Positions 1-57,403 of a stretch of DNA of 57,403 nt are shown here, one piece after another. The notes under the pieces were generated by a model. That model was not told the DNA's origin. It searched no databases and was given only the letters and a program-made list of their open reading frames with translations. Numbering within the stretch: position 1 is the first letter of the stretch; every line of letters starts with the position of its first letter. The stretch is from an uncultured virus (IMG/VR IMGVR_UViG_3300021089_000001) (lineage: Duplodnaviria > Heunggongvirae > Uroviricota > Caudoviricetes): the IMG/VR virus record IMGVR_UViG_3300021089_000001, one strand, 5' to 3'. A program made the position numbers and the translations under genes.

Positions 1-1
1 A

Positions 2-1990
2 GAATCAGACCTAAGACCATACAGAAGAGCAAATTCAGGTAACACATCAATTACTTCAAGTGTAATTGCAACGCAAGTAACAGGCGGTACATACGCATTT
101 AATATTGCTGAATCAATAGTTGGTCAAGATGCAATGTCATCTGCGTCTACTATTTCAGTAACAACTACAGCGGCTACAACAGATGCTGATATTATTGCGG
201 CAGGAATTAATGGTGCAGGAATGGTTAACGTTAGTGCAACTGTTGACAGTTTAAACAGAGTTGTAATTTCACACAATGACGGTGGTGAAATGCATATTAC
301 TGATACTGGCGGAGTGTTAGCACTTGCTGGTTTCTCAAGCACAACAACTAATATGGAATATGAGCCAGGTACAGATGCGGCAACAAATCCTAAACAATGG
401 AGAGCTTCTAACTGGAAAGTATTAACATATACAGCTTCAGCAACGGCTCCTACAGCACTTGCGGCAGATGGTCAACTTTGGTATTCTTCAATAATTGATT
501 CCGTTGATATAATGGAACACACTGGTTCTAAATGGGATGGATATTTAACTGTAAATGCAGGAACAGATCCAGCAGGACCACAAGTAAAAGCTACAGCACC
601 TACTACACAATCAGATGACACAGTACTTGTAGCAGGAGATATTTGGATTGATTCATCAGACTTAGAAAATTATCCTAAAATTAATAAATGGAATACAACT
701 TCTCTTAAATGGGTTGCAGTAGATAACAGCGATCAAACAACAGAAGATGGAGTAGTATTTGCAGATGCTAGAAGTTCAACTGCAGGTGCAGATACAACAG
801 ATGCTACAATTGTTGCTTTATTAACAAGTGATTATGTAGATACTGATGCTCCAGATCCAGCATTATATCCAAAAGGAACATTACTAGTCAACTTACGTAG
901 AAGTGGATTTAATGTTAAGAGATTTGCAAGAAATTATGTAGATACTACAGCTAGTAACGTTAGAATGGCTAACGCATCAATGAGTGGTTACTATGCTCAC
1001 AGATGGGTTACAGAATCAGCTAATAATTCAGATGGTTCTGGTGCATTTGGACGACACTCACAAAGAAAAGTTGTTGTACAATCACTTCAAGCAATGGTTA
1101 ATAGCAACCAAGATATTAGAGATGATGAATCTAGAATATTCAATTTAGTTGCGGCTCCAGGTTATCCAGAATTAATTGGAGAACTAGTTAGCTTGAATAC
1201 TGACAGAGGATTATCAGCATTTATAGTTGGTGATGCTCCATTTAGATTATCTTCAGATTCAACATCATTAAGTAATTGGGCAACAAACATTAACTCAGCA
1301 ACTGAAGACAACGACAAAGGTCTTGTAACTTCAAATGATTATCTTGGAGTATTTTATCCATCAGGATTTACAAGCGATAACTTCGGTAAAAATGTAACTG
1401 TTCCAGCAAGTCACATGATGCTTAGAACGATTGCTTTAAGCGATCAAGTTTCTTTCCCATGGTTTGCTCCAGCAGGAACTAGAAGAGGTACTATTACAAA
1501 TGCTACTTCAACTGGTTATATTAATAGCGAAGGTGAATTTACTTCATCAGCATTAAATGAAGGTCAAAGAGATACATTATATTCTAATAATGTTAATCCA
1601 ATTACTTTCATAACAGGTGCAGGTTTAGTTAACTATGGACAAAAAACTAGATCAGGTGCAACATCATCTTTAGACAGAATTAATGTTTCAAGATTAGTAA
1701 TTTACATTAGAAGTCAATTAAACAAATTGGCTAGACCTTTTGTGTTTGAACCTAATGATAAAATTACAAGAGACGAAATTAAAGCTCAAGCAGACAGCCT
1801 ATTACTTGAATTAGTAGGTAACAGAGCATTATACGACTTCTTAGTAGTGTGTGATGAATCAAATAACACACCTGCAAGAATAGACAGAAACGAACTTTAT
1901 TTAGACATAGCAATAGAGCCAGTTAAAGCAGTGGAATTTATATACATTCCATTAAGACTTAAAAATACTGGTGAAATAGCAGGTTTATAA
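2..1990 (+). CDS. Contractile tail sheath protein (T4 gp18-like), 5'-truncated by window
   Basis: Frame is open from base 2, upstream of the tracked ATG at 134; sheath C-terminal motifs PWFAPAGTRRG, LYSNNVNPI, RINVSRL, FEPND, VVCDESNN, IEPVKAVEFIYI. Confidence 0.95.
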   Translation, partial: ESDLRPYRRANSGNTSITSSVIATQVTGGTYAFNIAESIVGQDAMSSASTISVTTTAATTDADIIAAGINGAGMVNVSATVDSLNRVVISHNDGGEMHITDTGGVLALAGFSSTTTNMEYEPGTDAATNPKQWRASNWKVLTYTASATAPTALAADGQLWYSSIIDSVDIMEHTGSKWDGYLTVNAGTDPAGPQVKATAPTTQSDDTVLVAGDIWIDSSDLENYPKINKWNTTSLKWVAVDNSDQTTEDGVVFADARSSTAGADTTDATIVALLTSDYVDTDAPDPALYPKGTLLVNLRRSGFNVKRFARNYVDTTASNVRMANASMSGYYAHRWVTESANNSDGSGAFGRHSQRKVVVQSLQAMVNSNQDIRDDESRIFNLVAAPGYPELIGELVSLNTDRGLSAFIVGDAPFRLSSDSTSLSNWATNINSATEDNDKGLVTSNDYLGVFYPSGFTSDNFGKNVTVPASHMMLRTIALSDQVSFPWFAPAGTRRGTITNATSTGYINSEGEFTSSALNEGQRDTLYSNNVNPITFITGAGLVNYGQKTRSGATSSLDRINVSRLVIYIRSQLNKLARPFVFEPNDKITRDEIKAQADSLLLELVGNRALYDFLVVCDESNNTPARIDRNELYLDIAIEPVKAVEFIYIPLRLKNTGEIAGL

Positions 1991-1993
1991 TAA

Positions 1994-2001
1994 GATAAAT
2001 A
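1994..2001 (+). promoter_or_regulatory. T4-late-like promoter motif GATAAATA
   Basis: One mismatch to T4 TATAAATA, followed by AGGAG RBS and tail tube ATG; the same core recurs before many structural genes. Confidence 0.65.
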
Positions 2002-2016
2002 CTATAGGAGAAACAA

Positions 2017-2643
2017 ATGAGTATATCGACACTATCAAAGATCACAGTACCATTGAATTCTAGCCAATCAGCTAGTAATCAAGGTCTATTGATGCCTAAA
2101 TTACAATATCGTTTTAGAGTATCATTAGAAAACTTTGGTGTATCAACTCCTACAACTGAACTAACAAAACAAGTTGTTGATGTTACAAGACCTAATTTAA
2201 CTTTTGAAAACACAACAATAGATGTTTACAATTCTAAAGTATTTTTAGCAGGTAAACATACTTGGGAACCAATTACTTTAACATTAAGAGAAGATGTTGC
2301 AAATAACGTTCAAAAATTAGTTGGAGAACAACTACAGAAACAATTTGATTTCTTTGAACAATCTGCGGCGGCTTCAGGTGCAGATTACAAATTTGTAACT
2401 AGAATAGAAGTAACTGATGGTGCAAATGGTGCCAATGTAGTTAATATTTTAGAAACATATGAATTATATGGTTGCTATGTTCAATCAGCAAACTATAATA
2501 CTTTAGCATACAACTCTAGTGAACCAGTAACTGTTACGTTAGTAATGCATTATGATAATGCTATACAAACACCACAAGGTACAGGAATAGGTACGTCAGT
2601 GGGCAGAACAGTTAATACTTTAATCACTGGTGGCGGTGCATAA
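2017..2643 (+). CDS. Tail tube protein (gp19-like)
   Basis: Directly after sheath; motifs YRFRV, RPNLTFE, AGKHTWEPITLTLRED, YELYGCY typical of myovirus tube proteins. Confidence 0.85.
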   Translation: MSISTLSKITVPLNSSQSASNQGLLMPKLQYRFRVSLENFGVSTPTTELTKQVVDVTRPNLTFENTTIDVYNSKVFLAGKHTWEPITLTLREDVANNVQKLVGEQLQKQFDFFEQSAAASGADYKFVTRIEVTDGANGANVVNILETYELYGCYVQSANYNTLAYNSSEPVTVTLVMHYDNAIQTPQGTGIGTSVGRTVNTLITGGGA

Positions 2644-2673
2644 TAACAAAATTTAAAATTCCACTAATAGAGG

Positions 2674-2697
2674 AGGCGCTATGGCGCCTTTTTTATT
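2674..2697 (+). terminator. Rho-independent terminator
   Basis: AGGCGC-TATG-GCGCCT stem-loop followed by TTTTTATT. Confidence 0.8.
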
Positions 2698-2732
2698 CTC
2701 TGCCCTGTTTTTCTACTCGATAAATACTGTAT

Positions 2733-3881
2733 ATGGCAAATTTACTAAACGGATTTTTGGATAACTTAAAAAGCGGTGTCCTGTCACCAAAAGGTAATCT
2801 TGGTGATTTCGCTCACGCGGCTAGATTATATGTAGACGATAGTTTTAGACTTGCTCCAAAAGTAAAATTTTTATATCACGTAACATTTAATTTAAATAAG
2901 AATATTCCAATAGCAAATCCTCCAATATGGAAACACGGAACAGAATTGAATATGTTAGTAAAAGGTGTTGAATTACCTAAATATTCTATTGATACAGACA
3001 CAGTTTTTGCATATAATAAAAAAAGAAAAATTCACAAAAAAATTCAATATGATCCTATAAACGTTGTATTCCATGATGACAATTATGGTGTAACAACTGC
3101 ATTATGGGAATGCTATTTTAGATATTATTTTAAAGATGGTAATTATGGAGCTCTTAATACTATGGGGCATCCTGATGCAGGTATACCTAGAGAATTTAAT
3201 AGAACACAAGGAGGTCCATTTAATAGAGGAAATTCTTATTTGTCATCCACACATAATAGATATAGATTTGGTTTAGATGCAGGATCTTATGAACCATTTT
3301 TTCATAGTATTCAAATATATCAAATGGCTAGAAAAACATTTACTTGTTTTACATTAGTTAATCCTATAATTTCTAGTTGGACACATGATTCACTTCAAAA
3401 TGGAGAATCAGGTCCATTAACAAATATGATGGGCATAGAATATGAAACTGTATTTTATAGCAGAGGTAAAGTAGTTCAAGGTAGTGCACCTAAAGGATTT
3501 GCTTTAGAACATTACGATAAAACTCCAAGTCCTAATTCATTAAGTGGTGGCGGAACTACAAGTGTATTTGGTCAAGGAGGAATATTAAGTGGATTATTTA
3601 ATGACGGTACAGGACCTAACACATACATAGGCAGTCAATTAGGTGCAGGTGGAGGTAAAATGACTTTAGGAACTATTATAAGAACTGCTAATAGAATTAA
3701 AAATGCTAAAAATTTATCTAAAGGTGGATTAATGCAAGAAGGTTTTAATATACTAACAGGTGCAATTGGAAAAATAGGTGGTACATCTGATTCTTCTTAT
3801 GGTGTTGCTAATACTGTTATTGGTAGATCAGTACAAAATGTTAGAGGTGGAATAGTTAAAGCAATTAAAGGATTAAAATAA
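2733..3881 (+). CDS. Tail-tube-fold baseplate/tube initiator protein (gp48/gp54-like)
   Basis: Tube-like motifs (VELPKYSIDT, IQYDPINVVFHDD, IEYETV); GATAAATA at 2719-2726; position after tube gene. Confidence 0.55.
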   Translation: MANLLNGFLDNLKSGVLSPKGNLGDFAHAARLYVDDSFRLAPKVKFLYHVTFNLNKNIPIANPPIWKHGTELNMLVKGVELPKYSIDTDTVFAYNKKRKIHKKIQYDPINVVFHDDNYGVTTALWECYFRYYFKDGNYGALNTMGHPDAGIPREFNRTQGGPFNRGNSYLSSTHNRYRFGLDAGSYEPFFHSIQIYQMARKTFTCFTLVNPIISSWTHDSLQNGESGPLTNMMGIEYETVFYSRGKVVQGSAPKGFALEHYDKTPSPNSLSGGGTTSVFGQGGILSGLFNDGTGPNTYIGSQLGAGGGKMTLGTIIRTANRIKNAKNLSKGGLMQEGFNILTGAIGKIGGTSDSSYGVANTVIGRSVQNVRGGIVKAIKGLK

Positions 3882-3882
3882 T

Positions 3883-4251
3883 ATGTCACAAAATATACCA
3901 AGTACTACTGAAAATAATTCAGAAACTTCAGTAAAACAATTTTTTAATAAATTTTTTACAGAGACTATAACATTTCCTAGTAATCAAGTAGATGCAGTTG
4001 TAGGATTTTTTGAATCTAAAGGATTTGATAAAGTTGCTAGTATAAGCACAGCTACAATTTTATTGCAACAAGCAAAAATAGATAATGTAAATGTATTTCA
4101 ATTAATTGATACATTAAAAGGATTAGAAACAGCTAGATTAAGTTACATGGTAACAGAAGTATTAAATCATAATAGATCAAAAATTTCATCTTTAGGTTAT
4201 AAAATAACCGATTCAAACGAGGCCACTCAAAAAAGAAATATAGTGGTATAG
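3883..4251 (+). CDS. Hypothetical protein (virion module)
   Basis: 122-aa ORF tightly packed in the structural operon. Confidence 0.6.
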   Translation: MSQNIPSTTENNSETSVKQFFNKFFTETITFPSNQVDAVVGFFESKGFDKVASISTATILLQQAKIDNVNVFQLIDTLKGLETARLSYMVTEVLNHNRSKISSLGYKITDSNEATQKRNIVV

Positions 4252-4254
4252 TCC

Positions 4255-4692
4255 ATGAAGCGTTATCTAAGTGGCAAATTCAATCCTAAAAATCCTGGCA
4301 AATACATAGGTAATAGATCTCCTTTATATAGATCAAGTTGGGAATTCGCTTTCATGAGATTCTGTGATGAAAGTCCTAGTATTAGTAAATGGGCCAATGA
4401 AGCAATTAAAATTCCTTACAAACACCCTTTCACAGGAAAGTTTTCAATTTATGTTCCTGATTTCTTTATAGCATACACAGATAAAAAAGGAAAAAGCCAC
4501 GCAGAAGTTATAGAAATTAAACCTGAAAATCAAACTAAAAAAGAAAGTTTAGGTGAAAGCAAAGCTAATAAAATACACTATGTCATCAATCAAGCCAAAT
4601 GGCATTCCGCTATAGCATGGTGTAAAAACAAAGGTTTTAGATTTAGAGTTGTTAATGAGAAAGACCTTTTCCATACTGGAAGACGCGGATAA
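4255..4692 (+). CDS. Head completion nuclease (T4 gp4-like, TnsA-type PD-(D/E)XK)
   Basis: YRSSWE...W.NE...IPY...Y.PDF...EIKP signature. Confidence 0.85.
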   Translation: MKRYLSGKFNPKNPGKYIGNRSPLYRSSWEFAFMRFCDESPSISKWANEAIKIPYKHPFTGKFSIYVPDFFIAYTDKKGKSHAEVIEIKPENQTKKESLGESKANKIHYVINQAKWHSAIAWCKNKGFRFRVVNEKDLFHTGRRG

Positions 4693-4722
4693 AATTCTAA
4701 ATAAATATAGTAACATATAATT

Positions 4723-5232
4723 ATGACCAAAAAATTAGAAGAATTATTGGATTTGCCTGAATCTAAAGAAATAGTAGATGAAGAAAAAGCTAAAGAAGAA
4801 GAAAAAGCTGACATTAAAAAAGTAAAAATTGAAGACCACGAATCTACTAAAAGGAACATAGCAGAATTAGACAAAATAACATCCGCTTTACCTCAAGTAA
4901 AAGGACTAGGAGATATGACTGATACAGAGGTAAATGATATTAGTTCTAGAGCCATTGATGCATATGAAGATTTAATGGACTTAGGTATGAACGTAGAAAG
5001 TAGATATTCCTCTAGAGTATTTGAAGTAGCAGGACAAATGCTTAAAACAGCCCTAGATGCCAGGGTAGCTAAAATAGATAAGAAGCTTAAAATGGTTGAT
5101 TTACAGTTAAAGAAACAAAAACAAGACTCTAAACAGGGTGTTGATGACACTACTAACATAGTACAGGGCGAAGGATATGTCATTACTGACCGGAACAGTT
5201 TACTCGAGAAGTTGAAGAAACTGGCTAAATAA
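4723..5232 (+). CDS. Probable terminase small subunit (gp16-like)
   Basis: Helical protein with RVFEVAGQMLK motif resembling gp16 family; upstream of large terminase; late motif at about 4700. Confidence 0.55.
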   Translation: MTKKLEELLDLPESKEIVDEEKAKEEEKADIKKVKIEDHESTKRNIAELDKITSALPQVKGLGDMTDTEVNDISSRAIDAYEDLMDLGMNVESRYSSRVFEVAGQMLKTALDARVAKIDKKLKMVDLQLKKQKQDSKQGVDDTTNIVQGEGYVITDRNSLLEKLKKLAK

Positions 5233-5237
5233 TGCAT

Positions 5238-5786
5238 ATGAGCAAAAGTTTTAAAGAATATCTAGCTGAAAGTAAAAGAACTTACAATTTTAAAGTAGGT
5301 CTAGCAGGTGATCTTGCAGAAGGTACTGTTGACAAACTTGAATCAGCTATGCAGAAATACAGTGTAGTTAAAATGAGTAATGGCAAAAAAACGCCTATTC
5401 AGAAAAAAGCATTAGATTTTCCTGCATTAGAAAATACAGAAGTTACATATTTTGATATTGAAGTTGAATATCCAACAACTACTTCTGTACTTGAAGAATA
5501 TTTAAAACATACATTAGGTTTAGCTGAAAATCATATAGTAGTTAGAAAACCTGGTGACCCTTTAGTTGCTCAACAAGAAGAGCCAAAAGCAGGTGACGGA
5601 AAAGCTAATTTAGAAAGTGAATATCCTAAAGCTGATCCTAAAGCACAACAAACAGTAGGCAGTTCTAGAGTAATGGAATTACTTAAAGATTTAGAAAAAG
5701 CTAGAAAAGAAAGACCTAAAGAAGACGCGGCGGATGCCATTAAAGATATTAAGGCTCCTAAAGATGCAAAGATAATGGAGAGATAA
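5238..5786 (+). CDS. Hypothetical protein
   Basis: ORF starting MSKSFKEYLAE; CTAAATA at 5225-5231. Confidence 0.6.
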   Translation: MSKSFKEYLAESKRTYNFKVGLAGDLAEGTVDKLESAMQKYSVVKMSNGKKTPIQKKALDFPALENTEVTYFDIEVEYPTTTSVLEEYLKHTLGLAENHIVVRKPGDPLVAQQEEPKAGDGKANLESEYPKADPKAQQTVGSSRVMELLKDLEKARKERPKEDAADAIKDIKAPKDAKIMER

Positions 5787-5789
5787 AAA

Positions 5790-6260
5790 ATGGATATTAG
5801 AGATTTTATAGGTAAAGTAAACAAGATTCAAAGCAAAGAAGAAAACAGAAAAGAAGCTAATAAAGAAACGATAAAAGAGTCAGTTCAGTTTTCTATGGTT
5901 GGTGACAATCTTGGTGACATTCAAAACTTTTTACAAATTTTTAAAAACGCAGGAGTAGAAGCACCAAAAATGGATGCCGCTACTACTACACAAGACGTAG
6001 AAGATATAGTTCAACCTGAAACAGATGCTACTGAAGATAAAATTCCAGGAGATAATGAAACTAATTCACCTCATCCAGAAGTTAAAGATACAAACTTTAT
6101 GACAAAGGATATCGCAGGTGGTATTAATAAAGCTAAAAAGACTTATCCAAAAGTTTCATCTGGAGACAATCCAATGGCTATGGAACAAGAAACTGTTGAT
6201 TTTGTTGCAAAAGTTAAAGAAGATATAGCAAGTCAATACAAAGAATACAAAGCAAAGTAG
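5790..6260 (+). CDS. Hypothetical acidic protein (possible head-associated)
   Basis: 156-aa ORF with GGAG RBS. Confidence 0.55.
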   Translation: MDIRDFIGKVNKIQSKEENRKEANKETIKESVQFSMVGDNLGDIQNFLQIFKNAGVEAPKMDAATTTQDVEDIVQPETDATEDKIPGDNETNSPHPEVKDTNFMTKDIAGGINKAKKTYPKVSSGDNPMAMEQETVDFVAKVKEDIASQYKEYKAK

Positions 6261-6305
6261 TTTTCAAAACATATTCCACCCCCCAGTTTACTACTAAATA
6301 TTAGT

Positions 6306-7898
6306 ATGTCAATGAAAAGTTTAGATGGTGTATTAACCAAAAAAGCACACCTTAAGGAAAAATTTACAGAAAAACAACTAGCAGATCTCACTGAATGTAC
6401 AGATCCAGAGCAAGGGTTTAGACATTTTGCTAAAAATTATTTTCATATTCAACATCCAGTAAAAGGTAAATTACTATTCGTACCTTATGAATACCAAGAT
6501 AGACTTTTAACAAGTTATCATAATTTTAGATTTAATATTAATATGCTACCGCGACAAAGTGGTAAAACTACTTCAGCCGCTTGTTATCTATTGTGGTATG
6601 CTATGTTTCATCCAGATCAAGTTATATTAATAGCCGCACATAAATTTGCAGGCGCTCAAGAAATTATGCAACGTATTCGTTATGGATATGAATTATGTCC
6701 TGATCATATTAGAGCAGGTGTAATAAATTATAACAAAGGTTCTATGGAATTTGAAAATGGAAGTAGAATAGTTAGCACAACAACAACTACAAATACTGGA
6801 AGAGGTATGGCAATATCATTATTATATTGTGATGAGTTTGCTTTCGTAAATGCCAATATAGCTAGAGAATTTTGGACTTCTATTTCACCAACATTAGCAA
6901 CAGGAGGTAAAGCAATAGTTACATCAACTCCTAATTCAGATGAAGATATGTTTGCAACTTTATGGAAACAATCTCAAGATAAATTTGATGAACATGGTAA
7001 TGAAGCAGAACTTGGGGCAAATGGTTTTCATGGTTATACTTGTATGTGGAATGAACATCCGGATCGTGATGAAGAATGGAAACAACAAGAATTAGTTAGA
7101 ATAGGAGAAGAAAGATTTAGACGAGAATATGGTTGTGAATTTTTAGTTTATGAAGAAACTTTAATTAATAGTATTTTCTTATCAACGTTAGAAGGAAAAG
7201 AACCTATATTGAATATGGGACAAACACGTTGGTATGAAAAAATTAATTCAGAAAGTATTTACGTAATAGCATTAGATCCTGCAATGGGTACCGGTGGTGA
7301 CAATGCCGCAATCCAAGTTTATGAATTACCTAGTTACAAACAAGTCGGCGAATGGAAACATAATATGACTGGTATACCACAACAAGTTAGAATTCTAAAA
7401 GACATTTCAACTTATATAAAAGATGAATCAAGAAATCCTAATGGTTCAAATATATATTGGAGTGTAGAAAATAATACAATAGGAGAGTCAGCATTGTTAG
7501 TAATTCAAGACTTTGGTGAGGACACTATACCTGGTATGTTTGTAAATGAGCCTATTAGAAAAGGTCATATTAGAAAATTTAGAAAAGGATTTAATACAAC
7601 ACACAAAACTAAAATAAGTGCCTGTGCAAGATTAAAATCTATGATAGAAAGAAACAAAATGACAGTTCATAGTAAACCACTAATTAGTGAACTTAAATCT
7701 TATATAGCATCAGGTTCCTCTTATAGAGCTAAAACGGGTGAACATGATGACCTAGTTAGTGCATCTTTATTAGCTATGAGAATTATACAAGTATTAAAGG
7801 ATTGGGATCCTAAAGTATATACGTCATTTAGCCAGGCAGACGAGGATACAACAGAAAGAGTTATACCACTGCCGGTGTTCGCAAGTTACACAGGTTGA
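6306..7898 (+). CDS. Terminase large subunit (gp17-like)
   Basis: Walker A PRQSGKTT, Walker B LLYCDEFAF, TSTPN coupling motif, RNase H nuclease ALDPAMG and HDDLV. Confidence 0.95.
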   Translation: MSMKSLDGVLTKKAHLKEKFTEKQLADLTECTDPEQGFRHFAKNYFHIQHPVKGKLLFVPYEYQDRLLTSYHNFRFNINMLPRQSGKTTSAACYLLWYAMFHPDQVILIAAHKFAGAQEIMQRIRYGYELCPDHIRAGVINYNKGSMEFENGSRIVSTTTTTNTGRGMAISLLYCDEFAFVNANIAREFWTSISPTLATGGKAIVTSTPNSDEDMFATLWKQSQDKFDEHGNEAELGANGFHGYTCMWNEHPDRDEEWKQQELVRIGEERFRREYGCEFLVYEETLINSIFLSTLEGKEPILNMGQTRWYEKINSESIYVIALDPAMGTGGDNAAIQVYELPSYKQVGEWKHNMTGIPQQVRILKDISTYIKDESRNPNGSNIYWSVENNTIGESALLVIQDFGEDTIPGMFVNEPIRKGHIRKFRKGFNTTHKTKISACARLKSMIERNKMTVHSKPLISELKSYIASGSSYRAKTGEHDDLVSASLLAMRIIQVLKDWDPKVYTSFSQADEDTTERVIPLPVFASYTG

Positions 7899-7912
7899 TA
7901 AATACAAGATAT

Positions 7913-9994
7913 ATGAATACAAAAGTAGTTGCAAACGATTTATTCAATAAAATTAGGGGACGATTTCCATCTGTCACTTTGGGCAATGATGCGGGAGAAG
8001 TTACTAATAACCCCGAAGAAGCACGTTATTTTGACTTCGATTTTAAGGAGGACGGAAAGCAACTAGGAAAGGTAAGTATTAGTATAGACGACAAAGATGG
8101 TCTAGTAGTACTACATAATACGGATTTTATAGAAAATGCCGATAGTGGAGTAAAGCATAAGTGGTTTGAGTTTCTTAAAGAACTAAGAACCTTTGCTAAA
8201 GCAAGAATGCTTAATTTTGATACAAGGGATATTACTAAAAGTAACCTTGAAAAAAGAGACTATCAGTTTTTGAGTCAAACACGGAGAGATGGCAAGGAAA
8301 ATAATATGAGTGAGTCTAATATATACGGAACTACAAAAACTAGTTTTCAACCTATTGGAAATGCACGTTTAGTTATTAAACATTCTGCTCCAATAGATAT
8401 GACAGTTGGTGGTGGTAGATCTCGAAGAATAGAATCTTTATTCATTGAAAGTCCTACAGGAGAAAGATTTAGATATCCCCTTAAACATCTTAATGGTGCG
8501 AGAGCAATGGCACAACATATTTCAAATGGCGGTGTTCCTTATGATGATTTTGGGAAACACATAGCAGGATTAAGTGAAGAACTTTCAAAATTAAAACAAT
8601 TTAAAACATATATTAATCGTTCAGCTGTAATGGCAGAAGGTCTTAAAGGTTATCTATCTATTGTAGATGAAAGAGTAGAAGAAATTAAAAGTACCTGCCA
8701 AAAATTACAAAAAAATTCATATTATTCAGAAGCAATTAAAGATTACAAAACAACAGAAATTAAAGAAGTACCAGAAGAAATTAAACAAAATTGGGTAGAC
8801 GAATTAACAATTAAAACTTTTAAAGAAGAATTAAAAGATGTATTTCCTTACATTTATAATTTAGTTTCAGAAAAAACATCATCTACAGAAGTTACGCCAG
8901 AAGATTTTGAAGAAGCAGGAGGCTTTCAAGGAGAAACAGAACCTCATATGCTTCAGTATGATTTAGCAGGTGACTACGATAGAGAAAGAGGCGTATCAGA
9001 TCAAGACGCTGAAGCAATTAAAGCCAAATTAGCAGACGCTGGTATTACAGCAGAAGTACATCCAGATGAAATGCGTTATAATGGAGTTCATATTCATACA
9101 TTATCATCTGCAGAAGAAGTAGAAAAAGTTTTAGGTGATATGATTGAACATATTGCTGACATAGGAGATTTTGATCAAGCATTAGATTCTATTGTGGGCG
9201 AAGCAGAAAATGGTTTATTTTCATCTGATCCTGAAGAAGCTAAACAATCATTATCAACATTAAATAATTTAATGGACAAACATTTCCCTGCAGGAGTAAA
9301 TGGTGTTAATGGTTTAGAAAGTTTACAAGGTATTATCGACGATAAAGAATTAAACGATCAAATAGTGTCAATGGGTAAAGAAGATAGTGATACTTGTATA
9401 AGAGGTACAATAATGAATTATATTAAAAGCAAAAGACCAGATTTAGCTCAAAGTATTAATGTAGGCGATATGAGACCAGAAGGAGAAACATTAACTTGGG
9501 AAAATATTAAACCTTATGTATCTGTACAAAGAGACGCCGATAATAAAGTTCAATATCATGTATTAGACAAAGATGAAAAAGACATATTTGTAACACATGA
9601 TTCTAAAGAAGCAACACAATTTTTAAGAAACAATTTTAATGACTTAAGAAAAGGTACAGCAAAACCAGAAATGCCAGCAGGTTGGGAAGATGATTCCGGT
9701 AATGTTTCTATAATGAAAGGACCAGATGGCAAAATTAGTTTAGAACCAAAGAGTGATGGTCCAGGAAAAGAAGAAGAACCAAAACTTGATGATCCAAAAA
9801 ATTTAGATGAATTTATTAAAAGCCATTTTGATTATACAACTAACAATTTTCCAAAAGGTGAAACAGGTCTTTTAACAGCAGTTGAAAAAAGATTTGGTGA
9901 AAAACACGTAAGAACTGCTGAAGCTATTATCCAAAAATTAATGACGGGCCAAGATAGAGAAATTAATAGAATAAAAAAATTGGCTGGCGTTTAA
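7913..9994 (+). CDS. Large acidic hypothetical protein, probably virion-associated
   Basis: Start reassigned to ATG 7913 after GATAAATA (7897-7904); C-terminal EINRIKKLAGV. Confidence 0.6.
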   Translation: MNTKVVANDLFNKIRGRFPSVTLGNDAGEVTNNPEEARYFDFDFKEDGKQLGKVSISIDDKDGLVVLHNTDFIENADSGVKHKWFEFLKELRTFAKARMLNFDTRDITKSNLEKRDYQFLSQTRRDGKENNMSESNIYGTTKTSFQPIGNARLVIKHSAPIDMTVGGGRSRRIESLFIESPTGERFRYPLKHLNGARAMAQHISNGGVPYDDFGKHIAGLSEELSKLKQFKTYINRSAVMAEGLKGYLSIVDERVEEIKSTCQKLQKNSYYSEAIKDYKTTEIKEVPEEIKQNWVDELTIKTFKEELKDVFPYIYNLVSEKTSSTEVTPEDFEEAGGFQGETEPHMLQYDLAGDYDRERGVSDQDAEAIKAKLADAGITAEVHPDEMRYNGVHIHTLSSAEEVEKVLGDMIEHIADIGDFDQALDSIVGEAENGLFSSDPEEAKQSLSTLNNLMDKHFPAGVNGVNGLESLQGIIDDKELNDQIVSMGKEDSDTCIRGTIMNYIKSKRPDLAQSINVGDMRPEGETLTWENIKPYVSVQRDADNKVQYHVLDKDEKDIFVTHDSKEATQFLRNNFNDLRKGTAKPEMPAGWEDDSGNVSIMKGPDGKISLEPKSDGPGKEEEPKLDDPKNLDEFIKSHFDYTTNNFPKGETGLLTAVEKRFGEKHVRTAEAIIQKLMTGQDREINRIKKLAGV

Positions 9995-10021
9995 TCCTAA
10001 AATATTATCCAAAAAAAATAC

Positions 10022-10078
10022 TTGACTAAATAACAATGTTAATATAGTATTGACATTATGCTTGTCTTATGCTACATT
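10022..10078 (+). promoter_or_regulatory. Stacked promoters for gp32: TTGACT-N17-TAGTAT, CTAAATA, TTGACA-N17-TACATT
   Basis: Read directly at 10022-10050, 10026-10032 and 10050-10078. Confidence 0.65.
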
Positions 10079-10125
10079 AACAATAAGGCACAATTAACAA
10101 AGGCTAAAAATAGGAGGCTTATATT

Positions 10126-11073
10126 ATGGCAACATTAGCAGACATTCGTGCAAAACTTAAAGAACAAGAAGCACGACAAGGCGGCGGAAGCCGATCAGGC
10201 GGAGACAACGCCATTTTTCCATTTTGGAATCTGAAAGAAGGAGAGCAGGCAACTGTTCGTTTCTTGCCGGATGGAAATAAAGAAAACACTTTTTTCTGGA
10301 AGGAACGTTTAATGATTAAACTACCTTTCCAAGGTATTAAAAGTGATACAGACTCTAAACCGATACAGGTTCAAGTTCCATGTATGGAAATGTATGGAGA
10401 AACTTGTCCTATACTATCAGAGGTTAGAGGATGGTTTAAAGATCCCAAGTTAGAGGATATGGGAAGAAAATATTGGAAGAAAAGATCTTATATCTTTCAA
10501 GGTTTTGTTGGAACAAATCCTTTAAATGAGGAAACTACACCAGAAAATCCAATTAGAAGATTTATAATTGGACCACAAATTTTCCAAATTATCAAAGGTG
10601 CATTAATGGACCCAGACATGGAAGATTTGCCAACGGATTCAGTAAACGGTGTTGATTTTAGAATAATCAAAACTAGCAAAGGTGGCTATGCAGATTATTC
10701 AACTTCGACTTGGTCAAGAAAATCAAGACCACTTTCTGAAGAAGAAACTAAAGCAGTTGAACAACATAGTTTGTGGAACTTGAGCGACTTTCTTCCAAAG
10801 AAACCATCTGAAGTAGACGTTAAAGTAATCAAAGAAATGTTTGAAGCATCTGTGGATGGCGAAGCATATGACCAAGAAAAATATGGTCAATACTTTAGAC
10901 CAGCAGGTATTGGTGCAAGAACAGGTGATCCAGTAGCAACGCCAAAAGCGTCTACACCGGCTCCTAAAAAGGATACGGTTCAGGAAACGCCAAAGTCTAA
11001 TGCTGATACTACTAAACAGAATAGTAAAGCTGAAGACATTTTAGCGATGATTAGAGCAAGACAACAAAAGTAA
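10126..11073 (+). CDS. Single-stranded DNA-binding protein (gp32-like)
   Basis: VRFLPD, CMEMYGETCP, YWKKRSY, GVDFRIIK, YADYSTS motifs; adjacent to uvsX. Confidence 0.9.
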   Translation: MATLADIRAKLKEQEARQGGGSRSGGDNAIFPFWNLKEGEQATVRFLPDGNKENTFFWKERLMIKLPFQGIKSDTDSKPIQVQVPCMEMYGETCPILSEVRGWFKDPKLEDMGRKYWKKRSYIFQGFVGTNPLNEETTPENPIRRFIIGPQIFQIIKGALMDPDMEDLPTDSVNGVDFRIIKTSKGGYADYSTSTWSRKSRPLSEEETKAVEQHSLWNLSDFLPKKPSEVDVKVIKEMFEASVDGEAYDQEKYGQYFRPAGIGARTGDPVATPKASTPAPKKDTVQETPKSNADTTKQNSKAEDILAMIRARQQK

Positions 11074-11082
11074 CTTAATTAA

Positions 11083-11109
11083 TATGGTGGGGATTAATTC
11101 CCCACTATA
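11083..11109 (+). terminator. Stem-loop downstream of gp32 (terminator or processing site)
   Basis: GTGGGGA-TTAAT-TCCCCAC stem; no strong U tract. Confidence 0.55.
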
Positions 11110-11116
11110 CAATATT

Positions 11117-11215
11117 ATGAAAAAAGAAATTAAAAAGATAATAGACTGGATATTATACAAACAAATACCTGCTTGGATATTGTTATTAGTAATAATAATC
11201 TGGATCTTAATATAG
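11117..11215 (+). CDS. 32-aa membrane microprotein (MKKEIKKIIDWILYKQIPAWILLLVIIIWILI)
   Basis: Hand-translated; fills the gp32-uvsX gap; hydrophobic C-terminus. Confidence 0.5.
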   Translation: MKKEIKKIIDWILYKQIPAWILLLVIIIWILI

Positions 11216-11223
11216 GATAAAAA

Positions 11224-12288
11224 ATGGCAAATAAGGCGTTTGACGTATCAAAATTCAGAAAAAGTATTACAAAAAACATTCAAGGATTAGGCATAGGGTT
11301 CAACGATCCAACAGATTGGATAAGCACAGGAAACTATGCGTTAAATTATTTAACAAGCGGTGATTTTAACAGAGGTATACCTTTAGGAAAAGTAACAGTA
11401 TTAGCAGGTGAACCACAAGCAGGAAAATCTTATATAGCATCAGGTAACATTATTAAGTCAGCACAAGAACAAGGAATTTTTGTAATTTTAATAGATTCAG
11501 AAAATGCTTTAGATGAAAAATGGCTACAAGCACTTAACGTAGATACAGATGATAAGAAACTTTTAAAATTAAGTTTATCCATGATAGATGATGTAGCAAA
11601 AACTATATCAACATTTATGAAAGATTACAAAGAACAATATGCAGAAAATAAAATAGATGCACCAAAAATTTTATTTGTAGTAGATAGTTTAGGTATGTTA
11701 TTAACACCCACTGACGTTGATCAATTTGAAAGGGGTGATATGAAAGGTGATTTAGGTAGAAAAGCAAAATCTTTAACAGCACTTGTAAGAAATTGTGTTA
11801 ATATGTTTGGTAGTTGGAATGTAGGACTTGTTGCAACAAATCATACTTACGCATCACAAGATATGTTTGATCCCGATGATAAAATATCAGGCGGACAAGG
11901 ATTTGTATATGCATCATCTATTGTAATAGCAATGAAAAAATTAAAGTTAAAAGAAGATGAAGACGGTAATAAAATAACAGATGTACGTGGTATTAGAGCG
12001 GCTTGTAAAGTTATGAAAACAAGATTTGCAAAACCGTTTGAGTCGGTACAAGTTAAAATTCCATATGATACAGGCATGGATCCATATAGTGGATTAGTAG
12101 ACTTATTTGAGAAAAAAGGTATTTTAGTCAAATCGGGTAATAGATTAAAGTACGTCGGACCTGACGGAAAAGAGCACTTAGATTATAGAAAAGCATGGAC
12201 CGGAGATAAATTAAAGATGTTAATGGATGATTTTGACCAGATGCAAGATAATCCAACAGCAAAAGAAATTGAAGAAGAAACGGAGTAA
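11224..12288 (+). CDS. uvsX: RecA-like recombinase UvsX
   Basis: ISTGNYALN, Walker A GEPQAGKS, IDSENA, VVDSLG, NHTY, SGG motifs. Confidence 0.93.
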   Translation: MANKAFDVSKFRKSITKNIQGLGIGFNDPTDWISTGNYALNYLTSGDFNRGIPLGKVTVLAGEPQAGKSYIASGNIIKSAQEQGIFVILIDSENALDEKWLQALNVDTDDKKLLKLSLSMIDDVAKTISTFMKDYKEQYAENKIDAPKILFVVDSLGMLLTPTDVDQFERGDMKGDLGRKAKSLTALVRNCVNMFGSWNVGLVATNHTYASQDMFDPDDKISGGQGFVYASSIVIAMKKLKLKEDEDGNKITDVRGIRAACKVMKTRFAKPFESVQVKIPYDTGMDPYSGLVDLFEKKGILVKSGNRLKYVGPDGKEHLDYRKAWTGDKLKMLMDDFDQMQDNPTAKEIEEETE

Positions 12289-12291
12289 TCT

Positions 12292-12525
12292 ATGCTAGAT
12301 TCTAACAAAGTAATAGAACTATGGCAGTTCTTTAAAGAATATCTAGATCAAAAACAAATAGAAGTAATTGCAGAAAAATACGTTGATTTATTAGCAGACT
12401 ACGGAGTTTCAGATGTAGAATTACAAGATGCAATAGGTCATGATGATATTTTAGATGATGCAATAAATTATTATTTAGATGTAGATAATGAGGATAAACA
12501 CGACGACGAATTAGAAGATTATTAA
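12292..12525 (+). CDS. Hypothetical acidic protein
   Basis: 77-aa ORF coupled between uvsX and uvsY-like gene. Confidence 0.6.
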   Translation: MLDSNKVIELWQFFKEYLDQKQIEVIAEKYVDLLADYGVSDVELQDAIGHDDILDDAINYYLDVDNEDKHDDELEDY

Positions 12526-12983
12526 TGTCAAATTGGTATACAAAAATATCTAGAAGTACTGGAGAAATACCTGAAGCTATTAAGTATTTTGAAACTGAAT
12601 TACAAAGTGCAAGAACTGAAATAAAAATTAGAGGTAATGTTGAAAAACAATCAGCAGAATTACCTGGTGTAGTTGAAAATAGATTCCATCAATTACAAGA
12701 AATAGAAGCAATATTAGAATACTTAAATATAGAATTAAGAAGATTAAGAAGCAAATTTTTCAAAAAATATTTAGAAAATTATCAAAGAGCATTGTCTAGT
12801 AGAGACGTAGAAAAATACGTAGATGGTGAACCAGACGTTGTTGACTACGAAAAAATTATTAATGAATTTGCATTATTGCGTAATAAATGGTTAGCAGTAA
12901 CCAAAGGATTAGACCAAAAACAGTGGCAAATAACTAATATAGTTAAGTTAAGAGTTGCTGGTATGGAAGACGCAACCGTTTAA
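12525..12983 (+). CDS. uvsY: Recombination mediator UvsY-like
   Basis: Helical ~150 aa, YVDGEPDV and KGLDQKQWQITNIVKLR C-terminal motif; synteny with uvsX. Confidence 0.7.
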   Translation: MSNWYTKISRSTGEIPEAIKYFETELQSARTEIKIRGNVEKQSAELPGVVENRFHQLQEIEAILEYLNIELRRLRSKFFKKYLENYQRALSSRDVEKYVDGEPDVVDYEKIINEFALLRNKWLAVTKGLDQKQWQITNIVKLRVAGMEDATV

Positions 12984-13027
12984 CACCTTCCACCAAACTT
13001 CCTCCAAATAAATATTACAAAATAACC

Positions 13028-13876
13028 ATGACTGAATTCAAATTGCCAAAATTGGAAGGTGACAAATCATCCGGATCACATATAATTTATTATAGTTGTG
13101 ACCCTAATTATTGGAATGATTACGGAATATACTTGGCTAAAAGCACTACATTTTACAACCCCGATGTGTATTTGCACATACATATTTTATTCAATAACAA
13201 AGTTGAACATATTAATAAACTTAACGATCCAAAAATATCTTATTCTTACGAACTTGTAACTGATAAATTTTTAAATTCATTAAAGTTAACTAGCAACACA
13301 TATTATAGAACAAGAAGTTATGATTTACTACATACAAAAGATGAAAAAATAGTTAAACAAAAAATATATTTTGCTAGTATAAGATTTATTAGAATAAAAG
13401 AACTTTTTAAAAATAGCCAACACGTATTACAACTAGATGCTGATGGACTTTGTCGCAAAAAATTTAATTTAACAGACTTTGAAAAAATTACAAAATTGCC
13501 ATCAGCAATGAGAAAACCAAAAGATCCTAATACATTAATTGCAAGTTGTATAACACCTGGTACAGGAATAGAAAGTTCTAAATTTAAAACTAATTTAGCT
13601 GTACAAATGACTACGGCTTTTGCTGGAGAAATTTATTGGTTCATAGATCAAGTTATATTAAAAAAAGTTTTTAGTAAATTTAAATTTGAATCTATTCCTT
13701 ATCATTGGAATGCTTGGGGTTTTAAACCGGCAGATATATTCAGTACAGCAAAAGGTAAAAAGAAAAACAATTGGAGATACCTGGATGTAAGAGCAAATTG
13801 GTTAGATAAAAAAGCACGAAAAGAATATATTTTAAATTGTACAGAAGGTAGAAAGAGAAACTTACTTAACAAATGA
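13028..13876 (+). CDS. Putative GT-A fold glycosyltransferase
   Basis: LQLDAD DxD motif, WFIDQ; AATAAATA at 13007-13014. Confidence 0.55.
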   Translation: MTEFKLPKLEGDKSSGSHIIYYSCDPNYWNDYGIYLAKSTTFYNPDVYLHIHILFNNKVEHINKLNDPKISYSYELVTDKFLNSLKLTSNTYYRTRSYDLLHTKDEKIVKQKIYFASIRFIRIKELFKNSQHVLQLDADGLCRKKFNLTDFEKITKLPSAMRKPKDPNTLIASCITPGTGIESSKFKTNLAVQMTTAFAGEIYWFIDQVILKKVFSKFKFESIPYHWNAWGFKPADIFSTAKGKKKNNWRYLDVRANWLDKKARKEYILNCTEGRKRNLLNK

Positions 13877-14448
13877 GAACGCAAGGTTACATAATTTATT
13901 TGCCACATCATAAAAATAGTGTCCTATGGAGTGATGAAGCATTAAAATCTGGAAAAAAATATAATTGGAATTTACAATTATTTCCTGGCGTTGATGGCAA
14001 AAAAGAAACTCTTAAAGATTATGGTTTAACAATATATCAAAAAAATAAAAAATGTAAAAGATATATGTCTAGACCAGGCACAGCCGGTTGCTTTTTAAGT
14101 CAATGGCAGTTATGGAATATGTGTTATAATACTAATAAAACTATAGCAATATATGAGCATGATGTAATTTTTAAAAAGCCAATGGAGCAACAATATAAAT
14201 TTAATGATGTAATTAAATTAGAAGGATTTAATAAAGCTAAACCAGTTGCTGGACAGTGGTGGGAAGGTGCAAGAGCATATCTAATTAAACCAAAAGGTGC
14301 TAAAAAAATAATTGATTGGGTTAAACTTAATGGTGCTATGCCGGCAGATTGGATGTTAAATGATGGTATAGTAGATGTTAAATTTGACGTAAACAAGGCA
14401 GTAACATATAAACAAAGAGCATTTAGCTTTACAAAGGATTTAAAATGA
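13873..14448 (+). CDS. Glycosyltransferase family 25-like
   Basis: FPGVDG, GCFLSQWQLW, IYEHDV, AYLIKPKGAKK, PADW. Confidence 0.75.
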   Translation: MRTQGYIIYLPHHKNSVLWSDEALKSGKKYNWNLQLFPGVDGKKETLKDYGLTIYQKNKKCKRYMSRPGTAGCFLSQWQLWNMCYNTNKTIAIYEHDVIFKKPMEQQYKFNDVIKLEGFNKAKPVAGQWWEGARAYLIKPKGAKKIIDWVKLNGAMPADWMLNDGIVDVKFDVNKAVTYKQRAFSFTKDLK

Positions 14449-15224
14449 AACAACTAATATTTCAAGTTGCTGTTGGTAAACAAAATATATTATATGAAAT
14501 TTGTATTAAAAGTGTAGCAAAGTATTGTAAAAAATTTAATATAGATCATATTGTATTAAGAGAACCTAAATTAAAAATTAGACCAGATTTAAATAGAACA
14601 GGACGCAGTAAAGAAGCAGTTGAAAGATTAGGATACCTTCCTATATTTGAAAAAGAAAATGCATTTGAATATTTAAAACCTTATGATCAAGTATGCATTG
14701 TGGATAGTGACATATACATTAAAGATACTGCACCTAATGTATTTGACGAACTACCGCAACAATATGATTTTGGTGGTTGTGTTGAAAGAGAAATGCCTTT
14801 AACTAAAAAATATTTTAACAAAATAAGAAAATATTCTAAAAATGCTTTTCAAAATTTGACAGACGTTGAGTGGGAGTGGACCGATAATGGAGCAAAATTT
14901 ATTAATATGGGTTTAATGTTAATGAACAAAAGTATGTTAAAATACCTAAATAATGAAACGCCAAAACAATTTTTAACACGCCCAGAGTTTAAAGATTTTG
15001 TTGATGGAGTAGGTTTTTACAAATGGTCAACGGATCAAATGTTATTAAATTGGTGGGTTAAAAAATCTCAAATGAATACTAAATTTTTAGATTGGAAATG
15101 GAATGCTTTATATACAGCAGTACACGATCATAAATTAAAAGAAGCATACTTTGTACATTTCTTTTTAAAAGATTTATTACCTAATAAAGGAAACGAGATA
15201 GAAAGATTATTAAAATTAATATGA
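14445..15224 (+). CDS. GT8-like glycosyltransferase
   Basis: VDSDI, INMGLMLMN, TDQMLLN, WKWNAL, FVHFF. Confidence 0.7.
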   Translation: MKQLIFQVAVGKQNILYEICIKSVAKYCKKFNIDHIVLREPKLKIRPDLNRTGRSKEAVERLGYLPIFEKENAFEYLKPYDQVCIVDSDIYIKDTAPNVFDELPQQYDFGGCVEREMPLTKKYFNKIRKYSKNAFQNLTDVEWEWTDNGAKFINMGLMLMNKSMLKYLNNETPKQFLTRPEFKDFVDGVGFYKWSTDQMLLNWWVKKSQMNTKFLDWKWNALYTAVHDHKLKEAYFVHFFLKDLLPNKGNEIERLLKLI

Positions 15225-16000
15225 TACACATAGTAAACAGAATAATGAGTACTAGAATTCCTAACCTACGTTATACAATGCCAGGGTTTGGAGATGCAAT
15301 ACATACAATTCTTTTAGCTCACTTGTATGGTAAAGCACATAACGATCAAGTTACAATGCATTTAGACAAAGACAAATATAATAAAGATAAACCAGGAACT
15401 CTGGCTCAATGTATTTCTTTGTTTCCTAAAAATACAATTTTTGTAGAAGGACACGATAAGTGGTTTAAAGGAGATATAGAGTTTGTAGATTATATTACAA
15501 AGTTAAAAGGAAAATGTATTGGACACTATTATAAAGATTTTCCTAATAGTCATAGAGTACAAAAAGTTGTTGAACCTTTCTTTTGGGCTGATGACTATCT
15601 TAATAATGGCTATCCGTGTTTGTCAGCAGAAGATATGAGTCACGAAATAAAGTTACCTAAAAAGTTTATAACTGTTCAATGGGACGCAGGTTCTAAAAAT
15701 AGAAAATTATCAGGAGAACAAATTAATGAAATACACAATTCTTTTAAAAATAAAGGGTGTGAAATTGTTGTAGTAGGTGGAGAAGCTCAAGGAAAATTAA
15801 GAAGATCATTAAAACATATAGGGTACGCAATGTCAAAAGCAGATTATCATGTAGGTGTAGATAGTGGTTATATGCATTTAGCTCAGCTATATTTTAAACC
15901 AGAAAACATCTACATATATACTAATAAAAAAGGAAAATGGGAACATCATTTATTAAGATTTCATAAAAACGGTTCCAAAGTTAACGAAAAATTTGTATGA
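15221..16000 (+). CDS. GT9-like (GT-B) glycosyltransferase
   Basis: GFGDAI at N-terminus and HVGVDSGYMHLA at C-terminus. Confidence 0.65.
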   Translation: MIHIVNRIMSTRIPNLRYTMPGFGDAIHTILLAHLYGKAHNDQVTMHLDKDKYNKDKPGTLAQCISLFPKNTIFVEGHDKWFKGDIEFVDYITKLKGKCIGHYYKDFPNSHRVQKVVEPFFWADDYLNNGYPCLSAEDMSHEIKLPKKFITVQWDAGSKNRKLSGEQINEIHNSFKNKGCEIVVVGGEAQGKLRRSLKHIGYAMSKADYHVGVDSGYMHLAQLYFKPENIYIYTNKKGKWEHHLLRFHKNGSKVNEKFV

Positions 16001-16497
16001 GTATAGACACAATAAATCATAATGGTAATTCTTTTTATAGATTACAAGCCGAAGGTTTTGCTTCACAATTTGCATTTTCATTTGCAAAAAAACTTTGTAA
16101 AGGTGAAGGATTAGACATTGGTTGTCATAAAAAAGAATGGGCTTTACCTGGAGCTACACCTATAGATAAAATATTTGAAGACGAATGGTATGCAGAAAAT
16201 CTTCCAAACAAAAAATATGATTATATTTTTTCTTCACATTGTTTAGAACATTTAGACGATTGGGTAGGAGCATTAGATTATTGGACTGAACATTTAAAAG
16301 TTGGTGGAGTTATGTTTTTATATTTGCCTCATTATGAACAAACATATTGGCGACCATGGAATAATAGAAAACATATTCATATACTAGAGCCTAAATATTT
16401 AAGAGACTATTTCAAAGCAAGACCTTTTCATAACATATGTGTAACTGATGGATACGATTTAAATTATTCTTTTTACGCTGTAGCGGAGAAAAAGTAA
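15997..16497 (+). CDS. Class I SAM methyltransferase
   Basis: LDIGC, YDYIFSSHCLEHL, LKVGG. Confidence 0.8.
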   Translation: MSIDTINHNGNSFYRLQAEGFASQFAFSFAKKLCKGEGLDIGCHKKEWALPGATPIDKIFEDEWYAENLPNKKYDYIFSSHCLEHLDDWVGALDYWTEHLKVGGVMFLYLPHYEQTYWRPWNNRKHIHILEPKYLRDYFKARPFHNICVTDGYDLNYSFYAVAEKK

Positions 16498-17069
16498 TGA
16501 TGTTTGGTAGAAATCCAGGTACAGATAAAACCTGGATGAGAATTCCTAAAGATAGCATTGGTGCAGAATTAGGTGTATGGCGTGGAGATAGTTCTGCAAA
16601 GTTTCTAAACAATGCAAAACACATACATTTAGTAGATAGTTGGAGTACTATTACATATGAAAACTCAGATGAATTTGGTAATTATCAAGCCTATCTTGAT
16701 AGGTATTCTGTACTTGTAAAGTCTAATAATCCAGAAGATTTTCAAAAATACTATGACAAAATTTATAATAGTGTTGTAGAAAGATTTAAAAATAGTCCTG
16801 TAACAATTTATCGTATGTCAACTAAAGAATGGTTTGAAAGTTTTAAAGAAAAATTAGATTGGATATATGTAGATGCTAGTCATAGCTTTGAAGGATGTTA
16901 TTATGATTTAATAAATGCTGTAAAATTTATTAAGCCAGGTGGACTTTTATTTGGGGATGATTATGGAGATAAAAAACCTAATGTAAAGAAAGCTGTAGAC
17001 AAATTTATTGCAGAAACATCTTATGAATTTAACAATTTTCATTTAGATCAATTTGAGGTTAAGATATAA
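16497..17069 (+). CDS. Class I SAM methyltransferase (Methyltransf_24-like)
   Basis: AELGVWRGDS, WIYVDASHSFE, IKPGGLLFGDDY. Confidence 0.8.
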   Translation: MMFGRNPGTDKTWMRIPKDSIGAELGVWRGDSSAKFLNNAKHIHLVDSWSTITYENSDEFGNYQAYLDRYSVLVKSNNPEDFQKYYDKIYNSVVERFKNSPVTIYRMSTKEWFESFKEKLDWIYVDASHSFEGCYYDLINAVKFIKPGGLLFGDDYGDKKPNVKKAVDKFIAETSYEFNNFHLDQFEVKI

Positions 17070-17638
17070 TGCACCCTACTTCAATGGAAAATATGCGTCT
17101 AGCAAAGACAAAAATACCTGATCTAGGAAACAAAATAACAATAGTAGATGTAGGTGGAAGAGGAACAAAACAAATACCTGTTAGATCTTATCAAAAAGTT
17201 TTTAAAGACATATACAAACATTATTACGTTGCCGATATAAATGAAGGTCCAGGGGTTACTCATGTTATGCCAGCACCATACAAATTGCCATTTAAAAACG
17301 ATTCAATTGATTTAATAGTATCTGGACAAACATTAGAGCACGTAAGAAATCCTTTTAAAATGGTAGCTGAAATGAAAAGAATTTTAAAACCAAACAAATA
17401 TATGATATTAATAGCACCTAGCACAGGACCTAATCATGATGATATAGATTGTTGGCGTTTCATGGCTAACAGTTTTGAATCAATAGCTCAGGAGTGTGAT
17501 ATTAAATTTATTGAATCTTGGATAACAAATGATGCTGTTTGTGATAAAAAAAGTTATAGATTTTCTAGTAGACGACATATTTGGTCAGATCATACATTCA
17601 TAGGACAAAAATATAGAAAGTATCAAATGGGAAAATAA
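17069..17638 (+). CDS. Class I SAM methyltransferase
   Basis: VDVGG, LPFKNDSIDLIVSGQTLEHV, RILKP. Confidence 0.8.
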   Translation: MHPTSMENMRLAKTKIPDLGNKITIVDVGGRGTKQIPVRSYQKVFKDIYKHYYVADINEGPGVTHVMPAPYKLPFKNDSIDLIVSGQTLEHVRNPFKMVAEMKRILKPNKYMILIAPSTGPNHDDIDCWRFMANSFESIAQECDIKFIESWITNDAVCDKKSYRFSSRRHIWSDHTFIGQKYRKYQMGK

Positions 17639-18336
17639 TGGTAATGACAAACAAAGATGCGGCGGAATGGCAAAAACAATTAGACAATTTACAAACGTCT
17701 ACTTTAAAAGAAGTGTTTTTAAAACATAAATGCACTAAAGGTATATTAAGTTATGATGAAATTTATGACGCTGACTTTAAAAAATTAAGAAATAAACCAA
17801 TTAATATATTAGAAATAGGTGTAGATCGCGGACGAAGTATAGCTGTCTGGTTAGATTATTTTCCTAATGCTAAAATTTATGCTATAGATATTTTTGTAAG
17901 AAAGCATGAATCTCATATTGAATCTCTTCAAGACAACAGAGTACAATATTTAAAAATAGACAGCACTGATCCAGATGTATACAATCAAGTTGCACAATGG
18001 AAAACTAAATTTGATATTGTAATAGATGATGGTAAACATACTCCTGAAGCAAATGCATTAACATTTAAAAACATTATTCCTTTTTTAAAACCAAATGGCA
18101 TATATTATATAGAAGATATTTTTCCTATAGACCAAGTAACTAGACCCGAACTTAAAAATTTAGGATTTGGTATTAAAAAATTCTTGAAGAGGCATTTTCG
18201 AAAAACCAATAATGAATTTACACAAGACAAATGGAAAATATTTACTAATGCTCTTAAAGGATATAAAATTGAAAAATTTGATCATAGAAAAAAAAGCAAT
18301 GTATTAAACAGTTACATTTACAAAATTACAAAATGA
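17638..18336 (+). CDS. Sugar O-methyltransferase-like SAM enzyme
   Basis: ILEIGV, FDIVIDDGKH, LKPNGIYYIED. Confidence 0.75.
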   Translation: MVMTNKDAAEWQKQLDNLQTSTLKEVFLKHKCTKGILSYDEIYDADFKKLRNKPINILEIGVDRGRSIAVWLDYFPNAKIYAIDIFVRKHESHIESLQDNRVQYLKIDSTDPDVYNQVAQWKTKFDIVIDDGKHTPEANALTFKNIIPFLKPNGIYYIEDIFPIDQVTRPELKNLGFGIKKFLKRHFRKTNNEFTQDKWKIFTNALKGYKIEKFDHRKKSNVLNSYIYKITK

Positions 18337-19058
18337 AAGCATTTATAATAACAATATTAGATACTGAAACGCCACTAGAATATAATAAGCATATATCAGC
18401 ACCAGTGGCTACGCCACAAAATGAAAATAGTATTGCTTACAGTAATAATGTTATTAAATCTATTAAAGAAACAAATTCTGATTTAGAACCTATTCTTTAT
18501 CCAGCTGTTACTCCTGCTACAATGTGGAACATTAATTGGACATGGCCCTGGCATAAAAAAAGAATTTGTGAAAAAACAAAATTATTATTAAAACCTTATA
18601 AAACATATGATATCAATAAAAGAATTGCCGCGGCAGGTAGCCATTATAACTTATGGAAAAAATGTGTAGAATTAAATGAACCAATAGTAATTTGTGAACA
18701 TGATGCATACTTTACTAGAAAATTTACACCTTTTGATTTTGAAGGAGGTTGTTTAGGATTAAATGATCCTACAAATGCTACACCAAAAGCAGAACTTTTT
18801 CATGACACATTAAAAAATTTAGGTGAAGGAGTACACGATGCACCTTGGGTAATGAAAAAAGAAATACCACAAGGAATGGCAGGCAATAGTGCGTTTGTCA
18901 TAAAGCCATGGGCCGCAAAAGAAATAATTAAAGCACAAGACGAAATTGGTTGGTGGCCTAATGATGCCATAACTTGTAAACAACTTTTTCCATGGATTAA
19001 AGTTGTATATCCATACTATTCTAAAGTACAAAACATCAAATCAACTACGTCATTATAA
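18333..19058 (+). CDS. Glycosyltransferase family 25-like
   Basis: SHYNLWKKC, ICEHDA, AFVIKPWAAK, PND. Confidence 0.7.
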   Translation: MKAFIITILDTETPLEYNKHISAPVATPQNENSIAYSNNVIKSIKETNSDLEPILYPAVTPATMWNINWTWPWHKKRICEKTKLLLKPYKTYDINKRIAAAGSHYNLWKKCVELNEPIVICEHDAYFTRKFTPFDFEGGCLGLNDPTNATPKAELFHDTLKNLGEGVHDAPWVMKKEIPQGMAGNSAFVIKPWAAKEIIKAQDEIGWWPNDAITCKQLFPWIKVVYPYYSKVQNIKSTTSL

Positions 19059-19085
19059 AACTGGGCAATAAATATTGGTAGTACA

Positions 19086-19802
19086 ATGAAAATATTAATA
19101 ACAGGTAATAAAGGTTTTATAGGTTCAGAACTTTCTAAAAGACTAGAAGAAAAAAATCATAAAATTTTTGGTATAGACATTAAAGACGGAAAAAATATAT
19201 TTACGGCAGAATTGCCAGAAGTAGAGTTAGTAATTCATTTAGCCGCTATAGGAGGAGTACGTGAATCAATGTCTGATCCTAAAAGATATTGGGATATGAA
19301 TGTTGAAGGAACTAGAAAAATTTTAGAACATTATCAAAAAACAAGAGTGCTATATGCAGGTTCTAGTTCGCAATATGAACCACATTTAAATCCTTATGCC
19401 GCTACAAAAAATGTAATAGAATACATACCTCATCCTAATTCAGTGTGTATGAGATTTCATACAGTTTATTCTAAAACACCAAGATTTAATATGTTCTTTG
19501 ACAAATTATTAAATGGAAAATTAGAATATGTTACTAATCATAAAAGGGATTTTATTCATGTAGAAGATTTGTGTAGTGCAATATTATGTATTATAGACAA
19601 TCCATTTTTTAAAGGATCACTTGATATAGGTACTGGACAAAATATTAGAATAAAAGATATAGCACCTAATTTACCTGTAAGAGATATAACGCTGGGAGAA
19701 CGAGAAGAAACTTTAGCTGACCTTACTAAAATAAAATCCTTAGGATGGGAACCTAAATGGACAGTACAAAAATTTTTAAAAGAGGAGGGGTTTGATTTAT
19801 GA
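19086..19802 (+). CDS. NAD-dependent epimerase/dehydratase (extended SDR)
   Basis: ITGNKGFIGS, HLAA, YAATK (YxxxK), RDFIHVEDL; AATAAATA at 19067-19074. Confidence 0.88.
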   Translation: MKILITGNKGFIGSELSKRLEEKNHKIFGIDIKDGKNIFTAELPEVELVIHLAAIGGVRESMSDPKRYWDMNVEGTRKILEHYQKTRVLYAGSSSQYEPHLNPYAATKNVIEYIPHPNSVCMRFHTVYSKTPRFNMFFDKLLNGKLEYVTNHKRDFIHVEDLCSAILCIIDNPFFKGSLDIGTGQNIRIKDIAPNLPVRDITLGEREETLADLTKIKSLGWEPKWTVQKFLKEEGFDL

Positions 19803-20149
19803 AAGCAGGAAAAATATGGGGACAAACAGAATTAATACACGCCAATGGCGTATTAGAATTTCATAGAATAGATTTTAAAAAAAATGGAGTTTGTTCTAAA
19901 CATAGACACAAATATAAATGGAATGGCTTTTATGTTGTTTCAGGCAAAATGATTGTAAGGGTTTGGAAAGATGATCAAGGTTTAGTAGATGAAACATTAC
20001 TTAATGCTGGTGATTGGACAAGAATTAAACCTGGAGAATATCATCAATTCGAAGGTGTAGAAGACGGAATTGCATTTGAATTATATTGGGCACAATTTGA
20101 TCATAATGATATAGAAAGAGAAAACGCAGGATTTAAAAAGAATGATTAA
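19799..20149 (+). CDS. Cupin-fold protein (sugar isomerase-like)
   Basis: KIWG, CSKHRH, PGEYHQF. Confidence 0.7.
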   Translation: MKAGKIWGQTELIHANGVLEFHRIDFKKNGVCSKHRHKYKWNGFYVVSGKMIVRVWKDDQGLVDETLLNAGDWTRIKPGEYHQFEGVEDGIAFELYWAQFDHNDIERENAGFKKND

Positions 20150-20819
20150 TATTTTTATAGGATATGATAACAAAGAAAAAGTAGCGTTCAATGTGCTATC
20201 ATATAGTATATTAAAAAATAGTACCAGACCTGTTGCTATTACTCCTGTTAACTTACAAAATATAAAAGACAATTTTACTAGGGAACGAAGTAATATAGAA
20301 TCAACAGAATTTAGTTTTAGTAGATTTATTGTTCCACATTTAATGAATTATAAAGGTTGGGCATTGTTTATGGACTGTGATCAATTAATGTTAACAGATG
20401 TAGCAGAATTATGGAGATTAAGAGATGAAAGATATGCTGTCCAAGTATGTAAACACGATTATATACCAAGAGCTGAACAAAAATTTTTAGGACAAGTACA
20501 AACAAAATATGAAAAGAAAAATTGGTCAAGTTTTATGTTAATGAATTGTGATAAATGTACAGCACTAACACCTGATTATGTTAATAGTGCAACAGGATTA
20601 CAATTACATCAATTTAAATGGTTAGCAGATGAAAATCTAATAGGTGATTTACCTTTAGAATGGAATTGGTTAGTTGGAGAATATCCTCGTAAAGATGATG
20701 TTAAGAACGTTCATTTTACAGAAGGTGGACCTTGGTTTGTAGATTATTTGCAATGTGATTATGCAAATGAATGGCAACAATACTTTGATGAATCTAACAA
20801 AAGAAATTTAATAAAATAG
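20142..20819 (+). CDS. GT-A glycosyltransferase (GT8-related)
   Basis: FIGYD, STEFSFSRF, FMDCD, KNWSSFML, EWNWLVG, HFTEGGPW. Confidence 0.8.
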   Translation: MINIFIGYDNKEKVAFNVLSYSILKNSTRPVAITPVNLQNIKDNFTRERSNIESTEFSFSRFIVPHLMNYKGWALFMDCDQLMLTDVAELWRLRDERYAVQVCKHDYIPRAEQKFLGQVQTKYEKKNWSSFMLMNCDKCTALTPDYVNSATGLQLHQFKWLADENLIGDLPLEWNWLVGEYPRKDDVKNVHFTEGGPWFVDYLQCDYANEWQQYFDESNKRNLIK

Positions 20820-20826
20820 GAATAAT

Positions 20827-21651
20827 ATGAATAAATGGTATGCAGTTGATCACAATGATGCTATCCTAAAAAACTGGATGGCTGGGATTAAACAAGTTAC
20901 AGGCTCACCAGACCCTAGTGAATATGACCATTGGGATAATATTAAAACAACACCTTTAGTTAATTCTATATCTATCAGGGGAATGACTAATCATAAAATT
21001 ATTAATGAATGTTGGAGGACTGGTAGAAGTTTTTATTACGTTGATACAGGATACATAGGTAATAATCAAAAAAGAAAAGAATGGCATAGAGTAATTCGTA
21101 ATAATGTACAACATCAAAAAATAGTAGATGTTCCACCTAATAGACTATTTTCTTTACAATCTTCTCATCCAGAACTTAAATGGAAAGGTTGGAGAACAGA
21201 TGGTGAAGCAATATTACTTGTAACACCTAGTCCCAAACCTTGTAGATTTTATAATGTAGATCGAGACAAGTGGGTACAAGATACTATTGCAACATTACAA
21301 AAACATACTGATAGAAAAATTATTATTAGAGATAAAGTAGAAAGACGTAAAAGAGTTGGTTCAGGTCATATATTTTCTCAAATAAAAAATGACAACATTT
21401 TTGCTTTAGTCACTTATCAATCTATAGGAGCAATAGAAGGAATAATTGCTGGAGTTCCAGCATTTACAGGTGCACCTACTGCCGCTGATCCAGTTAGCAA
21501 TCATGATTTAACAAAAATAGAAAACCCTTGGTATCCAGATGAGGAACAAATTTGGAGATGGCAAAAATGGTTAGCATACTGTCAGTACACTTCGGGTGAA
21601 TTATCAAATGGCAATGCATTAAAAATGTTACAAGAAATGGATTTACAATAA
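20827..21651 (+). CDS. Capsule-biosynthesis-like GT-B protein (paralog 1)
   Basis: WRTDGEAILL, LVTYQS..IEG...GVP, WLAYCQYT.GEL.NG shared with paralogs 2 and 3. Confidence 0.5.
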   Translation: MNKWYAVDHNDAILKNWMAGIKQVTGSPDPSEYDHWDNIKTTPLVNSISIRGMTNHKIINECWRTGRSFYYVDTGYIGNNQKRKEWHRVIRNNVQHQKIVDVPPNRLFSLQSSHPELKWKGWRTDGEAILLVTPSPKPCRFYNVDRDKWVQDTIATLQKHTDRKIIIRDKVERRKRVGSGHIFSQIKNDNIFALVTYQSIGAIEGIIAGVPAFTGAPTAADPVSNHDLTKIENPWYPDEEQIWRWQKWLAYCQYTSGELSNGNALKMLQEMDLQ

Positions 21652-22601
21652 TGAAAAGAGTAGTTGCATATATGAAAGTTATTCCGCCAGGAAACAAAAG
21701 TCCACAAAAGCCTTTAATTATAAAAAATTTTATAGAAGGTGTTAATGCAAGTGGAGATCAGGGTTTAGTTTCTAATGGTTGGTCAATTATAGACGCAGAT
21801 GTCTCTGTTATTCAAGGCTTTGTACATAAGGATTCAAAACAAACACGTCATTTACTTTTAAGAAAAAACGTTTATGAAAATCAAATTAAAAAAGGAAATA
21901 GATGTTTAATCGTTGATAGTAGTTTATTTTTATGGGCTGATCCTAAACAAGAAAAAACATATTTAAGATATGGCTTTGATGGAATATTTCCTAATACAGC
22001 AGAATATTGTAACAAAGATCCTGATCCTAATAGATGGGAAATTATTAAAAAGAGTCTTAATGTAGACCTTAAGCCTTGGAGAACTACAAGTAGAGATGGC
22101 TTTATATTAATTTGTTGCCAAAGAGATGGTGGGTGGAGTATGGAAGGTATGCCTGTTATGAATTGGTTAAAAGACGTCATGACTAAAATTAGAATGTATT
22201 CTGATAGACGTGTTAAAATTAGATTTCATCCTGGTGACAAAAATACTGCAAGACATCAAGCAATGATTAGAGAATGGATAAAAGCACGAAACGTACAATT
22301 TCAAGGAGTAGAAGTTAGTTGGTCAAAAGATATTAGAGATGAATATGCTGGAGCATTTGCAGTTGTAGGACATAACTCAAGTCCAACAGTGTCTAGTGTA
22401 ATTGAAGGAATACCTACCTATATAACTGATCCTGTACGAGCTCAATCGGCTCCTGTAACACATCATTCATTTGCAGAAATAGAAAAACCTAGAGAGTTTG
22501 ATAGAGAATTATGGGTTCGACAAATGGCACAAGTACATTGGACATTGGATGAATTAAAAGATGGTACTGCTTGGAAACATTTAAGGAAGTGGGTTAAATG
22601 A
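21651..22601 (+). CDS. Capsule-biosynthesis-like GT-B protein (paralog 2)
   Basis: LKPWR, ILICCQ, IRFHP, HNSSP...IEGIP, HWTLDELKDG. Confidence 0.55.
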   Translation: MKRVVAYMKVIPPGNKSPQKPLIIKNFIEGVNASGDQGLVSNGWSIIDADVSVIQGFVHKDSKQTRHLLLRKNVYENQIKKGNRCLIVDSSLFLWADPKQEKTYLRYGFDGIFPNTAEYCNKDPDPNRWEIIKKSLNVDLKPWRTTSRDGFILICCQRDGGWSMEGMPVMNWLKDVMTKIRMYSDRRVKIRFHPGDKNTARHQAMIREWIKARNVQFQGVEVSWSKDIRDEYAGAFAVVGHNSSPTVSSVIEGIPTYITDPVRAQSAPVTHHSFAEIEKPREFDRELWVRQMAQVHWTLDELKDGTAWKHLRKWVK

Positions 22602-23437
22602 AAAATTACAAAGTAGTAACTACCTTTAATAAAAAAGGAATGGATTTGTATGGACAAAGATTTATAGATTCTTTTAATAAAAATGTAGATAAAAGTATAC
22701 GACTAGATATATTTGCAGAAAATTGTAATCCACAAGGAGATGAAAGAACTACAATTCATAATAGTGAAGTTATTACTAAACTAACAGCTTTTAAAAATAA
22801 ATGGAAAGACGTTCCTAAAGCAAATGGTATATGTCCATTTCCTGAAAAGCGTCCACGTGACCATCATAAAAAATTTAAATGGGACGCAATAAGATTTGCA
22901 AATAAAGTTTATTCTGTATTATATGGTGCAGAAGACGAAAGTGTAGATTGGTTAATATGGATAGATGCTGATGTTGTTGTACATAGTCCTTGGCCCGTCC
23001 ATGACTTTACAAAATTATTTCCTGATACAAGATGGTTAACATTTGTTGGTAGAGGAAGAGGTTCACAAACATGGCCCGAGTGCGGATTTTATGGAATGAA
23101 TTTAAAACATCCTTCCTGCAAAAAATTTTTAAAAGATTTTGAACGTGTATATGAAGATGCCGAAAATGGTATATTTTTATTATCCGAATGGCATGACTCA
23201 TATGTATTTGGACAGCTATTAAAAAGTGCAAGACTACAAGATGCAGATGTACTAGATTATAGCGAAAACATATACAATAAGACTGCAAAGACGGGCGGAG
23301 GCGGGCATCCTTTCATCAATTGCGTACTAGGTACCTGGCTTGATCATTTAAAAGGAGATTCTCGAAAACAAAAAGGAACTAGCTTAAAAACAGATTTAAT
23401 GATAGGTCGTAACGAAGAGTATTGGAAAAATATATGA
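22598..23437 (+). CDS. Nucleotide-diphospho-sugar transferase-like protein
   Basis: RFANKV, WIDAD DxD motif, ECGF, EWHDSY, DHLKG. Confidence 0.6.
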   Translation: MKNYKVVTTFNKKGMDLYGQRFIDSFNKNVDKSIRLDIFAENCNPQGDERTTIHNSEVITKLTAFKNKWKDVPKANGICPFPEKRPRDHHKKFKWDAIRFANKVYSVLYGAEDESVDWLIWIDADVVVHSPWPVHDFTKLFPDTRWLTFVGRGRGSQTWPECGFYGMNLKHPSCKKFLKDFERVYEDAENGIFLLSEWHDSYVFGQLLKSARLQDADVLDYSENIYNKTAKTGGGGHPFINCVLGTWLDHLKGDSRKQKGTSLKTDLMIGRNEEYWKNI

Positions 23438-24282
23438 AGTTTAGTGTGTTTACAAATTTTGGTTCTTTAAATAGTGTTCCAGTTTTTAATGCAGTTAAAC
23501 AAGGTTTATTAAAATTAGGACATGAAATAGTTGAAAACTCTTTAGATGCAGATGTGGCTGTTATATGGTCATTACTGTGGCACGGAAGGATGTTGCCTAA
23601 TAAAAGAATATGGTGGGAATACCATCAACAAAATAAAAAAGTATTAGTAATAGAAGTAGGAAGTATTAAAAGAAATATTACTTGGAAAGTTGGTGTTGAT
23701 GGAATAAATCGAAGAGCTGACTTTGGTCCAATGGGTGCAGAATATAATGGTCCTGACAGAGCAAATAAATTTAATTTAAAATGTAGTCCTTGGAGGACTG
23801 ATGGTGAACATATATTAATATGTTCTCAACATGATAAAAGTGAACAATGGAAAGATATGCCACCATTAAATGAATATTTGCATGAAACTATTGATAAAAT
23901 TAGAAAATATTCAAAAAGAAAAATAATAATAAGAACTCATCCTAGATGTCCTGTTCGATTAAATCTAACACACGAAAGTCAAGTAGGAATGCAAATTCCT
24001 AAACAAGTAGAAAACAGTTATGATGACTTTGACTTTGATTTAACAAATTGCTGGGCGGTAGTTAGTGAAAGTAGTAACCCAGGTATTACAGCAGTTCTTA
24101 AAGGAATACCAGCATTTGTAGGTAAAGACAGTCTTGCATATGACGTAGGAAATACTGATTTCTCCCACATAGAAGACCCAAAAATGCCCGACAGGCAACA
24201 ATGGCTCCAAGATTATGCATATACGGAGTGGACTACAGAAGAAATAGCAGAAGGATTACCATTTTCTAGATTGACTTTTTGA
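23434..24282 (+). CDS. Capsule-biosynthesis-like GT-B protein (paralog 3)
   Basis: PWRTDGEHILICSQ, IRTHP, SSNP...GIP, YAYTEWTTEEIAEG; start at ATG overlapping previous TGA. Confidence 0.55.
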   Translation: MKFSVFTNFGSLNSVPVFNAVKQGLLKLGHEIVENSLDADVAVIWSLLWHGRMLPNKRIWWEYHQQNKKVLVIEVGSIKRNITWKVGVDGINRRADFGPMGAEYNGPDRANKFNLKCSPWRTDGEHILICSQHDKSEQWKDMPPLNEYLHETIDKIRKYSKRKIIIRTHPRCPVRLNLTHESQVGMQIPKQVENSYDDFDFDLTNCWAVVSESSNPGITAVLKGIPAFVGKDSLAYDVGNTDFSHIEDPKMPDRQQWLQDYAYTEWTTEEIAEGLPFSRLTF

Positions 24283-24299
24283 TAATACCAAAGTATAAT
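24271..24299 (+). promoter_or_regulatory. Sigma70-type promoter TTGACT-N17-TATAAT
   Basis: Direct read; ATG follows at 24306. Confidence 0.8.
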
Positions 24300-24305
24300 A
24301 AAGGT

Positions 24306-25589
24306 ATGCAACAAATCTCAATCGAATCTTGTTTGGAAATGATGATAGGTTTGAGTGACAAACCAGTTAATCCGCCATTTATTGTATTAGATAAAGACAA
24401 AAAAATATTAACCGACATTGCCAAAAAAGTTTATAGAGGTACTGCTTTAACTGATAGACAGTATGCAACTGTAAAAAGAATCTTAAAAACTAGTTATTCT
24501 ACTCAATTTAAAAATAGAGACATTGATATTCATGCATCATCAACTATATTACGTAAAACATTAAGACAAATAGACAGAAGTTCTTATATTAAAATTGGAA
24601 ATTATAAAGAATTTGTTTACGATCCTTTTAGTTATTATGCATATGAACCAAATCATAGAGTCCTTGTAATAAGGTTTCCTTTTAATGTTACATATAGTAA
24701 ACTTATGGGAGAAGTTAAAAAATGTTTTCCTTTTTATAGAACTCATAAACAAAAAGACAAAAACAAATATGTTCTTCCGTATAATGAACGTTTAGTTCAT
24801 AAAGTAGTAGAGAAATTTAAAGGCAAAATAAAAGATATTGATCCAACATTATTGGAAGTTCATGAAAGATGTGAATACTTTTATGATAATAAACAAGAAT
24901 TTCTACCAGGAATTTATGATTTCAAAATCAAAAATTGTTTACCAAAAATAGCTGAACACTATGTAAATAAGTTTGGGCAACCTAGTCCTAGTAACTTATT
25001 TTTATTTAAAGATAGAAGAGAATATTTAGGATTAAAATATTTTAGTGGACTACATTTAGAACAATCGTTAGCCGATCAAGATGAGTTTACTAAAAAACTT
25101 GTTCAACGTAAAGCATCTGTAGTTATTGTTGAAAAGAAAAAATGGGAATTAAAACAAGTAATAAAAACAATGTTTGATTTAAAAAGAATTCCTTTATTGG
25201 TAGTTTTACCAGTATTTCCAAAAAAAGATCCTGCTGAATCTTTAGAAGCATCACATAAAATTTTAAAAGACTATGTGGACAATAAAGACATTTCGGTATT
25301 GTTTAGATTAGAAAACATGGAATCTGGTATCAAGTTTAACGAATATGTTCGAGAAAATGGACTTAATAATAGTCTTGCAAATAATACAAAAATAGTGTAC
25401 ATTAATAATAAGAAGATTCCAAAACCCTTATTAAGATTTAATTGGAAGCCTGAAGGCGTATTATGTCTTGATACTACAAGGAATTACAGTAAAGTAAATT
25501 CTTTTGAAGAGGAGTTCGACTTGGTTGTTCAATATGCTACTGAAGAACATAGTCCTTGGAATCCATATTTTGTTATGGAAAATATATGA
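24306..25589 (+). CDS. Hypothetical protein upstream of UvsW
   Basis: Long ORF; start reassigned downstream of the promoter. Confidence 0.65.
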   Translation: MQQISIESCLEMMIGLSDKPVNPPFIVLDKDKKILTDIAKKVYRGTALTDRQYATVKRILKTSYSTQFKNRDIDIHASSTILRKTLRQIDRSSYIKIGNYKEFVYDPFSYYAYEPNHRVLVIRFPFNVTYSKLMGEVKKCFPFYRTHKQKDKNKYVLPYNERLVHKVVEKFKGKIKDIDPTLLEVHERCEYFYDNKQEFLPGIYDFKIKNCLPKIAEHYVNKFGQPSPSNLFLFKDRREYLGLKYFSGLHLEQSLADQDEFTKKLVQRKASVVIVEKKKWELKQVIKTMFDLKRIPLLVVLPVFPKKDPAESLEASHKILKDYVDNKDISVLFRLENMESGIKFNEYVRENGLNNSLANNTKIVYINNKKIPKPLLRFNWKPEGVLCLDTTRNYSKVNSFEEEFDLVVQYATEEHSPWNPYFVMENI

Positions 25590-27040
25590 GTTGTAAGATA
25601 GTAATTAATGATGAAGTCAATGTAAAAATTGAAGGGCTACCTGTTGATGTACGAAGAAAAATAGCAAATAGTTTAAAATGGGAAGTTCCATACGCAAGAT
25701 ACTTGCCTCAATATAAATTAGGAAGATGGGATGGTAAGATTGGTTTCTTTGGTTTAGGTGGTAGCGGTTTTGTTAATCATTTAGATAAAATTTTAGAATT
25801 ACTTAATAAACAAGGTGTTGAAGTTGGCTCAATAGAAGATAAAAGAAAGAAATATGATTTAAAATTTCAGCCTATTGACAAAAATTATTTTGGAAATAAA
25901 ACATGGCCCAAAGGTCACATTTGTGAAGGACAAGAAATTGTACTTCGTGATTATCAAGTAGATGTTGTTAATAATTTTATAAAGCAACCACAATCATTAC
26001 AAGAAGTTGCCACTGGTGCAGGGAAAACAATTGTTACTGCTTGTTTATCTAGTTTATGTGAAAGACTAGGACGAACTGTTGTAATAGTACCCAATAAAAG
26101 TTTAGTTACACAAACAGAAGAAGATTATATTAATGTAGGTCTAGACGTAGGAGTATACTTTGGTGATAGAAAAGAACTTGGAAAAACACACACAATTTGT
26201 ACGTGGCAATCTTTAAATGTTTTAGATAAAAAATCAAAAGCTGGACAATCAACATTATCCTTAACTGAATTTTTAAGTGGTGTACAAACATTAATAATAG
26301 ATGAAGTGCACCAAGCAAAAGCAGATGTTTTAAAAAAATTACTAACACATCATTTAAAAAATTCTCCAATAAGATGGGGATTAACAGGAACAATCCCAAA
26401 AGAACAATTTGAATTTCAAAGTTTATTAGTTGCTATAGGTCCTGTTATTAATCAAATATCTGCAAAAGAATTACAAGATAAAGGTATATTATCTAAATGT
26501 CACGTTAATGTAGTACAATTAGTTGACACATTAGTACATAGAACATACCAAGAAGAATTAAGTTATTTGGTTACAACTCAAGATAGATTAGAATACATAG
26601 CAAAATTAATAGGCAAAATAAAGGAAACAGGCAACACACTTATATTAGTAGATAGATTAAAGGCAGGAGAAAAATTAGAACAAATAATTCCTAATAGTGT
26701 TTTTATTAAAGGCGAAACAAAATTGCAAGATAGAAAAGAACAATATGATCAAATTTCTAGTGCAAATAATAAAATAATAATTGCAACATATGGTGTTGCA
26801 TCTATTGGAATTAATATACCTAGAATATTTAATTTAGTATTAATAGAGGCAGGTAAATCATTTATAAGGGTAATACAGTCAATAGGTCGTGGCATAAGAA
26901 AGGCAAAAGATAAAGACTTTGTTCAAATATGGGACATAACATCTACTTGTAAGTTTGCTAAAAGGCATCTTACACGAAGAAAGAAATTTTATAAAGAGGC
27001 TAACTATCCATTTACTGTAGAAAAAGTACAATGGAATTAG
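25586..27040 (+). CDS. uvsW: SF2 helicase UvsW
   Basis: LRDYQ, ATGAGKT, IIDEVH, GLTGT, QSIGRGIR. Confidence 0.9.
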   Translation: MSCKIVINDEVNVKIEGLPVDVRRKIANSLKWEVPYARYLPQYKLGRWDGKIGFFGLGGSGFVNHLDKILELLNKQGVEVGSIEDKRKKYDLKFQPIDKNYFGNKTWPKGHICEGQEIVLRDYQVDVVNNFIKQPQSLQEVATGAGKTIVTACLSSLCERLGRTVVIVPNKSLVTQTEEDYINVGLDVGVYFGDRKELGKTHTICTWQSLNVLDKKSKAGQSTLSLTEFLSGVQTLIIDEVHQAKADVLKKLLTHHLKNSPIRWGLTGTIPKEQFEFQSLLVAIGPVINQISAKELQDKGILSKCHVNVVQLVDTLVHRTYQEELSYLVTTQDRLEYIAKLIGKIKETGNTLILVDRLKAGEKLEQIIPNSVFIKGETKLQDRKEQYDQISSANNKIIIATYGVASIGINIPRIFNLVLIEAGKSFIRVIQSIGRGIRKAKDKDFVQIWDITSTCKFAKRHLTRRKKFYKEANYPFTVEKVQWN

Positions 27041-27055
27041 CACAGAAAGAAAGAA

Positions 27056-27562
27056 ATGAGAATATTAACATTAGAAAACGAAACTTTTTTACTGAATAAA
27101 TTACCAGAACACGTATCAGATGATATGTGTTTTTCGGTTTTAGATAATAGCAATCCTAAGGAACCCGATTTCTTTTTTATTCCTTTAATTTATATAGAAA
27201 GTTTTAGTAGTCCGGCTATTGTTTTAGATATAGGTGGGAATGAATTAATAATGCCTTTAGATTGGAGTATAGGTGTAGGCGATAAAGAAGATAGTACTTC
27301 TGTAGAAGTTGTTCCTTTAACTAGTATTACAGATAGAGGTTTTCAAGCATTCTTGTTTAATCCTTTAAATGGATTTAAAGCAGAATTTATGGAAGTTAAA
27401 GTGTTAAATTTTTATAATGATATTAAATGGTATTTTCCTAAAGTAAAAAATAATCAATTAATATCTACACCAATCACAACAGGTAAAGAACCTCTGTGTG
27501 CATTTTTTGTTAAAGATATATCAAGACAATGTGAAACTATTGAATATGGATTGTTATTATAA
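27056..27562 (+). CDS. Hypothetical protein
   Basis: 168-aa beta-rich ORF after UvsW. Confidence 0.6.
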   Translation: MRILTLENETFLLNKLPEHVSDDMCFSVLDNSNPKEPDFFFIPLIYIESFSSPAIVLDIGGNELIMPLDWSIGVGDKEDSTSVEVVPLTSITDRGFQAFLFNPLNGFKAEFMEVKVLNFYNDIKWYFPKVKNNQLISTPITTGKEPLCAFFVKDISRQCETIEYGLLL

Positions 27563-27762
27563 TGGGTAGACATAGTAAACAAGAACCTCAAGGTAAAGGT
27601 ATGAACATGGATGTTCAATACGAAAAAGGTAAAGCGTGGGACGGTCAAAGTCGTCCATCTGATGATGCATATAGGAAAGGATACGATGCTATTAACTGGA
27701 ACAACAAAAAAAATGTCAAAAAGAAAAAGAGAAAACCTAAAAAGAATAAAAAGAACTCTTAA
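27562..27762 (+). CDS. Small basic hypothetical protein
   Basis: Coupled start; WDGQSRPSDDAYRKGYDAI followed by Lys-rich tail. Confidence 0.5.
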   Translation: MGRHSKQEPQGKGMNMDVQYEKGKAWDGQSRPSDDAYRKGYDAINWNNKKNVKKKKRKPKKNKKNS

Positions 27763-27991
27763 AAATGGATTTATAATTAAAGCACCTGTGTTAAAAATAC
27801 CAACAGGAAAAAGTGGGAAACCAATAGACGTTTGGTTAACGCAAGAATACTTACCACAACTTTTAGATTTAATTAAAGAAAAAAAATTATCTTTAAAAGA
27901 AATACAAACAATGGACGGAGGTCATATTAAAATTACGTTTCATGATCCCAGACACGCAACATTATTTGGATTACATTATGAAAAAAGCTAG
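27713..27991 (+). CDS. Hypothetical protein
   Basis: Likely start MSKRKR at 27713. Confidence 0.45.
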   Translation: MSKRKRENLKRIKRTLKNGFIIKAPVLKIPTGKSGKPIDVWLTQEYLPQLLDLIKEKKLSLKEIQTMDGGHIKITFHDPRHATLFGLHYEKS

Positions 27992-28277
27992 AGAAATTAC
28001 AAAAAAAGAAGTAGTAGCTAAAAAACTAGGAATAAAATATATTTACGAATCGCCAGATGGTGGAGAAACTGTATATCAACGAGAAGTAGGAAATTATACT
28101 GCCGAAAGACAAATGGTATCTAAAAGTGAGAAAGCACACGTAGAAGATGAGTTCAAAAGACGTCATCGTTACATTACACCAGATGCAGTTAAGCTATGTT
28201 GGAAACATAAAGGATTGCAAAAGGCGTGGGAAAAGTATATAATGTTATTGGAGTTATATGGTCATTCAGAAGAATAG
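27978..28277 (+). CDS. Hypothetical protein
   Basis: IYESPDGGETVYQRE motif; likely start 27978. Confidence 0.55.
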   Translation: MKKAREITKKEVVAKKLGIKYIYESPDGGETVYQREVGNYTAERQMVSKSEKAHVEDEFKRRHRYITPDAVKLCWKHKGLQKAWEKYIMLLELYGHSEE

Positions 28278-28737
28278 ATTACCGTTAAAGGATATTCTTG
28301 CGGCTATAGATATGAAAGCTAAAAACATTTGGGATGAGTTTTCAGCTGACGAACAAAAGCAAATAGGCTTTTATATATTGAATAGATATGCAAGTTCAGT
28401 AGTAGGTAAAAAAGAAGATAAAGAATTAACTATTTTAAAAACAAATGAATATTATAATAAAAACTTTTTTACTTTATCTAAACATAAAAAATTATTATGG
28501 TATTTGCTTTGTATGACTGCAAGTGATAGAAAAAAAATTACGTTTCATCCATGGATAGGATATAAACATAAAGAATATGGAAGTAAAACAAAAGCAGTTA
28601 AGTTTTTAAAAAATTTATATCCTACTAAAAAAGAAGATGAAATACAATTATTGGCAACAATAAATTCTGTTAGTGTGTTAAAGACATTAGCACAAGATTT
28701 TGGTATGTCAAAAGAAGAAATTAAAAAAGTATTATGA
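28258..28737 (+). CDS. Possible clamp-loader small subunit (gp62-like)
   Basis: Size, replication context and pattern YILNRYAS...NE..N...LWYLL...FHPWI..K resemble gp62 family; judged by eye. Confidence 0.4.
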   Translation: MVIQKNRLPLKDILAAIDMKAKNIWDEFSADEQKQIGFYILNRYASSVVGKKEDKELTILKTNEYYNKNFFTLSKHKKLLWYLLCMTASDRKKITFHPWIGYKHKEYGSKTKAVKFLKNLYPTKKEDEIQLLATINSVSVLKTLAQDFGMSKEEIKKVL

Positions 28738-29417
28738 TAGAAAAGTTATATTCTTGTAAGCATTGTACCGCAAAATTTACTAGAGAAAAAACTCTTGCTG
28801 TTCATATGTGTGAACAAAAAAGAAGATTTTTACAAAAAGATGAAAGAAGAGTTCAATTAGGATATCAAACTTTTATTAGATTTTACCAATTGTGTCAAAA
28901 AATGGAAAAAGAAAAAACATATGAAGAATTTTGTAAGAGTCCTTATTATACAGCATTTGTTAAGTTTGGAAGTTTTTTGAGTAATGTTAAACCTTTATAT
29001 CCACAAAAATATATTGATTATGTTGTTACTAGTGGAGTAAAATTAGATCATTGGTGTAGAGAAGAATTATATGAAAAATATTCTATAAATTTAATTTTAA
29101 AAGAAACAATGGAGACAGCAGTAGAACGTTCTATTAAATCTATGATGGATTGGGGAGAAGAAAAAGAAGCACCATGGCATGATTATTTTAAGTATGCAAG
29201 TTTGAATAGAGCTACACAAGATATTAGAGATGGTAAAATTTCTCCATGGCTAGTATTAAATTCTAAAACAGGTAAGGAAATGTTGAATAAATTTAATGAT
29301 GAACAATTACAAATTATAAGTCGTATGATAGATCCTAAACATTGGGCAGTAAGATTTCAAAGAGTACCTGCAGATGTTGAAATAGTAAAAGGCATAACCA
29401 AGGAGGCAAACTTATAA
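28734..29417 (+). CDS. Hypothetical protein with N-terminal zinc-finger-like motif
   Basis: CKHC-x12-HMC. Confidence 0.6.
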   Translation: MIEKLYSCKHCTAKFTREKTLAVHMCEQKRRFLQKDERRVQLGYQTFIRFYQLCQKMEKEKTYEEFCKSPYYTAFVKFGSFLSNVKPLYPQKYIDYVVTSGVKLDHWCREELYEKYSINLILKETMETAVERSIKSMMDWGEEKEAPWHDYFKYASLNRATQDIRDGKISPWLVLNSKTGKEMLNKFNDEQLQIISRMIDPKHWAVRFQRVPADVEIVKGITKEANL

Positions 29418-29581
29418 TGACAAATACTACTAAATCATACATTAAAGGAAAGTATCGTATAAGGGAATATTATACTGATGAAAATTTATGGAAAGAAACA
29501 AAGACACTTATTAAAAAGAAGAAAAAACCTAAGAAGAAAGAAAAACGTAACTGGTTTAAAGGATTAGGAAATAAAGAATGA
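29417..29581 (+). CDS. 54-aa Lys-rich hypothetical protein
   Basis: Hand-translated; TAATG and ATGA overlaps with both neighbours; AGGAGG upstream. Confidence 0.5.
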   Translation: MTNTTKSYIKGKYRIREYYTDENLWKETKTLIKKKKKPKKKEKRNWFKGLGNKE

Positions 29582-29874
29582 AAGAAATAGAAGTAAAAAT
29601 AGAAACGTTTAAAAATAAAGATGTGGATTTTCTTGACGTACAAAAACACATTATTAATTTATTTGAGACAGAACAAATAACTGTAGAAGGTAAAACTGTT
29701 GAAGATATATCAGATTTACTATATATGAATCTTTCAAGAAGATGGGATGGACGGGATATATCTATTCAAATAACTGACGAAAGTAAATGTGGTTGTTCAA
29801 TGTTATATCCAAAGGATCCTAAAATTGTATTAAACCCTAATCAAAGAAATATTGTTGTTAAATGCCAGATATAG
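29578..29874 (+). CDS. Hypothetical protein (weak resemblance to phage QueD-like T-fold proteins)
   Basis: DVDFLDVQK...KTVEDISDLLY...GRDISIQITDE pattern; no His triad seen. Confidence 0.35.
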   Translation: MKEIEVKIETFKNKDVDFLDVQKHIINLFETEQITVEGKTVEDISDLLYMNLSRRWDGRDISIQITDESKCGCSMLYPKDPKIVLNPNQRNIVVKCQI

Positions 29875-30440
29875 ATATAGACTTTGCAGATAGATCTATT
29901 TTATTAGATAAAGTTAAACACAGAATTGCTAAATTAGATTCTGGTAAGAAACATAATACTGGCGTATACTTTACAGAAGTACCACACGATCCAGTAAACA
30001 ATTTATGTACACTTGATTATGATAAAGCAGAACAAAGAGGATATTTTAAAATAGATTGTTTGAACGTTAGCATTTATAAAGATATTAAAGATGAAAAACA
30101 TCTTAATAAATTAATAAACACTGAACCATTATGGGAATTATTAGAAGCAAAAGAATTTGTAGATCAAATTTTTCATATTAATGGACACGTGGAAATATTA
30201 CAAAAACTTAAACCTACAAACATAGAACAATTAGCGGCAGTTTTAGCAATTATACGACCAGCAAAAAGACATTTGATTAAACAAAATTGGGATGAAATAG
30301 ATGAACAAGTATGGAAAAAACCTACAGACGGAAGTTACTTTTTTAAAAAATCTCACGCAACTTCATATGCAATGGCAGTAGTAGTGCATATGAATCTTAT
30401 ATGCGAACAATTAAAAGGAAATAATGACCAAAAGCCATAG
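29862..30440 (+). CDS. Miniature DNA polymerase III alpha (DnaE, family C) catalytic-core-like protein
   Basis: MPDIDIDF, KHNTGVY, GYFKIDCL, LAAVLAIIRP, YFFKKSHATSYA are collinear with DnaE motifs. Confidence 0.8.
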   Translation: MPDIDIDFADRSILLDKVKHRIAKLDSGKKHNTGVYFTEVPHDPVNNLCTLDYDKAEQRGYFKIDCLNVSIYKDIKDEKHLNKLINTEPLWELLEAKEFVDQIFHINGHVEILQKLKPTNIEQLAAVLAIIRPAKRHLIKQNWDEIDEQVWKKPTDGSYFFKKSHATSYAMAVVVHMNLICEQLKGNNDQKP

Positions 30441-30717
30441 AAAAAGAAGTCTAGTTAAAACTCTTACATGGAGAATTTTGGCAACTACAGATACATTTTT
30501 AATAAGTTGGCTTATTACAGGTGCGATAACTTTAGCAGGTGCTATTGCAGGTATAGAAGTTATAACTAAAATGTTTTTATATTACCTACACGAACGAGGT
30601 TGGAATAAAATTAAATGGGCAAAGGAGACTGGACCTGAAGAACACACAACTATATTTCCTTATTTTGATTTTCCATATGAACTTCCTAGTTCAAAACATG
30701 ATAAGAAAGATCACTGA
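30424..30717 (+). CDS. DUF2061-like membrane protein
   Basis: RSLVKTLTWRILAT...YYLHERGWNKI. Confidence 0.8.
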   Translation: MTKSHRKRSLVKTLTWRILATTDTFLISWLITGAITLAGAIAGIEVITKMFLYYLHERGWNKIKWAKETGPEEHTTIFPYFDFPYELPSSKHDKKDH

Positions 30718-31103
30718 TTGATTTTTTTGATTACTTCTTTAGGTTTTCTGACTAGTTGAACTGATCTTCTTTTTGTTCTTTTTACAGCAAGATTGTTTAA
30801 ATTTGTGACGTGGCCCATTTTTACTGTAACATCTTTAGTATTCATTATCATTAAAATTTCCCTATAATTTTGCATTTCTTTTCTTAAAAATATACCAATA
30901 GGAATCATTCTATTAGACTCCCACCACCAAGTTTTACACAAGGCTACAAAATCAGCTTTCTGACTATCGCCCTTTAAGTCCTGATAGATGTACATACTAG
31001 TGATTGCGTGGTCTTGATTGTTAATTACACCAACATATTCCTTACCGCCATACTCTACTACACTTATGAAGGGGAAATCTTTCTCTATGTCTTCTTTTAG
31101 CAT
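30711..31103 (-). CDS. Hypothetical protein
   Basis: 130-aa ORF, FPFISV...WWWESNRMIPI. Confidence 0.65.
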   Translation of the reverse strand: MLKEDIEKDFPFISVVEYGGKEYVGVINNQDHAITSMYIYQDLKGDSQKADFVALCKTWWWESNRMIPIGIFLRKEMQNYREILMIMNTKDVTVKMGHVTNLNNLAVKRTKRRSVQLVRKPKEVIKKINQ

Positions 31104-31141
31104 TGTTATATCTAATAAATACGTTATATTGATGGTGTGTT

Positions 31142-31927
31142 ATGCAACTTATACGAAGATATTTATTAAATAATAGAATAGTGCTTACTGCGAATTTGGC
31201 AGGGCACATTACGAGGTATAGATCCGTGTATCAAAGAAATATAAACGTTTACAGAAATATAGACAATGTTCTTCAATTTGAAGTTAAAAATGCTGATGAA
31301 AAAGCTGTTAGTATCCTTAATACATACACACCTAAGTTTAAAATGTGGAATGAAGACGATACTTTAGTTGTAGAAAAGGATGGAACTATTATAGAAACAT
31401 CTACACCAAGCAAAGTAGGGCAATTTACTGTAACATTATCTGAAAACGATTTACTAAATCTTAAGCAACAATATATGAGTTATAGTGTTTATTTGTATAA
31501 TACAAGTACTACTAAAAACGTTTTAACTTATCCTAATTCACACTTCGGAAGCCAAGGAACAGTATTTCTAAGTACTAGTGAATTTCCAGGACCTAAAGTA
31601 TCACACGAAGTTAAAACATTTATTCAGGACGGAGATAACAATTTAATATATAATTCATCTGCCCTTACAGCCGATCCGGCAATAAACGGAAATTCAGCTC
31701 TTCATACAGTAGCATACTATTCTACAGATGCTGAAGGTACATTAACAGTTCAAGGTACTTTAGACAATCAAGTAACTACTGGTACAAATTGGACAGATAT
31801 AGAAGTAACCAATTTACTTGCTACAGACACTCTCAAATATGTAAATTTTAATGGCGTTTTTAGTCATTTAAGATTTAGACATCAAATAACTGCGGGCACA
31901 ATAGACAAAATATTAGTTCGAAATTAA
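31142..31927 (+). CDS. Hypothetical, probably virion protein
   Basis: Beta-rich Thr/Ser/Asn composition; AATAAATA at 31114-31121. Confidence 0.55.
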   Translation: MQLIRRYLLNNRIVLTANLAGHITRYRSVYQRNINVYRNIDNVLQFEVKNADEKAVSILNTYTPKFKMWNEDDTLVVEKDGTIIETSTPSKVGQFTVTLSENDLLNLKQQYMSYSVYLYNTSTTKNVLTYPNSHFGSQGTVFLSTSEFPGPKVSHEVKTFIQDGDNNLIYNSSALTADPAINGNSALHTVAYYSTDAEGTLTVQGTLDNQVTTGTNWTDIEVTNLLATDTLKYVNFNGVFSHLRFRHQITAGTIDKILVRN

Positions 31928-31956
31928 TTGACATTTCCATAAAATAGTTTTATAAT
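31928..31956 (+). promoter_or_regulatory. Consensus sigma70 promoter TTGACA-N17-TATAAT
   Basis: Perfect consensus 6 nt before the primase ATG; leaderless-like, no RBS. Confidence 0.88.
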
Positions 31957-31962
31957 GTATGC

Positions 31963-32946
31963 ATGAATATCGTATATGATGCATTATTAATTCACTTACC
32001 CCAAAAAAGAAAACAAACACCTAGCGGATGGCTATCTTTTAATGCACCTTGTTGTCAGCATATGGGAACATCTGCTGATACTAGACAACGAGGAGGCTTA
32101 ATTGGCAGTGTTGATGAGGGTGTGAGTTTCCATTGTTTCAATTGTGGTTTTAAAGCAAGTTGGAGGGTTGGTAGAAATTTATCATTTAAAATGAAAAGGT
32201 TCATGAGATGGCTTAATATGCCAGATGAACAAATCACTAAATTAGCATTAGCAGTTCTGCAAATCAAAACAGATACAGTAGGGTATCAAGCAATAACACA
32301 ATTACCAAAATTTAAAAATAAAGAGCTTCCTGAAGGTGCAAAACCTTTACATGAATGGGAAGAACAAGACAAATACTTTTATCAAGTTTTAGAATATGTA
32401 GACAAAAGAAGTCTAAAGTTAGATGATTATGAGTTTCATTGGGCTAAAGGTAGTGGTTATAGAGATAGATTAATTATTCCTTTCTATTATCAATCTCGTA
32501 TAGTAGGCTATACTGCTAGAAGAGTTACTGATTCAAATAAAGTAAAATATCTATCTGAACAACAACCAGGGTATGTTTTTAACATAGATGCCCAAGATGA
32601 TGATAGAAAATTTGTAATTGCAGTAGAAGGACCTATAGATGCTATTACTATAGATAGTGTAGCATTGTTAGGAAGTGAAGTTAAAGATCAACAAGGAATT
32701 TTATTAAACAGTTTAGGTAAGCACGTCATAGTAGTACCTGACAGAGATGATGCTGGACAAAAGTTAGTTCATGATGCTATAAATTTGGGATGGAGTGTAA
32801 GTATGCCTGATTGGGATCATGATATTAAAGACATTTCTGACGCAGTTGGTAAATACGGTCGACTACATACTTTGTATGCAATTATAAAAAACGCACAGGA
32901 ATCACAATTGAAAATTAAATTAAGGATGAAAAAATGGTTTATATAA
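31963..32946 (+). CDS. DNA primase (gp61-like)
   Basis: Zn finger PCC...HCFNCG, RLIIPF, GYTAR, TOPRIM VEGPIDA and PDRDDAG. Confidence 0.9.
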   Translation: MNIVYDALLIHLPQKRKQTPSGWLSFNAPCCQHMGTSADTRQRGGLIGSVDEGVSFHCFNCGFKASWRVGRNLSFKMKRFMRWLNMPDEQITKLALAVLQIKTDTVGYQAITQLPKFKNKELPEGAKPLHEWEEQDKYFYQVLEYVDKRSLKLDDYEFHWAKGSGYRDRLIIPFYYQSRIVGYTARRVTDSNKVKYLSEQQPGYVFNIDAQDDDRKFVIAVEGPIDAITIDSVALLGSEVKDQQGILLNSLGKHVIVVPDRDDAGQKLVHDAINLGWSVSMPDWDHDIKDISDAVGKYGRLHTLYAIIKNAQESQLKIKLRMKKWFI

Positions 32947-33056
32947 AAAAATTCTTTTCGTTCTTATTTTCTCCTATAACTAAATTTCTAGAACACAGAA
33001 AGTACAAGAAGAAAGTTAAAGAACTACAGAAAAGAGATCCATTTATATACAAATAA
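32934..33056 (+). CDS. 40-aa basic protein ending ELQKRDPFIYK
   Basis: Hand-translated; fills the primase-carbamoyltransferase gap exactly. Confidence 0.55.
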   Translation: MVYIKKFFSFLFSPITKFLEHRKYKKKVKELQKRDPFIYK

Positions 33057-33057
33057 A

Positions 33058-34080
33058 ATGATAATATGGGGAATAACAGGTAATAGTCACGATGCAAGTT
33101 TAGCCGTGATGAAGTGGGGACCTAACGGTTTAACAGATCATTATAAGCTAAAACTTCTTTGGGCCGGACTATCTAGAGATTTTAGCAATATCCCAGGTGA
33201 TCCAAGTTTAAATGAGAAAATGTTAGCCTATGTTAGATCAAATCCTAGATGGGCATTCCCGGCAAAAATTATTTGGTATGAAAAACCTTTTCTAAAAAGT
33301 TTACGACAATTATACGCAGGACAAGGATCTCTGTTTCAAGAAAATAATATTAAAAAATATCTAGCTAAAGCAGGTATACATAAAGTTCCAATCGAATATG
33401 CAAAACATCATCATAGCCATGCGGCATATGGATATTTTACAGCACCTTTCTTTGAAAGAAATGCCGCAATAGTTGTATTAGATAGCATAGGAGAATTTCA
33501 AACATTTACTATATGGCACGGTAAAAGAAATCATTTAAAACAAGTATACTCACAAAGATATCCGCATAGTGTTGGATTATTTTATAGTGCAATGACACAA
33601 CGATTAGGATTTAAACCAAACGCAGAAGAATATAAAACAGAAGAACTTGCTAAAAAAGGCAACTGGAGAGTTCATTACAGAAAGTTTATGGAAGAATTAG
33701 TTCGTTCTAGAATGCCTTTTAGATTAAGAGAAAACTTACATCGAGGAGCTAATTGGTGGAGACCTGAATTAAATTCAGAAGAAGATTTAGCCAACATAGC
33801 CGCAACTACTCAACATATTTTTGAATTGACTTTAGTTAGTATTAGTGGTTGGTGCCAAACAAATATTAAAGCTGATAATGTAGTTTTTGTAGGTGGTTGT
33901 GCATTAAACAAAACTGCTATTAGTAAATTACAACATATATGGGATGACATATGGATTCCACCAAATCCAGGCGATCCAGGTTCTTGTATTGGTTCTGTTT
34001 TAACAAAGTATCCAAAACACCTTGACTTTGATCCCGATGTATGGTACAATAAGGAAAATGGAAAAATCAAGACAAAATAA
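33058..34080 (+). CDS. Carbamoyltransferase (NodU/CmcH family), N-terminal Kae1-like domain only
   Basis: HDAS, HHHSHAA, VLDSIGE, SVGLFYS, GGCALN, PGDPGSCIG; ends at 340 aa. Confidence 0.85.
   Translation: MIIWGITGNSHDASLAVMKWGPNGLTDHYKLKLLWAGLSRDFSNIPGDPSLNEKMLAYVRSNPRWAFPAKIIWYEKPFLKSLRQLYAGQGSLFQENNIKKYLAKAGIHKVPIEYAKHHHSHAAYGYFTAPFFERNAAIVVLDSIGEFQTFTIWHGKRNHLKQVYSQRYPHSVGLFYSAMTQRLGFKPNAEEYKTEELAKKGNWRVHYRKFMEELVRSRMPFRLRENLHRGANWWRPELNSEEDLANIAATTQHIFELTLVSISGWCQTNIKADNVVFVGGCALNKTAISKLQHIWDDIWIPPNPGDPGSCIGSVLTKYPKHLDFDPDVWYNKENGKIKTK
34022..34050 (+). promoter_or_regulatory. Sigma70-type promoter TTGACT-N17-TACAAT
   Basis: Inside the 3' end of the carbamoyltransferase gene; helicase ATG at 34058. 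Confidence 0.7.
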
Positions 34081-35485
34081 AGAATACGGATACGATATTC
34101 AAAAAGTTTATCTAGAAATGATGCTAGGAAATGCAGAAGCATTTATTAGATGTCAATCTATATTTAATTACAATTTATTTGATAGAAAATTACAAGGTGC
34201 GGCAGATTATCTTGACAAATATGTTGCTGAACATAATGCATTACCAACAACAGATATGATTAATGCAAATTGTAAAACAGATTTAAAAGTACCTGAAGGT
34301 CTTCACGAATCCCATTATGATTGGTTACTAGGTGACTTTGAAACATTTGTTAGACATAAAAGTCTTGAAAGAGCTATATTAAAATCTGCAGATATGTTAG
34401 AAAAAGGTGACTATGGTCCAGTTGAAGACTTGGTTAAAAATGCAGTACAAATAGGACTACACAAAGATTTAGGTACAGACTATTTTAAAGATCCAAAAGA
34501 AAGATTAATGAAATTAAAAGATCAAGCAGGTCAAGTTAGCACAGGCTGGTCAACATTAGATAGAAAACTATTTGGTGGATTTAATAAAGGTGAACTTAAT
34601 ATATTTGCAGGAGGATCTGGTGCAGGTAAATCTTTATTCCTTACAAATTTAGGTTGTAACTGGACGTTAGCAGGATTGAATATTTTATATGTTAGCTTTG
34701 AATTAAGTGAAGAATTAATATCAATGAGAATAGATAGTATGCTTACTGACATTCCTACAAAGAAAATTTTTAAAGAATTAGATGGTGTTGAAATGAAAGT
34801 AAGAATACTTGGTAAGAAATCTGGTAAATTCCAAATTAAGTATATGCCAAGTGGCAAAAATGCAAATGATTTAAGATCATTTATTAAAGAATATGAAATT
34901 AAAACACAAAGTAAAGTTGATGTATTGTTAGTTGATTATCTTGATTTGATGATGCCAATATCTAAAAAAGTATCTCCAAGTGATTTATTTGTTAAAGATA
35001 AGTTTGTATCAGAAGAATTAAGAAATTTATCAATGGAATTAGGAATTATATTTGTAACTGCATCACAATTGAACAGAGGTTCAGTTGAAGAAATAGAATT
35101 TGATCACTCACATATAGCAGGCGGTATTAGTAAAATACAAACTGCTGATAATGTATTTGGTATATTCACTAGTAGAGCAATGAGAGAACGTGGAAGATAT
35201 CAAATACAATTAATGAAAACTAGATCATCAAGTGGTATAGGTAGTAAAATTGATTTAGAATTTGACATAGATTCATTAAGAATTAGAGATTTACTTGAAG
35301 ATGAAGACGCACAAAAATATGATAAACGAGTAAGTCAAGTATACAATACATTAAAGAAAACATCACCTGAACAACCACAAACAACAGCCGTTGACCCTAG
35401 CAAAGGTACTAGAATACCACAAGCTAAAACAGAAGGCGATTCTACTAAATTGCGAGAGTTTTTATCTAATCTAGACAAAGAGTAA
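34058..35485 (+). CDS. Replicative DnaB-like helicase (gp41-like)
   Basis: STGWSTLD, GGSGAGKS, SFELSE, VDYLDLM, TASQLNR, TADNV, MKTR. Confidence 0.93.
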   Translation: MEKSRQNKEYGYDIQKVYLEMMLGNAEAFIRCQSIFNYNLFDRKLQGAADYLDKYVAEHNALPTTDMINANCKTDLKVPEGLHESHYDWLLGDFETFVRHKSLERAILKSADMLEKGDYGPVEDLVKNAVQIGLHKDLGTDYFKDPKERLMKLKDQAGQVSTGWSTLDRKLFGGFNKGELNIFAGGSGAGKSLFLTNLGCNWTLAGLNILYVSFELSEELISMRIDSMLTDIPTKKIFKELDGVEMKVRILGKKSGKFQIKYMPSGKNANDLRSFIKEYEIKTQSKVDVLLVDYLDLMMPISKKVSPSDLFVKDKFVSEELRNLSMELGIIFVTASQLNRGSVEEIEFDHSHIAGGISKIQTADNVFGIFTSRAMRERGRYQIQLMKTRSSSGIGSKIDLEFDIDSLRIRDLLEDEDAQKYDKRVSQVYNTLKKTSPEQPQTTAVDPSKGTRIPQAKTEGDSTKLREFLSNLDKE

Positions 35486-35487
35486 TA

Positions 35488-35976
35488 ATGAAATTATATA
35501 AAAACAAAAGATCCAACATACATAGACATGGCTTGTCTGCCTCTACTAATATTAAAAAAGGTCAAAGAATTATCCAGTATAAAGGAAAGAAAATTAGTCA
35601 CACTAAAGCAGAAACAGATCCAAAGTATGATAACGATAAAGAGATTTACTTGTTTAATTTAAACGAACAGTACGATCTTGATGGTGATTTTAAATTTAAT
35701 ACTGCTCGATTAATAAATCATTCCTGCAATCCTAACTGTGAAGTTTTTGATTATAACAGACAATTATGGATTTTTGCTATAAAGAATATTAAAAAAGATG
35801 AAGAGTTAACTTATGATTATGGGTTTAGTTTTGATAAAACAGACTACAAACAATACCCTTGTAAGTGTGGATCATCTAATTGCGTAGGTTATATTGTTCG
35901 AGAGGGATCAAGGTGGCGAATAAGCCGCGAAGCGGTCATCCGCCAGAAAGTAAGCAGTCGCGAAGCGACGCGGTAG
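35488..35976 (+). CDS. SET-domain protein-lysine methyltransferase with post-SET motif
   Basis: HGLSA, ARLINHSCNPNC, ELTYDYG, CKCGSSNCVG. Confidence 0.92.
   Translation: MKLYKNKRSNIHRHGLSASTNIKKGQRIIQYKGKKISHTKAETDPKYDNDKEIYLFNLNEQYDLDGDFKFNTARLINHSCNPNCEVFDYNRQLWIFAIKNIKKDEELTYDYGFSFDKTDYKQYPCKCGSSNCVGYIVREGSRWRISREAVIRQKVSSREATR
35925..35969. repeat. Two tandem GCGAAGC mini-hairpins
   Basis: CCGC-GAA-GCGG (35925-35935) and GTCGC-GAA-GCGAC (35957-35969). Confidence 0.75.
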
Positions 35977-35993
35977 CATTCGGTAAACAGATT

Positions 35994-37058
35994 TTATATG
36001 ATTTTTCTTTTGACGCCTCTACGTTTAACGTCTAATGTACTACAATGTATTCCACCATCCCAATACAAATAATGGCGTTGCTCCACTACGTGGCAATCAA
36101 TGTGTAAGGATTTTAGTTTTTCAAATAGTTTAGGTATGTGTCTTGCAAACACAATATTGTTTCTATCTAATATTAATACGTTGAGATCAAAGCAAACTTC
36201 TTGATTATACCCTCTCCAATTCTCTAAATACTTGTCTAACCAAGCAACATCCATTTTATCTCGTGCTTTAGCATAGTCTTGAATATATCTATTCATATTT
36301 AATGGGGGCAAACAATCACTTACATCTAATAACTTTTTGTTATGCAAACACTTAGGCAACCAATCCATACCAGCATGAATAACTGTTTCATCATCTACCA
36401 TAATAAAGCCATGGTCAATATGTCCAAATTCTTTAACCCGTGTGCCTTCGTTAGTAATAAATCTATATTCAGGCAGTTCACGTTTACACCACTCTAATCC
36501 AGTTTGACTTCCAGGACCTCGTGTATTAATAATAAATGCATCGCCCGCCTTAAACATTGTAGCCATATGCCACAACACTCTATCAGATAATTTTTCTACA
36601 TACGTTTTATCATTCATAAACCATTCGTCTGTAGTGTTTAAATCTATAAGCATAGGGGCAGGTTGACTTACCCAACGGTGTCCTTCACGGAATAATTTTT
36701 CAAATATTTTATAATAGCTAATAGCATCAAAGTATCTGTCTGTATAACTTGTATAGGCTTGGACAATAGTATTACCCATAACCATATACTGATCTCTTGG
36801 TACGATTGGTGCAATTGGTACATCGACTTTAAACTGTGGCATTTTTATGGCATCATAGTTGTATACTGTAGGACGAGTTACTTCAATACCTCCTTTTGTT
36901 AGGAAGTCTGCTAACGCATCTAAATCCTGTTTAGTTTCTTCTAGGATATGATTAAATTGATTAATGTTGCCTTTAGTCAACAAATGATCCACGTCGCCAG
37001 GAGCATACGTGTCTCCTACGATTACAGATTCTAATGGATCATATTCTGTGTAGATCAT
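35994..37058 (-). CDS. Amidinotransferase (pentein superfamily, AGAT/StrB1-like)
   Basis: EYDPLESVIVG, PRD, GHID, LNVLIL, GGIHCSTLDVKR. Confidence 0.88.
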   Translation of the reverse strand: MIYTEYDPLESVIVGDTYAPGDVDHLLTKGNINQFNHILEETKQDLDALADFLTKGGIEVTRPTVYNYDAIKMPQFKVDVPIAPIVPRDQYMVMGNTIVQAYTSYTDRYFDAISYYKIFEKLFREGHRWVSQPAPMLIDLNTTDEWFMNDKTYVEKLSDRVLWHMATMFKAGDAFIINTRGPGSQTGLEWCKRELPEYRFITNEGTRVKEFGHIDHGFIMVDDETVIHAGMDWLPKCLHNKKLLDVSDCLPPLNMNRYIQDYAKARDKMDVAWLDKYLENWRGYNQEVCFDLNVLILDRNNIVFARHIPKLFEKLKSLHIDCHVVEQRHYLYWDGGIHCSTLDVKRRGVKRKII

Positions 37059-37591
37059 ATAACATATCCTTTGTTTATAAAAATTTGTATGCTGTGTCGC
37101 ACTACATCTTTACTTGTAATTTGTGTTATTGCGTGAGGAAAGTCTTGTGGATTTAATACTAATCTATTTGCTATAGGTTCTACAAACTCTCCTGTAGTAC
37201 TAGTCCAACGATTTTTCCACATAAAGAATCCGCCATCATTTGGATCCCATTCTGCGTTCATAAAAAACGTTATGCCACAATAGTCTACGGCATCTGTTTT
37301 CCAATCTGATAAACGATCACAATGAAAATTTGAATAATAAGGCGCTCTTGTTACATGATATCTTACGTCAAAGTCTGCTTTGTCCCAATCTATTTTACAG
37401 TACTCTTGTTCTTCTAGTTCATTCATAAACATAGTTTTTGCTATGCCTTCTACACGATATAACTTAACATTGTCTAATCCTTTATGATCGCTTTCGTCAT
37501 GAGGAATTTCCATAGGAGACTTTTCATTTTGTAATGCATCTACAAAGTTTTTATAAACTTCTTCGCTAAGAAAGTTATCTACTATTTTCAT
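37055..37591 (-). CDS. 2OG-Fe(II) oxygenase (prolyl-hydroxylase-like)
   Basis: FHCD, FFMNAEWDPNDGG, PIANRLV, HAIT, RHSIQ. Confidence 0.8.
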   Translation of the reverse strand: MKIVDNFLSEEVYKNFVDALQNEKSPMEIPHDESDHKGLDNVKLYRVEGIAKTMFMNELEEQEYCKIDWDKADFDVRYHVTRAPYYSNFHCDRLSDWKTDAVDYCGITFFMNAEWDPNDGGFFMWKNRWTSTTGEFVEPIANRLVLNPQDFPHAITQITSKDVVRHSIQIFINKGYVI

Positions 37592-38682
37592 TTTATTTGT
37601 TCCTTTAAAACATCAAAGTATTCATCTGTAGCACTAATAGGGATAATAAAAAACTGTCTATTATCTCCTCGTTTAACATCAAAGATTAATCCAAAGTGTC
37701 CTACAATGTCATATCCAGCTTCTTTAAAAATAAATGTTGCCCGTTCTTTCAATGTGTAATGTAATTCAAATGGCATTTCTTCGTGCAACAAGTCTATATA
37801 TTTTAGGGTACTGAGGATGCCTGCTTGGCTAAAATTGTATGTAAATCCATGTTCCCAATCAAAATTATCAGGCAACACTTCATCTATTCGTGGGCCATAC
37901 AAAGTAGCACTCAACGGAAAAAAGCCTGCTGATATGGCTTTGCCCATCGTGAATATATCGGGCTTGACAGGCAATTTATACCATCCGACAAAACTGCCTG
38001 TCTTGCCTCCCCCTATAAAGATGTCATCAAGTATTAACACAACTCCTTGTTTTTGAAGTTGAGTTAACTTGCTCCAAAATTGTTCAGAGTTGGGTTGCAA
38101 CGTCTGACTATAAGAACAAGTTTCTACAATGATACACATCACTTCGCTCCAATCGATGCTGGAGATATCGAAGTCCTTTTTTAATCTGATGACTTGGTCA
38201 TACGGTTTAAGCGTATAAAAAGGATCACCAAACAAACCGTCTCCCAGGTTGTAATTTAAAAATGTACTACCGTGGTAACTGTTTTCAAAGCACACAATCT
38301 TTGTGCGTTTGTTTTGTCCTACAATTTTTTGATATGCTGAAGCTAATTTAATTGCTCCTTCGTTAGCGTCACTGCCACTTAATGCAAATATACTTTTATA
38401 TCCACACATTTGAAACAGTTGATCCGCTAACATATAACTGGAATCATTCAAATATAAATTTTCGTTTCTTACAATACTTTCTGCTATTTCAGGTTTAGCT
38501 TTCATATTATTGTGTACGTAATCTAATATGTCTGGTCTATTAAACCCTAATAAAAAACAACCATAGTGTAGTAAAGGATCAATAATCTTTTTATTATCTT
38601 TAATATAGCCATACTGCCAATGCGGTTTGGCTACATTAGTCAGTTGTTGGGTACCCGGTATTAATCCTTTTAAATGTTTCAC
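37588..38682 (-). CDS. Class III PLP-dependent aminotransferase
   Basis: SGSDANEGAIKLA, SYHGST, LILDDIFIGGGKTG, PDIFTMGKAISAGFFPLSA, HGFTY. Confidence 0.9.
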   Translation of the reverse strand: MKHLKGLIPGTQQLTNVAKPHWQYGYIKDNKKIIDPLLHYGCFLLGFNRPDILDYVHNNMKAKPEIAESIVRNENLYLNDSSYMLADQLFQMCGYKSIFALSGSDANEGAIKLASAYQKIVGQNKRTKIVCFENSYHGSTFLNYNLGDGLFGDPFYTLKPYDQVIRLKKDFDISSIDWSEVMCIIVETCSYSQTLQPNSEQFWSKLTQLQKQGVVLILDDIFIGGGKTGSFVGWYKLPVKPDIFTMGKAISAGFFPLSATLYGPRIDEVLPDNFDWEHGFTYNFSQAGILSTLKYIDLLHEEMPFELHYTLKERATFIFKEAGYDIVGHFGLIFDVKRGDNRQFFIIPISATDEYFDVLKEQIK

Positions 38683-38683
38683 T

Positions 38684-39220
38684 CTATTCTATTCTTAACT
38701 CTATTTGATCATATGTTATATTATTATCGTTTTTAAATGCGTGTTTAGATTCCAATTTTATTATAATTGGTTGTTGAACAATTGCAGGGTGAGATAATAA
38801 TACTTTTTTAAAATCTCCTTTGTGAAATTCTTTATCTAACATAGATTCTTGATCATTAATTTGCAATTTAACATAATAATCTTCTACTAGATCTTCACTA
38901 CCTCCTACAAAGTTTTTTCTATCAAATGTTGTACTAATAACATTAGTAGCTGGATCTATTACAAATCCAATAATAACTTTTTCAGAACTACTAGTCCATT
39001 TTATATCATAATCTAATACCAATTTACTTGGCATTTCGTTTGACATTTCCACTTGTTTGCTGTCTGTTATTGGCAACATTTCTTCTGCATCATTTATATT
39101 TTTGAATACAACATTGTTATTAAATGAAATATTCAAATTGTTTTCATACCCGTGTTGAGCTTTGGAAAAATATCTTTTTCCATCTTCTTTAGGGCACGTA
39201 AGTATTAAAGTTTTATTCAT
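38684..39220 (-). CDS. Hypothetical protein
   Basis: 178-aa ORF coupled within the operon. Confidence 0.6.
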   Translation of the reverse strand: MNKTLILTCPKEDGKRYFSKAQHGYENNLNISFNNNVVFKNINDAEEMLPITDSKQVEMSNEMPSKLVLDYDIKWTSSSEKVIIGFVIDPATNVISTTFDRKNFVGGSEDLVEDYYVKLQINDQESMLDKEFHKGDFKKVLLSHPAIVQQPIIIKLESKHAFKNDNNITYDQIELRIE

Positions 39221-39839
39221 AAACTACCTCCTTAAAAAGTTCTAGTGCTTTATTAAAACTTAAATGTTCTCCTGTATCCTTATTTAATATTGTAAATGAT
39301 AAGGTCCATCTACTTTGACCAGCATTAGGATTATATGTATCGTGCAACTGACCTACGTTCATTAAGCTAGGTTTATCTATAACTGCTTCATGTACTAGCT
39401 CTAAATCTTCGTTATTAGCACTATAACATTTATAACAGTCTATATCAGGCACGACACCAGCTTCTTCTAATCCTTTATTAACTTCTGTCGTATCATGTAC
39501 AATTTCTTTCAACTTACTTTCGTCTTTGACTTTCCACCAACGGGTAACACTATTACTAGGTCCCCAAGTAAAATTAATTTTACAAGCATCATTTACGTCT
39601 GGTTTAATTGTCATATCATTATGAACTGGAATACTGCCGTTTGTTTTTGTAAAAAATCCTTCTACTACATTACTAACTTTTAAATTATATTTGCTTAACC
39701 AATCTACAAAATCTTGTTGTGCAACATCATTACCCATATACGTTATAAAATCATTTTCTAAATCTTTTTCAAACATTTTAGGTTTGTTTACTTGTTTAAT
39801 ATTTAAATATCTATGATACTTGTTCATTTTATTGTCCAT
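39213..39839 (-). CDS. Putative DSBH/cupin Fe-dependent oxygenase-like protein
   Basis: PVHND, KINF, NVGQLH, RWTLS (HxD...H...R). Confidence 0.5.
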   Translation of the reverse strand: MDNKMNKYHRYLNIKQVNKPKMFEKDLENDFITYMGNDVAQQDFVDWLSKYNLKVSNVVEGFFTKTNGSIPVHNDMTIKPDVNDACKINFTWGPSNSVTRWWKVKDESKLKEIVHDTTEVNKGLEEAGVVPDIDCYKCYSANNEDLELVHEAVIDKPSLMNVGQLHDTYNPNAGQSRWTLSFTILNKDTGEHLSFNKALELFKEVVYE

Positions 39840-40393
39840 CTAACACATTGTATAAATCTAGCAAATACATTTTCTTCAGCATAGCCATATTCTTCCATTT
39901 CAAATAGTAAAGGAGTATTACCTTTCCATTTAAAAGTATTTGTAACTTTATAAAGTTCTTCTGCTTTTATTTCTTGATTAACAATAAGTGCTTCACCATT
40001 TAATTTAAAATGAAACTTTTCACAACCTATTCCAAACTTATTGTTAAAATAATTAAATTCATTTGTAGGTGCATCTATTAAATTAGTAAAAATTATTTTC
40101 CATTCATCATCTGATACTTTAGAAAGTTCAATGGTTGCAGTTTGTTTTATAAACTTATCTTTCCAAATTTGTTTTCCTGCTATTTTTAATATGTTATGTT
40201 CTTTTATATTAATATTTGCTGTTCTAGTTATGGATCCTTTTTCCATTTGTTCTTTAGATAATTCTAATGTTGACCAACACTCTTCATCGTTCCAATATGT
40301 GTCCATAACATCTCGTAAGTCATTACTAGCAATTGAAGAATTAACTTCATCATCCGATCTTAATACAGGATAATAATCAAATTGTAATATCAT
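39824..40393 (-). CDS. Hypothetical protein
   Basis: 189-aa ORF coupled within the operon. Confidence 0.6.
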   Translation of the reverse strand: MILQFDYYPVLRSDDEVNSSIASNDLRDVMDTYWNDEECWSTLELSKEQMEKGSITRTANINIKEHNILKIAGKQIWKDKFIKQTATIELSKVSDDEWKIIFTNLIDAPTNEFNYFNNKFGIGCEKFHFKLNGEALIVNQEIKAEELYKVTNTFKWKGNTPLLFEMEEYGYAEENVFARFIQCVRWTIK

Positions 40394-40908
40394 TATTCTG
40401 CTTGTCCTATAAAATGATATATGTATTTTATTTGTTTTCCAATATTAAATCCACAATGTTCTGCATCTATTTTATCCCATTGATATACAGCACCTTGTTC
40501 TTCCATATGATAACAATCTTGTTCAACAATTAATGTACTACCCATACAAGGATTTGAAATATGACAATGATATCTAACAAAATTATCTTTTGGTACTTCA
40601 CCTATTACTTCATTTATTTCTTTATCATCAATATGAGGTGGAACACAATATCCTGTTTTCATTTCGCTAATCCAACACATAACAGGTAATACATTTAACC
40701 AATTACCAAATTCTTTATTAACATTACCAAAACCATCATGAAAGGTTTCAAAATTTATTATATTGGCAACATTCTTAAATGCCGCTTCAATTTCTTTTTT
40801 ATCTTGATAATTTGAAGGAGTTGTCTCGTATTGACGTTTTACACCGTCAAGGTTTTTGATTATCTGATTCCAATCGACTTGGAAAAACTTTCCAATATAT
40901 TTCTTCAT
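40393..40908 (-). CDS. Asp/Asn beta-hydroxylase-like Fe/2OG oxygenase
   Basis: GYCVPPHID, RYHCHI, EHCGFNIG. Confidence 0.6.
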   Translation of the reverse strand: MKKYIGKFFQVDWNQIIKNLDGVKRQYETTPSNYQDKKEIEAAFKNVANIINFETFHDGFGNVNKEFGNWLNVLPVMCWISEMKTGYCVPPHIDDKEINEVIGEVPKDNFVRYHCHISNPCMGSTLIVEQDCYHMEEQGAVYQWDKIDAEHCGFNIGKQIKYIYHFIGQAE

Positions 40909-40919
40909 AGGGGTAAAAA

Positions 40920-40927
40920 TATTTATG
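40920..40927 (-). promoter_or_regulatory. Late-like promoter CATAAATA heading the amidinotransferase operon
   Basis: Reverse complement of TATTTATG, 11 nt upstream of the 40908 ATG; geometry matches structural genes. Confidence 0.55.
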
Positions 40928-41040
40928 AAATGGTGTTTTTGAAATTGTAAGAAAAGGCTACGTTTTGGTGGGGGTTGGTACGCATATTAAAACATAGACG
41001 AGACCCTTGTAGTGACGTGTATGAGCTTATAAAGTGCTAA

Positions 41041-41079
41041 TATAATGGGCTTTAGAGTTTAATCTAATAACCCATTATA
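41041..41079. terminator. Imperfect hairpin between transcription units
   Basis: TATAATGGG/CCCATTATA outer stem with inner TTAGA/TCTAA. Confidence 0.5.
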
Positions 41080-41120
41080 ATTCTATATGTCGTGAATATT
41101 TTTAGTTTTGGATATTTTGG

Positions 41121-41228
41121 TTAGAATATAACCCACAGTACTACTACTGCTACAACGACAATTCCTATCTTCTGTACGTTACTTCCTTTAGTCCAAAGTC
41201 CTGTAACTTTACTAATCATATTATTCAT
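41121..41228 (-). CDS. 35-aa membrane microprotein (MNNMISKVTGLWTKGSNVQKIGIVVVAVVVLWVIF)
   Basis: Hand-translated; AAGGAG RBS; GATAAATA on minus strand at 41256-41263. Confidence 0.65.
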   Translation of the reverse strand: MNNMISKVTGLWTKGSNVQKIGIVVVAVVVLWVIF

Positions 41229-41281
41229 AATTGTCTCCTTGTCTTAATTAAACAATATTTATCTAATATTAGTAGTATACA

Positions 41282-41476
41282 TTAGGAACCGACTGATTGC
41301 CAAGGCAAAGGTTTACCATTTTCATCGCGTGCCATTTCGCCCGTAGCTTCAATTACGGCACACATTCGTTTCTTTCCACCAAAATTTACGAAGAGGCAAG
41401 GCTTAACTTTTTGCCCTTTATGAGTTCTAAAGTGTTGTTCTTGTTTTTCCGGTTGAATACCTCTAGGACGGCCCAT
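41282..41476 (-). CDS. Small hypothetical protein
   Basis: 64-aa ORF in tandem with neighbour. Confidence 0.55.
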   Translation of the reverse strand: MGRPRGIQPEKQEQHFRTHKGQKVKPCLFVNFGGKKRMCAVIEATGEMARDENGKPLPWQSVGS

Positions 41477-41482
41477 GGGACT

Positions 41483-41689
41483 CTAGTCTCTTTTTCCCAT
41501 TGGAAGTGTTTGGGTTTTAGAAGAGTCAGTTCCTTTTTTACTTGTCCAGTATACATTAACTTCTGGCGCTTTGGAATGCATTTGATAAGACTTCACAGCT
41601 CTTTTATAGCCTAAAGATTCTATTACTTTTGTATCTTCACCTTCTGGTAGGATTGGATCTACAAAAGTATATTTTCTCATTTTTTTCAT
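41483..41689 (-). CDS. Small hypothetical protein
   Basis: 68-aa ORF, AAGGA RBS; TATAAATA on minus strand at 41720-41727. Confidence 0.55.
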   Translation of the reverse strand: MKKMRKYTFVDPILPEGEDTKVIESLGYKRAVKSYQMHSKAPEVNVYWTSKKGTDSSKTQTLPMGKRD

Positions 41690-41790
41690 ATTCTTTATTC
41701 CTTTCTTGTGTCACTTTCATATTTATATGTAAAAACAAAAACAAGTCTAAACATCTCTAAGAAACATTTTTAAGGTTAAATACACTTATA

Positions 41791-41871
41791 ATGAGTGTAT
41801 TAGCAATATTTTTCACGCTAGTAGTACTAGCAGTAGTTGGCGCACTTATTGTTGTGGCAATGGAGAAGTAA
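41791..41871 (+). CDS. 26-aa membrane microprotein (MSVLAIFFTLVVLAVVGALIVVAMEK)
   Basis: Hand-translated; TAATG overlap with the protease start. Confidence 0.55.
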   Translation: MSVLAIFFTLVVLAVVGALIVVAMEK

Positions 41872-43070
41872 TGTTAGCAAGAATAGTATTCATAATCAGT
41901 TTTATATTTGTAACTACTGCAACTGCAGGTACGTTTGATTATAAAAAACAAGACTGGAAATGGGAATCTACTTTTGATAGTATAGTAGTTGTTACTGGTC
42001 AAAAAAGTGGCGAATCAATGACATTTCTGGGTCCGGACGACTCACCTAAAGGACCATTCGATAAAGACCCTTATAAAGATTTTTTTGACGAACGTGGAGA
42101 AAAACCAGAAATTATTGTTCCACCTAAAAGTTCTTTAGGAACAGGTTTCTTTATTAACGATATTCATATAGTAACAAACTATCACGTTGTTAAAAACATG
42201 GACACTTTTACAATATACACATGGAGTTTTCCATTTGCAGTAAAAGAAGTTGTGCTTATAGGATACGACGAAACAGTTGATATTGCTGTATTAGAAGTTA
42301 AAGAAAAAGTAAAACATAGTCATCTTGATTGGGCAACAAAAAATCCTATGATAGGAGATGATGTTTATGCATTAGGGCACGGTTTAAATTTAATTTGGTC
42401 ATTTACAAAAGGCATATTAAGTTATGACTATAGACCAAATCCATTGGACAGTTTTGTTCATTACTATCAAACTGATGCTGTAATAAATCCAGGAAACTCT
42501 GGGGGAGTCTTACTTAATGAACAAGGAGAAGTTATAGGTGTTAATACTCTTTTAATTTCCCCAACAGCTTATTATGTAGGTTATGGTTATTCTATTCCTT
42601 GGAAATTAGCAAAAAGAGTTGCAGAACAAATTATTCAAGTAGGTCATCATACTAAACCTAGCATAGGAATACAAATGGGAATAATAGATGACAAAGAATT
42701 ATTTGTACAATTAACTGGTAGAGGCATAGAACATTTTTTAGAAATTAAAGAAGTTATGCCAGATTCGGCGGCAATGAGATTTGGATTAATGGCTGGTGAT
42801 ATAATAGTTTCTATGGACAATGCTCCTATTAAAGTAGTACCTGATGTAATAGAAGTGTTATGGTCAAAAATGCCTGGAGACTCTGTAGACTTTGTAGTTT
42901 ATAGAAATTATGAATACATAAGCCTTTCTGTAATATTAGGACGAGTAGAAGTAGAAGTTACAGAAATGATAGATGTTGAAGAACTATATGATGAAGAAGA
43001 AGAATTAGAAGAAGAATTAGAAGAGCAAGAAGAAATACTAGTACCACAAGAGGAAAAAACTACATGGTAA
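41871..43070 (+). CDS. HtrA/DegP-family serine protease with PDZ domain and signal peptide
   Basis: GTGF, TNYHVV, DIAVL, QTDAVINPGNSGG; PDZ (SAAMRFGLMAGDII); acidic tail. Confidence 0.92.
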   Translation: MLARIVFIISFIFVTTATAGTFDYKKQDWKWESTFDSIVVVTGQKSGESMTFLGPDDSPKGPFDKDPYKDFFDERGEKPEIIVPPKSSLGTGFFINDIHIVTNYHVVKNMDTFTIYTWSFPFAVKEVVLIGYDETVDIAVLEVKEKVKHSHLDWATKNPMIGDDVYALGHGLNLIWSFTKGILSYDYRPNPLDSFVHYYQTDAVINPGNSGGVLLNEQGEVIGVNTLLISPTAYYVGYGYSIPWKLAKRVAEQIIQVGHHTKPSIGIQMGIIDDKELFVQLTGRGIEHFLEIKEVMPDSAAMRFGLMAGDIIVSMDNAPIKVVPDVIEVLWSKMPGDSVDFVVYRNYEYISLSVILGRVEVEVTEMIDVEELYDEEEELEEELEEQEEILVPQEEKTTW

Positions 43071-43204
43071 CATTTTTTAAAGTTTTATTTGGATTTATTG
43101 CATTTATTTTAGCTGGCGGAATCTTTTTTTATATTATACTCGATCTTAAACCTTGGCGAAAAGAAAGTCGTAAAAAAATATTGACTTGGTTGAAAAAGAA
43201 ATAA
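43064..43204 (+). CDS. 46-aa membrane microprotein
   Basis: MVTFFKVLFGFIAFILAGGIFFYIILDLKPWRKESRKKILTWLKKK. Confidence 0.55.
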   Translation: MVTFFKVLFGFIAFILAGGIFFYIILDLKPWRKESRKKILTWLKKK

Positions 43205-43282
43205 ATGGAATGGCTATTTGTAATTTATTATGTTATTGCAATAGTTTTCTTAATATGGATGACGTGGTTTAGAAGAGACTAA
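43205..43282 (+). CDS. 25-aa membrane microprotein
   Basis: MEWLFVIYYVIAIVFLIWMTWFRRD; abuts previous stop. Confidence 0.5.
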   Translation: MEWLFVIYYVIAIVFLIWMTWFRRD

Positions 43283-43374
43283 TGGATATATTGTTTGGCA
43301 TTTTAATATCAATTTATTGTGGTTGGATCCTAGCACAAATTATTATAGGATATTTAGAAGAGGGTATGAAGTAA
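43282..43374 (+). CDS. 30-aa membrane microprotein
   Basis: MDILFGILISIYCGWILAQIIIGYLEEGMK; TAATG overlaps on both sides. Confidence 0.55.
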   Translation: MDILFGILISIYCGWILAQIIIGYLEEGMK

Positions 43375-43529
43375 TGTGGAAAAAATATAGGAACTGGAAA
43401 ATAAAACTAATTCGTAAGTACCCGGTTTGGTGTGCATGGGCGGCTTGGCTGGAAGGAATTATAGTTGGCTTAATAATTTACCATTATTTCTTTATGGAAA
43501 AATTAAGTTGTTGTGGAGTATATGGGTAA
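43374..43529 (+). CDS. 51-aa membrane microprotein
   Basis: Start reassigned to TAATG overlap; MWKKYRNWK...one TM segment. Confidence 0.55.
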   Translation: MWKKYRNWKIKLIRKYPVWCAWAAWLEGIIVGLIIYHYFFMEKLSCCGVYG

Positions 43530-43692
43530 ACAATTAATATTGTTATTAACATTAATATTTTTAACTTCATGCTCTGGATACAAATTCAATTTTACTTGCA
43601 ATGATTTTTCTAGTGAATTAAGTCTCGAAGAAAATTATAAAAAAGCAAAAGAATGCGAAAAGAATCAATTTATGTGGAAGAGGACGTTTTAA
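43522..43692 (+). CDS. 56-aa predicted lipoprotein
   Basis: MGKQLILLLTLIFLTSCSG: signal peptide with lipobox LTSC; two further Cys. Confidence 0.55.
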   Translation: MGKQLILLLTLIFLTSCSGYKFNFTCNDFSSELSLEENYKKAKECEKNQFMWKRTF

Positions 43693-43695
43693 TTT

Positions 43696-43797
43696 ATGTG
43701 GTGGTGGTGGACATTTTTTAAAGAATTATTAATAGACTTTACACCTTGGATCTTGACTATATTAGCAATTTTGTTTATAATAGCAATAACGATATGA
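43696..43797 (+). CDS. 33-aa membrane microprotein starting MWWWW
   Basis: MWWWWTFFKELLIDFTPWILTILAILFIIAITI; ATGA overlap with next gene. Confidence 0.5.
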   Translation: MWWWWTFFKELLIDFTPWILTILAILFIIAITI

Positions 43798-44003
43798 TCA
43801 AAGAAGGTGTAACAGAACAAAATTTTAGTATGAGTAGCCACGAGATCTACAGATTTCCGTGCATAGGAGTTTGTAGTATTGATCTCAATAGTGGATATTG
43901 TTTAGGTTGTAGTCGTACTTTGGAAGAAATATATAAATGGGAAGACCCTAATACTTCAATGGAATGGAAATCATTAAATGAAAAAGAATTAAAAACTAGA
44001 TGA
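43794..44003 (+). CDS. DUF1289-like Cys-rich small protein
   Basis: PCIGVCSID...YCLGCSRTLEEI..W. Confidence 0.8.
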   Translation: MIKEGVTEQNFSMSSHEIYRFPCIGVCSIDLNSGYCLGCSRTLEEIYKWEDPNTSMEWKSLNEKELKTR

Positions 44004-44110
44004 TTAATCCAAAAATTCAAAAAGAAATCAACAGACAAAAATATTTTACTTTAGGAGCGTTAATAATTATGGTAATAGTAATTGGTATTACGCTTTACAT
44101 AGTCGGTTGA
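44000..44110 (+). CDS. 36-aa membrane microprotein
   Basis: MINPKIQKEINRQKYFTLGALIIMVIVIGITLYIVG; ATGA overlap. Confidence 0.55.
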   Translation: MINPKIQKEINRQKYFTLGALIIMVIVIGITLYIVG

Positions 44111-44135
44111 CTTTACACTAAAAATATAATACAAT
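44107..44135 (+). promoter_or_regulatory. Sigma70-type promoter TTGACT-N17-TACAAT upstream of the GS-ICL-L33 unit
   Basis: Direct read; ATG at 44142 follows. Confidence 0.6.
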
Positions 44136-44262
44136 TCAATTATGGTATTAAAGATTCTTACTAAAAACATACAAACAGTAGGACGCCAAAAGAGAGAGCA
44201 GAAAGAAATAGAAGAATTCGCGGCAAAAATAGCACAACAACAAGACACAGGAGTAATAAATT

Positions 44263-44520
44263 ATGGCAAAGAAAAAAGTAAAAGAACATTACGTGAAAAA
44301 ACTTCTTAAATCTTTAGATCTTAAACGTAATAAAAAAGCAACACACAAAGTTATTAATATTAATAACTACGAAAGATTTTGGGAAGATTCTACACCTAGA
44401 GGTCATCAAATTAGAATCGTATGTCAAGATAATTCAACATTACATATAAATTTAAATTGGCCTAAAGGTTACAATCCTAGACTACACAAAGTAGATCCTA
44501 AAAGATGGAATATATCTTAA
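44263..44520 (+). CDS. Basic hypothetical protein
   Basis: 85 aa, AGGAG RBS. Confidence 0.6.
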   Translation: MAKKKVKEHYVKKLLKSLDLKRNKKATHKVININNYERFWEDSTPRGHQIRIVCQDNSTLHINLNWPKGYNPRLHKVDPKRWNIS

Positions 44521-44527
44521 TGAGTGT

Positions 44528-45532
44528 ATGCAAAAAACAAAACTAGAATACGTTTGGCTAGACGGTTACAAGCCTGAACCTACCTTACGATCAAAAGTAA
44601 AAGTAATAGATAGAATGGTAACATCCATTGAGGAAGTTCCTCTATGGGGCTTCGATGGATCTAGCACACAACAAGCAAAAGGTTCCGAATCAGATTGCAT
44701 ATTGCAACCTGTAAAATTATTTAAAGGTCCTTTTGAATCGGACTGGTTAGTATTATGTGAAGTACTAAACAAAGATAACACAACACACGAATCTAATTCT
44801 AGAAGTCAAATTGTTTCATCTACTGAAAAAGATTATTGGTTTGGCTTTGAACAAGAATATACATTTATGATGGGTGAATTTCCTTTAGAGTGGCCTATTG
44901 AAGGTGAACCTAAAGAACAAGGAGATTATTATTGTGGAGTAGGTGCATCTAACATAGGTAAAACAGGAAGAAGAATAATGTTTGAGCACGTTGATAATTG
45001 TATAACAGCAGGTGTATCTATACACGGAACAAACGCAGAAGTAATGTTAGGACAATGGGAATATCAAGTGTTTGGTAAAGGTGGAAAAAATGCGGCTGAT
45101 AATGCCTGGATGGCACGTTATATACTTTATAGAACAGCAGAAAAATATGGAATAGATATTAACATCGAACCTAAACCTATTAAAGGAGATTGGAACGGTA
45201 ATGGTATGCATACTAATTTTTCAAATTCTGCATTAAGAGATCAAGGTGGTAAAGGAGTTATTACTAACATTTGTGAAAAAATGAAACCTTTACACAAATC
45301 ACATATTGCAGTATATGGTAGCAAAAATGATGAACGCTTAACAGGATTACACGAAACTCAACATATTGACAAATTTAGTTATGGAGAGTATGATAGAGGT
45401 GCAAGTATTAGAGTTCCTATGATAACAATTAATAATAATTACAAAGGTTATTTAGAAGATCGAAGACCAGCCGGCAATGCTGATCCTTACAAAGTCGTTA
45501 ACCGTATTATAACAACAATAGAACATCAATAA
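44528..45532 (+). CDS. glnII: Glutamine synthetase type II
   Basis: EYVWLDG, LRSK, WGFDGSST.QA, FGFEQEY, YYCGVG, NAEVMLGQWEYQ, GDWNGNGMHTNFS, RLTGLHET, RGASIRVP, YLEDRRPAGNADPY; 334 aa. Confidence 0.93.
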   Translation: MQKTKLEYVWLDGYKPEPTLRSKVKVIDRMVTSIEEVPLWGFDGSSTQQAKGSESDCILQPVKLFKGPFESDWLVLCEVLNKDNTTHESNSRSQIVSSTEKDYWFGFEQEYTFMMGEFPLEWPIEGEPKEQGDYYCGVGASNIGKTGRRIMFEHVDNCITAGVSIHGTNAEVMLGQWEYQVFGKGGKNAADNAWMARYILYRTAEKYGIDINIEPKPIKGDWNGNGMHTNFSNSALRDQGGKGVITNICEKMKPLHKSHIAVYGSKNDERLTGLHETQHIDKFSYGEYDRGASIRVPMITINNNYKGYLEDRRPAGNADPYKVVNRIITTIEHQ

Positions 45533-46800
45533 TGGATTCAATAATGAAAAATGTTCTCCCTTTAATGGATTGGAATTCTAATAGATGGGACGGCATTATC
45601 AGACCTTACTCTCAGAAAAGCGTAGAAAAATTACGTGGTACTGCTAACATTCAATATACTCTTGCTGAAAGAGGATCAAGAAACCTTTGGTATAAACTAA
45701 AAGAATTACCTTACGTAAGTTCCTTGGGTGCTCTTACAGGTAACCAAGCACTACAACAAGCCAAAGCAGGATTAGATGCTGTATATTTGTCAGGGTGGCA
45801 AGTGGCGGCAGATGCAAATACAACAGACGAAATGTATCCAGACCAGTCATTATATAATACTGAAAGTGTTCCTCGCATACTTAAAAAAATTAATAATACA
45901 TTTATTCGTGCAGATCAAATTCAACATATGGAAGGTAAAGAGAACATAGATTATTTTTTACCTATCGTAGCAGATGCTGAATCAGGATTTGGTGGTGTAT
46001 TGAATACACACGAAGTATTCAAACATATGATTAGAGAAGGTGCATCAGGAGTACACTTAGAAGATCAATTGTCTTCAGCAAAAAAATGTGGACACATGGG
46101 TGGAAAAGTTTTAGTACCTACTAGCGAAATGATTGAAAAACTTGTAGCGGCTAGACTTGCCGCGGACATTATGAAAGTTCCATTAGTAATAATTGCAAGA
46201 ACAGATTCACTTGCTGGTGCTTTAATTAGAAGTGATCACGACGAAGTAGATCAAAAATTTATAACAGGTGAACGAACTGCTGAAGGATTCTTTAGAGTAA
46301 AAGCTGGAATGGATCAAGCAGTTGCTCGTGGACTTGCATATGCTCCATATAGTGATTTAGTATGGATGGAAACTAGTAACCCAGACATCGGAGAAGCTAA
46401 AGAATTTTGTATAGAAGTACGTAAAAAATTTCCAAATAAGATGTTTGCATACAATTGTTCCCCGTCATTTAATTGGAAAGCTAAACTAAATGACAAACAA
46501 ATAAGAAACTTTAAAGACGAATTAGGAGAGATTGGTTGTAAATTTCAATTTATTACACTTGCAGGATTTCACGCATTGAATCATAGTATGTTTGATTTAG
46601 CTAGTAAATATAAAGAAACAGGCATGACTGCTTTCGTTGAACTACAACAAAAAGAGTTTGCGGCGCAGGCACAAGGATTTACAGCAGTTAAACATCAAAG
46701 AGAAGTTGGTGCAGGATACTTTGATGAAGTATCAAAACTAGTTACAGGCAGTAGTACGTTAAGTGCTTTAGAAGGATCAACTGAAGAAGAGCAATTTTAA
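45532..46800 (+). CDS. aceA: Isocitrate lyase
   Basis: YLSGWQVAADAN, MYPDQSLY, PIVADAESGFGG, EDQLSSAKKCGHMGGKVL, ARTD, AYNCSPSFNW, KHQREVGAGYFD, GSTEEEQF. Confidence 0.96.
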   Translation: MDSIMKNVLPLMDWNSNRWDGIIRPYSQKSVEKLRGTANIQYTLAERGSRNLWYKLKELPYVSSLGALTGNQALQQAKAGLDAVYLSGWQVAADANTTDEMYPDQSLYNTESVPRILKKINNTFIRADQIQHMEGKENIDYFLPIVADAESGFGGVLNTHEVFKHMIREGASGVHLEDQLSSAKKCGHMGGKVLVPTSEMIEKLVAARLAADIMKVPLVIIARTDSLAGALIRSDHDEVDQKFITGERTAEGFFRVKAGMDQAVARGLAYAPYSDLVWMETSNPDIGEAKEFCIEVRKKFPNKMFAYNCSPSFNWKAKLNDKQIRNFKDELGEIGCKFQFITLAGFHALNHSMFDLASKYKETGMTAFVELQQKEFAAQAQGFTAVKHQREVGAGYFDEVSKLVTGSSTLSALEGSTEEEQF

Positions 46801-46805
46801 AGTTT

Positions 46806-47141
46806 ATGAGCAAAGAACAATTAAAAAGAATTGACGAAATAGAAGAACAAATTGAAACTTTAGAAGACAGTTTAAGAACTGTTAAAAAAGTTACACCGTT
46901 GCACGACCGTACTTGGTTTGTAAAATGGATTTCAGTAGGATTAATTTGTGCCGCGGTACTATGTAGATCTGTAGAAGAAGTACCAAAGATGTATGATGTA
47001 ATATTTTCTGCATTAGGTACTGCAGGTTGGTTGTACGTTGGGTTTTCTTGGCACGACAGAGCATTAATAGTTTTAAACACAATACTATTATCAATGTTAG
47101 CAACAGGATTATTTAGGTATATTATACAATGGACAATGTAA
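46806..47141 (+). CDS. Small multi-pass membrane protein
   Basis: Three hydrophobic segments; WHDRALIVLN. Confidence 0.65.
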   Translation: MSKEQLKRIDEIEEQIETLEDSLRTVKKVTPLHDRTWFVKWISVGLICAAVLCRSVEEVPKMYDVIFSALGTAGWLYVGFSWHDRALIVLNTILLSMLATGLFRYIIQWTM

Positions 47142-47156
47142 AGAAAAATTATTTTA

Positions 47157-47372
47157 ATGCCAGCAGATAAACCAAAAACAAAACGACCTTATACTAAAGT
47201 AAGAATGGTTCCTGAAGATTCTAAAATGAAGGATCACGCATTTTATTATTATGCATTTAAACCTGGTAAGGGTGAAAAGAAAAATATGAAATTAAGAATG
47301 CGAAAGTATGATCCAGTTACCAAAAAACATATTTGGTGGGTCGAGAAAAAATTACCACCTCACGCTCCTTAA
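47157..47372 (+). CDS. rpmG: Ribosomal protein bL33 homolog (zinc-free type)
   Basis: KVRMV...FYYY..K...KLRMRKYDPVTKKHIWWVEKK matches the bL33 pattern KLELKK(Y/F)DPVxRKHVxxxE. Confidence 0.8.
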   Translation: MPADKPKTKRPYTKVRMVPEDSKMKDHAFYYYAFKPGKGEKKNMKLRMRKYDPVTKKHIWWVEKKLPPHAP

Positions 47373-47446
47373 TTCTATTTTGGTAGAATTTCTAATTGCG
47401 AATAGTACGCATTTGCAGTATACTAAATACATTAAAGGAGAAACAT

Positions 47447-47593
47447 ATGTCATTTTTATTACATGAACTAATGGAACTTGCCTTGTTAATTTCTGCAATA
47501 GCAGTAACATGGGCAGTACCTAGACCGGCTTGGCTATCACGACTTTATAATCGTATTGGCAGAGCATTTGGTTACAATCCACAATACAAATAA
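47447..47593 (+). CDS. 48-aa membrane microprotein
   Basis: AAGGAG RBS, CTAAATA at 47423-47429; start reassigned. Confidence 0.6.
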   Translation: MSFLLHELMELALLISAIAVTWAVPRPAWLSRLYNRIGRAFGYNPQYK

Positions 47594-47680
47594 TTTTTAC
47601 AGCTTTTATCTAAAGTATAATATATCTTAAAACATATTATAACTTTTATCAATACTAGTGTAAATACAGTTGTAATTTAA

Positions 47681-47742
47681 TAGGCTAATAGGCACTTTAC
47701 TAGACAACTAGGCAAAACCAGGCATAAATGGAGGCATAAATT
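47681..47742 (+). repeat. AGGC-repeat leader resembling the gp32 leader
   Basis: AGGC at 47682, 47690, 47710, 47720, 47732 plus variant AGAC at 47702. Confidence 0.65.
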
Positions 47743-47826
47743 ATGGCTACAATACCGCTCTTGATAATCATCTTAGGAGTGTCTTGTTTATTCTTTCTCA
47801 TTACGATATGGTTGACTTTATTCTGA
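47743..47826 (+). CDS. 27-aa hydrophobic microprotein (MATIPLLIIILGVSCLFFLITIWLTLF)
   Basis: GGAGG RBS; hand-translated. Confidence 0.55.
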   Translation: MATIPLLIIILGVSCLFFLITIWLTLF

Positions 47827-47846
47827 TAATGTATTAACATAGGGTA

Positions 47847-48026
47847 ATGATATTTAGAATAATAATATACGCATTTCTATCATACATTTTTACAATTATG
47901 TTTGCCGCTATTGTGGGCAGAGAATATTTTGTTAAGACAGGATTTGATCTTAAATTTGAATATGTAATGATTTTAATTATGGTGGTAGGAATGGATATTA
48001 TTAGAAAATTTATTCAAGGAAAATAA
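47847..48026 (+). CDS. 59-aa two-TM microprotein
   Basis: Hand-translated MIFRIIIYAFLSYIFTIMFAAIVG... Confidence 0.5.
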   Translation: MIFRIIIYAFLSYIFTIMFAAIVGREYFVKTGFDLKFEYVMILIMVVGMDIIRKFIQGK

Positions 48027-48293
48027 TTAAATTTTATAAAATGTAAATGTTTTCCAACCTTTATGATAGCTATAATGTAAAGGTTTCCACCTATCTACTT
48101 CATGCATTCGTCTAACCCAAGCCTGACAATAGTCATCATCCCAATGAGGATGGTCTACTTTTATCTTATAAATTTTACCGTTTTTAAGGGCTTGTTGGTT
48201 TAATTCTACTAGGTGAACGTCGGGAAAATCGGAGTTTGTGGAATCTTTTATGATTTTACGCCGCCTGGCGTATTTTTTAGTTGCCTTCTGCAT
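48027..48293 (-). CDS. Hypothetical protein
   Basis: 88 aa; GATAAATA on minus strand at 48304-48311. Confidence 0.55.
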   Translation of the reverse strand: MQKATKKYARRRKIIKDSTNSDFPDVHLVELNQQALKNGKIYKIKVDHPHWDDDYCQAWVRRMHEVDRWKPLHYSYHKGWKTFTFYKI

Positions 48294-48336
48294 ACTAAAA
48301 GTATATTTATCATCTGGGTCTAAAATAAATACAATT

Positions 48337-49374
48337 ATGCGATATATTGAGTTCAGAAAACTATTTGAACAGGAGCCCGGAACTGCCCCTATAAATCCGG
48401 TAAATCCTCCTCCAATGCCAGCTCAACCAGATGGTCCAGAAGCTGAAAAAATTAAGGATAGAGTAATTAGAGCTTTAAACAAAAAAAGAGCAGACGATCC
48501 TATATTTGATAAAGTTTATAAAACTATAATTGGCCCACAATTAGATAATAGAATTCAAAGATATATTGCAAAACATAAAGACGCAGACATAGGTGCTTCT
48601 GAAATGTCTTTCTTAATTAAACAAATACCTCAATTAGGCACTACACCACAAGTTAAAGACTTTGTAGAAAAATGGAACAAGGGTGCTGATTATATTAACA
48701 TTGAAGCACTTATTCCTAAAGCTGGTATGAATGCAAAAGCACCTTTATCATCAGTAGTAGCAGATGGTATTCCAAAAGCATTATTCCAAACACTTGCAAA
48801 AAATCCAGGAGCATTTAAAAAAAGTGATGCTGGTCCTGCCGAAGGGGCATTAGCTATGATGAGTAATAAAATATCATATGCAGAAAAAGGTGGAGACCTA
48901 GTTATTAGCGGACAAAAAATAGAAATTAAAGGTGGTGGAAAAGGAAAAGGTGGTGGAAGAGTTTATAATGACCGTAAAGGAATGATTAATCAAAGCGGTA
49001 TGACTGATGTATTAAGACAAGTAGGTTATACTGGAAATGTTACATTAGCTCAAGGAATGGGTACTAAACCTGTACCAGAAAACTTTCCAAGTAGAGAATT
49101 TACTTCAGCAATGTCTACATCATTCTTTGGAAGAATAGTTCCTGAATTAACTAATACTTGGAGAACACCTCAATTTAGATTAAACTTTAATAAAGCAATG
49201 TATGACGATTATCAACAGTCAGCTGGACACATTGGAATATTAATTATTGGTGCAAACAATTATCAGTACATCACAAACGGTGAACAATTAACAACAGTTA
49301 CAGGTGCAAGTTATCTGTACTATCCTAACGCAAGACAGCCTAGAGATATGGGCATACAAGTCAAAGTAAATTAA
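48337..49374 (+). CDS. Hypothetical protein with PD-(D/E)XK-like motif
   Basis: GPAE...GDLVISGQKIEIKG; start reassigned after AATAAATA 48324-48331. Confidence 0.55.
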   Translation: MRYIEFRKLFEQEPGTAPINPVNPPPMPAQPDGPEAEKIKDRVIRALNKKRADDPIFDKVYKTIIGPQLDNRIQRYIAKHKDADIGASEMSFLIKQIPQLGTTPQVKDFVEKWNKGADYINIEALIPKAGMNAKAPLSSVVADGIPKALFQTLAKNPGAFKKSDAGPAEGALAMMSNKISYAEKGGDLVISGQKIEIKGGGKGKGGGRVYNDRKGMINQSGMTDVLRQVGYTGNVTLAQGMGTKPVPENFPSREFTSAMSTSFFGRIVPELTNTWRTPQFRLNFNKAMYDDYQQSAGHIGILIIGANNYQYITNGEQLTTVTGASYLYYPNARQPRDMGIQVKVN

Positions 49375-49387
49375 GATAAATATTATT

Positions 49388-49591
49388 ATGGCGGCAAACG
49401 GTATATCAACATTGGCTAATAAGAAACTTCGACAAGAAGCTAAACTATCTGCGGCGGCTACAAAGCGTGGAACAACAGGTAGACGTAATACACTTAATCT
49501 TGGACAATTACCAACGGTATATCAAACAAATAATACCCTTACTGATAATGCTAATAGCGGTGGATTAGTTGTAGGTCGTCCTTGGACATAA
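49388..49591 (+). CDS. Small hypothetical late protein
   Basis: GATAAATA at 49375-49382; MAANGISTL...LVVGRPW. Confidence 0.6.
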   Translation: MAANGISTLANKKLRQEAKLSAAATKRGTTGRRNTLNLGQLPTVYQTNNTLTDNANSGGLVVGRPWT

Positions 49592-49631
49592 TAATTCAAT
49601 AATTCTATAATTCCTAATAAATACTCATATA

Positions 49632-50075
49632 ATGAAACGACTAGATGTATCAAGCGAATCGGCTGTAAGTATGCCAATGAAGAATTTGATCTCAATAATC
49701 ATAGCAGTTGCTATTGGTGTTTGGGCTTACTTTGGTGTGATTGAACGTTTGAATAATTTAGAAACCAAATCTACATTAACAGAAAAAGACTTGACTCAAA
49801 CCGAAGAAAGACTTAAAAATGATGTTGAAAAGAATAACGAATTTCGTATTAAATGGCCCCGTGGTGAATTAGGCTCTCCACCAGCAGACTCAGAACAATT
49901 CATGCTTATTGAACACATTGCAGGACAATTAGAAAAAATCCAAGAACGTATGGAAGATATGATGAACAATGGCGTTAACATTAAAAGACTACAAGAAGAC
50001 GTTAAAGATTTAAGAGAAGACGTTGAGAAACTAAAAGACGGACAAAGAACATTAAAACATCAAAACGGAAGCTAA
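49632..50075 (+). CDS. Membrane-anchored coiled-coil protein
   Basis: N-terminal TM segment then heptad-rich region; AATAAATA at 49616-49623. Confidence 0.65.
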   Translation: MKRLDVSSESAVSMPMKNLISIIIAVAIGVWAYFGVIERLNNLETKSTLTEKDLTQTEERLKNDVEKNNEFRIKWPRGELGSPPADSEQFMLIEHIAGQLEKIQERMEDMMNNGVNIKRLQEDVKDLREDVEKLKDGQRTLKHQNGS

Positions 50076-50076
50076 T

Positions 50077-50412
50077 ATGAAAAAAATATTAACAACAATT
50101 TTTTTATTATTATTTTGTACAACCGTACTAGCATACGAATATAAACCAGGTAAGAAACATATAGAAAAATCAGGTGTGATTGGTTTACTATTATTTTTAA
50201 ATGGTAAAATGATTGAGCACGTTTTTAAACCAAATTTATCAGCGTGTATGAAATCTAAAAGAATAGCACAAAGAGAAATGGATTCAACTAGCGAGGCAAA
50301 AGGAGCAAGAGTTGTGTTTACTTGTAAAATACTTGTTGCAGATTTAGAAGAAGACTCTCAAACGAAATATGGATTAAGAATTATTAAAGTTCATTCAGGA
50401 GGTGAATTATAA
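50077..50412 (+). CDS. Exported protein with Cys pair
   Basis: Signal peptide; ACMKSKRIAQRE...FTCK. Confidence 0.6.
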   Translation: MKKILTTIFLLLFCTTVLAYEYKPGKKHIEKSGVIGLLLFLNGKMIEHVFKPNLSACMKSKRIAQREMDSTSEAKGARVVFTCKILVADLEEDSQTKYGLRIIKVHSGGEL

Positions 50413-50413
50413 T

Positions 50414-50941
50414 ATGAAAAAGTTTTTATTAACAATATTATTTTTAATGTTTAGCTCAGTAGCATACGCAGAATGTACAGGTTGTGGTGATGGTGGTCAT
50501 GGTACTTGCATTGAGAAACCAGGACATACACATGATGACGAACAAGGACATGAGCACGAAAAAGGTACATGGTTAGATCATAAACACGCAAAAGTCGAAA
50601 AAATTATGATTGAGGAACACGCACAATCAGACTCTACACCGGAAAATGGCGTTGTATTTGCAGTATGTATTTTTGCTATTGCTGAAGATGGATCTAGAGT
50701 ACTAGTAGATCATAGAGCATCTGAAGACTTAATGGATTGCTTGAAGAATAAAAGAATGGCAGAAAGAGATTATAGAGATCCAGAGAAAAGAAATAAAATG
50801 TATCCTGGCTCTACTGTATTCACTATGACTTGTGATAAAGTAAACGCTAAAGTTAGAATTAAAGAAGACGGCAGTTGGGAAATACTTGACATACTAGGAC
50901 GACACGAAGAAGCATATCGAGAAAAAAAATCCTGGGAATAA
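50414..50941 (+). CDS. Exported His/Cys-rich protein
   Basis: Signal peptide ending AYA; CTGC, HTHDDEQGHEHE, DCLKNKRMAERD...MTCD. Confidence 0.6.
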   Translation: MKKFLLTILFLMFSSVAYAECTGCGDGGHGTCIEKPGHTHDDEQGHEHEKGTWLDHKHAKVEKIMIEEHAQSDSTPENGVVFAVCIFAIAEDGSRVLVDHRASEDLMDCLKNKRMAERDYRDPEKRNKMYPGSTVFTMTCDKVNAKVRIKEDGSWEILDILGRHEEAYREKKSWE

Positions 50942-50947
50942 GATCTC

Positions 50948-51316
50948 ATGCGTAAATTATTATTAACTTTATTTTTTATATTATTTGCCTTCCCGGCATA
51001 CGCATTAGAATTATTAATGGCACACAATCCTAAATGTGGTATTTGTCAAAAATTTATAGAAGAAGTAGCAGTAGACTATAACGATTCAGAAATAGCTAAA
51101 AAATTACCATTAAAAATTATTAGTGTATATGATCAACCTCAATGGTTTCAAGAAGCATATGCTGAAGGACGAATTAAAGTTATTAGAGGAACACCAACAT
51201 TTATTGTATGGAATGGTAGAAAAGAATTAGTTAGACTTGTAGGTTATAGTAATAAAGAAAGATTTTATAGAAGAGTAGAAGCTATATTCACCCACGACAG
51301 TTCCATTAAGAATTAA
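50948..51316 (+). CDS. Exported thioredoxin-fold protein (SoxS-like)
   Basis: Signal peptide, CGIC, GTPTFIV, RLVGY. Confidence 0.75.
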   Translation: MRKLLLTLFFILFAFPAYALELLMAHNPKCGICQKFIEEVAVDYNDSEIAKKLPLKIISVYDQPQWFQEAYAEGRIKVIRGTPTFIVWNGRKELVRLVGYSNKERFYRRVEAIFTHDSSIKN

Positions 51317-51627
51317 ATATTATCAAAATTCTTTTGAATATCAATACCTTCTAATTCAAAAGGTTTACCTTTAGGATATGACGGTTCAATTTGAAATTCT
51401 TCGCCAGTGGAATCATTTTTACAACCTGCTACTAACCAATCCCATTGAAAGTTCATATCATTTACAAACTCCCATAATACGTCATATGTTTTACGATCAG
51501 GATCCGTTTTAAGTAATTCTGTTTTGCAGGCTTCCATAGTATCATATGTTTGTTGCATTTGAAACGTTTGTTGTGTTTCTATAGGAGATTGTCCTATAAG
51601 GTAAGCAAGTATTAAAATTTTATACAT
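51313..51627 (-). CDS. Hypothetical protein
   Basis: 104 aa; MEACK...AGCK. Confidence 0.55.
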   Translation of the reverse strand: MYKILILAYLIGQSPIETQQTFQMQQTYDTMEACKTELLKTDPDRKTYDVLWEFVNDMNFQWDWLVAGCKNDSTGEEFQIEPSYPKGKPFELEGIDIQKNFDNI

Positions 51628-51732
51628 TTATTTGACAAGCATAGGTACAACAATTATGAAGCCTAACATTACGGCAACATAATAAATTAACCAGTGCGTG
51701 ATATTTTCTGATGGTTTAAAATTAAATTTCAT
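51628..51732 (-). CDS. 34-aa membrane microprotein
   Basis: MKFNFKPSENITHWLIYYVAVMLGFIIVVPMLVK; abuts next start. Confidence 0.5.
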   Translation of the reverse strand: MKFNFKPSENITHWLIYYVAVMLGFIIVVPMLVK

Positions 51733-51744
51733 TTAGATTGTTAT

Positions 51745-52182
51745 TTAATTGGTAGGTTTATCGTAGAAGCTCGGTAATGGATCTGTTAATGCTCTAAAAT
51801 TTACTCCTGGCATATTGAAAGTACTTTTAACTAGGACTATAGGTTTTTTAATAGTTGATTTGATTGTATTAATTTTAGGAGAATCTAAGCCTTTCCAATA
51901 ACCATCGATACTTAAATCTTGATCAGGAAAGTTGTTTTCCAAAGTTTTTTTGGTATATTTGTTAGATGCAAGAACGTATAAATGTTGACCTACTGTTTTG
52001 CCAGAGGACTTGTGAGATGCCATATTAACTACAGCACTTACCGCCTGTGTTTCGTATTTTCCAGTTACACCTGCGATTGCACCATTAACTGATAGAGTTC
52101 CTTCAAGAGTAGAGACTAACGGAAGTTGAGCACAACCATTTAGTAACACTATTGATAATATTATTCCTATTAAACGTTTCAT
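51745..52182 (-). CDS. Predicted lipoprotein
   Basis: Start reassigned: MKRLIGIILSIVLLNGC with lipobox LNGC. Confidence 0.6.
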   Translation of the reverse strand: MKRLIGIILSIVLLNGCAQLPLVSTLEGTLSVNGAIAGVTGKYETQAVSAVVNMASHKSSGKTVGQHLYVLASNKYTKKTLENNFPDQDLSIDGYWKGLDSPKINTIKSTIKKPIVLVKSTFNMPGVNFRALTDPLPSFYDKPTN

Positions 52183-52412
52183 AGTTATATTATTTAATAA
52201 CGGCATATATTCATTTACAGAGTATTTATCCATTAACACTATAGTTAATTCATAATATAGCATATAACTTACTATTGAACAACCTTAAATAATAGGTGTC
52301 AAAAGGGGTGTTTATGAAAAAGAAAACGTTTATGGGGGAATTAAAGAAAGAATTCCACCAATATATAAAAAAGATGCGTAAAATTGTTAAGAGTATTTTT
52401 AATAAAAACTAA

Positions 52413-52706
52413 TTAAGTTTCAATATCTGTTCTTACGATATGTTTTCTTAATGCTCTTACTAGTTCTTCAGTTTTATCTACAACAGCATTTAAACCTTTA
52501 TCCTGTATCCTCATTTTTATCATAGCTCTAACTAGTTCTTCAATTTTATCTATAATAGCAATTAAAGATTTGTCTGTGATATAATGGTGTCTTTCTCTTA
52601 ACTTATCGTATTCTTTTAAAGGAATAGTAACAGTTCTTAATGAAGTAACTTCATCTTCAAAACTTGCGTCCAATCCTCTTTGATGGTCGTCTGTATCATG
52701 TGACAT
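52413..52706 (-). CDS. Hypothetical protein with internal repeat
   Basis: DKSLIAIIDKIEELVRA / DKGLNAVVDKTEELVRA duplicated helix. Confidence 0.6.
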   Translation of the reverse strand: MSHDTDDHQRGLDASFEDEVTSLRTVTIPLKEYDKLRERHHYITDKSLIAIIDKIEELVRAMIKMRIQDKGLNAVVDKTEELVRALRKHIVRTDIET

Positions 52707-52786
52707 ATCTATAATATATTAGAAATATACTGAATTGTCAATGTATTATTTTGGCAATCTACCAAATAATAAAACCAAAAGCATCA

Positions 52787-52815
52787 TTGACAACCTTTAC
52801 TTAAAAATATATACT
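52787..52815 (+). promoter_or_regulatory. Sigma70-type promoter TTGACA-N17-TATACT
   Basis: Direct read; ATG at 52822; a divergent TTGACA lies on the minus strand at 52736-52741. Confidence 0.75.
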
Positions 52816-52821
52816 ACTACT

Positions 52822-53244
52822 ATGATAGACAAAATAAAAAATGGACTAGGAAAACCTGCTGGTTGGATGTATTTTATTCTTGTTGTTGCTTTGTTAATTA
52901 TTGTATCAAACAACTCTAAAGATAAAACAAACTTACAAGCAGAAATTGATTCACTAACTAATGATATCTCAACGTTGGAAACTACATTAGAAGCTTCTGC
53001 AAATGAAATAGCAGTTCGTGATGATACAATTGATGGTTTGAATAATGCAATAGCAGGATGGGAAACAGATTCAACAACAGCTATGCTGGAATTGAATGAC
53101 TCCGATACTAAAAGAGCAGAACTAGAACTAGCTAATGTAGAACTAACACTTACAGTTACAGATCTACAAACAGAACTAGATGCTAGTGCTTCAGCTTTAG
53201 AAGACGCAATTGCAAATCCGAACTGTCCGGTTGCAACTCAGTAA
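52822..53244 (+). CDS. Membrane-anchored acidic coiled-coil protein
   Basis: TM WMYFILVVALLIIV then long heptad repeat; start reassigned. Confidence 0.65.
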   Translation: MIDKIKNGLGKPAGWMYFILVVALLIIVSNNSKDKTNLQAEIDSLTNDISTLETTLEASANEIAVRDDTIDGLNNAIAGWETDSTTAMLELNDSDTKRAELELANVELTLTVTDLQTELDASASALEDAIANPNCPVATQ

Positions 53245-53271
53245 AAAAGAGTTAAAAATAAAAGGAGTTCT

Positions 53272-54141
53272 ATGAGCGAAGCTACGATGAGATTCGCTGG
53301 TGCACAGATACCTGTAACTCGCGATTTGGAACGTAACGTCGAAACAATCAAAAAAAGTATTGATTGGGCTATTAAAAATAAGTGTGATTATTTAATTACA
53401 CCCGAAGGTGCCCTTACAGGTTATTTTCCAGAATGGGAAACTTGGGAAGGCAGAACATTTAAAGATATAGACAATGCGTTAAGCGACGTAGAAAAATATG
53501 CTGGTAATAATGGTATAGGACTTGTACTTGGTACATTGTGGAAAGAAGAAGAAAGAACAGGCTCACTTAAAAGAAACCAACAAAGATATTATGATCAGAC
53601 TGGATCATTAATTGGTACAGTATGTAAACAATATGTAATTGCCTGGGACGCTGTTGTACCTGGACACTATACACCTTTAATACATTTACCTGATCCAATT
53701 AGAGAAGATGGTCGTCCTAGTATGGATGTTAAAGTTGTAGGTATGTTATGTAATGACCTTTGGGGTTCTTGGTGGCTTGGCAGAGAAAATATTGGTAGAC
53801 AAGCATATGAACTAGAAGCAGATATTTTAATTCATTCTTCAAATGGTGCAAGAGGATTAGATCCTATAGAAGATGAAGTACACGACAAATTTCATACAGG
53901 ATGTCTTCATATGATGTCTTATGCCGCAGATATGCCACTCATTAGTGTAGACAATTCTATTACTATGCACGGAGATGAATCATTTACAGGACCAACTTCA
54001 AGCCCGTCGGGCGTATGGCATAAAGAACAATTAGTAAAAGTTCCAAGAGTAGGAACACAACATTTTTATTTTGATTTTGTAAAAGGAACAACAAAAAACA
54101 AAACTCAAAACTATTTGGATCCTGTAATAACTCCAATTTAA
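53272..54141 (+). CDS. Carbon-nitrogen hydrolase (nitrilase superfamily)
   Basis: GAQ, ITPEGALTGY (Glu), CKQY (Lys), MLCNDLW (Cys); AAGGAG RBS. Confidence 0.85.
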   Translation: MSEATMRFAGAQIPVTRDLERNVETIKKSIDWAIKNKCDYLITPEGALTGYFPEWETWEGRTFKDIDNALSDVEKYAGNNGIGLVLGTLWKEEERTGSLKRNQQRYYDQTGSLIGTVCKQYVIAWDAVVPGHYTPLIHLPDPIREDGRPSMDVKVVGMLCNDLWGSWWLGRENIGRQAYELEADILIHSSNGARGLDPIEDEVHDKFHTGCLHMMSYAADMPLISVDNSITMHGDESFTGPTSSPSGVWHKEQLVKVPRVGTQHFYFDFVKGTTKNKTQNYLDPVITPI

Positions 54142-54143
54142 TA

Positions 54144-54788
54144 ATGTACACAAAAATTAAAAAAAGCATAAAGAAAGTCGTAGATGATATCAATGGTGTT
54201 GATATTACAAAAGTTAAAAAAGCATATGACGAAGCAGAACACAAAATTAAAAAAGCATACAAAGGTTCCAAACTAGAGAAACAAGTTGAAAACTTTTTTG
54301 ATTGGTTAAAGGAATCTGAAGTAATAGAATTAGATCACGTAAACACTTTTGAAGATCCAGTTAGACCAGAGTTAGATAATAAATTTAGAACATCATATGG
54401 TAGAAAAATATATGGATTAAATGATGATAAAGGAGAACTTGTAGCTGTTATGTGTTTTGCTTTTACTAATCACATTCCTAAAACTGTAAAAGAATTAGAG
54501 TCGTTTAGTATAGATGCATACAACCAAGGTATCCACAGAGCAGGGATAGGTGGTAATGTTGCAATAGCTTATACTGTATGGTCAAAGAAAAAAGGTGGTG
54601 GTAAACGAATAGTTAAAGAAGTATTCAAGTTAATTAAAAAATCACACCACTTGAATAGACTAGTAACCTTATCTCCATTAACAGATATGGCACGTAAGTT
54701 TCATTTAAGGAACGGTGCTAAAGAAATTCAAGTTAATAAAGAAACTCAAAATTTTGAATACTTCCTAGAAAAACCCTTAAAAAAATGA
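54144..54788 (+). CDS. Hypothetical protein, possible GNAT/malonyl-CoA-decarboxylase-like fold
   Basis: AIAYTVWSKKKGGGKRI, LVTLSP, ARKFHLRNGA. Confidence 0.45.
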   Translation: MYTKIKKSIKKVVDDINGVDITKVKKAYDEAEHKIKKAYKGSKLEKQVENFFDWLKESEVIELDHVNTFEDPVRPELDNKFRTSYGRKIYGLNDDKGELVAVMCFAFTNHIPKTVKELESFSIDAYNQGIHRAGIGGNVAIAYTVWSKKKGGGKRIVKEVFKLIKKSHHLNRLVTLSPLTDMARKFHLRNGAKEIQVNKETQNFEYFLEKPLKK

Positions 54789-54980
54789 TTGAATTATTAG
54801 TATTTGCAACCTGCTTTACACTACTAGTTTTGTTAATTGGTAACCCATTTCGTTAGGTCTCTTAGGTCCACTCGGTTTCTTAGGATCGTAGGTTTTTTGG
54901 TCACCAAGTGCCCGCTCGGGGTGCTAAAAGGTCGGAGCTTATTCCGGAGCTACTTGGTCATCTTTTCAACACAATTGAGA

Positions 54981-55496
54981 TTATTTGGTGAATAACAAGT
55001 ATATTGTTATATCCTTTTTACGTCTGAACTTTAATGTATCAGGATCTATTTGATGAACATTAATAGGACCACCTAGCTTTTGAATCATTTCATCTACATC
55101 TATTAAATGATGAACTGAATTTTTTAGCTTAACCATTGGATCATCGTGCCAGTGTTTCATTTTGATTTTTGTTCCCCACACTAACGGCCACCAATGCAAA
55201 GGGTTTTGTCCATACAATTCTATCATAGCTAATACACCTACTAATGGAAATGCTGTAAATGGTTCTATATACCATGGCATTAATTCAAAGGTAAATCTAT
55301 CTATTACGTTAACTATTCCCCAATATATTCCCCAAACACATAAACCTAATCCTAAGACAAGCCATTCTTCGCCTCTACTAAACTCTTCATCATCACGATC
55401 ATTATATGAACGAGTTGTTATAACTGGGTGACTTGGTAGTCCTACACTACGTCCTATATAATAACTTCTACGCTTTTTACGTTTTGTTTTAGACAT
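54981..55496 (-). CDS. Hypothetical membrane protein
   Basis: 171 aa with two hydrophobic segments. Confidence 0.55.
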   Translation of the reverse strand: MSKTKRKKRRSYYIGRSVGLPSHPVITTRSYNDRDDEEFSRGEEWLVLGLGLCVWGIYWGIVNVIDRFTFELMPWYIEPFTAFPLVGVLAMIELYGQNPLHWWPLVWGTKIKMKHWHDDPMVKLKNSVHHLIDVDEMIQKLGGPINVHQIDPDTLKFRRKKDITIYLLFTK

Positions 55497-56142
55497 ATAC
55501 GAAATTGAATGATACGCTTATTCGTGGTTCTTGAGTTTCATTGACTCCAACAAAGTGTTCTAACCATGCTGGAAACATTAACAGTCTTCCTTCTTTTGGC
55601 ATATAGTTTGCTTGGTGCCACAACCTTGGATCTATATCTGCTACTGGTTTTTGATCAGGTCTTATCATTGCCGCTCTATCTCTTGGATCGTTTAAGTGAA
55701 GAAAGCCACAGTTTTTGTTTACTTCTGTAGGAACTTTAACATAGTACACACCACTCCATGATGCATTTGCGTGACAATGCTTTTTATTACTAGCATCAGT
55801 TTTATTAACGTTTGCCCACATATTACCTATCTTTGTAGGTTGTGTCCATTGTTCATTTTCAATTACTTTTACTTGCATAGCTTGAAGTTCTAACAATAAA
55901 GGATCTGCCCATTCTTTAGTATGCATATCAGTTGTACTATGCCACCCTCCTTGATTAGTTACGCTAATACCAGGATCTTTACTTTGCCAATCTAATATGT
56001 GTCCTTGTAAGTCTTTATTAAGAGTTTGAGCATCAGGAACATCTATCCAGTATATAGGCGTTGGAAACCATAAATCTAAATTGAGTTGACGCTTAGGTAA
56101 ATCTTTACTGTCTGAGTGCAGTCCTACACTTTGCATAGTCAT
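55489..56142 (-). CDS. Putative 2OG-Fe(II) oxygenase (TIGR02466-like)
   Basis: WFPTPI, GGWHS, MWANVN, HCH...WSGVYY, DPR, FPAWLEHFV, RISVSFN. Confidence 0.85.
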   Translation of the reverse strand: MTMQSVGLHSDSKDLPKRQLNLDLWFPTPIYWIDVPDAQTLNKDLQGHILDWQSKDPGISVTNQGGWHSTTDMHTKEWADPLLLELQAMQVKVIENEQWTQPTKIGNMWANVNKTDASNKKHCHANASWSGVYYVKVPTEVNKNCGFLHLNDPRDRAAMIRPDQKPVADIDPRLWHQANYMPKEGRLLMFPAWLEHFVGVNETQEPRISVSFNFVYV

Positions 56143-56333
56143 ACGTTTGTCCCAGCTCTTTTATTAGTAATTGCTTCTATAATATCCTTAAACATTATAT
56201 CAATCTCAGTAACCATATCCCATAAGGTCGCCATATCTCCATATTGTTTTGCTAAAATGAATAGGATTAATATTAAGCATATTGAATTAAGGAGTGTAGC
56301 AATTTTAAAGATCATACTACTATTTAAAAGCAT
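56139..56333 (-). CDS. Small membrane protein
   Basis: Overlaps next start (ATGA); one TM segment; true start may be the internal MIFK. Confidence 0.45.
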   Translation of the reverse strand: MLLNSSMIFKIATLLNSICLILILFILAKQYGDMATLWDMVTEIDIMFKDIIEAITNKRAGTNV

Positions 56334-56369
56334 TAGGTAGGTTTGAATTTTAGAAGTGAGTATGCAACC

Positions 56370-56495
56370 TTAGGATATTAACTTATCTATATGCCCTGAT
56401 ATTACAAGATAGACTATTAGAACTCCTACAGCTATAATAAAGCGTAAAGACCAAACACTGACCTTTTCCCAGTACTGTATGTCTTTATTATCCAT
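56370..56495 (-). CDS. 41-aa membrane microprotein
   Basis: MDNKDIQYWEKVSVWSLRFIIAVGVLIVYLVISGHIDKLIS. Confidence 0.5.
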   Translation of the reverse strand: MDNKDIQYWEKVSVWSLRFIIAVGVLIVYLVISGHIDKLIS

Positions 56496-56496
56496 A

Positions 56497-56634
56497 TTAG
56501 CTCTTACCCATTGCTTGTCTGAGGTTAACTTTGAACCCACGACCGTTGTTATAATCCATTAGTGCTATAACACAACATATAGGAAACGCAGACACATAGA
56601 ATATGGGCATAATGATCCAACGAATGATTTTCAT
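56497..56634 (-). CDS. 45-aa membrane microprotein
   Basis: MKIIRWIIMPIFYVSAFPICCVIALMD...; coupled on both sides. Confidence 0.5.
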   Translation of the reverse strand: MKIIRWIIMPIFYVSAFPICCVIALMDYNNGRGFKVNLRQAMGKS

Positions 56635-56720
56635 GACTTAAACATCTCGTACCATATCCATATCATTATTATAACAGGTAATACAAACAAGATGCCATAT
56701 ACTATAATGTCTACTAGCAT
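56631..56720 (-). CDS. 29-aa membrane microprotein
   Basis: MLVDIIVYGILFVLPVIIMIWIWYEMFKS; CTAAATA on minus strand at 56726-56732. Confidence 0.5.
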   Translation of the reverse strand: MLVDIIVYGILFVLPVIIMIWIWYEMFKS

Positions 56721-57403
56721 AGTAATATTTAGTGGGTGAAAAGGGTATTACAACCATAAAAAATTGTAGTCAAAAAATTTGAAATGGGTACTTACACTAT
56801 ACCCATGGTTGCTTTATAGTACAGTACAGTGCAGAAATGGTTCTACAATGGTGTTTTTTAAATTACGAAAATATTATATAAAGTACTTTTCTTTTCAAGG
56901 TGGTGATTTTCCACCTATAGCTGTTTGTAAAACGCTTTTATGAAATTATATTTGTATGCCGACGCCCCGACAAAAAATATTTTTTATTTTTTTATTTGGA
57001 AAGTTTTTATTTTAGAAATAATTTCTTCTCTGTAGGCCCATGCTCCGCCTAATACCACAGGAATTATAATACATATTACAACAAAGTCTACCATCTAAAC
57101 ACACTTCCAGTTCACTTCGCATACGCCACACAAGGTCAGTAGTCCTACGGACGCTACAGTCACCACCAAGCCTAGCACAGATGCCTCTAGCATATTGCCT
57201 ATGAACATCCTACTCAAACATATCATCTTATTCATCATCTTCATCTTCTTCTTTGTACTCCTCTTGCCCATTAGTTATTAGGTCGGGGATACTTACGAGG
57301 GCACGCGGAGTATCCCCTAGGTGTTGTTAGGCGTTAGCCTGTTAACCTCATTGTCTCGAGCGTTTGCGTGTTGGATCTATGATCCGATAAATTGCTCTAA
57401 TGA

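Follow-up and report, generated by a model that had tools for sequence, protein, structure and literature searches.

A probable marine phage operon joining genes for glutamine synthetase II, isocitrate lyase and ribosomal protein bL33: known phage helper genes in a new combination

Genes for a type II glutamine synthetase (glnII), an isocitrate lyase (aceA) and ribosomal protein bL33 (rpmG) lie together, in what is probably one operon, in the DNA of a large uncultured ocean phage of the T4-like jumbo myophage type. In the window, by which we mean the whole stretch of 57,403 nucleotides that was analysed (IMG/VR record IMGVR_UViG_3300021089_000001), this operon combines already known phage helper genes in a new way and is not a fixed two-enzyme module, because the two enzymes come and go independently of each other among relatives. 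An earlier note, made from the sequence alone, had described an operon of these three genes; all three were confirmed, but its title left out two small genes, orf55 and orf85, and a DUF6552 gene, and the full order, all on the plus strand, is promoter, orf55, orf85, glnII, aceA, DUF6552 gene and rpmG (Table 1). No tRNA or Rfam match was found within the window, and our literature search found no description of a glnII-aceA-rpmG operon or of a conserved leaderless clpP-rpmG operon.

Table 1. Positions of the operon and other features in the 57,403-nucleotide window.
Feature	Position	Strand	Evidence
Tail sheath, tail tube, head closure and terminase genes (T4-like jumbo myophage)	134..7898	+	family/profile matches
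Genes for primase and DnaB helicase, preceded by promoters of the operon-promoter class	31963..35485	+	contiguous with the operon in G001
Sigma70-type promoter TTGACT-17-TACAAT, positioned to give a predicted leaderless transcript	44107..44135	+	conservation in relatives
orf55, first operon gene	44142..44309	+	no family match; present in L087, L277, L317
orf85	44263..44520	+	no Pfam, PHROG or Atlas hit
Segment missing from a close relative, which retains the final ~55 nt of aceA	44509..46744	.	L087/G003
glnII, type II glutamine synthetase, 334 aa	44528..45532	+	profile and PDB matches, motifs, dN/dS
TAATG stop/start overlap of glnII and aceA	45530..45534	+	sequence
aceA, short (E. coli-type) isocitrate lyase, 422 aa, KKCGH at residues 184-188	45532..46800	+	profile matches, motifs
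DUF6552 membrane protein, optional insert between aceA and rpmG	46806..47141	+	PF20189
rpmG, divergent cysteine-free ribosomal protein bL33, 71 aa	47157..47372	+	Pfam, clusters, fold

The reading frames of glnII, aceA and rpmG are intact and under purifying selection, with dN/dS of about 0.2 for glnII and 0.07-0.16 for aceA (against alleles of 90% or more). The glutamine synthetase (GS) is nearest to type II (GSII), its best family being GlnII (NF041605, 381.8 bits, versus 51.1 for GlnA and 32.6 for GSIII), but it misses the curated NCBIfam equivalog cut-off of 500 bits and forms a divergent GSII branch outside that equivalog. All 16 PDB hits at E<=1e-20 were named glutamine synthetase (344-423 residues), with the best, 4bax and 2d3a, matching over the full length, and the protein has the GSII layout of a beta-grasp and a catalytic domain, its 334 aa falling in the range of about 330-370 aa expected for the type. 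Present were the motifs FDGSST, EQEY, NAEV/GQWE, WNGNGMH, RLTGLHET, RGASIR and EDRRP, which we take to be metal-, glutamate- and ATP-binding residues, and ATP-dependent glutamine synthesis is predicted. An identical copy of this protein occurs on 17 contigs.

The isocitrate lyase (ICL) passes two NCBIfam equivalogs, NF011645 (690 versus 562 bits) and TIGR01346 (555 versus 276), and is predicted to convert isocitrate to succinate and glyoxylate; methylisocitrate lyase as its identity was ruled out (prpB, 93 bits against a cut-off of 354). Its KKCGH loop, SGW, metal-binding acidic residues and NxSPS, presumably in catalytic or metal-binding roles, were located and aligned to 7cmx and 6lrp. The close ICL clade is supported at 0.996 and 99.2 in two computations. 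That both enzymes are full-length with intact catalytic motifs, as the earlier note had it, is thus confirmed by reading frames and motifs. Its statement that the window lacks malate synthase also holds, the window being only part of the genome, and the aceBA arrangement of the glyoxylate shunt was not found there.

The bL33 protein passes Pfam PF00471 (27.6 against a cut-off of 25) and falls below TIGR01023 (20.3 against 23.95), with NF001860 likewise missed. It was placed at 0.97 in viral L33 clusters (Atlas), all 24 PDB hits of its alignment profile were L33 chains, and its four-stranded model, of low confidence (mean pLDDT 56.9), had ribosomal chains as its top 13 fold hits (Z 3.6-5.4, rmsd 1.9-4.9 over 44-65 residues). 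Most relatives lack the DUF6552 gene, and their aceA runs straight into rpmG with an overlap; the position of orf55 is occupied in most of them by clpP, and orf85 homologues are also found outside the operon (L438-L442). Two candidates for glyoxylate-consuming enzymes were discarded: a glyoxylate reductase beside aceA in three relatives is a formate dehydrogenase, and no assignment supported a glyoxylate transaminase function for the class III aminotransferase of the window.

Taken by itself the promoter motif is at chance level (32 matches versus 33.9 +/- 7.2 in shuffles). We nevertheless judge the promoter to be real because its hexamers are conserved across relatives, identical in L087 and retained in L277 and L317 despite a changed spacer, and because the -10 box is followed at 6 nt by the first ATG, a spacing shared with the promoters of primase and helicase; it is on these grounds, and not on motif score, that the earlier claim of a sigma70-type promoter is borne out. 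Of nine TTGAC-type sites on the plus strand of the window, seven are followed by an ATG at 6-7 nt. Upstream of clpP, 23 of 29 distinct regions match TTGnCn-16/18-TAnnnT and the other six have TAGACA, all 29 placed directly ahead of the ATG. Contig pieces with exact matches fall on the operon in all three RNA libraries, at a depth of 2-8, unstranded and with DNA carry-over possible, which hints that the operon genes are transcribed. One such low-depth, unstranded piece spans the orf85-glnII boundary; among the RNA pieces listed for the three libraries, none bridges glnII and aceA with 31 nt on each side.

Linkage of the operon to phage genes was seen in independent assemblies, a check that the earlier note had proposed. 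Besides the window, three near-identical assemblies (L001, L256 and G001) hold the operon contiguous with phage hallmark genes, and in G001, 99.9% identical over 17375-57375, these include the helicase and primase. The operon gene order is also found in the diverged phages L277 and L097, the former syntenic, and 11 DNA runs from nine studies, the possible source study not among them, each contain at least 0.91 of the window's words. Codon use of the operon genes resembles that of phage core genes (r 0.86-0.92).

Host assignment from the gene donors failed. The best cellular ICL match is 66%, with at most 63% in Alphaproteobacteria-like genomes; in a small-genome gammaproteobacterial order, which may be SAR86-like, 28 of 121 genomes have ICL at 59-60% and the rest have the long ICL type or no match. 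For GS the best match is 57% in a set of 400 gammaproteobacteria-like genomes and about 60% with proteins that carry the name Planctomycetota or Bacteroidota. ClpP is flat at 60-65%, and the DUF6552 hits and cluster members carry no organism names. SAR11-like AceA is 59-60% identical and sits on its own long branch, and the phage clade is not its sister; for neither enzyme does an origin in SAR11-like cells emerge, the host type that the earlier note had raised as a condition.

Across the family, promoter-clpP-rpmG appears to be the backbone and glnII and aceA optional cargo. In 26 bL33-anchored viral loci, clpP was present in 16, glnII in four, aceA in three and both enzymes in two. We sorted aceA loci into 47 groups, 39 of them informative, and found glnII adjacent in 13, near in two and none in 24, where "none" means none in the fetched flank of the locus. 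Adjacency was confined to groups at 86% identity or more (13/30), with 0/9 at 83-86%, and in distant viral aceA loci GS was adjacent in 0/77 and within 2 kb in one (L172). Loci with GS only (L414, L415), with ICL only and with neither exist. A relative 90-96% identical to the window (L087/G003) lacks both genes, and its deletion junction was found again in a second contig, L408. Elsewhere the genes were lost separately, and their genealogies differ. In L277 the slot is retained with a different glnII allele (GS 71%, ICL 93% identity), and in L007 and L008 a glnII of the same clade adjoins the helicase, so some genomes may carry the two genes unlinked. The earlier picture of glnII and aceA as a coupled unit is not supported by these patterns, and the survey for the pair that the earlier note called for found adjacency only in the groups at 86% identity or more. 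The TAATG overlap, which had been read as translational coupling, is there, but as a mark of partnership it is rejected as non-specific: of the 69 junctions between same-strand genes in the window, 20 show an overlap of 1 or 4 nt, and TAATG also joins clpP to aceA and aceA to rpmG in relatives.

The ICL-adjacent GS alleles all fall in one clade (support 1.0), which, with the pair in 13 groups, could reflect real synergy.

The explanation we favour, and consider somewhat probable, is a jumbo-myophage operon with swappable cargo in which each gene is useful alone and no module is obligate. Host sigma70 would transcribe an early or middle operon from a leaderless promoter kept across a marine jumbo myophage family, with a stable frame, promoter-clpP...rpmG, into which metabolic genes would be inserted and chained by stop/start overlaps; the slot in the sampled phage would hold glnII and aceA. 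GSII escapes the adenylylation control that acts on host type I GS, and the phage enzyme may thus supply glutamine, which donates the amide groups of nucleotides and amino sugars, free of that control. ICL would yield succinate and glyoxylate, and host malate synthase could complete the bypass and refill C4 intermediates. The most likely function is an early, unregulated glutamine supply and glyoxylate-shunt anaplerosis, each useful on its own; each gene would pay for itself, and the two together would be co-expressed and complementary. Induction of the host's own genes has been described for aceA/aceB in one virocell (PMC7082346) and for glnA in virocells of pelagiphages (PMC12753301).

It is possible, if unlikely, that the two enzymes form a co-selected carbon and nitrogen module, in which a feedback-free GSII drains glutamate and 2-oxoglutarate and the ICL bypass keeps the TCA cycle running. 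Such a module might, on an equally doubtful reading, copy the PII- and AceK-independent scheme that Smith et al. (2013; PMC3870248) propose for the host enzymes of Pelagibacter, a published SAR11 model from which a reason for having AceA together with GS can be drawn. In its fullest form, which we also hold to be improbable, the clpP-rpmG operon would be a leaderless, Shine-Dalgarno-free platform for host takeover, and lineages with glnII and aceA would impose a feedback-free carbon and nitrogen state in which a forced glyoxylate bypass buffers glutamine synthesis that is no longer regulated, as the first viral copy of the SAR11 scheme. The adjacency at 86% identity or more, the slot kept in L277 with a differing glnII allele and the joint loss of both genes in one relative are consistent with co-selection. 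They are offset by the distant loci and the 83-86% groups, where adjacency is nil, by the GS-only and ICL-only versions, and by a single lineage of origin with no independent convergence; the bypass would also lower the supply of 2-oxoglutarate. Of the joint rewiring proposed in the earlier note, then, the SAR11 rationale is supported and the coupled pair, adjacent in 13 of 39 groups and lost piecemeal, is not.

Quite improbable is the proposal, built on the glycine route of that note, that a host aminotransferase turns glyoxylate into glycine for purines in a glycine-limited SAR11-type host, with GS giving the amide nitrogens. Malate synthase lies within 5 kb of aceA at 0/64 close and 7/77 distant loci, GMP reductase or a purine phosphoribosyltransferase adjoins aceA at 3/64 close and 5/77 distant loci, an AceA-AspC route has been proposed for Pelagibacter (PMC3870248), and glycine dependence there is genus-wide. 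The operon, however, has no glyoxylate aminotransferase, no glyoxylate-to-glycine enzyme was identified in the operon or window, the neighbouring purine genes serve salvage or interconversion and not de novo synthesis, family loci range in GC from 0.31 to 0.49, and malate synthase is common in SAR11; with SAR11-like AceA standing apart from the phage clade, we found no positive evidence for this host or route. That the operon is an assembly chimera, or neutral host DNA within a phage contig, is exceedingly improbable and was rejected: a tested raw-read run without the phage (X21) gave no read-level bridge, but the three other assemblies, the contiguity with helicase and primase, the gene order repeated in diverged phages, phage-like codon use, dN/dS far below 1 and the lack of any cellular gene above 66% (ICL) or about 60% (GS) in the samples searched all speak against it.

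One abundant marine phage family whose versions of the operon have both enzymes, either or neither, with a near-isogenic deletion allele among them, is a natural experiment, allowing a test of whether co-located auxiliary metabolic genes are co-selected or merely share a good promoter. The viral GSII and ICL alleles are ready for complementation, and if the module reading is true, full, half and empty alleles offer a ready test of the feedback-free state.

The earlier view of ICL as unusual in phages was overstated: the Huge Phage Genome Collection (bioRxiv 10.1101/2025.02.27.640493) reports 98 ICL genes in huge phages, of which no more than 22 are accompanied by malate synthase, along with 248 GS genes. 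It treats ICL and GS separately, and the text available to us names no glnII-aceA-rpmG or clpP-rpmG operon, though genomes of this kind may appear in its Supplementary Tables 10 and 11. An aceBA operon in TARA_ERS478052_N000008 (Nishimura et al., 2017; PMC5332604) likewise places ICL in a large T4-like marine phage with surface-sugar genes, but malate synthase there lies beside aceA, whereas here the neighbours of aceA are glnII on one side and rpmG on the other, and none of the 64 close loci has malate synthase nearby. GS and ICL are both reported as auxiliary genes of Ross Ice Shelf marine viruses (PMC10721903), as described there in different viruses and unlinked (GS with a putative SAR86 host, ICL with Pelagibacter and Woeseiales), and here they are linked. 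The Pseudomonas jumbo phages PA5oct, MIJ3 and Paride share the T4-like jumbo architecture, and the PA5oct/Paride group gives the best terminase match (53% identity), but they are distant and absent from the nine phage-collection records matching ICL. Viral contigs from aquatic samples commonly encode ribosomal protein bL33, which is considered exchangeable on ribosomes (Mizuno et al., 2019; PMC6375957); the form found here is cysteine-free and, with 71 aa, longer than its bacterial matches (chains of 50-55 aa), and stands at the end of a clpP or metabolic operon. Phage ICL, GS and bL33 have thus each been published already, and it is their combination in one operon that is new.

The operon at 44107..47372 is real and intact, and it sets known phage genes in a new arrangement. 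The open reading frames for glutamine synthetase (GS, glnII), isocitrate lyase (ICL, aceA) and ribosomal protein bL33 (rpmG), and the TAATG overlap between the first two, were verified in the window sequence where the earlier note had placed them; orf55, orf85 and a DUF6552 gene complete the unit. The ICL exceeded curated cut-offs in a profile search and aligned over its full length with solved short-type ICLs, keeping the KKCGH loop. GS is type II by best family match and PDB matches, with a score (381.8) below the curated GlnII cut-off of 500. The 71-aa frame passed the bL33 Pfam model and not two NCBIfam models, and profile, Atlas and fold searches alike indicated bL33, predicting a divergent, cysteine-free form. 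Values of dN/dS were 0.07-0.16 for aceA (against alleles of at least 90% identity), ~0.2 for glnII and 0.05-0.23 for rpmG.

Features of the operon, the window and related viral loci
Feature	Location	Strand	Remark
glnII	window 44528-45532	+	334 aa
aceA	window 45532-46800	+	422 aa
rpmG	window 47157-47372	+	71 aa
Sigma70-type promoters	window 24271, 31928, 34022, 44107, 47812, 52787	+	sequence scan; -10 box ends 6-7 nt before ATG; primase, helicase included
Glycosyltransferase, methyltransferase, sugar epimerase block	window 13028-25589		12 kb, between uvsY and UvsW-like helicase
Divergent class III aminotransferase, 2-oxoglutarate/Fe oxygenase-like genes	window 35994-40908	-	cluster
HtrA-type protease gene	window 41871-43070		upstream of operon
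clpP, malate synthase, aceA, phosphomannomutase, amidase, GS	L172:7769-13395		in a row; unrelated viral locus
Inverted aceA	L098:9180-9300, 10001-11660		between full rpmG and second 3' rpmG fragment
NAD-dependent formate dehydrogenase or homocysteine methyltransferase	L286:9473-10666; L305:3932-4990		adjoins aceA
ICL, 51% identical	L005 (Phage C48C1, OQ984149.1), 44175-45416		GenBank label only hypothetical protein

Taken alone, the consensus match of the operon promoter is at chance level, but conservation in relatives makes it credible: the hexamers upstream of orf55 are conserved, with the spacer altered in two of three relatives, and 23 of 29 distinct clpP upstream regions fit the promoter pattern while six read TAGACA, all immediately 5' of the ATG. 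At seven of the nine plus-strand TTGAC-17-TAnnnT sites in the window, those of primase and helicase among them, an ATG follows at 6-7 nt. From these patterns we infer leaderless transcription, early or middle, for this promoter class. The TAATG overlap, read earlier as translational coupling, is real but not special, since 1- or 4-nt overlaps occur at 20 of 69 same-strand junctions in the window, and in relatives this kind joins clpP to aceA (2 loci) and aceA to rpmG (23). Exact or near-exact contig pieces fall on the operon in all three RNA libraries (depth 2-8, no strand information), one 478-nt piece spanning orf85-glnII, a hint of expression; no piece bridging glnII and aceA was among those listed from these libraries. 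Pieces from library X15 were scattered over the whole stretch, and library X17 had zero depth at 34000-40512.

Relatives were surveyed through fetched flanks of aceA in the best 80 of 178 viral ICL matches, the scope of every aceA-anchored count here. Once copies of the window's own strain were excluded, 64 close loci (aceA at least 83% identical) remained; clustering at 97% DNA identity gave 47 groups, with upstream DNA readable in 39. The most frequent aceA neighbour in this jumbo-phage family is clpP, not glnII, and the typical layout is clpP-orf80-(glnII)-aceA-rpmG. Of the 39 informative groups, 13 had glnII adjacent to aceA, 2 had it near aceA and 24 had no glnII in the flank; adjacency occurred in 13/30 groups at 86% identity or above and 0/9 below, and rpmG lay directly 3' of aceA in 22/27 and 1/10, respectively. 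Flanks of 26 rpmG-anchored viral loci held clpP (16), glnII (4), aceA (3) or both enzymes (2, one being the window's own strain). Among 77 more distant aceA loci, GS was adjacent in none of the flanks and within 2 kb in one (L172), and malate synthase was present in 7. Two loci (L007, L008) carry a same-clade glnII beside a helicase, so glnII and aceA could possibly co-occur unlinked within one genome.

Several arrangements in these loci deserve mention. Within the same 80 matches L172 is the only other case of aceA near GS. The L098 arrangement suggests local inversion or duplication, and the genes in L286 and L305 add one-carbon metabolism to the aceA region. Recurrent neighbours of phage aceA are genes for GMP reductase, a purine phosphoribosyltransferase and a binding protein of Bmp type (L268, L269, L301, L099-L101, L145, L156). 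A clpP-rpmG operon is conserved in L413, L416-L418, L422, L426-L428 and L430-L434 (locus GC 0.34-0.49), and in L089 HtrA directly precedes clpP and rpmG, marking a protease-rich region.

G003/L087 is a deletion allele: most of it aligns collinearly to the window at ~90-96%, but it lacks 44509-46744 and retains the final ~55 nt of aceA behind orf85; the junction recurs in a second contig, both perhaps from one campaign. Judged from this remnant, the common ancestor of G003/L087 and the window's phage had the glnII-aceA pair, which is dispensable. GS alleles adjoining aceA form a single clade (support 1.0), so the link is probably of single origin. At a given locus glnII shows roughly double the divergence of aceA, or more (dS 0.90 vs 0.50 in L097, 0.78 vs 0.25 in L277); identity between window and L277 is 69-87% across glnII and 92-100% over much of aceA, and the ICL tree interleaves glnII-bearing and glnII-less loci. 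These genealogies fit free recombination and repeated loss.

The best reading, and a fairly probable one, is a strong early operon carrying swappable cargo. GSII is not known to be under adenylylation control, and the phage enzyme would supply glutamine free of it; phage ICL would feed a glyoxylate bypass finished by host malate synthase. Such control is described for the type I enzyme (PMC1821046). Host aceA and aceB are induced in one virocell (PMC7082346), and two pelagiphage infections raise host glnA (PMC12753301), which makes each enzyme plausible alone. That GS and ICL work together as a co-selected carbon-nitrogen module seems rather unlikely to us; it draws on the proposal of Smith et al. 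(2013) that a constitutive bypass in Pelagibacter lets GS/GOGAT drain 2-oxoglutarate (PMC3870248), and the adjacency behind the coupling is real in 13 of 39 groups (best 80 of 178 matches) but looser than the earlier note proposed.

We regard as improbable the further proposal that ICL glyoxylate supplies glycine for purines in a SAR11-type host (background in PMC10030771, 10.64898/2026.04.03.716430, PMC2864753). Purine salvage genes beside aceA (3/64 close and 5/77 distant loci, from the best 80 of 178 matches) favour it slightly, but it lacks a transaminase and a host, and is unsupported. The phage ICL clade sits on a long stem (support 100), and no cellular ICL sampled exceeded 66% identity. 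Two 1.2-Mb genomes of 30-31% GC, inferred to be SAR11-like, carry ICLs 59-60% identical to the phage ICL, on a separate long branch inside a broader alphaproteobacteria-like and viral group (support 93.9). The best cellular GS match was at most ~60% among proteins seen, and GC of family loci was 0.31-0.49.

The window is a portion of a T4-like jumbo myophage (tail sheath, tube, terminase, SSB, UvsX, helicases, primase) with closest terminase matches in the PA5oct/Paride group (53%). A complete 328-kb relative (G004, terminase 55% identical) has bL33 and ClpP, and searches of it for ICL, GS and malate synthase gave no match. Window 17375-57375 is 99.9% identical to genome record G001 and the operon is near-identical in L001 and L256, assemblies that bear out the linkage to phage genes; at least 0.91 of sampled words occurred in 11 DNA runs from 9 studies (possible source study left out), and the phage was absent from the single raw-read DNA run examined. 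Operon codon use resembles that of phage core genes. An assembly chimera is very unlikely given these assemblies, the 11 runs and codon use.

No glnII-aceA-rpmG or clpP-rpmG phage operon was described in the literature searched, whose coverage excluded most subscription journals. Phage aceBA is on record (PMC5332604), as are marine viral ICL and GS genes reported apart from each other (PMC10721903), a GS from a different jumbo lineage (PMC12619734), GSII in a marine setting (PMC3379637) and virus-encoded bL33 (PMC6375957). For huge phages, a preprint whose supplements may list a glnII-aceA pair reports 98 genes for ICL, 22 for malate synthase and 248 for GS (bioRxiv 10.1101/2025.02.27.640493). 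Each phage gene was thus already known singly, and what is new is the arrangement of glnII, aceA and rpmG.
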